In this document: in pieces, positions 1 to 32,000 of the stretch
Numbering within the stretch: the stretch's first letter is position 1
Layout: each line of letters starts with the position of its first letter
Source of the DNA: Halomicrobium mukohataei DSM 12286
GTDB taxonomy: Archaea > Halobacteriota > Halobacteria > Halobacteriales > Haloarculaceae
NCBI RefSeq assembly: GCF_000023965.1
Contig: NC_013202.1
Coordinates: forward strand, 2,940,001 to 2,972,000
Direction of reading: 5' to 3'
DNA: 32,000 bases
Notes under the pieces: model-generated
The model's input: the letters and a program-made list of their open reading frames with translations, nothing else
What the model was told of the DNA's origin: nothing
The model's database searches: none
Made by a program: the position numbers and the translations under genes

Positions 1-856
1 CGCGCGAGTCGGTCCCTGTGGCGACGGTGAGATCCCGTGCCGCCGTCCGTGCCGCCGCGACCGCGAGCGTGCGACGGCCCCGTGGATCGGCGTGGCCGAT
101 CGTCTCGCGCTGGAGGTCCAGCAGTGCCTCGTTGGTGACGACGCCCACGTGCTGGTTCGAGACGACGTTGCTGATCGGCACCTCGCCGTACTGGAGGTAG
201 CCTCGCGACCACGCCAGCGCGTACAGCTGAGTCGTCAGTCGCTGGCTCAATCCTCGCTCCGTCACGCCGGCGTCGAGTCGCCGCTGGTAGGTGCTGACTC
301 GATCGTGGGCCGCGAGCACCGGCGTCACGACGGTGACAGTCGGAGAGATCGTCGTCCGGGAGCGCACCTGCCCGCCACGGTGGGTACGGACCGTCACGTT
401 CTCGACGGTCACCCGGATCGCGGTGCCGTCGTCGTCTGCCCGCTGGATTGTCACGCGGTCGATGGCGGCGCGGCGCTTGGCCCGCGTCTCCGTCGAGGGC
501 AGCGAGACCGAGCCGGTGACCTCGCCACGACGGACCGCGACCCGAGAGAGGCGGTCGCGGGCCCGCAGGTAGATCCGGAGCCGGAGCGCGTCGCGAAACG
601 CCGTCTCTTCGTCGAGAAGGCGACCGGCGGCGGTGTCTGCCGGATCGACGACGGGGTCCGCTGCGGCCGCCCGGCTGGCGGTCGTCACGGCCTCGCGCAG
701 TTCCGTCTGTGCGGTCGCAGTCGTCCGTTCAGTGACCACCTCGGTCTCGCTGTCGGACGGAAGCGATCCCGGATCGATCGTCGTCGCCAGCGTCGCGCTG
801 CTGACGAGCAGGAGGACGCCGATCAGTGCGAACGGCACGCGGCCGCGATCGTCCAT
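1..856 (-). CDS. N-terminally membrane-anchored accessory/pilin-like protein of the pilus-like operon (5' end complete, 3' end runs off the left window edge)
   Basis: Absent from the ORF track because no stop lies in the window. I read the minus frame codon by codon from the ATG (cat 854-856) down to position 2 and found no stop. G/C dominates third positions. N-terminus is MDDRGRVPFALIGVLLLVSSATLATTIDPGS (charged head plus hydrophobic helix). The start shares base 856 with the upstream TGA (TGATG). Confidence 0.6.
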   Translation of the reverse strand, partial: MDDRGRVPFALIGVLLLVSSATLATTIDPGSLPSDSETEVVTERTTATAQTELREAVTTASRAAAADPVVDPADTAAGRLLDEETAFRDALRLRIYLRARDRLSRVAVRRGEVTGSVSLPSTETRAKRRAAIDRVTIQRADDDGTAIRVTVENVTVRTHRGGQVRSRTTISPTVTVVTPVLAAHDRVSTYQRRLDAGVTERGLSQRLTTQLYALAWSRGYLQYGEVPISNVVSNQHVGVVTNEALLDLQRETIGHADPRGRRTLAVAAARTAARDLTVATGTDSR

Positions 857-1734
857 CACGGCGACCACGTCCTGACGACGATTCGTACCTCGCCCGTCGA
901 GACGGCGCGGGCCGTGGCCGCCGGTGTCTCGAACCGGTCGCGCATGTCGGCGGCGAACCGGTCGGCCAGCGCAGCCGTGAGCCGGGCGTTCGTCGCTTCA
1001 ACGGAGCCGTTCTCCAGGTCCAGAGCCGGTGCGTCGGTGAGCCTGGCGACGCGGCGGTAGCGGTGGGCCGCCAGCGTGTCGGCCGGCGCGTCCCCACGGA
1101 GCGCGACGCGGCTCTCGGCGGGCGAGAAGAACCCCTCGACGACCGCCGCCGCGACCACGCGCGCAACGCCGTCCGTGCCGTCGGTCCGGGCAGCCTCGCG
1201 TGCGCGTTCGTTCGCTGGCTCGATGCCGCTGTCGACGGTGAGTCGAGCCGCACGCACGTCGGCCCTCGCGGGCGGCGTCGGTCCGGCGTGGATGCGACCG
1301 CCCAGGGGCGCACCGTCGTAGGGTTCCCAGACGGCCGTGACGCCGACGGCGGTCGCGCGACGGTGGACGGCAGCGCGGGTCTCGTTGCGAACCGCTCGCT
1401 CGAATCCGCCGCCGGCAGGGGCGATTCGCTCGCCGTCGAGCGTCGCGGCGGTCCGCGTGGCTGCCGCGAGGAGCCCGGCGACCGTCCCGTGTGCCGTCCG
1501 GTCGAAGTCGGCGCTGTGGCCGTAGCTGACTCCGTCGCTGTGGTTGTTTCGCGGCGTCAGTGCGTAGTCGACGCCGACGGTGGTGGTCGCCAGCGAGGTC
1601 GCCGTCTCGTCGGCGTGGTCGTCCCCCGAGGGCGGCGCGTCGAGACCACCTGTCCCGGCGACGAGCGTCCCGACGGCACCCCCGAGCAGGAGGAGGAACA
1701 GCGTCGTATCGACGACGGTACTGATCGCTCTCAT
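856..1734 (-). CDS. Membrane-anchored protein of unknown function in the pilus-like operon
   Basis: Track ORF 856..1848 trimmed to the ATG at 1734 (cat 1732-1734 verified). N-terminus MRAISTVVDTTLFLLLLGGAVGTLVAG is a hydrophobic anchor. ATGA start/stop overlap with the upstream gene at 1731-1734. I recognise no catalytic motif. Confidence 0.7.
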   Translation of the reverse strand: MRAISTVVDTTLFLLLLGGAVGTLVAGTGGLDAPPSGDDHADETATSLATTTVGVDYALTPRNNHSDGVSYGHSADFDRTAHGTVAGLLAAATRTAATLDGERIAPAGGGFERAVRNETRAAVHRRATAVGVTAVWEPYDGAPLGGRIHAGPTPPARADVRAARLTVDSGIEPANERAREAARTDGTDGVARVVAAAVVEGFFSPAESRVALRGDAPADTLAAHRYRRVARLTDAPALDLENGSVEATNARLTAALADRFAADMRDRFETPAATARAVSTGEVRIVVRTWSP

Positions 1735-2129
1735 CGCCACACCGCCACCCGGAGACGGGCCGCGTCGACGTGGGCCGGCCTCGTCCGGACGCTCACCCGC
1801 TCGCTCGCGGTCCCAGCGTCGTCTGGGGCGACCGGTCCCGCCTGCCACTGCCGGCCGTCGGCGGTCACGCTCACGTTCGTGTGATAGCCCGACGGACCCG
1901 CGTCGACGGCGTCGGAGACTCGTCGGGGCTCGACGACGCCAGCGGGCGCGAGGTGATCGTCGACCGCGGCAAGTGTCGTCTCGGGCAGTTCTCGCTCGCG
2001 TTCGCTCGGCAGTGCGTCGTCGAGGACGCCAGCGTAGAGCGACAGGGCGAGCGAGACCGCGGCGACCGCGACGAGGGCCACGAGGGGCTCGACCTGTCCC
2101 CTATCCGACGAGCGTGACACTGGTCTCAC
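1731..2129 (-). CDS. Putative type IV pilin-like protein with class III signal peptide
   Basis: N-terminus (V/M)RPVSRSSDRGQ|VEPLVALVAVAAVSLALSLYAG has a charged head, an RGQ prepilin-peptidase-type site and a hydrophobic helix. The start is GTG at 2129 (or GTG at 2120) and overlaps the upstream gene by 29 (or 20) nt. Confidence 0.7.
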   Translation of the reverse strand: MRPVSRSSDRGQVEPLVALVAVAAVSLALSLYAGVLDDALPSERERELPETTLAAVDDHLAPAGVVEPRRVSDAVDAGPSGYHTNVSVTADGRQWQAGPVAPDDAGTASERVSVRTRPAHVDAARLRVAVWR

Positions 2130-2565
2130 CCCACTGGACGCGTCGCACGTCGATCTCCGCCGGTGCCTGTCGCCACTCTCCTCGGACCTGGGCGTCCGCG
2201 ACCGCCTGCTCGAAGGCCGCGCTCGTCTCGAAGACGCTCGCTGGCGGCTGCCCGTAGAGGACGAGCGCGAGTTGATCGTCCGCCAGTGTGGGCGTCACGG
2301 GGCCGTACGCGAACGTCGCGCTCGCGGTCCCGCCGTCGTTGCGCAGCGAGAGCTGGCTGGGACCGAGCCGGATCGCCGCCGCGTCGATCTGGACCGTCGC
2401 TCTGGCGTCTGGCGGTCCGACGGCGACGCGATCGACGGCGTCGGCTGCTGTGGTCGCGTCGGGCGGTGCGGTCGTGGGGAGCGCGACGACGACGCCGAGC
2501 ACCGCGACGCTGACGGCCGCGACGCCGAGCCACGCGTACAGTGCGTCGACCGGGACCTCGAACAT
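2101..2565 (-). CDS. Membrane-anchored protein of unknown function in the pilus-like operon
   Basis: ATG at 2565 verified (cat 2563-2565). N-terminus is MFEVPVDALYAWLGVAAVSVAVLGVVVALPTT. It lies 34 nt downstream of the platform-protein stop. Confidence 0.7.
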   Translation of the reverse strand: MFEVPVDALYAWLGVAAVSVAVLGVVVALPTTAPPDATTAADAVDRVAVGPPDARATVQIDAAAIRLGPSQLSLRNDGGTASATFAYGPVTPTLADDQLALVLYGQPPASVFETSAAFEQAVADAQVRGEWRQAPAEIDVRRVQWGETSVTLVG

Positions 2566-2599
2566 GGCACGCCCTGGCCCCGCCTTCGGACTTAAACCC

Positions 2600-4294
2600 T
2601 CACACGAGCGAGGTCGCGCCGACGAACGCGGTGAGGTACGTCGCCGTCGCGGCCAGCAGCGCCAGGCCGACGCGATAGCCGACGAGCGACCGGTCGAGCC
2701 CGTCGGTCAGTCCGGTCGCCAGCGTCGTCAGGACGATCGCGAGCACGAGGACGTACCACCCGACTGCGAGGCCGAGATCGGCGGTCGCGACGCTCCCGCC
2801 GAGGGGACCGGCCGATCCCATCGCGGCCGACAGCGCGACCGTCGCACCGCCGACCAGTGGCGCGAACACGGCCGCCGTGTTCGAGAGCGTGTTCGTCACC
2901 TGTGCGACCGCACGGCGGTTCGCCTGCTCGGCCTCGTCGATCGTCTGGAGGTGATCGGCCATCGCCAGCAGGGCGTCCCCGGCGGGTCGCCCCTCCCGAG
3001 CCGAGAGGGCCAGTAGCGAGGCCGCGCTCTCGGCCCGTTCGCTCGGCACCGTCGCCAGCGCGCCGCGTTCACCGACGAACGCCGTCCGGAGGTCGACCCC
3101 GAGGCGACGCTGACGACCGGCCACCTCGGCCAGCACCGTCCCGGTCGCTCCCGGAACCGCCGTAGCGACGTCTTCGACGGCGCGCTCGGTCGCAGTCCCC
3201 CGTGTGACGCGCCGGCCGATCAGCGAGAGCGCGTCGGGGAGACCCGCTTCGACCGCCTCGACGGTCGACCGGACCGACTGCATCGGCTGGAAGGCGACCA
3301 CCAGCGCAGTCCCCAGCCCGGCCCCGGCCGCGGCGACGAATCCCATCCAGTCAGAGAGGACGAGACGGACCGACCAGCCGGCGAGGAGAGCGGCCGCGAT
3401 GCCGGCCACGGCGGCGTGAGTGGGACGAGACCACACGTCCGGATGGGATCGGCGTACCGGCGTCGGGCGGAACGCGACCGGCCGCTTCGTCAGCAGCCAG
3501 GCGCTGGCGAGGGTGACTGCGAGGGGCAAGAGCACGTCGTAGACGACCACGAGCAACGACAGCGGTGCCGGCACGCCGGCCGCGTCCAGGGCGGGCAAGA
3601 GCGCCACGAGTGCGAGGGGCAACAGGACGCCGAAGGCGTACAGCGCGGTCGCCGGCCCGCTGATCGAGGCCGCGAACGCGGCCGTCCGGTCGTGGATGCC
3701 GTCGAGGACCGTCGTCCGAGCGCGTTCGAGCGTCGCCCCGCGCTGCTGGGCCGGTTCCCGCCCGGCGCTCTCGACGAGCGAACACGCGCGTTCCAGTTCG
3801 GGCAACCACGGTCGCCACTCTCGCCCGAACGACTGGAGACCGGTGTTCGGCCCGTTCGCCGTCCGGCGGACGTGACTCGCCAGACTGTCGGCTAACGCTC
3901 CCGGAACGGACCGGGCACCGAACGCCGCGGCGGCCCCCGGTGCCGGCGTCAGGGACAGCCGCATGGTGAGCCGAGTCACGAGCGCCGGTGCGTCACCCAG
4001 CGCCTCCGCTCGCCGGACGCTGGCGAACGCGACGACGAGCTTCGACGTGGCGAGCACGATCGCGGCACAGACGAGACAGCACCCGGCGACGGCCAGCCCG
4101 ACACTGCCGCTCAGGACGGCCTGAACGAAGACGCCAGCCGTAGCCAGCGCGACGGTCGCCGCGTAGCTCGCCCCCACGACCATCTCGGCGTCGACGCCCC
4201 AGCCGAGGAAGGCGACCGCACGACGGAGGTCGGGGTCGGGTGACACGGAGAGAGGCCAGCACCGCGCGACGCCCCGGAGCAGCGCCCGCTTCAT
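2600..4294 (-). CDS. Polytopic platform protein, FlaJ/TadC/PilC-like (type II secretion system F family)
   Basis: The 564-aa product has two repeats of a soluble helical domain followed by hydrophobic segments (e.g. ALYAFGVLLPLALVALLPAL, AVGWYVLVLAIVLTTLATGL). Its ATG at 4294 overlaps the ATPase stop (ATGA, 4291-4294). Confidence 0.8.
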   Translation of the reverse strand: MKRALLRGVARCWPLSVSPDPDLRRAVAFLGWGVDAEMVVGASYAATVALATAGVFVQAVLSGSVGLAVAGCCLVCAAIVLATSKLVVAFASVRRAEALGDAPALVTRLTMRLSLTPAPGAAAAFGARSVPGALADSLASHVRRTANGPNTGLQSFGREWRPWLPELERACSLVESAGREPAQQRGATLERARTTVLDGIHDRTAAFAASISGPATALYAFGVLLPLALVALLPALDAAGVPAPLSLLVVVYDVLLPLAVTLASAWLLTKRPVAFRPTPVRRSHPDVWSRPTHAAVAGIAAALLAGWSVRLVLSDWMGFVAAAGAGLGTALVVAFQPMQSVRSTVEAVEAGLPDALSLIGRRVTRGTATERAVEDVATAVPGATGTVLAEVAGRQRRLGVDLRTAFVGERGALATVPSERAESAASLLALSAREGRPAGDALLAMADHLQTIDEAEQANRRAVAQVTNTLSNTAAVFAPLVGGATVALSAAMGSAGPLGGSVATADLGLAVGWYVLVLAIVLTTLATGLTDGLDRSLVGYRVGLALLAATATYLTAFVGATSLV

Positions 4295-6165
4295 GCCTCG
4301 ACCGTCCGGCCAGTTCTTCGTTCCCGGCGTCTGATCTCGTCCGTGCGCTCGGTCAGTCCCGCACGCACGTCGGCGTAGGATTCGTCGCTGTCGGCCAGCG
4401 CAGCGAGGAGTTCGCTGTTGCCCCGTTCCAGCCGATCGGTCGACTGCAAGCGTCCCTCCCGGAGCCGATACAGCGGCTCGAAGTCCACCGCGTCCCCAGC
4501 GGAGACGACCTCCTCGATCGCCGCGACGCGACGCGCCGGCCCGTCCTCGGTCTCGAAGCGCCCCATGGTGACGACGAGATCAGTCGTCGCGAACGACGAG
4601 GCGGGCACGTCGAGGTCGGCGACGACGCGTTCGCGCACGTCCTCGCCCCCGTCGCCGTGGATCGTCCCCAGAACGGCACTACCGCCGGCACCGACACGCA
4701 TCGCCTCGTAGAGGACCTGGGCCTCCTCGCCGCGGACTTCGCCGACCGCGAGCGCCCCCTCGCCGAGTCTGAGCGCCGTCCGCAGCGTCTCGTCGGCCGG
4801 CAGTCCGGGACCGTCGCCCCGCGCCGTCACCAGTGACTGGACCTCCCGTCCGTCGGCCTGGAGCTGTGCGACCGGCAGCTCCGGGGTGTCCTCGATGACC
4901 AGCGTTCGTACGCCGGGGTCGAGCTCCCACAGCAACGCGCCCAGCAGCGTCGTCTTGCCCGCTCCGCGGGGGCCGGCGACCAGCGTGGCAGCCGCACGGT
5001 CGACCGCCAGCGAGAGCAGTGCGGCGGCTGCCGGCGGGACGGTGTCGTTGTCGACGAGCTGTGGGAGCGTCCACACCGTCCGGTCGTGGGCTCGCAGCGC
5101 GAAGGCCGGGCCGTCACTGACCGGCGCTGTCGTCCCGGCGATCCTGACCCGCCGGTCGCCGACCGTCGTGGTGGCGTCAAGCGTCGGGCTGGCTCGCGAG
5201 AACGCCCGTCCGCTCTCGCGGCGGAACTGCGAGGCGAGTGCTTCGACGCCGCGCCGGCTCACCCGAACGTTCGTCGTCGCCAGTTCCCCGTCGACGCGTA
5301 CCCGAAGCGGGTTCGACGCGACCGGCGCGGTCGCGAACACGTCCGTCACGCGCGGGTCGTCGAAGCACTCGGCGAGGACGCCGTACCCGGCGGTGTGTCG
5401 GTCGAGCACGCGTCCGAGCCGTTCGACCGGATCGTCCTCGCAAGCGACGGTCCGGATCGCACGCCAGGCGGCACGCTCGCCGGTCACCGTCCCGTCGGCG
5501 ACGAGCTCCCGACCGCGTTCGAGCGTCGCCATCGCAGCGTCGTCCAGCGTAGCCCCGAGCGGTTCGAGGTGATACACCGGGAGGTCGTCGTCGCGTTCGT
5601 AGAGTCGCACGCGTCCGCCAGTCGAGAGCCGCCGGCTGTCGCGGAGCCGACCGTCGGCCGGCGGGTCGGCCCCGAGACGGGTGTGTCCGATGGTCGGGCC
5701 GACGTGCGGGGAGAGCGACGCGATCTCGCCGACTCGACGAGCACACAGCCCCAGGCCGGTCTCCGCTGCGATCGACGCGACTGGACCCGCGCGACCCACG
5801 GCCTCCCGGGCGGCGTCGATCGGATCGGTCACGGCCCGTTCGGCGAGGGCCTCGTCGTGGAACCGCGTCCGTTCGACGAACCGGCCGGCCGCACAGAGCA
5901 GGGCCGCGTGATCGTCGAGATAGGCCCGTTCGCGACCGTTCGACCGCGTCACCACGCGCTCGGCGTCGCGTTCGGCGAGCGCCTCGACGACCGTCCGGCG
6001 ACAGGCTGGCGACTCGGCCAGTCGACCGCCGTCTGGACAGTCCGTGGCGTCGACCAGCAGCGTCTCGCCGGTGTCGTTGCGTCCTCGTCGTACTGTACAT
6101 CCGCAGTCGGGGGCCGGCGTCGAACGGCTGAACCACCCTCGCATGGGCGGCGGTGGCCCCCTCAT
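4291..6165 (-). CDS. Type II/IV secretion-system ATPase (GspE/VirB11/FlaI/TadA superfamily)
   Basis: Walker A GPRGAGKTTLLGALL, Walker B-like RTLVIEDTPEL, and His-box-like LGTIHG. ATG at 6165 verified; an in-frame ATG at 6144 is an alternative start. The N-terminal ~230 aa extension carries four Cys. Confidence 0.9.
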   Translation of the reverse strand: MRGPPPPMRGWFSRSTPAPDCGCTVRRGRNDTGETLLVDATDCPDGGRLAESPACRRTVVEALAERDAERVVTRSNGRERAYLDDHAALLCAAGRFVERTRFHDEALAERAVTDPIDAAREAVGRAGPVASIAAETGLGLCARRVGEIASLSPHVGPTIGHTRLGADPPADGRLRDSRRLSTGGRVRLYERDDDLPVYHLEPLGATLDDAAMATLERGRELVADGTVTGERAAWRAIRTVACEDDPVERLGRVLDRHTAGYGVLAECFDDPRVTDVFATAPVASNPLRVRVDGELATTNVRVSRRGVEALASQFRRESGRAFSRASPTLDATTTVGDRRVRIAGTTAPVSDGPAFALRAHDRTVWTLPQLVDNDTVPPAAAALLSLAVDRAAATLVAGPRGAGKTTLLGALLWELDPGVRTLVIEDTPELPVAQLQADGREVQSLVTARGDGPGLPADETLRTALRLGEGALAVGEVRGEEAQVLYEAMRVGAGGSAVLGTIHGDGGEDVRERVVADLDVPASSFATTDLVVTMGRFETEDGPARRVAAIEEVVSAGDAVDFEPLYRLREGRLQSTDRLERGNSELLAALADSDESYADVRAGLTERTDEIRRRERRTGRTVEA

Positions 6166-6166
6166 C

Positions 6167-6622
6167 TCACTTCAACCGTCGGACGGTGAGCACCGGCGCA
6201 CCCGGCCGCCCGTCGAGCGAGAGGACGAGCCGGTGGCGACCGCCGCGTCGGAGCACGACGGGACCACCGTCGGGCGTTCTCAGCGGGACACCTGGGAGCT
6301 GTCGCGTTCGGGGCTGTCCGTCCGTGAGGAGCCAGGAGAGCCGTGCCGGGGCCTGGTCTGTCGGAGGGCGCAGAGAGACGCGCTCGACGCCGCCGCTGGT
6401 CCACGTCCGGGTCGGAACGCGGAGCGTCACGACGCGACGCGCACCCGGCCCGTCGAGCGGATCGTCCGTTTCGAGGAGCGTGTCGGCGACGCGTTCGATC
6501 TCGCTCGCCTGATCCGAGACCATCGCCGAGGTGCGCTGTCGACGCGCGTCGTCGATCGGGCCGAGCGTCGCGGCGACGAGCGCGGTCGCGAGCACGACTG
6601 CCAGCACGACGCGATAGATCAC
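6167..6622 (-). CDS. Small membrane-anchored protein of unknown function in the pilus-like operon
   Basis: GTG start at 6622 overlaps the upstream stop (GTGA, 6619-6622). N-terminus is (M/V)IYRVVLAVVLATALVAATLG. Its stop lies 1 nt before the ATPase ATG. Confidence 0.65.
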   Translation of the reverse strand: MIYRVVLAVVLATALVAATLGPIDDARRQRTSAMVSDQASEIERVADTLLETDDPLDGPGARRVVTLRVPTRTWTSGGVERVSLRPPTDQAPARLSWLLTDGQPRTRQLPGVPLRTPDGGPVVLRRGGRHRLVLSLDGRPGAPVLTVRRLK

Positions 6623-7224
6623 AGCCGCGACCGGAGTCGGGCGAGGACACCGCTCTCGTCTGCGCTGTCGCCGCCATCGACGCTGTCAGTGCCGTCGGGC
6701 CCAGCGGCCCCGTCGATCGGGCCGGCACCACGGTGGCCGTCGCCCGTCGCTCCGGAGACGGGCCGGTCGCTCCGGTCACGCCTCGGCGAGTGGGCCGATC
6801 GCTGTGTCCCGCTCGCTGTCCCCGTCGACACCGGTTCTCGGCGGTGGCCGTCCGGAGCGGCGTCGGTGGGATCGGTCGGCCGCGACGCGCTGTCTGATCG
6901 GCGATCGGCCGCGCCGTCGGCGAGTCGCTCTTCGAGTCGATCCACCGCGGCCACCGCGGCGTCGGCCCGTTGCTCGACGTCCTCGTTGACCGACCGGACG
7001 TTGCCCACGTAGCCACGGAGCGCCTGCGTCGCGGCTTCGAGCTCGTCGATCCGTCGCTGGGCACTGTCGAGTTGTTCCTCCAGTTCCTCGACCCGGCGGG
7101 CGAGATCGCCTCGTTGCTGGAGGGCGTCGAGATCGTGATCGTCGCCCGTCAGCGTCCGTTCGACCGCCCGCAGTCGCCGGTCCAGGCGTTCTCGGTCTGG
7201 CATGGCCGTCGGTGGTCCTGTCAT
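6619..7224 (-). CDS. Coiled-coil plus low-complexity protein, first gene of the pilus-like operon
   Basis: Heptad-like segment LDALQQRGDLARRVEELEEQLDSAQRRIDELEAATQALRGYV followed by a Pro/Asp/Gly/Ser/Arg-rich tail. The start is uncertain: ATG at 7224 (used here), ATG at 7203, or the track's TTG at 7251. Confidence 0.65.
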   Translation of the reverse strand: MTGPPTAMPDRERLDRRLRAVERTLTGDDHDLDALQQRGDLARRVEELEEQLDSAQRRIDELEAATQALRGYVGNVRSVNEDVEQRADAAVAAVDRLEERLADGAADRRSDSASRPTDPTDAAPDGHRREPVSTGTASGTQRSAHSPRRDRSDRPVSGATGDGHRGAGPIDGAAGPDGTDSVDGGDSADESGVLARLRSRL

Positions 7225-7283
7225 CGCATTTGAACCCTCGGAACGGGGCAACGTTGATTAGTCGCCCTGTTCAGTCCTACAGT

Positions 7284-8360
7284 ATGAAAGTCGTCCTGAT
7301 TGGTGTCGGTCAAGCCGGGGGGAAGATCACGCAGGCACTCGCAGAGTTCGACTACGACATGGGCTTCGACGCCGTCAAGGGGGCACTGGCGGTCAACACG
7401 GCCCGTCCGGATCTGAGCGAACTCGACATCGACACGCAGCTGATCGGCCAGGACAGGGTCAAGGGCCACGGCGTCGGCGGCGACAACGAACTCGGCGCGG
7501 AGATCATGCAAGAGAGCGCCACCGAGGTGATGGACAACCTCGACGGCCGACTCACCACCGAAGCCGAGGCGATCGTCGTGGTCGCCGGCCTCGGCGGCGG
7601 GACGGGATCTGGCGGCGCACCGATGCTCACGCGTGAACTCCAGCGCATCTACAACATCCCCGTCTACGTCCTCGGCGTCCTCCCCGGCAGAGACGAAGGC
7701 GGACTGTACCAGGCAAACGCCGGCCGCTCGGTCAAGACCTGCGCCCGTGAGGCCGACTCGCTCGTCCTCATCGACAACGACGGCTGGAAGGCTTCCGGAG
7801 ACAGCCTCGAAGCCGGCTTCGAACGCATCAACGACGCCATCGCCCAGCGGATCGGCCTCCTCTTTGCCTCCGGCGAGGCCGTCGAAGGCGTCGGCGAGAG
7901 CGTCGTCGACTCCTCGGAGATCATCAACACGCTCAAGGGTGGCGGCATCGCCTCCGTGGGCTACGCCGCCGCCGAATCGAGCGAAGACCCCGGCGAGAAC
8001 GTCAACACGATCACCAGTGTCACCCGCAACGCGCTCCTGACGAGCATGAGCCTCCCGGACGCGATCGACGCGGAGCGTGGCCTCCTCGTGATCGCCGGCC
8101 ATCCCGAGCGGATCTCGCGAAAGGGCGTCGAACGCGCCCGCAAGTGGATGGAAGAGGAGACCGGCAGCCTCGAAGTTCGTGGCGGCGACTTCCCCATCGA
8201 CAGCGGGAAGCTCGCCTCGCTGGTCGTCCTCGGCGGCGTCGAACGCTCCGAGCGCGTCCAGGAGTTCATGGATCGCGCACGCGAGGCCGAGCAAGAGAAG
8301 AACAAGGAGATCGATCCGATGGAGGGCCTCGAAAACGACGGGCTCGACGATCTGATGTAA
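7284..8360 (+). CDS. cetZ: CetZ-type tubulin/FtsZ-superfamily protein
   Basis: MKVVLIGVGQAGGKI N-terminus, tubulin signature GLGGGTGSGGAP, and an acidic C-terminal tail. ATG at 7284 verified; the track start at 7212 is upstream and non-homologous. Confidence 0.9.
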   Translation: MKVVLIGVGQAGGKITQALAEFDYDMGFDAVKGALAVNTARPDLSELDIDTQLIGQDRVKGHGVGGDNELGAEIMQESATEVMDNLDGRLTTEAEAIVVVAGLGGGTGSGGAPMLTRELQRIYNIPVYVLGVLPGRDEGGLYQANAGRSVKTCAREADSLVLIDNDGWKASGDSLEAGFERINDAIAQRIGLLFASGEAVEGVGESVVDSSEIINTLKGGGIASVGYAAAESSEDPGENVNTITSVTRNALLTSMSLPDAIDAERGLLVIAGHPERISRKGVERARKWMEEETGSLEVRGGDFPIDSGKLASLVVLGGVERSERVQEFMDRAREAEQEKNKEIDPMEGLENDGLDDLM

Positions 8361-8362
8361 GA

Positions 8363-8440
8363 CCATCTTTTTCCCGCTCGGGTTCGAGTCGCGCCTCCGG
8401 CGCGCTCGAACCACTCACGGCAAAAACATGGGTGAAAAAG
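8363..8440. repeat. Palindromic T-run-flanked intergenic element, copy 1
   Basis: Sequence ccatctttttcccgctcgggttcgagtcgcgcctccggcgcgctcgaaccactcacggcaaaaacatgggtgaaaaag. The central hairpin at 8381-8412 has 8+6 bp. It starts 2 nt after the cetZ stop. It aligns by hand with 30016-30081 and 30908-30975. Confidence 0.8.
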
Positions 8441-8647
8441 GCTCGCTCTCACTGCGTTCGAGCGAGTGAACCGGCCGACCTGCCGGGTCCTGACGGACCG
8501 CTCGGTCGCCCGGATGCTTCCGGTGATCAGTACAGGGAATAGGAACAACACATCGGTAAGAAATTGTTGAATTCGCACGCGGATTGAACATCCGGTTCGC
8601 CCGAGAGGCGCTGCGAAGCAATTCACGCAGAGACGGAAACGGGCGTC

Positions 8648-9991
8648 TCAGACCAGACTGGAGCCGTCGAACTCCGTCCTGTCGAAGTCCACGTCCATCA
8701 GGTCCAGAATCGTCGGCGCGATGTCGTAGAGGTCGGCGTCGCTGATCCGGGCGTCCGGGTCGTCGACGAACAGCGTCGCGTTGTCGAAGCTGTGCATGCC
8801 GTTGCGCGGGCCGACGCCGAAGACGTCGTCCGAGCCCTTGAAACCGGCCTTGAGGTCGAAGCCGTGGTTCGGGACGACAGTCAGGTCGGGCGCGATCTCG
8901 TCGTGGTCGCCGCGGTAGGCCTGTTCCTTGGTGACGACGCGGTCCGCGACGGGGTTGCCGTCGGGACCGGTCAGGTTCTCCAGCTTCTCCCGGAGCTCGT
9001 CGCGGACGGCCTCGTACTCGTCTTCGGGCACGGAGCCACGCGGCTCGCGGCCTTCGAGGTTGATGTAGAAGCGACCGGGGATCAGGGAGTACGCCTTCGT
9101 CGACTCGTCGATGTCGCCGAGCGTCTCGTGGTCGTCGTCCTCGTAGGTGAGCCACCCCTCCTCCTGGAGCCACTCGTTGAGGTGGACCTCGTAGTCGAGA
9201 CTGGTGAAGCCGTGGTCGGAGGCGACGACCATCGTGACGTTGTCGGCCAGCAGGTCACGGAGCCGTCCCAGGTAGTCGTCGACCTTGCGGTAGAACTCCA
9301 GGAACTCCTCTTTGTACTCGCCGTCCTCCTCGTAGTGTTTGAACAGGAAGTGGTTCACCCGGTCGGTGGTCATGAAGACGCCGAAAAAGAGGTCCCAGTC
9401 GTCCTGTTCGATGTAGTGTTTGAACGCTTCGAAGCGCCGGTCCAGAGTCTTGTGTGCGTCTTCGATGAACTCCTCTTTGTCCTCGCTGTGGCCGAGCTTG
9501 GCGTTGACGTCGATGCGGTAGTCGTTGTCGTCGAGGTAGTCTCCGAGTTCGTCGGGATAGGCGGCGTCGTCGACGCCCGGCGAGAGGAATCCGGAGACCA
9601 TCCGCTGGACGTTGCGCTGGGGCGGGAACGTGACGGGGACGTTCAGCACCGTCGCGTCGCCGCCGTCGTCTGCGACGCGGTCCCACAGGCGTGTTGCCTG
9701 CACGTCGCGGCCCATCGGAACGTAGGTGTCGTAGGAGCCGATCTCGCGGTCCTGAAAGCCGTAGACGCCGGTCTCTCCGGGGTTGACGCCGGTCGTCAGC
9801 GCCGGCCAGCACGCGCTGGACTCCGGTGGAACGATGCTGTCGATCGGTCCGGCGGTGCCGTCCTCGGCGATCGCCGCGAGGTTCTCGAACTCGTCGTAGT
9901 GGTCCGCGATCAAACTGTGCGGTACCCCGTCGACGCCGAAGAAGGCGACTCGGGGTCCGTCGTCGCCGCGAATACGGTCGAACAGGCCCAT
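8648..9991 (-). CDS. Alkaline-phosphatase-superfamily phosphodiesterase/nucleotide pyrophosphatase-like protein
   Basis: Motifs FFGVDGVPHSL, PPESSACWPALTTG and MVVASDHGF are typical of the type I phosphodiesterase/NPP family. ATG at 9991 verified; the track start at 10018 is TTG. Confidence 0.8.
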   Translation of the reverse strand: MGLFDRIRGDDGPRVAFFGVDGVPHSLIADHYDEFENLAAIAEDGTAGPIDSIVPPESSACWPALTTGVNPGETGVYGFQDREIGSYDTYVPMGRDVQATRLWDRVADDGGDATVLNVPVTFPPQRNVQRMVSGFLSPGVDDAAYPDELGDYLDDNDYRIDVNAKLGHSEDKEEFIEDAHKTLDRRFEAFKHYIEQDDWDLFFGVFMTTDRVNHFLFKHYEEDGEYKEEFLEFYRKVDDYLGRLRDLLADNVTMVVASDHGFTSLDYEVHLNEWLQEEGWLTYEDDDHETLGDIDESTKAYSLIPGRFYINLEGREPRGSVPEDEYEAVRDELREKLENLTGPDGNPVADRVVTKEQAYRGDHDEIAPDLTVVPNHGFDLKAGFKGSDDVFGVGPRNGMHSFDNATLFVDDPDARISDADLYDIAPTILDLMDVDFDRTEFDGSSLV

Positions 9992-10067
9992 GTCACCTCG
10001 TTCATCGTTCGGGGACAAGAAGCTTCTTTTCGCGGCCGAGTCGGGTGTGCGTCACCGGAACCGGCAA

Positions 10068-10220
10068 TCACTGCTCGGGCTCGGCGGGGTCGTCGTCGGC
10101 CGACGAGGAGTCGTCGCGATCGAAGTTCGCCGGAACGACCGTCAGGTGGTTCATACCGACTGTCTGTTTCGTAGCCATCACGGGAGACAGTTCACCCTCG
10201 AAGGTCAAGTAATTACCCAT
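10068..10220 (-). CDS. Possible small acidic protein (50 aa; 36 aa if it starts at ATG 10178)
   Basis: MGNYLTFEGELSPVMATKQTVGMNHLTVVPANFDRDDSSSADDDPAEPEQ. G/C-rich third positions in the distal half. An AT-rich patch (gattaattatgatta) lies just upstream. No homology recognised. Confidence 0.3.
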   Translation of the reverse strand: MGNYLTFEGELSPVMATKQTVGMNHLTVVPANFDRDDSSSADDDPAEPEQ

Positions 10221-10362
10221 AATCATAATTAATCGGCAAGACGGACCGCCATTACTCCGGAACATGCAAGCGCCGTGTCTGTTCGATTCCCGCAGCGATG
10301 GCTGGGTGGACGGATCGTACCACCTCGCAAAAATAGCGGAGTCGAACAGCGACGCGGCTCGC

Positions 10363-10899
10363 TTACGCGATCTGCTCGTCGTACAGCTCCTGGGCGTGTT
10401 CGATCGCGTCGTAGGCGGCCTGCTTGTCCTCCCAGCCCAGCGTCTCGACTTCCTTGCCGGCCTCGAGGTTCTTGTAGGTCGCGAAGAACTCGTCGATCTC
10501 GTCGAGTTGCTGCTGTGGGATGTCGTCGAGGTCCTCGATGTGGTCGTAGCGCGGATCCTCGCTCGGGACGGCGATGACCTTGTCGTCTTGCTCGCCGTCG
10601 TCGTCCATCTTCATCAGAGCGACCGGACGCGCCTCGATGATACAGCCGGGGAACGTCTGGTCCTCGACGAGGACGAGCACGTCGAAGGGATCCTCGTCGT
10701 CGTAGTACGACTGCGGGATGAAGCCGTAGTCCGACGGGTAGTGGACGTTGCTGTGGAGCACGCGATCGAGGACGACGCCGGGAACGTCCTTGTCGTACTC
10801 GTACTTGTTGCGCTCGCCTTTCAGGCACTCGACGACCGCGTAGATCTCTTCTGGCGGGTTCGGACCGGTTTCGAGGTCTTCCCAGAGGTTCGTCATCAT
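10363..10899 (-). CDS. ppa: Inorganic pyrophosphatase, family I
   Basis: NLWEDLETGP, ECLKGERNKYEYDK and DEDPFDVLVL motifs. ATG at 10899 or 10896 (tandem Met, verified). About 177 aa, as expected for family I. Confidence 0.93.
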   Translation of the reverse strand: MMTNLWEDLETGPNPPEEIYAVVECLKGERNKYEYDKDVPGVVLDRVLHSNVHYPSDYGFIPQSYYDDEDPFDVLVLVEDQTFPGCIIEARPVALMKMDDDGEQDDKVIAVPSEDPRYDHIEDLDDIPQQQLDEIDEFFATYKNLEAGKEVETLGWEDKQAAYDAIEHAQELYDEQIA

Positions 10900-11107
10900 C
10901 GGCGACTCCGACGGGCGTCCAAAAAGTACTTTCGTAATCAACTACGACTACCGAGAGGAAGCGCAAGACGACGGGTATTTCCCCGCCGGTGATATTCGCT
11001 GGTGATAACAACACCCGTTATTTGGAATATTTTCGATACACTGACGCAGCGACCACGACGGCGCAGTCTCTCGGTAACGCGCCGACCTGCGAGCGAGTTA
11101 ACAAGTG

Positions 11108-11114
11108 TTAAATA
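11108..11114 (+). promoter_or_regulatory. TATA-like box (ttaaata) for the PadR-family gene
   Basis: Centred ~26 nt upstream of ATG 11137, in an AT-richer divergent spacer shared with ppa. Confidence 0.4.
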
Positions 11115-11136
11115 GCTTGATGACATTCAGCTAACC

Positions 11137-11496
11137 ATGTCAGAGGCACAAACCAAAACTGACACACCCGGTATCGCAAGTGAATTGACGGCGTTCCAGC
11201 AGAACATCCTCGTCATCCTCTCCGAAGAGCCACGCTACGGGCTGGCCATCAAGCGAGAGCTGGAGAGCTACTACGACGACGAAGTCAATCACGGGCGTCT
11301 GTACCCGAACCTCGACGACCTCGTCGAACTCGGCCTCGTCGAGAAGAGCGAACTCGACAAGCGAACGAACCAGTACGGACTGACCGAAGCGGGGAAGGAA
11401 GCTGTGCTCGACCAGCTTTCGTGGGTCTTCGGGAAGTTCGTCACCGAGGAATCGCGCGCCGAAGAACTCCGGGACCTCGTCCAGCAGCACGAGTAA
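11137..11496 (+). CDS. PadR-family winged-helix transcriptional regulator
   Basis: YGLAIKRELE...HGRLYPNLDDLVELGLVEK...DKRTNQYGLTEAGKE matches the PadR wHTH pattern. ATG verified. Confidence 0.85.
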   Translation: MSEAQTKTDTPGIASELTAFQQNILVILSEEPRYGLAIKRELESYYDDEVNHGRLYPNLDDLVELGLVEKSELDKRTNQYGLTEAGKEAVLDQLSWVFGKFVTEESRAEELRDLVQQHE

Positions 11497-11507
11497 GAAA
11501 CACGATC

Positions 11508-11524
11508 CCCCGAGTCACTCGGGG
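11508..11524. terminator. Perfect 7-bp hairpin at a convergent gene junction
   Basis: ccccgag-tca-ctcgggg. The loop tca is the stop codon of the minus-strand gene. It lies 12 nt after the PadR stop. Its functional role in archaeal termination is unproven. Confidence 0.25.
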
Positions 11525-12111
11525 TGATCGCTGCCGAGTGGGTACGGCACGTCCATTTTTTCGAAGGTGCGACGAAGTGACTCGTTCAACAGCGACGCCT
11601 GCCGGTCGTCGGGCCAGACGTTGCGCTCGAAGTAGTCGTCCCGAAACTCGACGAGCTCTGCCCGCGTGAGGTCCTCGATCGGTTTCGCGTAGTGGTTGCT
11701 CGCGAAGTCCGCCAGCGCGCGGGCGTTCGCTGCGTGGACCTCGCCGTCGGCGTCGGCGACCGCTGCGACGAGTTCGTCGTTGTGTTCGGCTACGACCGCC
11801 CAGTCGCTCCCCTCGCCGGGACCGGACAGCGGCCGTTCGATTCCACGGTCCACGTCGTCGATCCGGTCCGGATGGATCCGTCCGTCGGAGGCCCACTCGC
11901 GCGGGTGACAGACGAGCACGTCCCTGGCGTCGTCTTCGCGGACCCGAGCGGTGTACTCGTGCTCGGCGAGCAGTTCGTCGCGCTCGTCGCGGTAAGCCCG
12001 CGCTTCCGCGTCGTCGACGGCGTCTCTGGCCAGTCGGGTGAGTCGCTCGGCCTCGTCGACCACGTCGGTCGGCAACGCCGAATCCGTCGTCGAGTCGTCG
12101 TGTTCAGGCAT
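11515..12111 (-). CDS. Conserved acidic hypothetical protein co-transcribed with RNase HI
   Basis: ATG at 12111 verified; it overlaps the rnhA stop (12104-12106) by 8 nt. The product is acidic and 198 aa. I recognise no catalytic motif. Confidence 0.75.
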   Translation of the reverse strand: MPEHDDSTTDSALPTDVVDEAERLTRLARDAVDDAEARAYRDERDELLAEHEYTARVREDDARDVLVCHPREWASDGRIHPDRIDDVDRGIERPLSGPGEGSDWAVVAEHNDELVAAVADADGEVHAANARALADFASNHYAKPIEDLTRAELVEFRDDYFERNVWPDDRQASLLNESLRRTFEKMDVPYPLGSDHPE

Positions 12112-12697
12112 CGTCGAGTGCCTCGTTGGCCAGTTCGTCTGCGCGTGCGTTAATCTCTCTCGGTACGTGTTCGATCGACCACTCCTCGAAGGCCATCAGT
12201 CCCTCGCGGGCGTCGACGCGGTGCTCTCGGAGTTCGGGATCGTTCGTGTTCCACTCCCCGCGGACCTGCTTGACGATCAACTCGGAGTCGCCCCGGAGGC
12301 GGATCTCGTCGAACCCGTGATCGCGTGCGACTTCGAGCACGCGAAGCAGCGCCCGGTACTCGGCCTGGTTGTTCGTCGCGGTGCCGATCCGCTCGCCGCC
12401 GTCAGCGACGATTCCGTCGTCGGTCACGAGCACCCAGCCGACCGCGGCGGGGCCGGGATTCCCGCGCGAGGCCCCGTCGAAGTACGCGTGGACCCGCCCG
12501 CCGTGTTCGCGAAGGAGCCCCTCCAGCCGGGCCGTGTCGCCGCCCTGGACGACGACTTTCCCCTCGTAGGCGACCGCCGTCCCACCACCGTGGCTCGCCC
12601 GCCACTCCTCGTGGTCGGTGTTGCCCGCCTCGACGGTGACGCCCGCCGCTTCGAGGCGTTCGCGAGCCCTCGTCTCGTCGCACTCGATCGTCGGCAT
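12104..12697 (-). CDS. rnhA: Ribonuclease HI (type 1) with an N-terminal extension
   Basis: DEDD pattern YFDGASRGNPGPAAVGW, TNNQAEYRALL, LRGDSELIVKQ and INARADELAN. ATG at 12697 verified; the track start at 12841 adds an Arg-rich non-coding-looking leader. Confidence 0.9.
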   Translation of the reverse strand: MPTIECDETRARERLEAAGVTVEAGNTDHEEWRASHGGGTAVAYEGKVVVQGGDTARLEGLLREHGGRVHAYFDGASRGNPGPAAVGWVLVTDDGIVADGGERIGTATNNQAEYRALLRVLEVARDHGFDEIRLRGDSELIVKQVRGEWNTNDPELREHRVDAREGLMAFEEWSIEHVPREINARADELANEALDDA

Positions 12698-12868
12698 CGT
12701 CTCGTTGATCACCGACGGATCGATAAAACGCTTCCCTCTCCGAGACCGGCGGCGGGTCACGGCACACGTGTGCCGCGTCGTGCGGCGGGACACGCCGCGG
12801 CGACGCCCAACCGCCGGCTGGCGAGAGTCCAGAACCACCAAGTATGGTGGTGGTCGTACAGGCTACCG

Positions 12869-13345
12869 ATGGCACTTTCCGAGGAGGCTCGCGACCGGCT
12901 CGCCGACATCGTCGAGCTCCAGCCCACGAAAAACGCGGATCTACAGGATCGGTGGGGGATGGACAGCGGGAGCGAGGTCCACCAGTACCTCGAAAACGAG
13001 CTCAAGGAGTACTACTACCGCGACGAGAGCAGCCTCATCTGTGCCACGCCGGAGGCCGTCGAGGTCGTCGGCGGCGATCCGGCAGACGGCCAGCAGGTGA
13101 CGGTCACGGAGCTACAGCAGGCGGTGATCGACTGTCTGGCCGGCCCGGACGAGGAGAGCCAGAGCGTCGTCTCGGTCCTCCACGACCTGCGCGAGGCGGG
13201 CCACGACCCCGAGGTGGACGACGTTCGATCCGCGCTGCGGTCGCTCGCGGACAAGGGGATCGTCGAAACCGTCCAGAAGACCGTCCCGACTTTCCGGCTG
13301 GCCGTCGAACACGAGCGGATCGACGTGGCACAGCTCGACGACTGA
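12869..13345 (+). CDS. Small acidic protein with winged-helix-like modules (haloarchaeal conserved unknown)
   Basis: In-frame ATG at 12869 verified. MALSEEARDRLADIVELQPTKNADLQDRWG... and ...VRSALRSLADKGIVETVQK resemble wHTH recognition helix plus wing. The upstream part of the track ORF is the antisense of rnhA. Confidence 0.75.
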   Translation: MALSEEARDRLADIVELQPTKNADLQDRWGMDSGSEVHQYLENELKEYYYRDESSLICATPEAVEVVGGDPADGQQVTVTELQQAVIDCLAGPDEESQSVVSVLHDLREAGHDPEVDDVRSALRSLADKGIVETVQKTVPTFRLAVEHERIDVAQLDD

Positions 13346-13346
13346 T

Positions 13347-14414
13347 TCACCCGGTCCCGTCGTCGAGGCCGGGTCTGTGACGCCGTCGCTGGTCGTCGAG
13401 CAGGCGTCTGATCCCCGCGCCGGGTCCGCCGTCGATGGGCCACCCGCCGGTTCGCCAGGCCGGTGGTTCGGGCTCGCACTCGCGACAGCCCGAACGACAC
13501 GTCGACGGCGTCGGCACTCGTTCCTTCGCTTCGCAGTACGGTACGACGCTGTCGCCCTCGGTCCGGAGCTGGAAGTGCCGACAGTCCGGGCGCAGCGAGT
13601 CCGCGTAGGCCCGCCAGCCCCGTTCGTAGGCGCGTTCCGCGATCGAACGCCGCTTCTCGGCCTTCCACTCGGGATCGACGTACTCGAAGCGCGCGGCGCT
13701 CAGGTCGTCGTCGGGTCGCTCCACGATGCGCGTGCCCGGCTCCGAGACCGCGAGAGACTGGGGGTACCACGCCACGTCGGCCTCGACCGTCGACGGATCG
13801 ACCGTCAGGACGCCGGCCGCCGCGGGCAGATCCTCCAGCAGGATCGGTTCGATTCGCTCGTCGGTCCGCTCGGTCGCGACCCACACCTCGTCGGCCAGCC
13901 CCAGCGCCACGTCCCGTTCGAGCTGGGGCGCGAGCCTGCGGGCAGCACTCGCGTCCAGATCGGGCTTGTTCTCGATGGCGACGATCCGCTCGATCCAGTC
14001 GGGGTAGGCGTGCCGCCGTCGAATCTCGATCCGGTTGCCCCGCTTGCGCCGGTCCAGAACGCCGCGGTCGGCGGCCGTGTGGATCGCCTCGCGGACGTAC
14101 CGCCAGGGGTAGCCGGGGTCGGGCAGCGCGTCCCGGTAGTACGCCCACTCGGTGGGCGCGTGTCCGAGGACGTGACGGAGGTCCGAATCGAGTCGCTGGC
14201 GGCCGAAGTTCGCTCGCTGGCGGAGTCCCGCGGGATCGCACTCGACGACGATCGTGTCCCAGCGGCGTCGCTTCGTGCCCAGTTGCCGAGCGACGAGAAC
14301 GGGGCTGTCGCGGTCGCCGTCTGGCGGCCACGCTCGCTCGGCCCACTGGCAGACGTGCAGTTCGAAGGCGAACTCGGAATTGGCCACGGCCAGACGTGGC
14401 TCCCCAGCCAGCAT
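13347..14414 (-). CDS. Conserved hypothetical protein with a PD-(D/E)xK-like motif, wHTH-like insert and C-terminal Cys cluster
   Basis: ATG at 14414 verified. Motifs are EFAFELHVCQW, RRWDTIVVE, IVAIENKPD (ExK after a beta-strand-like stretch), and C-terminal CRHF..YCEAK..TCRSGCRECEP. Confidence 0.75.
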   Translation of the reverse strand: MLAGEPRLAVANSEFAFELHVCQWAERAWPPDGDRDSPVLVARQLGTKRRRWDTIVVECDPAGLRQRANFGRQRLDSDLRHVLGHAPTEWAYYRDALPDPGYPWRYVREAIHTAADRGVLDRRKRGNRIEIRRRHAYPDWIERIVAIENKPDLDASAARRLAPQLERDVALGLADEVWVATERTDERIEPILLEDLPAAAGVLTVDPSTVEADVAWYPQSLAVSEPGTRIVERPDDDLSAARFEYVDPEWKAEKRRSIAERAYERGWRAYADSLRPDCRHFQLRTEGDSVVPYCEAKERVPTPSTCRSGCRECEPEPPAWRTGGWPIDGGPGAGIRRLLDDQRRRHRPGLDDGTG

Positions 14415-14486
14415 AAGTGACTCGCTGGTAGAATGGCCTGGCCGGTTCGGCCCACTGCACGAATCTGACGGGTATAGATCACGAAG

Positions 14487-14492
14487 ATTTAT
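14487..14492 (+). promoter_or_regulatory. TATA-like box (atttat) for the RDD gene
   Basis: Centred ~29 nt upstream of ATG 14519. Confidence 0.4.
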
Positions 14493-14518
14493 CCTGCGAT
14501 AGGCTGCACCCAAAGTGT

Positions 14519-14971
14519 ATGCAAAAGCATCCAAGTGGCGACCTGAATCGGAAAGCTGGCATCGGCTCGCGGTTCCTGGCGTTCTTGCTCGACAGTCTCC
14601 TCGTCGGTTTCGTGGCGGGGATCCTCGTCAGTGTCCCAATATTTGCCCTCGGATTCGGTTCCGACAGCGGAGCGGTGTTCGGACTCATGGCGGTCCTCCA
14701 GCTTGTGAGCGTCGCACTGGTGGTCGGGTACTTCTTCGTCTTCGAAGCGGTCTATGGCTACACGTTGGGCAAGTACGTGCTCGGGATCGTCGTCACTCGC
14801 GACGACGGCTCGCCGATCGGCTGGTCCGAATCGATCATCCGAAACATCCTGCGGATCGTCGACGCGCTCCCGACGCTGTACTTGCTCGGTGCGATCCTCA
14901 TCTTCGCGACCGACGACGAGCAGCGCCTCGGCGACATCGCCGCCAACACGGTCGTCGTCAAGCGGGCCTGA
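14519..14971 (+). CDS. RDD-family membrane protein
   Basis: GSRFLAFLLDSLLVGFV, three hydrophobic segments, and TRDDGSPIGW..RLGDIAANTVVV, typical of the RDD family. ATG verified. Confidence 0.8.
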   Translation: MQKHPSGDLNRKAGIGSRFLAFLLDSLLVGFVAGILVSVPIFALGFGSDSGAVFGLMAVLQLVSVALVVGYFFVFEAVYGYTLGKYVLGIVVTRDDGSPIGWSESIIRNILRIVDALPTLYLLGAILIFATDDEQRLGDIAANTVVVKRA

Positions 14972-14984
14972 CCGCCAGACCGAA

Positions 14985-15410
14985 CTACTCCGCTAGCTTC
15001 TCGTCGAGGAACTCGTGAGCCTGTTCGAGGATCTCACGAGGACCGTCCTGCGTAACGGTGTTGATCGCCTGCTCGTAGTCGCGCCACTGCAGGTCGCGGT
15101 GTTCGTTGGACAGCTCTGCCGATGCCTCGTAGGACTTCGCGACGAACAGGTGCACCGTCTTGTGGATGGTGTTGCCGTTCGCCTCGAAGACGTAGTCGTA
15201 GTCTTCGCGAAAGCCATCTAACAGCCGGAAATCGCCGATTCCGGCTTCCTCTTTCACTTCGCGGATGGCGGTCTGTTGTAGCTCCTCGTCTCCTTCGACC
15301 CCGCCCTTGGGGAACTCCCAGTCACCGGGTCTGCTCTTGAGCAGCAGGTACTCCCGCCGGCCACGCGTGTCGCGAAAGAGGATGGCTCCCGCGCTCGTGG
15401 CCTCGATCAT
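14985..15410 (-). CDS. NUDIX hydrolase
   Basis: Nudix box GGVEGDEELQQTAIREVKEEAGI (Gx5Ex7REUxEExGU). ATG at 15410 verified. Confidence 0.9.
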   Translation of the reverse strand: MIEATSAGAILFRDTRGRREYLLLKSRPGDWEFPKGGVEGDEELQQTAIREVKEEAGIGDFRLLDGFREDYDYVFEANGNTIHKTVHLFVAKSYEASAELSNEHRDLQWRDYEQAINTVTQDGPREILEQAHEFLDEKLAE

Positions 15411-15635
15411 TAGCGTAGCTTAGACCGGCCCTACTTATGAGGATATCGGAGCGACGACGGCCAGACGGACACCCGCCGCGGGCACGATCGGTCCACCACG
15501 CCGGGACTCGCCCCCTCTGTGCCGTCCGTGTGCAGCGTCGCCAGACCGGACTGGCGGCCCTCGTCACGACCGCGGGCCGACGGTCCCGACCGCGATGCGA
15601 CACTGTTTTGATCGTGGTTTCGTATGCAAAAACGT

Positions 15636-15797
15636 ATGCCGTACATGTCGGCCGACGACTTCTCGGTCCACGACGACGACTGCGAGAAACAGGAGAGCGA
15701 CTGGATGCCGCTCTCGGACCTTCCCGACGAAGTCACGTCGATCGACGACCTCGACTGCGAGTGCTGGGCGGACTACGAGTCGCTGTCGGAGATCTAG
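15636..15797 (+). CDS. Small, very acidic Cys-containing protein (53 aa), below the track's length cut-off
   Basis: Hand translation gives MPYMSADDFSVHDDDCEKQESDWMPLSDLPDEVTSIDDLDCECWADYESLSEI*. Nearly every codon ends in G/C. A T-rich patch (gttttga) lies ~28 nt upstream. An in-frame ATG at 15624 is an alternative start. Confidence 0.5.
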   Translation: MPYMSADDFSVHDDDCEKQESDWMPLSDLPDEVTSIDDLDCECWADYESLSEI

Positions 15798-15850
15798 TCC
15801 GGTCCGAAAGCGAGCCCTTTTGAGCACGCTCGCCGACACAAACACCAGAG

Positions 15851-16177
15851 ATGCCCTTCGTGACGAAACTCACACTGGAGAGCGGAGATCGACGGCGTCT
15901 GGACAGCGTCGTCGACGAGATCAAAGAACAGGCCGAACGGAAGGGTGTCGAGCTCAAGGGGCCACACCCGCAGCCACCGGACCACCTGCGCGTGCCACAG
16001 TCGAAGACGCTCGGTCCCTCGGGCGGACGCTTCGAGTCCTGGGACTACACCGTCTACACGCGCACGATCGAGATCGTCGACCACGAGGAGTTCGCCCGCG
16101 CGGTCGCGGGCCGCGAGTTCGACGACGGGATCCACGTCGCCGCCGAGGTCGAACAGCGCAGTCATCTGGGTTCCTGA
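15851..16177 (+). CDS. uS10-fold (ribosomal protein S10-like) paralogue, stand-alone
   Basis: KLTLESGDRRRLDSVVDEIKEQAERKGVELKGPHPQPP..RVPQSK....FESWDYTVYTRTIEIV follows the S10 pattern (K.rl.s.D...ld......a...g....GPiPLPt). It is not in a ribosomal operon. Confidence 0.75.
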   Translation: MPFVTKLTLESGDRRRLDSVVDEIKEQAERKGVELKGPHPQPPDHLRVPQSKTLGPSGGRFESWDYTVYTRTIEIVDHEEFARAVAGREFDDGIHVAAEVEQRSHLGS

Positions 16178-16214
16178 CGGGACCCAACAGGAGAGACCAC
16201 AGGCCCCGATCAGT

Positions 16215-16236
16215 ATTTTCCCGCTTGGACGTTCGG
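16215..16236. repeat. Possible degenerate left-arm copy of the palindromic element
   Basis: attttcccgcttggacgttcgg compared with the element's left arm ctttttcccgctcgggttcg. It lies ~38 nt after the uS10-like stop. No right arm was found. Confidence 0.3.
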
Positions 16237-16326
16237 CACAGACGCACAGCCGGTAGCACCAGCGACGGCAGCCGTCACCGCCCCGAAGCCGGGACCGCCG
16301 TCCGGCGCAGGCCGTCTAGACCACGA

Positions 16327-16332
16327 TTTTTA
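16327..16332 (+). promoter_or_regulatory. TATA-like box (ttttta) for the aldo/keto reductase gene
   Basis: Centred ~29 nt upstream of ATG 16359. Confidence 0.45.
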
Positions 16333-16358
16333 TGTGAGTAGAAAATCGTTCACAACAC

Positions 16359-17336
16359 ATGGAGTACACACGACTCGGTTCGACCGGGCTGCAGGTGTCA
16401 CCGATCTGTCTCGGAACGTGGCGGTTCGGGCTGGAACACGAGGACAGCGGCGTCGTCGAGACCGACCGCGAGGACGCCCACGAACTGCTCGACGCCTTCG
16501 CAGCGCAGGGCGGGAACTTCATCGACACCGCCAACGGCTACGGGCAGGGCCGCAGCGAGACGTGGATCGGCGAGTGGCTCGAAGACCGGGACCGCGAGGA
16601 CTTCGTCGTCGCCTCGAAGTGCTACTGGTCACAGGTCTCTCGGTTCCAGGAGAACCTCTCGAAGAAGAACGTCAAGGCGGAGGTCGAGGGCTCGCTCGAC
16701 CGGCTGGGCACCGACTACCTCGACATCCTCTACTGCCACCGCTTCGACGACGGGACGCCGCCAGAACACACGCTACGCGCGCTCGACGACCTCGTCAGCC
16801 AGGGGAAAGTCCACTACGTCGGCATCTCGACGTGTGACGCCTGGAAGCTCACGAAGGCGCTGTGGGAGGCCGACGTGAACAACTACGAGGCCTTCACCGT
16901 CACTCAGCCCCAGTACTCTGCGACCTACCGCGAACCGGTGGCGGAGTACCTGGACGTGTGCGCCGATCAGGACCTCGCGGTCTGCCCGTACTCGCCGCTG
17001 CACGGCGGCTTCCTCACCGGCAAGTACGAGCGCGTCGGCGACGGCGAGGTCGAGGCCCCGGACGGTTCCCGCGGCGACATCGACGACCACTTCGAGGACT
17101 GGTATCTCACAGAACAGGCCTGGGACGTGCTCGACGAGGTTCGGGCCGTCGCCGACGAGGCCGACGCCACCCCCGCGCAGGTCTCCCTGCGCTGGCTGAT
17201 GGACCACGAGCGGTTCACCTGTGTGCCGATCATCGGCGCTCGAACGACCGACCAACTCGACGAGAACCTCGACGCCATCGAGGTCGAACTGACCGACGAC
17301 CAGTTCGACCGCATCGACGACGCGATCGAGGCGTAA
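16359..17336 (+). CDS. Aldo/keto reductase family oxidoreductase
   Basis: MEYTRLGSTGLQVSPICLGTW, GGNFIDTANGYGQGRSE, DYLDILYCHRFD, and a C-terminal IIGARTTDQLDENL, typical of the AKR family. Confidence 0.9.
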   Translation: MEYTRLGSTGLQVSPICLGTWRFGLEHEDSGVVETDREDAHELLDAFAAQGGNFIDTANGYGQGRSETWIGEWLEDRDREDFVVASKCYWSQVSRFQENLSKKNVKAEVEGSLDRLGTDYLDILYCHRFDDGTPPEHTLRALDDLVSQGKVHYVGISTCDAWKLTKALWEADVNNYEAFTVTQPQYSATYREPVAEYLDVCADQDLAVCPYSPLHGGFLTGKYERVGDGEVEAPDGSRGDIDDHFEDWYLTEQAWDVLDEVRAVADEADATPAQVSLRWLMDHERFTCVPIIGARTTDQLDENLDAIEVELTDDQFDRIDDAIEA

Positions 17337-17491
17337 GCGTTCGAATCCTGATTTTCTGTCGCTCAGACCGGTCGAGTAGCCCCCGGCTCGCCGCTCGTTC
17401 GCAGCGACCGTTTCCGTTGCGTCCTGTAACAGCTCGCAACACTTCGTTGCAATTCGTTACGCTTTTTGCTATCCCCCGGGAATAGAGATGC

Positions 17492-17818
17492 ATGTCCGAG
17501 ACGGTGCGAATCCGAGACGAGGACTACGAGAAGATCGAGGCCGCACAGGAAGTGCTTGGACTGTCCTTCCCGGAGGTCGTCCATCTGGCGCTGAACACCG
17601 ACGTTCTCACGGAGAGCCCCGCGCAGAACGCCCGCCGGGCGATCCGGTACTACTACACGTACATCGTCATGGAGTACGACGACGTGCAGGACGTGCCGGT
17701 CGAGGAGCTATCCCTCGACAGCGCGGACCAGGCCAAGGCGGGGCTCACCGTCGGTGCCGAGAAACACGAGAACGATCTGGAGAAACAGCGCGCGGCCGAC
17801 GCGGAGTCAGGGGACTAA
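17492..17818 (+). CDS. Hypothetical protein with an N-terminal ribbon-helix-helix-like segment
   Basis: TVRIRDEDYEKIEAAQEVLGLSFPEVVHLAL fits a strand-helix-helix pattern. A T-run (cttttt) lies ~27 nt upstream of ATG 17492 (verified). Confidence 0.65.
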   Translation: MSETVRIRDEDYEKIEAAQEVLGLSFPEVVHLALNTDVLTESPAQNARRAIRYYYTYIVMEYDDVQDVPVEELSLDSADQAKAGLTVGAEKHENDLEKQRAADAESGD

Positions 17819-17833
17819 GCCGTTTCGACCGAC

Positions 17834-18646
17834 TCACTCTGCTCGCTCGGCGGGATCGAACACCTCGCCGGTCGCCGGTGAGACGCCGAGCTGTTCGCAC
17901 TGATCAGCCAGCGGACAGGCCTCGGGATCGTCGAGACACGCCGGTTTGCGGGCCGAACAGTACTCGCGACCGAACTGGATCATCGCGGTGTGACCGAAGC
18001 CACATTTCTCGGCGGGAATATCATCTTCGAGGGCCGCACGGACGCCCTCGTGATCGGCGTCGGCGGGTGCAAGCCCCATCCGTCGGGCGATGCGGTGGAC
18101 GTGCGTGTCGACGGGGAAGACGCCGCCGCGACCGCCGGCGAACAGGAGCACACAGTCGGCGGTCTTCGGCCCGACCCCTTTCATGTCCAGCAGCGCCGAG
18201 CGCACGTCGCCCGGGTCGCCGCCCCTGACGAACGCGTCGAATTCGGCCCCGAAGCCGTACTCCTCGCACACGCGCCCGGCGAGTCGAACGATCGTCTCCG
18301 ATTTCTGGTTGTGCAGGCCCGCCGGCTGGATGGTCTCGGCGAGGCGTTGCTGGTCCGCATCGGCGAGCGTCGCGGCCAGATCCTCCCCGTCGGCCCCGTA
18401 CCGCTCCATCAGCGCGTCGTGGGCGGGCTGGCTGGCCTTGTCGGAGGTGTTCTGCGAGAGGATGGTCCGGACGAGACACTCGAAGGCGTCTCGGCCGCCG
18501 TAAGCCTTCGTCCAGTAGAGCTCTCCCAGTCGGTCGACGACTGCTTCGGCCCGCGTCTCGGCGTCGGCCGGTTCGAACTCGACTGCCGCGCCGCCCCCGC
18601 TCTCGCCGCCGCTGATGTTGACCGAGGGCTCGGCGTCGTCGCTCAT
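17834..18646 (-). CDS. nth: Endonuclease III-family DNA glycosylase (HhH-GPD with Fe-S loop)
   Basis: HhH motif MKGVGPKTADCVLLFA, VDTHVHRIARRMG, and C-terminal Cys cluster CSARKPAC...CPLADQC. ATG at 18646 verified; the track start at 18670 is TTG. Confidence 0.9.
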   Translation of the reverse strand: MSDDAEPSVNISGGESGGGAAVEFEPADAETRAEAVVDRLGELYWTKAYGGRDAFECLVRTILSQNTSDKASQPAHDALMERYGADGEDLAATLADADQQRLAETIQPAGLHNQKSETIVRLAGRVCEEYGFGAEFDAFVRGGDPGDVRSALLDMKGVGPKTADCVLLFAGGRGGVFPVDTHVHRIARRMGLAPADADHEGVRAALEDDIPAEKCGFGHTAMIQFGREYCSARKPACLDDPEACPLADQCEQLGVSPATGEVFDPAERAE

Positions 18647-18679
18647 GCGTGGCAGTGTGCCCGCCAGCAACTAAAGGAC

Positions 18680-19096
18680 TCAGACATCGACGCTGAAGGT
18701 GATCGTCGCCTCGGCGCCGTCAGCGAGCGTGTCGACCAGCTCGCGATCGAGGTCGGTCGCCGCCGCGTCGGCTTCGACCATCACCGTCCGGTCGTCGACG
18801 TAGTCGCTGGTCCGGCAGACGTGGCTCCGGTCGCTCTCGAAGGTCAGGTCGGGGTGGCCGTTGCCGGAGACCGTCGTCGAGTGGCCGTCGGCCTCGATCG
18901 TCGCCGTGATCGTCGCATCGGCGTCCTGGCAGGCAGCGACGAACTCGGGGGCGAACTCGCCGGGTACCCGGTCGGCCTCGATCGCGAGAATACAGTCGCC
19001 GGCGGGCGTGAGGAAGTCGTCGCTGGTGATCTCGAGCGTGCTCTCGTGCTCGGCGCTCACGTGTTCGTGACCGTGTGCGTGTACGACCTCGTCCAT
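18680..19096 (-). CDS. DUF371-like conserved archaeal protein
   Basis: VHAHGHEHVSAEHESTLEITSDDFLTPAGDCILAIEAD resembles the DUF371 signature as I remember it (GH..v.a.H.tTlEiT....lt..GDCI). ATG at 19096 verified. Confidence 0.7.
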   Translation of the reverse strand: MDEVVHAHGHEHVSAEHESTLEITSDDFLTPAGDCILAIEADRVPGEFAPEFVAACQDADATITATIEADGHSTTVSGNGHPDLTFESDRSHVCRTSDYVDDRTVMVEADAAATDLDRELVDTLADGAEATITFSVDV

Positions 19097-19121
19097 ACCG
19101 ACGGGAGCCGACGAGCGCACT

Positions 19122-19295
19122 TCAGCGAGTCGACTCGGTCCGGGAGACGGTGATCGTCACCGCACCGCAGGCACACTCGTAGGCCGACTGGCGACCGGCG
19201 GCCGTCTCGAAGACGATAGACGGTTCGTCGGGCAGCGTTCGGTCGCAGTCGGGGGCCTCGCAGGTGTCTGACCCGGTCGTGAGTTCTTCGATCAT
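19122..19295 (-). CDS. Small four-Cys (zinc-binding-like) protein
   Basis: MIEELTTGSDTCEAPDCDRTLPDEPSIVFETAAGRQSAYECACGAVTITVSRTESTR. ATG at 19295 verified. It lies 25 nt upstream of the DUF371-like gene. Confidence 0.5.
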   Translation of the reverse strand: MIEELTTGSDTCEAPDCDRTLPDEPSIVFETAAGRQSAYECACGAVTITVSRTESTR

Positions 19296-19403
19296 ACTCG
19301 TTCGTAGGCCCCGACCCCACGTCAAAGCCCGCAAACCCCGGAGTGAAAGTGAAAGTGGTAGTCGAGGGTAAAGGATATGCCCACGGGGAACGCCCGATGA
19401 TGC

Positions 19404-21233
19404 ATGTCGCTGGAGTGGAGCGCTGGGGCGGTCGATCCGGGGGGAGATCCGCCGTCAGCCGAGACCTGGCAGCCGATCGACGTGCCCGGGCGACCGACCG
19501 AGTTCGTCGACGCCGAGGCCGTGGCCTACCGGGCGACGTTCGAAGACCCACGGGATCCGGCACAAGCACACGCCGTCCTCGTTCTCGAAGGAGTCTACGC
19601 TCACGCGCGCGTGTGGCTCGACGGTGAACTGATCGCGGAACACGACGCGTACTTCGAGCCACTCCGAGTGCCCTTGCCCGTCGGCGAAGACAACGAGTTG
19701 CTCGTCGAGTGTCGCCGTCCCGAAGATCGGTTCGGCGGGATCTACGACACCGACCGCGTTCCGACCGCGTCGTCCGTGCCGGGAATCTGGTGGGACGCAC
19801 GCATCGAGACCCACCCGGACCCGTACGTCGCCGACCTGAACGTCGCCCCCCGCGTCGACGGGGAATCGACCTCGGTCGAGGTCGAGGCGACGGTCGTCAC
19901 CGACGAACCGCTCGACGACCGGCTGACACTCTCCTTGCGGCCGACCGGCGAGGTTCGGGGCGGAGGCATGATGAACAGAGCGCGGGTCGACACCGACGCC
20001 GGCCGAGCCACGGTCACCCACGAGATCGACGTACGAGACCCCTCGCTGTGGTGGCCCCACGACGTGGGGAGCCAGCCGCGCTACGCCGTCCGGGCGAAGC
20101 TGGCCGACGACGAGCGGACGGTAGAGACCGGACTGCGGTCGGTGTCGTACGATGAGTCGGGACTGCTCGTCAACGGACAGCGCGTCCCGGCGCGGGGCGT
20201 CACTCTCGTCGACGGGACGGTCGAAGACGTTCGGCGGGCGGTCGACGCGAACGCGAACCTCGTTCGAGCCCACGCCCACGCGCTCTCGCCCGCAGTGTAC
20301 GAGGCCTGTGACGAGCAGGGAGTGCTCGTCTGGCAGGACCTCCCGCTGACCGGACCCGGCGGATTCGACGCCGACCGCGCGGCGGCTCTACTGGAGCGGC
20401 TCGTGTGGTCGCGCCGTCGGCACCCGAGCCTCGCGGCGGTCAGCGTCCACGACGGGCCGATCCCAGACTACGCCGACGGGCTGGGTTCGGGACTGCTCGA
20501 CCGAGTTCGGTTCCGCTGGCGGGCGTGGCGTGCCGACTACGACGGTGCGCCCGCGGGGCGGGTGGCCGACGGCGTCACCGAGGTCCCGGCGTTCCCCGTC
20601 GTCGGGCCGGCGGGCATCGACCCCGACGCGGCGACGATGTATCCCGGCTGGACGTTCGGCGAGGCTCGCGACGCCGAGTGGCTCTGTGATCGCTACGGGC
20701 TCGGCACCGTGGTCGCAGCGTTCGGTGCCGGGGCGCTCGCGAACGGCGACGACGAGGCCACCGACTTCGAGGGGGAACGCCGCGCTGCCCGCGTCGACGG
20801 CGGTGTCGACGACTCCCAGGCGATGCAGGCCAGCGTCGTCGGGACCGTCGCCGAGACGCTCCGCCGACGCGACGCCGACGTACTCGCCGTCGACACGCTC
20901 CGAGACGCCGACGGGGCCGGCATGGGCGTCCTCGCCGAGGACGGGACGCCCAAAGCCGCCTTCGAGCGACTCCAGAGCGCCTACGAGCCGACACAGGTCC
21001 TGCTGGCCGACCCGACGCCGGGCGACAGCGAGGTGGTACTGGTCCACGACCGGCCCACCGGCGGTCTCGCGACGGTCGAGTGGGACGTAGACGGCGACAG
21101 AGAGCAGACCGAAGTCGAGATCGAGGCCTACGGTCGCCAGACGGTGACGACGATAGCGCCGCCGGCCGGCTCGGACGTGACCCTCGCGGTCGCGATCGAC
21201 GACGTGGTCGCACGGAACCGGTACACGGTTTAA
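19404..21233 (+). CDS. Glycoside hydrolase family 2-like protein (sugar-binding, Ig-like and TIM-barrel regions), no signal peptide
   Basis: WQPIDVPG..., LVLEGVYAHARVWLDGELIAEHDAYFEPLRVPL (GH2 N-domain pattern), LLVNGQRVPARGV, NANLVRAHAHALSPAVYEACDEQGVLVWQDLPL, and RRHPSLAAVSVHDG. ATG at 19404 verified. Confidence 0.75.
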   Translation: MSLEWSAGAVDPGGDPPSAETWQPIDVPGRPTEFVDAEAVAYRATFEDPRDPAQAHAVLVLEGVYAHARVWLDGELIAEHDAYFEPLRVPLPVGEDNELLVECRRPEDRFGGIYDTDRVPTASSVPGIWWDARIETHPDPYVADLNVAPRVDGESTSVEVEATVVTDEPLDDRLTLSLRPTGEVRGGGMMNRARVDTDAGRATVTHEIDVRDPSLWWPHDVGSQPRYAVRAKLADDERTVETGLRSVSYDESGLLVNGQRVPARGVTLVDGTVEDVRRAVDANANLVRAHAHALSPAVYEACDEQGVLVWQDLPLTGPGGFDADRAAALLERLVWSRRRHPSLAAVSVHDGPIPDYADGLGSGLLDRVRFRWRAWRADYDGAPAGRVADGVTEVPAFPVVGPAGIDPDAATMYPGWTFGEARDAEWLCDRYGLGTVVAAFGAGALANGDDEATDFEGERRAARVDGGVDDSQAMQASVVGTVAETLRRRDADVLAVDTLRDADGAGMGVLAEDGTPKAAFERLQSAYEPTQVLLADPTPGDSEVVLVHDRPTGGLATVEWDVDGDREQTEVEIEAYGRQTVTTIAPPAGSDVTLAVAIDDVVARNRYTV

Positions 21234-21314
21234 GTTGACTGCGTTCCGTGTGAATATCTCACAATCACCGTTCTGGGCCGTGTGACGGGCAACCACGGTA
21301 GTTGGTGCACCGGA

Positions 21315-21323
21315 ATATTTAAA
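21315..21323. promoter_or_regulatory. Strong TATA-like box (atatttaaa) without an adjacent start codon
   Basis: It lies in a lower-GC 254-nt spacer, ~165 nt upstream of ATG 21488. Orientation is ambiguous because tttaaa is palindromic. Confidence 0.35.
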
Positions 21324-21487
21324 CCATATCCACCCAAATGTGTAGCTACCAGAACGTCTTCGACGTTCAGGCAGTATCGCGTTACGCCCAGCATGACAGG
21401 GAACCCTGCTTATCGGAGACAGCCCATCATCGTTAGGGAGTCGACTGCCCAGCGTCGTGGCGGACATGGCATCGAGGATTAACAACA

Positions 21488-22378
21488 ATGGTAGATTCGA
21501 TAGATCAATCGAAGAACGTAGAACTCACAGAAGACGATCTCGAAAACAAGTCCAAAGGCGAGCTCATCAAGCTCGCGGGACAGCTTCGAGACCGACGAAA
21601 CGAACTCAACCAGATGGCGTCCGAGCGCGCGTCCGACCGGGACGATCTCAACGCCAAGACGCGTGAGAAGGTCGACGAGGCCCAGGAACACCGCGAGGAG
21701 CGCGACGAGCTCAACGAAAAGGTTCAGGAACACAAAGAGAGCCGCAACGATCTCAACGCCGAGGCCAACGAGCTGTTCGACAAGGTCGAGCAGCTGAAAA
21801 ACGAGATGGAGCTGGACGAGGGCAAGTCCATCGAGGAACTCGAATCCGAGATCGAGGACCTCGAATTCAAACAGCAGACGGAAGTCCTCTCCAGCGAGGA
21901 CGAGCGCGAACTCATCGAGAAGATCGAGGAGAAGCGCGACAAACTCGCCAGCAAGAAAGAGAAGCTCGACCAGACCGAGGACCTCGACGGCCTCAAAGAG
22001 GAGGCCGAGGAGGTCCGCTCGGAGGCCAGCCAGCACCACCAGAAGGTGACCGAGCTCGCCGACGAGGCCCAGAAGCACCACAACGAGATGATCGAGGCCT
22101 ATCGCGAGGCCGACGACATCCGTGACGAGGCCGACGAGATGCATGAGAAGTTCGTGGAGGCCCAGGAAGCGGCCGACCAGCACCACGAGGACTTCGTGCG
22201 CGTCCAGAAGCGCCTGCGCGAACTGGACAAGAAGGAGGAAGCCGAGGAACGCTCGGCTCGCGAGGAAAAGCAGGAGGCCGCCCGCGAGGAGGCCGAAGAG
22301 ATCTACCAGAAGTTCAAGGAAGGCGAGACCCTCGACACCGAGGACCTCATGAAGCTGCAGAAGGCCGGCAAGCTGTAA
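21488..22378 (+). CDS. Long acidic coiled-coil protein (archaeal conserved coiled-coil family, function unknown)
   Basis: 296 aa, almost entirely E/D/K/R/L/Q heptad-like sequence (RDELNEKVQEHKESRNDLNAEANELFDKVEQLKNEMELDEG...). ATG verified. Confidence 0.85.
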   Translation: MVDSIDQSKNVELTEDDLENKSKGELIKLAGQLRDRRNELNQMASERASDRDDLNAKTREKVDEAQEHREERDELNEKVQEHKESRNDLNAEANELFDKVEQLKNEMELDEGKSIEELESEIEDLEFKQQTEVLSSEDERELIEKIEEKRDKLASKKEKLDQTEDLDGLKEEAEEVRSEASQHHQKVTELADEAQKHHNEMIEAYREADDIRDEADEMHEKFVEAQEAADQHHEDFVRVQKRLRELDKKEEAEERSAREEKQEAAREEAEEIYQKFKEGETLDTEDLMKLQKAGKL

Positions 22379-22469
22379 GCTCTCTTTTACTCTCTCCCGT
22401 TTGCACCCGTCCAGCAGTGCCGACGGTCGCGAACGACAGGATTACACCGGACAGAGACCAACGCCTCCC

Positions 22470-23135
22470 GTGGAACTGTTCGTGACACTGCTTGGCGGCG
22501 TCGTGTTCGGACTCGCGCTGGCGGCCCCGCCGGGGCCGATGAACGCCGTGATCGCCGAAGAGAGCGTCCTCCGAGGGTGGCACGCCGGCTTCCGGGCCGG
22601 CCTCGGCGCGATGATCGCCGACCTGGCCTTTCTGGGCCTCGCGATCGTCGGTCTGGTGACGGTCGTGCGCGACAACCCCAACGTGGAGACGGTGATGCTC
22701 GCGGTCGGCGGACTGTTGATGCTGTACTTCGCGGTGGGTGCGGTCGACGACGCACAGACGTTCGTCGGCGACGATCCGGGAGACGGAAACGGGTTCTGGA
22801 AGGCTTTCCTGCTGGCGCTGACGAACCCCTATCAGGTGGTGTTCTGGCTGACCGTCGGCGTTGGACTGCTGGAGCCGGGTCGACTGGACGTGCTGGCACC
22901 GCTTCCCGTCGTCGGCCCGTCGCTGGCAGAGCGGGTCGTCGTCCAGACCGGCCATCCAGTCCTGCTGGTCGGGCTGTTCGCGGGCATCGTACTGTGGATC
23001 ACGAGCTTTCCCGCGGCGCTCGTAGGGGCCCGAGAGCGTGTCGAGCGCCTCGCACCGGCGGTGGCGTGGCTGTCGGCGCTCGTGCTGGCGGGCTTCGGTG
23101 GCCTCTTTCTCGTCGAAGCGGTGGGTCGGCTCTAG
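22470..23135 (+). CDS. LysE/RhtB-family amino-acid exporter
   Basis: LGGVVFGLALAAPPGPMNAVIAEES, several hydrophobic helices, and LTNPYQVVFWLTVG. Proposed GTG start at 22470, with gattaca ~27 nt upstream; the track start is TTG at 22401. The stop TAG shares the palindrome CTAG (23132-23135) with the convergent HD gene's stop. Confidence 0.8.
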   Translation: MELFVTLLGGVVFGLALAAPPGPMNAVIAEESVLRGWHAGFRAGLGAMIADLAFLGLAIVGLVTVVRDNPNVETVMLAVGGLLMLYFAVGAVDDAQTFVGDDPGDGNGFWKAFLLALTNPYQVVFWLTVGVGLLEPGRLDVLAPLPVVGPSLAERVVVQTGHPVLLVGLFAGIVLWITSFPAALVGARERVERLAPAVAWLSALVLAGFGGLFLVEAVGRL

Positions 23136-23851
23136 TCGTCGCCGCCGACGCCGGTGGCCACGTCGCCGACCTGCGAGTCGTCGTCCATCTCGGCGACTTC
23201 CATCTCCAGCCACTCCTGGAACCACTTGGCTCGCTTGAGCCGGCGGTGGACGATCGCTTCGGCGGTCTCGCTCTCGATGCGCTGGCGAGCGTCTTCGCCG
23301 CGTTCGATCACGCGGCCGACCATCTCGGCGGCGTCCATGTGCGAGCGCGACTCGTAGCCCATCCGCAGGAGCATCAGCGCCGTCCCGTTGGCACCGACCT
23401 TGTCGAGCACGTCGGCCTCGATGAGACACTGAGTCTCCAGCGGGAGGTCGGTCAGATCGTCCTGGTAGGAGTGGTCGCGGACGGCGCTACACACCTGTTC
23501 GACGAACGAGTCCGGGTAGTCGCCGTGGCTCAGCAGGTACTCGCGGGCGATGGTCGCGCCGACCTCCGCGTGGACGTCCTGCTCGGCCTCCAGCTTCGCG
23601 ATGTCGTGAAACAGCGCGGCCACGCGGGTCACGTCGACGTTTGCCCCCTCCTCGCGTGCGATCTCGACGGCGAGATCGACGACGTTCAGGATGTGGTTGA
23701 AGCGATACTCCGCGGAGTGCCACGGGTACCACCGCATTCGGCCGCCTTCCTCTTCGTTCTCGACGCTCGCGGCGAGATAGTCGTGGACGAAGTCCCGCAT
23801 CGCCTCGAACTCGGCGTCCGAAACCGGTGATTCACGGATTTCGACGCCCAC
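23132..23851 (-). CDS. HD-domain metal-dependent phosphohydrolase
   Basis: WHSAEYRFNHILNVVDLAVEIA...RVAALFHDIAK (H...HD motif), and later EADVLDKVG. The start is GTG at 23851, which is uncertain. Confidence 0.8.
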   Translation of the reverse strand: MGVEIRESPVSDAEFEAMRDFVHDYLAASVENEEEGGRMRWYPWHSAEYRFNHILNVVDLAVEIAREEGANVDVTRVAALFHDIAKLEAEQDVHAEVGATIAREYLLSHGDYPDSFVEQVCSAVRDHSYQDDLTDLPLETQCLIEADVLDKVGANGTALMLLRMGYESRSHMDAAEMVGRVIERGEDARQRIESETAEAIVHRRLKRAKWFQEWLEMEVAEMDDDSQVGDVATGVGGDD

Positions 23852-24478
23852 AGAAGCACCTCCGTCGTCGCAGTTCGGTATTCATCTTACGTACAAAAAG
23901 GTCCGTTCGACTCTTTAGCGTTACGACACCTCCAACGACTCGAAACGATCCCGAATTCCCCCACGAGCAGGCACTAGAAGCGCCACAGCGACACTCTCCG
24001 TGTCGGCCGGTGCAAAGAGAGGGACGAACGCGTGTCTCAATCGTGGTCGTCGAACGTCACTGCGCGTCCGATAGCGACTGGACGAGTGTTCACTGCTCCG
24101 TCGGTCGGCTGTCAGAGCCGTCGGCTGACACACGGTTAGAGAGCCGCAAAACGAAAAGAGACAGGGGCGACAGATTCGACCGCGGTCGTGGTTGAGCGAC
24201 GTATGGAATGCGGTCGAGACCTGTCACCGAGAAGTACGCTCTGGAGCGTCGACTGCCAGAGCAGAGCCGATGGGATCTTCTGTCACCGTTCGAGCTTTCG
24301 TTACCGTATCGTACACCTCCGACAACAGAAGGCAGGCATTCGGACAGTAATAAGCGTTTCTTCGGGAAAGAATAAAGTAGTAAATCACGGCCCCCACACC
24401 TCTAGGAGTTCTAGGGAACTGTGCGGGGAAGCGGGGCGAGAACACACGACTCCACCAGAAGTAGTGTTGCTCGTCTGA

Positions 24479-24486
24479 ATTTTTAT
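24479..24486 (+). promoter_or_regulatory. TATA-like box (atttttat) for the GNAT gene
   Basis: Centred ~29 nt upstream of ATG 24512. The track's alternative ATG at 24485 lies inside this box, which argues for 24512 as the start. Confidence 0.45.
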
Positions 24487-24511
24487 GCCACCGGAGCCCG
24501 AACGAGGACGT

Positions 24512-25237
24512 ATGTCGATCAGAAGAGCGGCGTCCGCCGACAAGCCCGCGATCCGCGACGTTGCCCGACGGTCGTTACAGGCGTCGTACTCGCTCGGACC
24601 GCACGCGATCACGAGTGCGATCGAGGAGTGGTACGGCGAGGAGCGACTCGACGAGACGCTGTCCGACGACGGTCGCGTGCTGCTTGTCGCCGTCGAAGAC
24701 GAGCAGGTCGTCGGATTCTCCGAAAGTACGCTGGCCGGCCCAGAGATCGGGACGCTCCTCTGGTTGCACGTCGACCCGGCCTACCGGGGTCACGGCATCG
24801 CCTCGGAGCTGTTCGAGGCGACGAGGACGGAACTCGAATCGCTCGGTGCCGAGCGAATCCACGGACGCGTGCTCTCGGACAACGCGGACGGTAACGCGTT
24901 CTACCGTTCGAAGGGCTTCGAGCCTGCCGGCGAGGAGTCCGTCGAGATCGACGGGCGAACCTACGTCGAGCGACGCTACGTCGAAACCAGCCCGAGCGGT
25001 CGCGAGCCAATCGAGACCGACGGTACCACCGTGTTCGTCGACCACGACGCGACCGAGAACGGCTCCGTCGACGCCTTTCACGTGGTGTACCGAGACCAGG
25101 CGGGCAGCGAGCTGTACGGGTACTACTGTGCGAACTGTAGCACGCTCGCGAACGCGATGGACGCGATGGGACGGATCGAGTGTGACAACTGCGGCAACGC
25201 CCGCAAGCCCACGCGCTGGGACGCCGCGTACCTCTAG
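24512..25237 (+). CDS. GNAT-family N-acetyltransferase fused to a C-terminal zinc-ribbon-like domain
   Basis: IRRAASADKPAIRDVARRS, LWLHVDPAYRGHGIASELFE (acetyl-CoA-binding Q/RxxGxG/A-like), NAFYRSKGFE, and C-terminal YYCANCS...IECDNCGN (CxxC...CxxC). Confidence 0.85.
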   Translation: MSIRRAASADKPAIRDVARRSLQASYSLGPHAITSAIEEWYGEERLDETLSDDGRVLLVAVEDEQVVGFSESTLAGPEIGTLLWLHVDPAYRGHGIASELFEATRTELESLGAERIHGRVLSDNADGNAFYRSKGFEPAGEESVEIDGRTYVERRYVETSPSGREPIETDGTTVFVDHDATENGSVDAFHVVYRDQAGSELYGYYCANCSTLANAMDAMGRIECDNCGNARKPTRWDAAYL

Positions 25238-25324
25238 GTGCGTCTCCTCGTACGGATGTTACAGCGGCAGAGAGACGCCGTCACGAAGAGAGCCGAGAGA
25301 ACGGGCATCGATGGGGCCATCGAC

Positions 25325-25504
25325 TCAGGGATCGGAGCCGCGGCCGTCCCGTGCTGGGCGTAACACGAGCGCGTAGTAGAGGACGAACACTGCGATCGCG
25401 ATGGCGACGCCCAGAATCGTGTCCATCAGGACCGTTTCGAGCGACGAGTGCAACGCGACGGCTGAAGCGATCGTACTCCCGAAAACGAAGCTTCGGACGA
25501 ACAT
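25325..25504 (-). CDS. Small two-helix membrane protein
   Basis: MFVRSFVFGSTIASAVALHSS...ILGVAIAIAVFVLYYALVL. ATG at 25504 verified. A strong TATA box is centred ~25 nt upstream. Confidence 0.5.
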   Translation of the reverse strand: MFVRSFVFGSTIASAVALHSSLETVLMDTILGVAIAIAVFVLYYALVLRPARDGRGSDP

Positions 25505-25524
25505 GGGCGTAGTTCGAACCACCG

Positions 25525-25533
25525 TTATATAAA
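25525..25533. promoter_or_regulatory. Palindromic TATA box (ccgTTATATAAAcgg) between divergent genes
   Basis: Best TATA match in the window. It is ~25 nt from the minus-strand ATG at 25504 and ~90 nt from the Rieske ATG at 25619, which has a GGAGAGG Shine-Dalgarno-like motif at 25607-25613. Confidence 0.5.
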
Positions 25534-25618
25534 CGGAGATCCCCGTTTTCAGTCGCTGGGAGAGGCCCGTACAGAATCGGGGCGTTGAAACGGACCTCCC
25601 TCCAACGGAGAGGCGAGC

Positions 25619-26035
25619 ATGGACGCCGACCGACGTATCGTCGATACCGAGGCCGTTCCCGACGACGGTACCGTGCTGTTCACTATCGTCGACGGGAGCG
25701 AACGGAGAGAGGGGATCTTACTGCGACTGTCCGACGGCATCGTCGCCTTCGAGAACTACTGTCCACACTGGCGAGACGTGCGTCTCGACAAGGGTTCGGG
25801 AGCGACGCTACGGGGAGCCGAACTCGTCTGTGAGAAACACGGCGCGACCTTCGAGACCGACACCGGATACTGCAACTTCGGTCCCTGTGAGGGCGCGACA
25901 CTCAGCGAGGTCGACGTGACCGTCGCGGACGGCGGCGTCTACCTCACCGAAGACGGCTGCGAGTTCGGCGGGCTGGGACCGGCCGACGACGGAGACCTGT
26001 CCTCGGGGAGCCGGATCGGCTTCTCGGGGAACTGA
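25619..26035 (+). CDS. Rieske [2Fe-2S] domain protein
   Basis: CPHW(x17-20)...CEKHGATF gives the CxH...CxxH Rieske ligand pattern. ATG verified. Confidence 0.85.
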   Translation: MDADRRIVDTEAVPDDGTVLFTIVDGSERREGILLRLSDGIVAFENYCPHWRDVRLDKGSGATLRGAELVCEKHGATFETDTGYCNFGPCEGATLSEVDVTVADGGVYLTEDGCEFGGLGPADDGDLSSGSRIGFSGN

Positions 26036-26054
26036 ACACGGCACGCCGAGCAGT

Positions 26055-26078
26055 CTGTCGGAGCCCCGGTCCCGACAG
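26055..26078. terminator. 7-bp perfect hairpin at a convergent junction
   Basis: ctgtcgg-agccccggtc-ccgacag, between the Rieske stop (26035) and the minus-strand stop (26081). Function unproven. Confidence 0.2.
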
Positions 26079-26080
26079 CG

Positions 26081-26371
26081 TCACTCGATGCGATAGGCGG
26101 GTTCGGAGATCGCCTCGCTCTTGCACTCGGGGCACCTGCTGGGTCGGTTGGTCAGATCGTCGAAGTCGTCGAACCCACACTCCTCACAGGCCGGCGGTGC
26201 GACGAGCAGCTGCTCGTCTGTCGACTCCAGCGAGCGAGCGATGTGTTCGACGTGATCGAGCGCGTCGCTGGTCCGTATTTCGAACTCTCGAGCGATCGCG
26301 CCCGCGGCGAGCGCCTCGGCCCGGAGTCGGTCGGCGATGCGCTGGCGCGTCGTCCGACTTGCCTCGCGCAT
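26081..26371 (-). CDS. Small transcriptional-regulator-like protein: HTH domain fused to a C-terminal zinc ribbon
   Basis: MREASRTTRQRIADRLRAEALAAGAIAREFEIRTSDALDHVEHIARSL, then CEECG...CPECKS. ATG at 26371 verified. The upstream part of the track ORF is non-coding-looking. Confidence 0.75.
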   Translation of the reverse strand: MREASRTTRQRIADRLRAEALAAGAIAREFEIRTSDALDHVEHIARSLESTDEQLLVAPPACEECGFDDFDDLTNRPSRCPECKSEAISEPAYRIE

Positions 26372-26394
26372 GGTATCCTTTGGCACACTATCGG

Positions 26395-26401
26395 TAAAAT
26401 A
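26395..26401 (-). promoter_or_regulatory. TATA-like box (minus-strand tatttta) for the HTH-Zn-ribbon gene
   Basis: Centred ~27 nt upstream of the ATG at 26371. Confidence 0.4.
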
Positions 26402-26576
26402 CTTTTTGTCTCCGGAATCGCCCGGCGACGACGGTTCCGATGCCGCAGTTGTACTGTGGCTGTTACGAGAGGCCGAGCTCCCGACGAGAGACAGGCAGCA
26501 GAGGCGAACGGCGAGCGGTGCCAGCAGACGACGCTGTCCTCCCGAGGCCCCCAGCAGAGCACCCTGGGACTCCCAG

Positions 26577-27212
26577 CTATCCGAAGTTCTCGATCTTGGC
26601 GTCCTCGGTCGTCCCGCCGGCATCCTCGACGGCGGCCGTCGCCGCGTCGATGAAGTCGGCGAACCCGTAGACGAACAGCTGGCCGCCGTCTTCGAGCGCC
26701 GCGGCGGTGGCGTCGGTCAGATCCTCGTCGATGTCCAGGAGTCGCACGAACGCACCGGCGTCGTCGAGAGCCGCCAGTCGCTCCTCGTGGACCGGCTCGT
26801 CGTCCCGGTAGACGATCGCCGCGTCGTTTCCTTCGGCCAGCGCGCGCTCGGCGATCCCGACGGCGGGGCCGACACCGGGACCCCCGGCCAGCACGACCGC
26901 TCGTGACTCGTCCTCGTAGTAGTCGCTGCCGAAGGGACCGGCCACGGTGACGGTGTCGCCGGCCGTCAGATCGCCAAGCAGCGGTCCGACCGTCCCGTCG
27001 GGATCGATTCCGACCGTGATCTCGAACGTCTCGGCCACCTCGGACGAGGAGATCGTGTAGAATCGCGGTTCGGTCTCGCCGTCGACTTCGAAGGTGAGTT
27101 TGACGAACTGTCCCGGTCGAGCCGAGAAGTCCGTCGGCGTCTCGATGTCGATCGCCACCGTGTCGGGGCCGACCTCTCGGACAGCCGCGACGCGACAGTC
27201 GGTGTCGTCCAT
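26577..27212 (-). CDS. Ferredoxin-NADP reductase-like FAD/NAD(P)-binding oxidoreductase
   Basis: RFYTISS (RxYS FAD motif), VTVAGPFG, and VVLAGGPGVGP (NAD(P)-binding). ATG at 27212 verified. Confidence 0.85.
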   Translation of the reverse strand: MDDTDCRVAAVREVGPDTVAIDIETPTDFSARPGQFVKLTFEVDGETEPRFYTISSSEVAETFEITVGIDPDGTVGPLLGDLTAGDTVTVAGPFGSDYYEDESRAVVLAGGPGVGPAVGIAERALAEGNDAAIVYRDDEPVHEERLAALDDAGAFVRLLDIDEDLTDATAAALEDGGQLFVYGFADFIDAATAAVEDAGGTTEDAKIENFG

Positions 27213-27390
27213 GGGATCGCTTGGTGGATCGGCGGCAAGCCGGTTTCGGTCCCGACGACACACCGTGTGACGAAAGTTGTGACTCGGAACCGGGTATATG
27301 TTCCCGCCGCCACGATCGCAGCATCACTTCACCCGATAGTCAACGGTTTACAGAAGGTTTTTCCTTTGGCGACGGGTACCCGAGGCTAGA

Positions 27391-29154
27391 ATGCCCGAAG
27401 ACCTCAACTGGGCCATCGGCGGCGAAGCCGGCGATGGAATCGACTCTACCGGGAAGATCTTCGCCCAGGCACTCTCACGGGCAGGTCGACACGTCTTCAC
27501 GTCCAAGGACTTCGCGTCGCGTATCCGCGGTGGGTACACGGCCTACAAGGTCCGGACAGCTGTCGACCGCGTCGAGAGTGTCGTCGACAGACTGGACGTA
27601 CTCATCGCACTGACAGAGCGCACCATCGACGAGAACATGAACGAGCTCCACGATGGCTCGGTCATCATCTACGACGGGGAGCGGACGACGATGCAGAACG
27701 TCGAGATCCCCGACGAGATGATCGGTCTCGAAGTGCCGCTCAAGCGACTCGCCGAAGAGGCCGGCGGCGCGATCATGGCCAACGTCGTCGCCCTCGGTGC
27801 AGCCTGTGAAGTGACCGGCTTCCCCATCGAGAACTTAGACGAGTCCCTGGAGAAGCGCTTCGGCGACAAAGGCGAGGCGATCGTCGAGAACAACAAGAAG
27901 GCGGCCCGCGCCGGCCAGGAGTTCGTCCAGGAGGAGTACGACCACGACTTTGGCTACTCGCTGGAGACGACCGACAACGATTACGTCCTGCTCAACGGTG
28001 ACGAGGCCATCGGCATGGGCGCGATCGCCGCTGGCTGTCGGTTCTACTCCGGCTACCCGATCACGCCCGCGACGGACGTGATGGAGTACATGACCGGCCG
28101 CGTCGACCAGTTCGGTGGCAAGGTCGTCCAGGCCGAGGACGAACTCGCCGCGATCAACATGGCGCTTGGCGCTGCCCGTGCCGGCGCACGAGCGATGACG
28201 GCCACGTCCGGCCCCGGGATCGACCTGATGACCGAGACCTTCGGGCTCGTCGCGACCACCGAGACGCCGCTGGTGATCTGTGACGTGATGCGCTCTGGCC
28301 CCTCCACGGGGATGCCGACCAAGCAGGAACAGGGCGACCTCAACATGGCGCTGTACGGCGGCCACGGCGAGATTCCGCGGTTCGTCGTCACGCCGACGAA
28401 CATCTCGGAGTGCTTCTGGAAGACCGTCGAAGCGTTCAACCTCGCCGAGAAGTACCAGACGCCGGTCTTCCTCGTGTCCGACCTCGCGCTGGCAGTGACC
28501 GAACAGACGTTCGCGCCCGAGACCTTCGACATGGACGAGGTCGAGATCGAGCGCGGCAAGGTCGTCGACGAGGACGATATCGACGGCTGGCAAAACGAGA
28601 AAGACCAGTTCCAGCCACACTTCCCCGCCGCCGACGGCGTCTCGCCCCGTACCTTCCCCGGGACGAGCGGCGGCGCACACATGACGACCGGCCTCGAACA
28701 CGACGCGCTCGGTCGCCGCACCGAAGACACCGAGGTCCGCGAGGAACAGGTCGAGAAGCGCGAACGCAAGGTCGAGACCGCCCGCGAACAGGAAGACTGG
28801 GACTACCGCGAGTTCGGCGATCCCGACGCCGACACGCTGGTCGTCTCGTGGGGCTCGAACGAGGGCGCGATGCGCGAAGGACTGGAGATGCTCGCCGAGG
28901 ACGGCCTCGACGTGCGCTTCGTCTCGGTGCCCTACATCTTCCCGCGGCCCGACCTCAGCGAGGAGATCGAGGCCGCAGAGCAGACGATCGTCGTCGAGTG
29001 TAACGCCACCGGGCAGTTCGCCGACGTGATCGAACACGACGTGCTCGAACGCGTCGACCGCGTCAACAAGTACGACGGCGTCCGCTTCAAGGCCGACGAA
29101 CTGGCCGAAGAGATCAAAGACGCGGTCGCCGAGGAGACAGAGGTGTCAGCATGA
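27391..29154 (+). CDS. korA: 2-oxoacid:ferredoxin oxidoreductase, alpha subunit (size suggests the 2-oxoglutarate enzyme)
   Basis: NWAIGGEAGDGIDSTGKIFA, YPITPATDVMEY, and TATSGPGIDLMTE, typical of the fused alpha/gamma subunit of two-subunit OFORs. The Kor versus Por assignment rests only on subunit lengths (587/287 aa) as I remember them for haloarchaea. Confidence 0.85.
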   Translation: MPEDLNWAIGGEAGDGIDSTGKIFAQALSRAGRHVFTSKDFASRIRGGYTAYKVRTAVDRVESVVDRLDVLIALTERTIDENMNELHDGSVIIYDGERTTMQNVEIPDEMIGLEVPLKRLAEEAGGAIMANVVALGAACEVTGFPIENLDESLEKRFGDKGEAIVENNKKAARAGQEFVQEEYDHDFGYSLETTDNDYVLLNGDEAIGMGAIAAGCRFYSGYPITPATDVMEYMTGRVDQFGGKVVQAEDELAAINMALGAARAGARAMTATSGPGIDLMTETFGLVATTETPLVICDVMRSGPSTGMPTKQEQGDLNMALYGGHGEIPRFVVTPTNISECFWKTVEAFNLAEKYQTPVFLVSDLALAVTEQTFAPETFDMDEVEIERGKVVDEDDIDGWQNEKDQFQPHFPAADGVSPRTFPGTSGGAHMTTGLEHDALGRRTEDTEVREEQVEKRERKVETAREQEDWDYREFGDPDADTLVVSWGSNEGAMREGLEMLAEDGLDVRFVSVPYIFPRPDLSEEIEAAEQTIVVECNATGQFADVIEHDVLERVDRVNKYDGVRFKADELAEEIKDAVAEETEVSA

Positions 29155-30014
29155 GCTCAGACATTCGCTTTACCGACTTCAAGTCCGACAAGCAACCGAC
29201 CTGGTGTCCCGGCTGCGGTGACTTCGGGACCATGAACGGCATGATGAAGGCCCTGGCCGAGACGGGCAACGACCCCGACAACACCTTCGTCGTGGCCGGG
29301 ATCGGCTGTTCGGGCAAGATCGGGACCTACATGCACAGCTACGCGCTCCACGGCGTCCACGGGCGCGCGCTCCCGGTCGGCATCGGCGTCAAGCTCGCCA
29401 ACCCCGACCTCGAAGTGATGGTCGCTGGCGGCGACGGCGACGGCTACTCCATCGGTGCCGGCCACTTCATCCACGCCGTCCGCCGGAACGTCGACATGAC
29501 CTACGTGGTCATGGACAACCGAATCTACGGGCTCACCAAGGGACAGGCCTCGCCGACTTCCCGGGAGGACTTCGAGACCTCGACCTCGCCGGACGGTCCG
29601 AACCAGCCGCCGGTCAACCCCAAGGCCCTCGCGCTGTCGGCCGGCGCGACGTTCATCGCTCAGTCCTTTTCCTCGAACTCCCAGCGCCACGCTCAGCTGG
29701 TCCAGGAGGCGATCGAACACGACGGCTTTGGCTTCGTCAACGTCTACTCCCCGTGCGTGACGTTCAACGACGTGGACACCTACGACTACTTCCGCGACTC
29801 CATCCAGGACCTAGAGGAGACCGACCACGACGAGACCGACGCCGATCAGGCCAAAGACAAGATCCTCGACGGCGACAAGGAGTACATGGGCGTCCTCTAC
29901 CGCGACGACGACTCCGTGCCCTTCGACGAGCGTGAAGGGTTCGACCAGAATATGGCCGAGATCCCGGACGGCGCACCCGACGGTGCGATGGATCTCGTCC
30001 GAGAGTTCTACTAG
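29151..30014 (+). CDS. korB: 2-oxoacid:ferredoxin oxidoreductase, beta (TPP-binding) subunit
   Basis: WCPGCGDFG, and TPP motif GGDGDGYSIG...VMDNRIYGLTKGQ. ATGA overlap with the alpha subunit (29151-29154). Confidence 0.88.
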   Translation: MSSDIRFTDFKSDKQPTWCPGCGDFGTMNGMMKALAETGNDPDNTFVVAGIGCSGKIGTYMHSYALHGVHGRALPVGIGVKLANPDLEVMVAGGDGDGYSIGAGHFIHAVRRNVDMTYVVMDNRIYGLTKGQASPTSREDFETSTSPDGPNQPPVNPKALALSAGATFIAQSFSSNSQRHAQLVQEAIEHDGFGFVNVYSPCVTFNDVDTYDYFRDSIQDLEETDHDETDADQAKDKILDGDKEYMGVLYRDDDSVPFDEREGFDQNMAEIPDGAPDGAMDLVREFY

Positions 30015-30015
30015 A

Positions 30016-30081
30016 CCACCTTTTTCCGCTTCGGGTTCGCGCGGAGCGCGAACCGCTCGCGCAAAAACGTGGGCGAAAAAG
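30016..30081. repeat. Palindromic T-run-flanked intergenic element, copy 2
   Basis: ccacctttttccgcttcgggttcgcgcggagcgcgaaccgctcgcgcaaaaacgtgggcgaaaaag. The central hairpin at 30034-30054 is a perfect 9 bp. It starts 1 nt after the korB stop. Confidence 0.8.
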
Positions 30082-30082
30082 A

Positions 30083-30256
30083 CCGCGAGTCGTGCCTGAC
30101 TCACGGCTTCGCCGTTCGTCTTTCGAGATTCCGAAGGAATCTCGCCACCGGCGCGCTCGCGGTGTTGTGCGTGAACACCGCGAACGCACTGCTCGTCAGA
30201 GCTTGCTCTGACGGTGAATCGCGCGAACGACCGGGTTCTTCGAGCCGTTCGTTCGC
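30083..30256. other. Array of five consecutive hairpins in a non-coding region
   Basis: Hand-verified stems: 30083-30106 (8 of 9 bp), 30124-30144 (9 bp, loop gaa), 30158-30182 (9 bp), 30194-30213 (8 bp, loop cttg), 30223-30256 (8 bp, 18-nt loop). There is no credible ORF on either strand. Confidence 0.6.
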
Positions 30257-30483
30257 ACGAGTGCTACAGTTCTCCAACCGGCTACGATGATCTCGATCAG
30301 TACGATCAACACGAGCAGTTACCGGCTGTTGATTCTTGTCGCCGTTTGCCCGGGCCACGGCGTCCGACTGAACGCTGTGAGAACCGGCTCTGGAGACGAG
30401 GGCCGGAGTCTCCCGGTGACGTACGGTCGGTCCGGTAACGATCGACAGTCCTCCGTCTGAAATCCACGAACGAAAGTTAACAC

Positions 30484-30489
30484 ATATAT
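30484..30489 (+). promoter_or_regulatory. TATA-like box (atatat) for the TFS-like gene
   Basis: Centred ~30 nt upstream of ATG 30516. Confidence 0.4.
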
Positions 30490-30515
30490 CCGACAACCGC
30501 GTGTTCCGACGGTGT

Positions 30516-30833
30516 ATGCGATTCTGTGACGAGTGTAGTTCGATGATGCACACGGAGGGCGACACGTGGGTGTGTCGCTCCTGTGAGAACGAGGAATCAC
30601 GGGACTCGCACGCCGAAGCGGCGATGACGACCCAGGACGGACAGCGGGACGACGGGGCACCCGCCGTCGCCGACGCGACCCAAGACGCCACCGAGACGAT
30701 GCACGAGTCCTGTCCGGCCGAAGGCTGTGACAGCGACCGGGCCGGCTACGAGATGCTGCCCAAGCCGGGCGGCTCCTACGAGGTTCGACTGTTCACCTGC
30801 GTCGAGTGTGGCCACAAGTGGCGCGAGTCCTGA
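30516..30833 (+). CDS. Transcription factor S / RNAP subunit M-family double zinc-ribbon protein (divergent paralogue)
   Basis: N-terminal ribbon MRFCDECSSMM...WVCRSC, and C-terminal ribbon CPAEGCDSDRAGYEML.......RLFTCVECGHKWRE (TFIIS-type). ATG at 30516 verified; the track start at 30501 is GTG. Confidence 0.8.
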   Translation: MRFCDECSSMMHTEGDTWVCRSCENEESRDSHAEAAMTTQDGQRDDGAPAVADATQDATETMHESCPAEGCDSDRAGYEMLPKPGGSYEVRLFTCVECGHKWRES

Positions 30834-30843
30834 CGGCGCAACG

Positions 30844-30899
30844 CCCGTCGAATCAGGGTTTGCCCGGCAGTACTTCGGGCTCTCCAGACCGATGGATAT
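30844..30899. repeat. 56-bp direct repeat, copy A (orphan duplicate of the 3' end of the 31008.. gene)
   Basis: Hand alignment with 30999-31054 gives 53 of 56 identical. On the minus strand it reads ..IHRSGEPEVLPGKP* but has no ORF upstream of it. Confidence 0.8.
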
Positions 30900-30907
30900 C
30901 CTGGCAA

Positions 30908-30975
30908 CCACCTTTTTCCCGCTCGGGTTCGCGCTTCGCGCGAACCGCTCTCGGCAAAAACGTGGGCGAAAGAAG
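30908..30975. repeat. Palindromic T-run-flanked intergenic element, copy 3
   Basis: ccacctttttcccgctcgggttcgcgcttcgcgcgaaccgctctcggcaaaaacgtgggcgaaagaag. The central hairpin at 30926-30946 is a perfect 9 bp. It sits between the two 56-bp direct repeats. Confidence 0.8.
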
Positions 30976-31002
30976 CGGGATTCGCACACAGCGCGAATCC
31001 CG
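30976..31002. other. Perfect 10-bp hairpin adjoining element copy 3
   Basis: cgggattcgc-acacagc-gcgaatcccg. The 3' arm overlaps the first bases of direct-repeat copy B. Confidence 0.5.
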
Positions 31003-31054
31003 TCGAATCAGGGTTTGCCCGGCAGTACTTCGGGTTCTCCAGACCGATAGATGT
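30999..31054. repeat. 56-bp direct repeat, copy B (functional 3' end of the minus-strand gene)
   Basis: Contains the stop (tca, 31008-31010) and the codons for ..EYIYRSGEPEVLPGKP*. Confidence 0.8.
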
Positions 31055-32000
31055 ACTCCACGGCCACGCCGGTCAGCGGCGAGTCGACGGCGGTCGCGTA
31101 CTCCTTGGCCAGATCGAGGTACTGTTCGGTGATGTCGACGACGCGGCGGTAGGCGGCCTCGTCGTCGGGGGCCAGCAGGTACTCGGCGGTGACTGGGGTT
31201 AACTGTCCCTCGCGGCGGTCGTCGGCGTAGTCGTCCACGTCGTCGAGCCAGATCTGTGCGCCGACGATCGCGAGCACGATGGCGCGGGCGAACTCGTCTT
31301 CGATGTCGAGGCCGGCGAGTCGGTACAGGTCGAGCATGCCGTCGTACAGCACGCCGACCCGAGCGTACTGCGTCTTCATGTACGGTAGCGCTCGTTCGGT
31401 CTCGGAGAACAGTTCGGCGACGTCGTCGTCGGTGAACGCGGCGAACTTGTACTCGTCGCGAACGTCTGCGAGTGCCGTGTCGTCGCCGTCTTCGGCGGCG
31501 TCCACGAGGTCCCGAAAGTGGGCGTCCCGGTCCTGGTGGGCCTCACTGTAGTCGACGGCCCACTGGTAGCGCCGGGCGACGATCGGCGGCAGCCCGTCGA
31601 GGATCTCTTCGAGGTGGTCCTGGAGCGCGCGCTGTGCGACCTCGGCGACGCGGCGCATCTCGTCGGGCTCGAAGTCGACGGCGAAGTCCTCGAACTCGGC
31701 GTCGTTGATCGCGTCGCGCATGTCGCCGTCGATCAGCGCCTCGATGGAGAGGCGGGTCATCTGCTCGGCCCGAACGACCATCTCTCGGGGCGACAGCTCC
31801 TGACCGGGGCCGGCCTGGAGCGCCGTCTCGTCGACGCCGGGAACGCCGCTTTCGATCTCGTCGGTCACGGGGTCCTCGCCGGCCCGCTGGCGCGCGCGGC
31901 GGTAGACGTAGCCAAGCGTCAGCTGTGCGGGCAACACGAGCTTCGTGTCGTACTCGAAGCTGACGCTGTCGCGGTCGAACGCCTCCGCGAGAGCGTCCTC
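31008..32000 (-). CDS. Acidic, helix-rich hypothetical protein (5' end probably beyond the right window edge)
   Basis: The track ORF starts at GTG 31937, but I read the same frame open with G/C-rich third positions up to 32000 (..EDALAEAFDRDSVSFEYDTKLV-LPAQ..). It contains an Asp-rich IWLDDVDDYADD stretch. No family is assigned with confidence. Confidence 0.7.
   Translation of the reverse strand, partial: EDALAEAFDRDSVSFEYDTKLVLPAQLTLGYVYRRARQRAGEDPVTDEIESGVPGVDETALQAGPGQELSPREMVVRAEQMTRLSIEALIDGDMRDAINDAEFEDFAVDFEPDEMRRVAEVAQRALQDHLEEILDGLPPIVARRYQWAVDYSEAHQDRDAHFRDLVDAAEDGDDTALADVRDEYKFAAFTDDDVAELFSETERALPYMKTQYARVGVLYDGMLDLYRLAGLDIEDEFARAIVLAIVGAQIWLDDVDDYADDRREGQLTPVTAEYLLAPDDEAAYRRVVDITEQYLDLAKEYATAVDSPLTGVAVEYIYRSGEPEVLPGKP

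Follow-up and report, generated by a model that had tools for sequence, protein, structure and literature searches.

The eight-gene cluster at one end of the window (the whole 32,000-nucleotide stretch of DNA that was analysed) probably represents, in Halomicrobium, the archaeal type IV filament system of halobacterial subclade 4F, lying back-to-back with cetZ2 and operating by the pilus-like mechanism proposed below. The subclade 4F system is the pil-2 locus of Halobacterium salinarum and the pilB2/pilC2 locus of Haloferax volcanii, and a place back-to-back with cetZ2 is a common position of the cluster. A preliminary description of this DNA had proposed a surface-filament, adhesion or secretion apparatus with uncharacterized structural components. 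The locus is not novel, because its ATPase belongs to the 4F archaeal type IV pilus system already described by Makarova 2016 (PMC4858521) and the cetZ2 link is published. The arrangement has appeared in print more than once: the cetZ2 adjacency was reported by Makarova 2016, by Brown & Duggin 2023 (PMC9856176; Halomicrobium mukohataei appears in their Figure 6B) and in a preprint (bioRxiv 10.64898/2026.04.22.720090). The sole possibly new detail is a promoter-like motif that occurs three times within the cluster. By analogy, the system may serve as an adhesion filament or to display the large DUF7286 protein.

A Halomicrobium chromosome (CP045142.1) matches the window with 100% identity. Eight consecutive minus-strand genes occupy positions 1-7224 with cetZ divergent at 7284-8360, as first described, and all eight operon products and CetZ were assigned by Pfam. 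The following junctions are likewise as previously given: ATGA occurs at both 1731-1734 and 4291-4294, TGATG at 856 and GTGA at 6619-6622, with an overlap of 20-29 nt at 2101-2129 and a gap of 34 nt at 2566-2599. Two start codons had probably been placed 21 nt too far upstream. Orthologue consensus, database gene calls and the position of the promoter-like motifs make the ATGs at 7203 (G1) and 6144 (ATPase) the likely starts, so that the cetZ spacer is 80 nt rather than ~60 nt and the gap between G2 and the ATPase gene is 22 nt rather than 1 nt. In sum, the preliminary description was partly confirmed: its gene set, the junctions listed above and its ATPase motifs stand, whereas its signal count, two starts and claim of unrecognizable small proteins do not. 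The features are as follows, with a slash marking the break in class III-like signals.

1..856, minus strand: G8 (DUF7286), first 285 codons; class III-like N-terminus MDDRG/RVPFALIGVLLLV; alternative GTG start at 868.
856..1734, minus strand: G7 (DUF7284), 292 aa; class III-like N-terminus MRA/ISTVVDTTLFLLLLGG.
1731..2129, minus strand: G6 (DUF7285), 129-132 aa, GTG start at 2120 or 2129; classic prepilin-like N-terminus, SSDRG/QVEPLVALVAV.
2101..2565, minus strand: G5 (DUF7283), 154 aa; acidic N-terminus, one transmembrane helix and a compact alpha/beta domain.
2566..2599, minus strand: promoter-like motif P3, in the PilC-G5 gap of 34 nt; TTTAAGT at -31..-25 and CGGGGCCA at -17..-10 from the G5 ATG; 23.6 bits by position weight matrix (PWM).
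2600..4294, minus strand: G4 (pilC2), 564-aa polytopic membrane protein, candidate PilC/TadC/FlaJ-like platform.
4291..6144, minus strand: G3 (pilB2), secretion ATPase, 617 aa from the ATG at 6144 (624 aa if from the ATG at 6165); N-terminal four-cysteine domain, Walker A, Walker B and His box.
6145..6178, minus strand: promoter-like motif P2; TTGAAGT at 6175-6169, overlapping the G2 stop codon, and GGGGGCCA at -17..-10 from the ATG at 6144; 13.2 bits.
6167..6622, minus strand: G2 (DUF7311), small membrane-anchored protein, 151 aa; hydrophobic helix from the start (MIYRVVLAVVL).
6619..7203, minus strand: G1 (DUF7310), predicted cytoplasmic coiled-coil protein, 194 aa from the ATG at 7203 (201 aa if from the ATG at 7224); low-complexity acidic tail.
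7204..7237, minus strand: promoter-like motif P1; TTCAAAT at 7234-7228 and CAGGACCA at -17..-10 from the ATG at 7203; 17.9 bits.
7250..7283, plus strand: putative cetZ2 core promoter; AACGTT at 7250-7255, TATA-like TTGATTA at 7254-7260, leaderless geometry.
7284..8360, plus strand: cetZ2, tubulin-like CetZ protein, 358 aa.

The earlier view of the cluster, an ATPase and a platform protein in a type IV pilus/Tad-like machine, was right. G3 matched Pfam T2SSE (E 1e-16), and the Walker A, Walker B and His-box set recognized earlier is present; Walker A, the Asp box/Walker B and the His box are invariant in 14 orthologues, as is the N-terminal cluster of four cysteines (C21, C23, C43 and C55), which fits the published 4F description (Makarova 2016, PMC4858521). 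The G3 profile is closest to afGspE and CpaF, with best PDB matches to afGspE (2oap, 2e-33), CpaF (2e-25) and FlaI (7e-20). All NCBIfam equivalog models fell below their cut-offs on G3; that for archaellum FlaI scored 90 bits, far under its cut-off of 550. G4 follows the ATPase gene in all of the 80 loci and has about nine hydrophobic peaks. Pfam T2SSF reached 16.7 bits on it (cut-off 25.2), matching residues 366-481 in the C-terminal half only, which weakly suggests a PilC/T2SSF-like platform. The platform part of the earlier FlaJ/TadC/PilC assignment is thus kept with a sub-threshold PilC call, and its duplicated layout is weakly supported by an hhalign comparison of the N- and C-terminal halves (E 0.022).

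The small partners had been called mostly non-canonical, only one of five having a prepilin motif and the rest no motif that could be recognized. This was overstated, as all of them fall in defined Pfam DUF families, DUF7311 has the pilin-like layout given below, and three of the five partners, small or large, DUF7285 (DRG/QVEP), DUF7284 (MRA/ISTV) and DUF7286 (DRG/RVPFAL), begin with a class III-like [KR][GA]+hydrophobic N-terminus that is kept in 45-60 orthologues. G6 (Pfam DUF7285, E 1e-35; 129 aa in the database gene call) keeps R[GA]/Q[VT]EP in ~58 orthologues, and R[AG]/[VI]STV.D of G7 (DUF7284, E 2e-91) and R[GA]/R[VI]PFAL of G8 (DUF7286, E 7e-118, profile positions 1-285 of 1000) are conserved across orthologues. 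G8 is cut by the window edge and has a full length of 1039 aa in the identical genome (L081); the DUF7286 protein has been described as S-layer-like (PMC4858521) and as adhesin-like (bioRxiv 10.64898/2026.04.22.720090). The three class III-like N-termini agree with the three FlaFind-predicted prepilins of Hbt. salinarum pil-2 (PMC4292770).

Two further subunits are membrane-anchored. G2 (Pfam DUF7311, E 3e-41; 100% identical to a Halomicrobium protein) is without a cleavable signal, and its AF2 model (pLDDT 83) places a helix at 2-52 before a seven-strand beta domain, a predicted helix-plus-beta layout that is pilin-like; Foldseek found no significant fold match for this model in the PDB. G5 (DUF7283, E 6e-52; AF2 pLDDT 86) lacks a class III signal, and its model likewise had no Foldseek match in the PDB (best E 0.36). 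The coiled-coil, low-complexity protein said to head the operon is G1 (DUF7310, E 4e-31; 194 aa in the database gene call), a coiled coil with its acidic tail that corresponds to arCOG07564, a component unique to the 4F system according to Makarova 2016 (PMC4858521).

The eight genes had been taken as a single coupled unit. Three conserved promoter-like motifs break up the cluster, so this reading is probably wrong. A conserved TATA plus GGGRCCA motif stands at a fixed distance upstream of G1, the ATPase gene and DUF7283. A PWM trained on G5 upstream regions only reached its 12-bit threshold at 59/71 G1 starts and 55/78 ATPase starts, and at none of the remaining 320 gene starts of the locus; the segment that follows the TATA box is specific even when taken alone, and TT at -30/-29 before G5 occurs in 59-62 of 63 loci. 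These predicted elements suggest three leaderless transcription units, G1-G2, G3-G4 and G5-G8, which are probably co-regulated, since all three lie behind the same TATA plus GGGRCCA architecture. In Hbt. salinarum, co-transcription of pil-2 begins at pilB2 and the locus is induced 8.5-fold in adherent cells, and RT-PCR in that organism revealed read-through from pilB2 into the pilin genes (PMC4292770); G5-G8 therefore need not be an independent unit. The three shared motifs, the signal-peptide conservation and the start-codon corrections are absent from Brown & Duggin 2023 (PMC9856176).

By analogy with type IV pili, PibD, encoded elsewhere, would cleave the class III-like signals of DUF7285, DUF7284 and the 1039-aa DUF7286. 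A PilB2 hexamer on the PilC2-like platform would pull the hydrophobic N-terminal helices of the pilin-like proteins from the membrane and build a short pilus or priming (tip) complex that displays DUF7286 at the cell surface for adhesion. DUF7311 and DUF7283 would be uncleaved, membrane-anchored accessory subunits, and DUF7310 a cytoplasmic coiled-coil partner of the ATPase. As had been stated, a Pfam scan of the ~29 window ORFs found no prepilin peptidase (PibD), archaellin, FlaF/G/H or che gene; it also found no PilA-type pilin, so a PilA-type major pilin, if used, would be encoded outside the window. The missing PilA and PibD, the sub-threshold PilC match and the two models without a significant PDB match weigh against this explanation. 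Against a filament, none has been seen for the 4F system in any organism, visible pili of Hfx. volcanii come from pilB3C3 only, and pilC2 of Hbt. salinarum R1 has an in-frame stop codon while pilB2 of NRC-1 is interrupted (PMC4292770).

Some of these observations would also suit a pseudopilus-type assembly or secretion device resembling the Sulfolobus bindosome or the bacterial T2SS, in which a short piston or anchor exports the 1039-aa DUF7286 and installs it in the S-layer or envelope, and CetZ2 and DUF7310 position the machine. No major pilin gene was found in the operon or window, no Hfx. volcanii pili are attributable to the locus, two uncleaved membrane-anchored subunits are conserved, the S-layer- or adhesin-like DUF7286 is the largest conserved cargo-like gene, and the bindosome ATPase model gave a weak match under its cut-off (E 2e-17). 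However, DUF7286 has a pilin-type class III-like signal and is therefore a subunit rather than free secreted cargo; Makarova associates pilins of the PilA family (arCOG02981/arCOG10216) with 4F loci (PMC4858521), and the cetZ-less clade has a pilin-like gene divergent to G1 with the same promoter motif. We regard such a device as unlikely.

The window CetZ (CetZ_C, E 3e-66; Tubulin, E 1e-30) had its best PDB match in 4b45 (479 bits, versus 334 bits for 4b46), the two entries being taken as H. volcanii CetZ2 and CetZ1, respectively (Duggin 2015). By this sequence comparison it is classed as CetZ2-type. Lying 80 nt from G1, cetZ2 would have its own, different, leaderless promoter: in 17/41 loci AACGTT stands at precisely -34 relative to the cetZ ATG, other loci have one-base variants there, and the GGGRCCA element is missing from the cetZ2 promoter. 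Conservation of the neighbourhood in relatives, earlier proposed as a check, was found in 35/72 loci, which have a divergent cetZ upstream; it is absent from 37/72. The cetZ-adjacent loci belong to the Haloferacaceae, Halobacteriaceae and Haloarculaceae, plus one Natrialbaceae locus, and are scattered over the ATPase tree. A functional link to CetZ2 (shape or motility) may exist; under standard conditions, an H. volcanii strain deleted for cetZ2 shows no phenotype (PMC13644373).

Most of 80 loci (80 genomes), from four haloarchaeal families, retain the order G1 to G8, and three Halobacterium loci (L071, L074 and L080) have the same order and cetZ neighbour. Retention of gene order, signal motifs and all three promoter motifs across these families at just 30-60% protein identity argues for purifying selection, and thus against a locus without current function, be it a relic (decaying or silent) or a laterally mobile island, whose cetZ2 adjacency would be an inherited insertion site. 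Brown & Duggin (PMC9856176) described a mobile-element-like distribution, the operon being an insertion that separates cetZ2 from the genes usually next to it, and the window genome has the same layout, a DUF5791 gene and an epimerase following DUF7286. The frequent absence of cetZ and the damaged Hbt. salinarum pilC2 and pilB2 genes would also suit a relic, as would an operon GC of 72-74% versus 60-68% in the remaining window. Yet the GC excess lies at codon positions 1 and 2 (GC2 0.56-0.60) and not 3 (GC3 0.82-0.83 in three operon ORFs versus 0.80-0.89 in neighbours), and so reflects amino-acid composition rather than foreign origin; all eight ORFs are intact in the window, and G1 and cetZ stay paired even in the rearranged locus of Halorussus ruber. 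We consider a relic or idle island very improbable.

Among known systems, the archaellum (ArlI/FlaI, ArlJ) shares the ATPase superfamily and class III signal peptide substrates, but differs in the FlaI equivalog score and in its archaellin and ArlF/G/H/C/D/E genes, none of which is in the window. The bacterial Tad/Flp pilus (CpaF/TadA, TadB/C), like archaeal afGspE-type ATPases, has a homologous ATPase core, and combines ATPase, platform and small pilins with N-terminal hydrophobic helices; the window locus differs in lacking a Flp-type pilin, secretin and TadZ/CpaE, its accessory proteins are haloarchaea-specific, and NCBIfam equivalogs score far under their cut-offs. Hbt. salinarum pil-2 (OE1347R-OE1332R; Losensky et al. 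2015, PMC4292770) is likewise restricted to haloarchaea and has pilB2, pilC2 and, downstream, its predicted prepilins; its pilC2 carries the stop codon in R1, whereas the window genes are all intact, and we infer orthology from synteny in other Halobacterium species. The Haloferax volcanii pilB2/pilC2 locus (PMC9856176) shares the divergent cetZ2, the DUF5791-type gene and NAD epimerase flank beyond the operon, and the CetZ2 structure that the window CetZ best fits. From the subclade 4F loci (PMC4858521; bioRxiv 10.64898/2026.04.22.720090) nothing substantive differs, apart from the absence of Makarova's proposed PilA-type major pilin from the window; they share the extra N-terminal cysteine-rich ATPase domain, a TadC/PilC-like platform, the system-unique cytoplasmic coiled-coil protein, several pilin-like genes, a large S-layer/adhesin-like protein and a nearby CetZ (arCOG02202) gene.

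The eight minus-strand ORFs at 1-7224 and the plus-strand gene that begins at 7284 were borne out by direct reading of the sequence, together with the junctions reported for the minus-strand genes (G1 to G8, numbered in the direction of transcription).

Gene junctions of the minus-strand run (window positions)
6619-6622, minus strand, GTGA junction
4291-4294, minus strand, ATGA junction
2566-2599, minus strand, gap of 34 nt
2101-2129, minus strand, overlap of 20-29 nt
1731-1734, minus strand, ATGA junction
856, minus strand, TGATG junction

Positions 1-16622 of the window are 100% identical to the Halomicrobium chromosome CP045142.1, and in that identical genome the eighth gene reaches 1039 aa. 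The G2 product is 100% identical to 'MULTISPECIES: DUF7311 family protein [Halomicrobium]'. In a Pfam scan, all products of the cluster and CetZ fell within defined families, with G4 below threshold.

Pfam assignments of the cluster and the divergent gene
G1: DUF7310 (coiled coil), E 4e-31
G2: DUF7311, E 3e-41
G3: T2SSE, E 1e-16
G4: T2SSF, E 0.0075 (16.7 bits vs cut-off 25.2)
G5: DUF7283, E 6e-52
G6: DUF7285, E 1e-35
G7: DUF7284, E 2e-91
G8: DUF7286, E 7e-118 (N-terminal 285 of 1000 profile positions)
Plus-strand gene: CetZ_C, E 3e-66, and Tubulin, E 1e-30

A literature search for the DUF names found no papers on DUF7283-7286, DUF7310 or DUF7311. The general classification of the locus as a type IV pilus/Tad-like machine is correct, although several details of the preliminary description are corrected here.

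The Walker A, Asp box/Walker B and His-box residues of the secretion ATPase (G3, pilB2) are invariant in 14 sequences (the window ATPase and 13 orthologues), as are four N-terminal cysteines (C21, C23, C43 and C55) located upstream of the ATPase core. When a profile of these sequences was used for a structure search, the best matches were afGspE (2oap; 2e-33), CpaF (2e-25), FlaI (7e-20) and VirB11 (5e-12), in that order. The protein scored far under the cut-off of every NCBIfam equivalog model. It was rejected as a Tad ATPase of the TadA/CpaF type (TIGR03819, 114 bits vs cut-off 373; no Flp or TadZ genes in the Pfam scan), as the archaellum ATPase FlaI/ArlI (NF058587, 90.4 bits vs cut-off 550; no archaellin or arlCDEFGHJ in the window) and as the bindosome ATPase BasE (63 bits vs cut-off 1000). 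From synteny with the Haloferax and Halobacterium loci, which belong to arCOG01818 according to the literature (PMC9856176, PMC4292770), we infer that G3 falls within the 4F clade when archaeal secretion ATPases (arCOG01818) are arranged in a tree.

Two above-threshold T2SSF domains are expected of a PilC/TadC/FlaJ platform protein, whereas G4 (pilC2) has a single, sub-threshold match at residues 366-481. An internal duplication is weakly supported (hhalign, 162 colinear columns, E 0.022, probability 2%), and a PDB sequence search returned no match to PilC2. Despite the weak T2SSF score, its polytopic topology and its invariable position behind the ATPase gene argue that G4 works as the platform.

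Among the small partners, only one had been described as prepilin-like. Signal-peptide conservation was judged from aligned N-termini of orthologues, where a class III-like signal was taken as a short N-region, charged and closed by [KR][GA], ahead of a hydrophobic helix of ~20 residues. Such signals are conserved in three families, namely DUF7285 (S-x-R-[GA]/Q-[VT]-E-P), DUF7284 (R-[AG]/[VI]-S-T-V-x-D) and DUF7286 (D-x-R-[GA]/R-[VI]-P-F-A-L), each followed by a hydrophobic stretch; the slash marks the end of the N-region. When all six frames of the window were scanned for [KR][GA] combined with a hydrophobic stretch close to the start of an ORF, the hits were the operon genes of these three families and three unrelated ORFs. 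The three families are likely PibD substrates. No class III signal was present in the orthologue alignments of DUF7311, in which M-[IL]-R leads straight into a hydrophobic helix, or of DUF7283, whose N-terminus is an acidic MF[DE]xPxDxWYxW segment.

In the AF2 model of DUF7311 (pLDDT 83), an N-terminal helix of 51 residues precedes a beta domain of seven strands, a predicted layout that is that of a pilin. The DUF7283 model (pLDDT 86) consists of a transmembrane helix and a compact alpha/beta domain. Foldseek against the PDB gave no significant fold match for either protein (best E 0.15 for DUF7311 and 0.36 for DUF7283), leaving unsupported the assignment of DUF7311 as a pilin by fold and of DUF7283 as FlaF/FlaG- or PilN/O-like. 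The globular domain of DUF7283 (gene at 2101-2565; residues ~30-154), modelled at pLDDT >90 and likewise without a PDB match, may represent an undescribed or poorly represented fold. Full-length DUF7286 had no match in a PDB sequence search.

Gene content, conservation, signal motifs and promoter-like motifs are what this analysis observed, and a mechanism can be proposed for them by analogy with type IV pili. PibD would cleave DUF7285, DUF7284 and DUF7286, and PilB2, acting on the PilC2 platform, would assemble the cleaved subunits into a short filament or priming complex; this would expose the 1039-aa DUF7286 on the cell surface, where its role would probably be adhesion. Two further proteins, DUF7311 and DUF7283, would be uncleaved membrane accessories, and DUF7310 would be a cytoplasmic partner of the ATPase. 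Alternatively, the filament could be long and draw on a major pilin encoded elsewhere. The main rival reading is that the locus encodes a pseudopilus-like device only. No PibD, archaellin, che gene or PilA-type pilin was found in the window, in line with the earlier statement that a prepilin peptidase, archaellin and che genes are absent from it.

The gap of 34 nt between the pilC2 and DUF7283 genes reads GGGTTTAAGT-CCGAAGG-CGGGGCCA-GGGCGTGCC-ATG. Upstream of the DUF7283 gene at 63 orthologous loci, T occurs at -30 in 62 and at -29 in 59, and A at -27 in 59; conservation extends to GA at about -21/-20 and to C-S-G-S-G-N-C-M-A at -17 to -9. As read from the alignment, this is the geometry of a putative haloarchaeal leaderless promoter, with TATA centred near -27/-28, plus an extra element separating the TATA box from the start. 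The consensus, TATA-N-GA-N3-CGGGRCCA-N9-ATG, places the TATA box at -31 to -25 and CGGGRCCA at -17 to -10 relative to the ATG. It is conserved in most of ~70 related loci and is present in three copies in the window.

Copies of the promoter-like element (window positions)
7204-7237, minus strand, before G1
6145-6178, minus strand, before the ATPase gene
2566-2599, minus strand, before the DUF7283 gene

A position weight matrix (PWM) was trained on the regions upstream of G5 (DUF7283) only, and a threshold of at least 12 bits within 60 nt of the start was applied. The matrix reached this threshold at 59/71 G1 starts and 55/78 ATPase starts, and at none of 320 starts of G2, G4, G6, G7, G8 and cetZ; about 0.01% of the 3.04 million positions scanned exceeded 14 bits. 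Columns -23 to -8 of the matrix, which lie beyond the TATA box, had median scores of 8.3 at G1 and 8.0 at the ATPase gene, against -5.1 at the equally leaderless cetZ promoters and -11.6 at random positions, a comparison that is supportive rather than independent, since total score had already been used to choose the G1 and ATPase sites.

The three window sites predict ATG starts at 7203, 6144 and 2565. For the first two, the gene calls in the database (194 aa and 617 aa) agree, and the orthologue consensus for the ATPase N-terminus also agrees with 6144. With these starts, the gap between G2 and the ATPase gene becomes 22 nt instead of the 1 nt given earlier, with the TATA box of the ATPase-gene element overlapping the G2 stop codon, and the spacer between the G1 and cetZ2 ATGs becomes 80 nt rather than ~60 nt. 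The three sites also mean that the single coupled unit of the preliminary description gives way to what are most likely three separate units with leaderless transcripts (G1-G2, G3-G4 and G5-G8), with translational coupling inside each one. The predicted second promoter, before the ATPase gene, fits the pil-2 transcript of Halobacterium, which begins at pilB2, and read-through into the pilin genes is compatible with the third (PMC4292770).

The remaining strong PWM matches in the 80 loci compared fell into two groups, the first being G1, ATPase or G5 starts misplaced by ORF calling, and the second being sites before system-associated genes in a clade lacking cetZ. In this Natrialbaceae-type clade, the gene divergent from G1 is pilin-like (…DDRAIEGLPIRLVIALVVGVAAL…) and has the same element upstream (L029, L033, L039, L040, L042, L046, L062 and L063; ~7300-7770, minus strand). 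The element also precedes a MinD-like ATPase gene at L039 and L046 and a conserved 'MV.VE.D..RR..VTFV' gene at L033, L039 and L062. These genes may be extra members of a regulon or the missing major pilin.

No mention of the element was found in a non-exhaustive search of the literature on the system. A tentative reading, to which we give slightly less than even weight, is that the element marks the operator/promoter sites of a hitherto unrecognised regulator dedicated to the 4F system, one that would activate the system as a whole. If it were true, scanning whole genomes for the element would uncover the missing major pilin and show under which conditions the system is expressed, and the element, together with the fixed back-to-back spacing of 74-80 nt to the leaderless promoter of cetZ2, would offer a direct handle on whether CetZ2 and the machine are under common control.

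The divergent gene matched two PDB entries, 4b45 (479 bits, full length) and 4b46 (334 bits), which we take to be the H. volcanii CetZ2 and CetZ1 entries, respectively, of Duggin et al. 2015. It is therefore assigned as CetZ2 and not CetZ1, given the higher score of 4b45. In its promoter (7250-7283), AACGTT occurs at precisely -34 relative to the ATG in 17/41 loci, with a TATA-like TTGATTA behind it, implying that the cetZ2 mRNA is leaderless. The GGGRCCA element is absent there (0/40 sites reach 12 bits), and a search for a motif common to the cetZ2 and pil promoters found none. The G1 and cetZ2 promoters stand back-to-back, with an ATG-to-ATG spacer of mostly 74-80 nt; over 37 loci, 74-79 nt are the usual values and the median is 79.

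In order to compare the locus across haloarchaea, 80 loci with ATPase relatives were taken from a scan of one genome per species and searched with all nine window proteins by tblastn. The order G1-G2-ATPase-PilC-DUF7283-DUF7285-DUF7284-DUF7286 is kept in most of the 80 loci, which represent Haloarculaceae, Haloferacaceae, Halobacteriaceae and Natrialbaceae, and G1 lies upstream of the ATPase gene in ~70 of them. A divergent cetZ was located within 3 kb upstream of the ATPase gene in 35 of the 72 loci with enough flank. These included loci of Haloferax (L043 and L048, with the same cetZ-pil arrangement), Halobacterium, Haloplanus, Halorubrum, Halosimplex, Halorientalis, Haloarchaeobius, Halorussus and Salinibaculum and one Natrialbaceae locus; cetZ was absent from loci of Haloarcula, Halovenus, Natronomonas and most Natrialbaceae. 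Since the cetZ-linked loci are scattered over most branches of the ATPase neighbour-joining tree, the link is old and has been lost repeatedly, which agrees with the literature. The Halorussus ruber locus (L004, 14740-16300) has a rearranged cluster in which the pilin genes precede PilC and G1 comes after it, yet the DUF7310 gene and cetZ remain a divergent pair. This may be a sign that cetZ2 keeps the coiled-coil gene, and not the ATPase gene, as its neighbour.

The operon (1-7224) has a GC content of 72-74% vs 60-68% elsewhere (8600-32000). A foreign island was ruled out as the source, since GC3 of the operon ORFs (0.82-0.83) equals that of the neighbours (0.80-0.89) and only GC1 and GC2 are raised (GC2 0.56-0.60 vs 0.27-0.50). 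Proteins rich in Ala, Arg, Gly, Pro and Thr account for the increase, so that there is no sign of recent transfer. The remainder of the window holds housekeeping and conserved haloarchaeal genes, including those for a phosphodiesterase, inorganic pyrophosphatase, DUF7108, an RNase H-like protein, DUF5787, an aldo-keto reductase, a glycosidase, DUF7121 and a 2-oxoacid:ferredoxin oxidoreductase. Among these, the following belong to families without an assigned function and are unrelated to the pil cluster.

Nearby conserved haloarchaeal genes (window positions)
11515-12841, minus strand, DUF7108 beside an RNase H/RVT_3-like gene
13347-14534, minus strand, DUF5787 (E 7e-120)
21488-22378, plus strand, DUF7121 (E 1e-137)

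The locus is a real feature that belongs to an already described system, and its genomic context has already been illustrated. The 4F system is widespread and strongly conserved in haloarchaea, and its pairing with CetZ2 is among the few genomic hints that link an archaeal cytoskeletal protein to a surface machine. That CetZ2 positions the machine is a published hypothesis; the idea is already in the literature, and the window adds no discovery to it. The practical additions are revised start codons, a tally of three likely PibD substrates and the shared promoter-like element, which splits the cluster into three units and could help to trace its regulator and the other genes under the same control. 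The element itself is a modest, testable addition to the known system.

Subclade 4F, a mostly halobacterial group among the archaeal type IV pilus systems, was described by Makarova et al. 2016 (PMC4858521). Its VirB11-family secretion ATPase carries an additional cysteine-rich domain at the N-terminus, and a cytoplasmic coiled-coil protein (arCOG07564) is unique to it; euryarchaeal-type pilins, frequently an S-layer-like protein, and a nearby FtsZ-family arCOG02202 (CetZ) gene complete the description. Here, the ATPase joins T2SSE to the four N-terminal cysteines; G1, a DUF7310 'coiled-coil region' protein, would correspond to arCOG07564 by position and description; and DUF7283, DUF7285, DUF7284 and the 1039-aa DUF7286, three with class III-like signals, follow PilC, in keeping with the large S-layer/adhesin-like protein and the several pilin-like genes that lie behind tadC in 4F loci.

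The neighbour is specifically cetZ2, and Brown & Duggin 2023 found 12 of 22 cetZ2 regions to be pili-associated, in Haloferacales and Halobacteriales and not in Natrialbales, with Halomicrobium mukohataei as one figure example (PMC9856176). In the identical genome, DUF7286 is followed by DUF5791 (142 aa), an NAD epimerase (297 aa) and a DHH-family gene; the DUF5791 and NAD epimerase pair lies just past the left edge of the window (L081, 18908-20233) and also directly follows DUF7286 at L001. The pair matches the flanks reported by these authors (arCOG04674-like and NAD epimerase arCOG03095), the arCOG mapping being inferred. Since it adjoins cetZ2 even where the pilus cluster is absent (PMC9856176), the cluster forms an insertion between cetZ2 and its usual neighbours. 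In Hfx. volcanii, cetZ2 deletion gave no phenotype under standard conditions, and overexpression mildly increased motility and the number of surface filaments (PMC13644373).

In Hbt. salinarum, the corresponding pil-2 system comprises seven ORFs co-transcribed from pilB2 (Losensky 2015, PMC4292770). Its pilB2 is expressed at a low level and is up 8.5-fold in adherent cells; pilC2 has an in-frame stop in strain R1, and pilB2 is interrupted in NRC-1 (PMC4292770). FlaFind predicts three prepilins in pil-2, the same number as the signal-bearing families of the Halomicrobium cluster.

Follow-up and report, generated by a model that had tools for sequence, protein, structure and literature searches.

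What are the three palindromic elements that follow genes in this part of the Halomicrobium mukohataei genome, and what do they do there? The window, meaning the whole 32,000 nt stretch of DNA that was analysed, carries them at positions 8363-8440, 30016-30081 and 30908-30975, and an earlier note made from the sequence had offered three possibilities: a portable bidirectional terminator, a REP- or MITE-like mobile palindrome, or a small structured RNA. The coordinates were borne out, with all three copies on the + strand and in the same orientation. The two halves of the palindrome are inverted copies of each other, as had been described, and the apical stems vary between copies while pairing is maintained. 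Copy 1 starts 2 nt past the TAA of the CetZ gene and copy 2 starts 1 nt past the TAG of korB, and the strands of the flanking ORFs confirm that copies 1 and 3 are situated between convergent genes. The view of a single palindrome did not hold, having missed the three hairpins that make up an element (H1, then a linker, H2 and H3) and the placing of the T-run ahead of the hairpin in both directions, and the size of 66-78 nt applies to the H1 part, i.e., the first hairpin alone, and not to the element. Sequence comparison places the three copies in a family of three-hairpin modules that is found class-wide in haloarchaea, in the 3' flank of genes.

Every copy in the window has H1, an A-run linker and H2, to which copies 1 and 2 add a GAACC-type linker, H3 and an end resembling GGATGC. 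The right-hand limits are at about 8517 for copy 1, about 30264 for copy 2 and 31003 for copy 3. The neighbours of copy 1 are the genes for CetZ (+) and a phosphodiesterase-family protein (-, 8648-10018). Its H1 (8363-8431, +) scores 80.3 bits with a covariance model, and the fold is the minimum-free-energy structure: an outer stem (CCAT/ATGG), a T5/A5 pair, a TC/ACTC internal loop, a GGGTTCG/CGAACC stem and an extended apical stem. The unpaired linker that follows, GTGAAAAAGG (8432-8441, +), contains a GAAAAAG stretch that is nearly invariant in the family, and on the - strand the linker appears as CCTTTTTCAC and immediately follows H2. H2 itself (8441-8467, +) shows compensatory changes relative to the orthologous cetZ locus, L041, and leads into the conserved linker TGAACC (8467-8472, +) and then H3 with the right boundary GGATGC (8471-8517, +, the boundary motif being at 8512-8517), where similarity to L041 ends just past GGATGCT.

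The gene upstream of copy 2, korB, encodes the beta subunit of a 2-oxoacid:ferredoxin oxidoreductase and has its stop codon at 30012-30014. H1 of this copy (30016-30072, +) scores 83 bits, with T5 at 30021-30025 and A5 at 30063-30067, and is followed by the linker GCGAAAAAG and H2 (30073-30106, +, H2 being at 30083-30106). Extra hairpins are inserted at 30107-30213 (+), including CGTCAGAGCTTGCTCTGACG (30194-30213), a hairpin also found in copies of other genomes. The remainder (30213-30264, +) consists of the linker GGTGAATC, H3 and GAGTGC, the counterpart of GGATGC, and is the part common to loci L078 and L080. The genes on either side of copy 3 are a TFS-like zinc-ribbon gene (+, 30501-30833) and ORF 31008-31937 (-). 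Its H1 (30908-30965, +) has no mismatches to the consensus and scores 86.7 bits, with T5 at 30913-30917 and A5 at 30956-30960; a degenerate linker, GCGAAAGAAG, and H2 (30966-31003, +, H2 being at 30976-31003) complete the copy without an H3, and the stop codon of the - strand gene (31008-31010) is 4 nt past H2.

A direct repeat of 70 nt brackets copy 3, its two copies being 89% identical and spaced by 155 nt. The left repeat copy (30833-30902) is a pseudo-copy containing half of H2 and the last ~50 nt of the - strand gene, and the right one (30988-31057) contains the 3' half of H2 and the real 3' end of ORF 31008-31937 (-). A comparison of L078 with L079 and the window ruled out a long target-site duplication. 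Since the junction is common to different lineages, the repeat represents an old partial tandem duplication, and the arrangement in L079 is best read as a later deletion between the 70-nt repeats.

The T5 run of copy 1 (8368-8372) pairs with an A5 at 8422-8426, as do the corresponding runs of the other two copies, and the start of the T5 is 8, 7 and 80 nt from the upstream stop codon in copies 1, 2 and 3, respectively. A second A5 is present at 8435-8439 in copy 1 and at 30076-30080 in copy 2, and the copy 3 version, GAAAGAAG, is degenerate. Eight of the 21 runs of at least five A or T in the window fall inside the three elements, and for the gene convergent on copy 1, the first T5 that its transcript meets is inside the element.

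With up to 3 mismatches allowed, the left-arm consensus matched three times in the window and not at all in 100 dinucleotide-preserving shuffles. The covariance model of H1, a kind of model that the earlier note had proposed, detected exactly the three copies (80-87 bits) and nothing else credible, and scores only 19-32 bits on the reverse strand. Additional copies do exist beyond the window: an exact-pattern scan gave 76 loci, nearly all in Halobacteria and spread over dozens of genera, from at least four families (Haloarculaceae, Natrialbaceae, Haloferacaceae, Halobacteriaceae, and also Halococcus), with about 3-5 exact-pattern matches per complete genome. Single scattered copies are present on haloarchaeal plasmids, and there were none in the viral contigs scanned. 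A search of the whole window against Rfam returned no match at gathering scores and, when run permissively, only E-values of 0.17 or more, far below gathering scores; literature searches, sequence strings included, found no description of the element. ARAGORN predicted no tRNA-like gene in any copy, and the GGGTTCGAGTC stretch of copy 1 was ruled out as a T-arm because its 3' partner is missing.

Read along the + strand, the family layout begins with the gene end, 0-8 nt, a 4-bp outer stem, C-T5-CC, a stem and the TC/NCTC internal loop; it continues with a GGGT.CG stem-loop, A5-C, the second arm of the outer stem and G(C/T)GAAAAAGG, and finishes with H2, (T/G/A)GAACC, H3 and GGATGC. H1 is 57-69 nt long in the family. 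Its outer stem is variable (CCAC, CCAT, CGAA, CGAC, GAAC), as are the left flanks of the copies (TAAGA, TAGA, GCAA, ATACAGA and others). Whichever strand is read, the 5' side of H1 carries the T5 and the 3' side the A5. The second A-run is unpaired and nearly invariant in the family, the 'invariant' positions of alignment A2 being imposed in part by the search pattern. The opposite strand has two T5 runs, the first of which is directly after H2.

The association with gene 3' ends, first suggested by the three window copies, extends to the family: for 35 of 92 copies, around which gene calls are heuristic, a protein or tRNA gene on the same strand ends within 8 nt of the start of the copy, and the T5 run is 5-13 nt past that end. 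Of the 92, 31 start -1 to 8 nt past a stop codon, that of an ORF on the same strand whose third-position G+C is high. Among the 13 tRNA genes in all of the fetched DNA, four have a same-strand copy starting within 3 nt of their 3' end. With copies at the ends of genes that include four tRNA genes, T5 sits where archaeal oligo-T terminators sit. The abutted genes are of the housekeeping kind (EF-2, ProRS, SdhA, glutamate synthase, TatC, TFS, KorB, CetZ). A gene tail abuts the other side in only about eight copies (manual inspection), and a convergent gene within 400 nt is found for only around a quarter of the copies.

Several of these sites are conserved by descent. Among 80 metagenome korB loci (452 kb), the element is found exactly at the korB stop codon in 25, and the same 452 kb contains just one weak match away from the korB site. 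Sites at EF-2, TatC, tRNA-Phe and tRNA-Gly are occupied in common between species or genera. Compensatory stem changes, which the earlier note had suggested looking for, were found at the orthologous korB and cetZ sites. The 19 distinct korB-site sequences are 94.4% paired in alignment A5, which was fitted to the model, and in 13 of 22 pairs both partners have changed; covariation scores 0.415, compared to 0.10 for shuffled and at most 0.06 for slid controls. In the pattern-selected set of 71 sequences, 167 cells have changed on both sides compared to 62 in shuffles. In the cetZ orthologue L041 (CetZ 90.6% identical), the module is retained in full and has at least five compensatory double changes, and the region to the right of GGATGC, where alignability stops, differs between orthologues. 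The hairpin pairing is under selection, and the persistence across genera, the compensatory changes and the sharp boundary together point to selection at the level of the host. Decayed sites are also instructive. L077 (KorB 99% identical) has lost about 300 nt and kept ACCCTCTTTTTGCTCG, while L020 has lost the A5 run and kept T5, so that T5, surviving in both of these decayed orthologues, is the most strongly retained part of the module. Presence/absence differences at orthologous sites, which the earlier note proposed to check for, do occur, and the filled and empty cases (L077; L079 versus L078) are best read as deletions and not as insertions. Element-free korB loci have ordinary T4-T6 C(C/T) tracts 15-35 nt downstream.

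Of the three possibilities originally offered, the terminator is the best supported, by the placement of T5, its survival in decayed copies and the conserved second A-run. The term 'portable' fits the Natrialbaceae, where near-identical copies with terminal inverted repeats occur, and does not fit the window copies, which occupy sites conserved by descent. We consider it an evenly balanced proposition that the element is a terminator and insulator module working in both directions, conserved vertically and copied on occasion, termination being deduced from position only. The upstream gene, whether for a protein or a tRNA, would have the gene-proximal T5 tract as its oligo-T terminator. Transcription arriving from the opposite direction would meet H3', H2', then CCTTTTTC, and then a second GTTTTTG 8 nt further on, and the polymerase would stop before reaching the gene. 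In a genome with 67% G+C, where T-runs are scarce, the module would in this way combine terminator and insulator for both directions in a compact form. The hairpins probably serve as fail-safe, hairpin-assisted stop signals, probably also shield the 3' ends of read-through or convergent transcripts, and may bind a factor at the conserved internal loop. Modules would mostly be inherited vertically at a given gene end and lost by deletion, with occasional copying, either as MITE-like derivatives with terminal inverted repeats (Natrialbaceae) or by tandem amplification along with the tail of a neighbouring gene. Some features fit this scheme less readily. T5 alone would suffice to terminate, so that the TC/NCTC loop, the GGGT/ACC flanks, the GAACC/GGATGC linkers and H3 are left unexplained; since so few copies have a convergent gene close by, the need for T-runs on the opposite strand is not obvious at most sites; and the low copy number means that most genes manage without a module.

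Archaeal RNA polymerase terminates at T-stretches. In Haloferax volcanii, transcript ends are marked by T-stretches, hairpins are found upstream of 503 mapped ends, and in a reporter assay one hairpin alone gave 59% termination (PMC7237163). Like these oligo-T terminators, the module has about five T on the non-template strand shortly past the gene end, at tRNA genes too, and its left arm, CTTTTTCC, resembles the TTTTC(C/T) tracts downstream of korB in element-free loci. Ordinary T-stretch terminators, however, are not part of a conserved palindromic module of ~155 nt with three hairpins, and have no matching T-runs on the other strand. The bacterial bidirectional terminator (A-tract, hairpin, U-tract) is likewise a compact palindrome between convergent genes with T-runs for both strands, but the polarity of H1 is the reverse, with a T-tract 5' and an A-tract 3' that pair with each other at the base of the stem. 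Since the T-run precedes H1 in both directions, a bacterial-type hairpin-then-U mechanism is ruled out for H1, and such a layout is seen only on the - strand, where H2' is followed by CCUUUUUC. Clusters of hairpins acting as intrinsic terminators in bacteria (PMC8355165) also place several adjacent GC-rich hairpins directly past a stop codon, but they are a generic structural class and not a sequence family, and their mechanism is hairpin-dependent.

The strand on which the hairpins might act was approached in two ways. On the + strand, G-U exceeds A-C by 14 to 2 in the korB-site alignment (A5), but in the larger alignment (A2) the signal is reversed (3 versus 11); these counts contradict each other and were rejected as a guide, and with G-U pairs rare and the strand bias inconsistent, they make no case for RNA-level selection on one strand. 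Folding energy favours the - strand: the module gives -88.4 kcal/mol (z = -6.1) on that strand and -75.3 kcal/mol (z = -4.7) on the + strand, H1 is 7 kcal/mol more stable on the - strand in all 78 copies, and the three hairpins share this bias. The difference largely reflects purine-rich loops, and this measure too was set aside. GCGAAGC-type mini-hairpins and tandem G.A pairs are seen on the - strand, where a K-turn (L7Ae binding) was rejected on inspection, the internal loops having the tandem G.A/A.G and not the defining 3-nt bulge. Four other candidates were checked by eye and rejected for lack of conservation across subfamilies: a C/D-box small RNA, an SD-like GGTGA within the linkers, a BRE/TATA promoter within the A-run linker and an integron attC site. 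Integron attC sites have R''(RYYYAAC)/R'(GTTRRRY) core sites and are located at the 3' end of mobile gene cassettes; the ends of the module do not fit these core sites, and the adjacent genes are syntenic housekeeping genes and tRNAs.

Could the module instead be a structured RNA with a role beyond stopping the polymerase? It might be a 3'-UTR platform on read-through mRNA (for stability, processing or protein binding), or an independent - strand small RNA of ~85-100 nt, GCAUCC-H3'-GGUUCA-H2'-CCUUUUU, ending at the H2'-U5 terminator. The conservation of the whole 155 nt and not of the T-runs alone, the compensatory changes in H1, H2 and H3, the fixed single-stranded linkers and the sharp right-hand boundary at GGATGC all speak for such an RNA, as do the more stable - strand folds of all three hairpins and the G-U excess at the korB site; H2' followed by U5 on the - strand also resembles the 3' end of a small RNA gene. 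Set against these are the lack of any Rfam match, gathering or permissive, the reversal of the G-U signal in the larger set, and the fact that no conserved promoter was identified on either strand, with the sequence to the right of GGATGC not conserved between orthologues. A + strand RNA, moreover, must first read through the T5 tract right behind the gene, and overall we regard a structured RNA as rather unlikely. A further proposal is that the module is the binding platform of a sequence-specific factor, which would recognise the invariant internal loop and the GAACC/GGATGC linkers and enforce termination or a roadblock at selected highly expressed and tRNA genes; we think this improbable. 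The TC/NCTC loop of the + strand reads as tandem G.A on the - strand, and the target of such a factor would be a nucleic-acid hairpin or cruciform DNA. Chance resemblance, or a local gene-conversion artefact, might be suspected when three of a genome's few copies fall in one 32-kb window, two of them 0.9 kb apart, but the absence of matches in shuffled sequence, the 76 loci in dozens of genera, the 25 korB-site copies and the covariation at orthologous sites refute it, and its probability is negligible.

The module could also be primarily a non-autonomous mobile element of the REP/REPIN, PATE or MITE kind. The imperfect hairpins would be recognised as single-stranded DNA by a transposase encoded elsewhere (e.g., HUH/Y1), and the position at gene ends would reflect target preference and tolerance of insertion, not function. 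Mobility is suggested in the Natrialbaceae, which have species-specific, near-identical copies of ~225 nt with terminal inverted repeats of 15-16 nt (CGTGCTGAATACAGAG), five of them in Halobiforma, five in Natronosalvus and three in Natronococcus. In Salinibaculum, identical units of 171 nt stand in tandem, at least 10 in number, and partial duplications and nested small hairpins with flanking GTGG repeats also occur. At the korB site, H1 similarity does not follow KorB identity, a pattern suggesting that copies have been replaced or have undergone gene conversion with one another. The near absence of wobble pairs in the 71-sequence set, the conserved unpaired positions expected of a protein-recognised hairpin, the mini-hairpins, tandem G.A pairs and greater H1 stability of the - strand, and the scattered single plasmid copies are all in keeping with a mobile element. 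The window copies and all other copies outside the Natrialbaceae, however, are without terminal inverted repeats or target-site duplications (a search around all copies brought up such features in only a few from the Natrialbaceae, and no flanking inverted repeats of 9 nt or more in the others), the copy number is low, the 452 kb of korB loci gave one weak off-site match, and the viral contigs have no copies. The persistence at orthologous sites across genera, with compensatory changes and a sharp conservation boundary, and the filled/empty cases that are best read as deletions, also argue against mobility as the primary property. A tblastn search for IS200/IS608 TnpA in ~1.06 Mb of loci gave no match, though this is a weak test, and the ORFs beside a Natrialbaceae MITE-like copy (L063) include no transposase. 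On this evidence, we judge a primarily mobile element to be unlikely.

Among the named repeat families, the REP, BIME and REPIN sequences of the Proteobacteria regulate at the 3'-UTR, terminate transcription and stabilise mRNA. RAYT, a Y1 HUH transposase whose gene is typically REP-flanked, mobilises them. They are defined by about 100 or more copies per genome, a GTAG or CGTC head and a palindrome of 20-40 nt. Like them, the haloarchaeal elements are imperfect palindromes outside genes, situated at gene 3' ends or between convergent genes, and have composite multi-hairpin units, long vertical inheritance, and proposed roles in termination and mRNA stability. They lack a GTAG/CGTC head, however, have an H1 of 57-69 nt and not 20-40 nt, and reside in archaea, and the weak TnpA search of ~1.06 Mb of loci brought up no RAYT; with about 3-5 exact matches per genome, they do not reach the abundance of REP, which numbers hundreds. 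PATEs derived from IS200/IS605 elements carry subterminal hairpins at each end and insert 3' of a fixed target of four or five nucleotides; neither terminal inverted repeats nor target-site duplications are among their features. Here, hairpins are present, such repeats and duplications are absent, and the left flank is variable and not a fixed short target. Haloarchaeal MITEs and PATEs, such as those of Haloquadratum walsbyi (PMC3119063), are also small, non-coding, hairpin-rich intergenic repeats. The Natrialbaceae form resembles them further in its terminal inverted repeats and multiple near-identical copies, whereas the window copies have neither terminal inverted repeats nor target-site duplications and are kept at orthologous gene ends across genera with compensatory changes. 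No parent insertion sequence came to light, the neighbourhood examined being that of L063.

In the usual description, archaeal transcription terminates at a T-stretch by itself, aided or unaided by the factor aCPSF1/FttA. In this family, T5 is built into a conserved, covarying three-hairpin module that stands behind tRNA genes and those for EF-2, KorB, CetZ and other core proteins in several haloarchaeal families. Were it the binding platform of a dedicated factor, it would represent a factor-dependent terminator/insulator system of the Archaea, and the first domesticated element family of the REP/BIME kind to be described there; if protein-bound or acting at the RNA level, it would be a new archaeal counterpart of the bacterial REP/BIME 3'-UTR regulators. 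If it is a two-way terminator and insulator, the module would show how high-G+C genomes that are poor in T-runs build strong, compact stop signals, and would provide a ready-made, portable terminator part for haloarchaeal genetics.

The three copies of the module in the window lie on the + strand at the positions given in the earlier note, beginning at 8363, 30016 and 30908. A left-arm consensus allowed up to three mismatches matched three times in the window and never in 100 dinucleotide-preserving shuffles, and R1, a covariance model built from 71 related sequences, found exactly three copies (80–87 bits) and no other credible match, with scores of 19–32 bits on the reverse strand. The 66–78 nt palindrome described in that note exists, but the comparison of many copies, from which the module layout was derived, shows that this length covers only the first hairpin, H1. 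In + strand order, the base of H1 consists of a 4-bp outer stem, C-T5-CC and a 3–4-bp stem, followed by an internal loop in which TC faces NCTC, a GGGTTCG/CGAACC upper stem with a variable tip, and, on the 3' side, G-C-A5-C and the closing half of the outer stem. An unpaired linker, G(C/T)GAAAAAGG, leads to H2, a hairpin of variable sequence, and a second linker, (T/G/A)GAACC, to hairpin H3, after which GGATGC forms the right end. A strict expression of this layout fits 37 of 69 non-redundant copies, and most of the others differ from it by the insertion of additional small hairpins. A single-hairpin fold is obtained for every one of the 35 distinct H2 sequences and for 26 of the 28 distinct H3 sequences.

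Copy 1 (8363 to about 8517) has the order H1-H2-H3, and its fold of minimum free energy consists of these three hairpins (z = −4.7). Copy 2 (30016 to about 30264) carries extra hairpins between H2 and H3, while copy 3 (30908–31003) has H1 and H2 only. Within or beside elements of different genera (window 30194–30213 and loci L028, L032, L037 and L067) there is a recurrent small hairpin, (C)GTCAGAGCTTGCTCTGAC(G) in type, which may be a second, nested mini-repeat; at L032 and L067 the inserted hairpins are flanked by duplicated GTGG motifs.

As had been claimed, copy 1 starts 2 nt past the stop codon of cetZ (7212–8360) and copy 2 starts 1 nt past that of korB, the beta-subunit gene of a 2-oxoacid:ferredoxin oxidoreductase pair (alpha and beta, 27391–30014), and copies 1 and 3 are flanked by convergent genes. 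Other neighbors identified by Pfam are a phosphodiesterase-family gene (8648–10018, − strand) and one for a TFS-like zinc-ribbon protein (30501–30833). KorB has 100% identity to Halomicrobium proteins, which assigns the window to a species of that genus. The window has a G+C content of 66.7%, and 8 of its 21 runs of at least five A or T fall inside the three copies. At 16317–16331, TAGACCACGATTTTT resembles the left end of the element (stop codon, ACCAC, T5) with no palindrome after it; it may be a lone terminator in the same style or a coincidence. Elsewhere in the window, an ARAGORN call of 'tRNA-???' with a four-base anticodon (2789–2863, − strand) lies within a long ORF (2600–4294) and is probably a false positive, and an ORF at 21488–22378 (+ strand) contains several internal direct repeats of 40–58 nt with 60–75% identity (families D1, D3 and D12), suggesting a product that is repetitive, acidic and perhaps coiled-coil.

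Copies beyond the window also sit at gene ends. Among 92 copies, 31 have their start between −1 and 8 nt past the stop codon of an ORF that is on the same strand and rich in third-position G+C, and by manual inspection only about eight abut a gene tail with their other (H2/H3) side. Core genes abutted by copies include those for ProRS, SdhA, glutamate synthase, EF-2, TatC, TFS, KorB and CetZ. Since 4 of the 13 tRNA genes across the retrieved DNA also have a same-strand copy within 3 nt behind them, the constraint on position concerns transcript ends rather than translation. T5 outlasts the decay of the module: in one decayed module, beside a 99% identical KorB (L077), about 300 nt are missing and ACCCTCTTTTTGCTCG is retained, and in another (L020) the A5 run is lost and T5 retained. 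Module-free korB loci have ordinary T4–T6 C(C/T) tracts 15–35 nt downstream, in agreement with the T-stretch motif found at mapped termination sites of Haloferax volcanii (PMC7237163). In Halarchaeum, two full elements stand tail to tail between convergent genes (L019:3681–3996 and L027:5992–6304), each directly behind its own gene's stop codon, which gives every gene a gene-proximal T5.

Pairing in H1 was examined with its own 22-pair structure. In the 71-sequence alignment, where sequence invariance was partly imposed by the search pattern, 96.7% of cells hold standard pairs, 167 cells are changed on both sides (62 in shuffles), and slid controls fall to about 45% paired. Because of that imposed invariance, the test was repeated on sequences chosen solely by synteny. 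The element lies exactly at the korB stop codon in 25 of 80 metagenome korB loci, with only one weak match elsewhere in those 452 kb. The resulting alignment of 19 distinct sequences, which leans towards structure through being fitted to the model, has 94.4% of cells paired, both sides changed in 13 of 22 pairs, and a covariation score of 0.415 (shuffles, 0.10; slid controls, no more than 0.06). Compensatory stem changes, proposed in the earlier note as a check, thus occur at the korB site, and they recur at the cetZ site, where a genome with a 90.6% identical CetZ keeps the whole module with at least five compensatory double substitutions across H1 and H2 and unchanged linkers; alignability ends just past GGATGCT. 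The EF-2, TatC, tRNA-Phe and tRNA-Gly sites are likewise common to different species or genera. The shared orthologous sites and compensatory changes together indicate that conserved-site copies are old, vertical in descent and under purifying selection as structure.

The − strand folds more stably for all three hairpins, because it has tandem G.A pairs and GAA loops, including GCGAAGC, where the + strand has pyrimidine internal loops and TTC triloops. H1 folds at −34.3 kcal/mol on the − strand and −27.3 kcal/mol on the + strand, the − strand being the more stable in 78 of 78 copies; copy 1 in full reaches −88.4 and −75.3 kcal/mol, respectively. Wobble pairs are rare, and their strand bias is contradictory between alignments (14 G-U to 2 A-C at the korB site, 3 to 11 in the pattern-selected set).

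An exact-pattern scan of species-representative genomes, the kind of survey the earlier note had called for, returned 76 loci, nearly all in Halobacteria (Haloarculaceae, Natrialbaceae, Haloferacaceae, Halobacteriaceae and Halococcus). With about 3–5 exact matches per complete genome, the family is low-copy. On haloarchaeal plasmids, single copies occur here and there in intergenic DNA that has no annotation, and the exact pattern had no match in the viral contigs scanned. One contig labeled as an uncultured Balneolaceae (bacterial) MAG (CAYREV010000109.1), with one typical and one partial copy, is probably a haloarchaeal contig in the wrong bin. No Rfam family matches the element, and literature searches, including on sequence strings, found no description of it.

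The module has also been rearranged. In Natrialbaceae it forms the core of a larger unit, ~225 nt long and bounded by 15–16-nt terminal inverted repeats (CGTGCTGAATACAGAG), near-identical within species (five copies in Halobiforma, five in Natronosalvus, three in Natronococcus), behavior that is MITE-like. At four Natrialbaceae loci (L053, L055, L058 and L063) the left-end motif GCTGAATACAGGGCGCGAA is repeated 60–100 nt to the right of the MITE-like copies and leads into different sequence (TGTGGCAC...), which suggests another repeat family with the same terminus. Copies outside Natrialbaceae have no detectable terminal inverted repeats or target-site duplications, and a search for an IS200-type transposase, a weak test, had no match near copies. 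Around copy 3 lies a 70-nt direct repeat that joins half of H2 to the tail of the − strand gene. Metagenome contig L078, which is related, shares both this arrangement and its junction, and in its close relative L079 the two convergent stop codons are only 9 nt apart; the simplest history is that module and gene tail were partly duplicated in tandem long ago, and that recombination between the repeats later removed the duplication in L079. In Salinibaculum litoreum (CP046866; L060:1–1493 and L031:7691–8000), at least ten head-to-tail, 100% identical 171-nt units comprise H1-H2 and the last ~80 nt of the adjoining − strand gene, the array starting mid-H2 as does the partial duplication at copy 3. 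Palindrome-associated duplication and deletion therefore do occur.

Among known systems, the closest match to how the module would work is an archaeal oligo-T terminator joined with a composite palindrome of REP/BIME-like kind. However, the module has neither the GTAG or CGTC head nor the high copy number of REP/BIME elements, the weak transposase search gave no RAYT near its copies, the window copies lack the terminal inverted repeats and target-site duplications of MITEs, the polarity of H1 is reversed relative to bacterial intrinsic or bidirectional terminators, and neither integron attC sites nor any Rfam family fits. Most likely, the upstream gene is terminated by the gene-proximal T5. 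Read on the − strand, the order is H3', GGTTCA, H2', CCTTTTTC, 6 nt, GTTTTTG; this is a hairpin-then-T5 unit, for which the second T5 would be a back-up, and it faces incoming convergent or antisense transcription; at copy 1, the transcript of the convergent phosphodiesterase gene meets its first T5 within the element. That the unpaired A-run hardly varies has its simplest explanation in a role as a T-run on the opposite strand. In both directions the T-run lies 5' of H1 and is paired with the A-run, so H1 cannot act on its own T-run via nascent RNA; it may instead be a fail-safe whose hairpin signals to polymerase that has read through (in Haloferax volcanii, termination reached 59% with a hairpin alone, PMC7237163), or serve in 3'-end protection or factor binding. 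Based on position and established knowledge of archaeal termination, we give the terminator explanation roughly even chances, because termination alone leaves the conservation of the TC/NCTC loop, the GAACC and GGATGC linkers and H3 unexplained. The structural and evolutionary evidence for the module is strong, and a conserved, terminator-associated, three-hairpin module, undescribed as far as we have found, spans several families of the Halobacteria.
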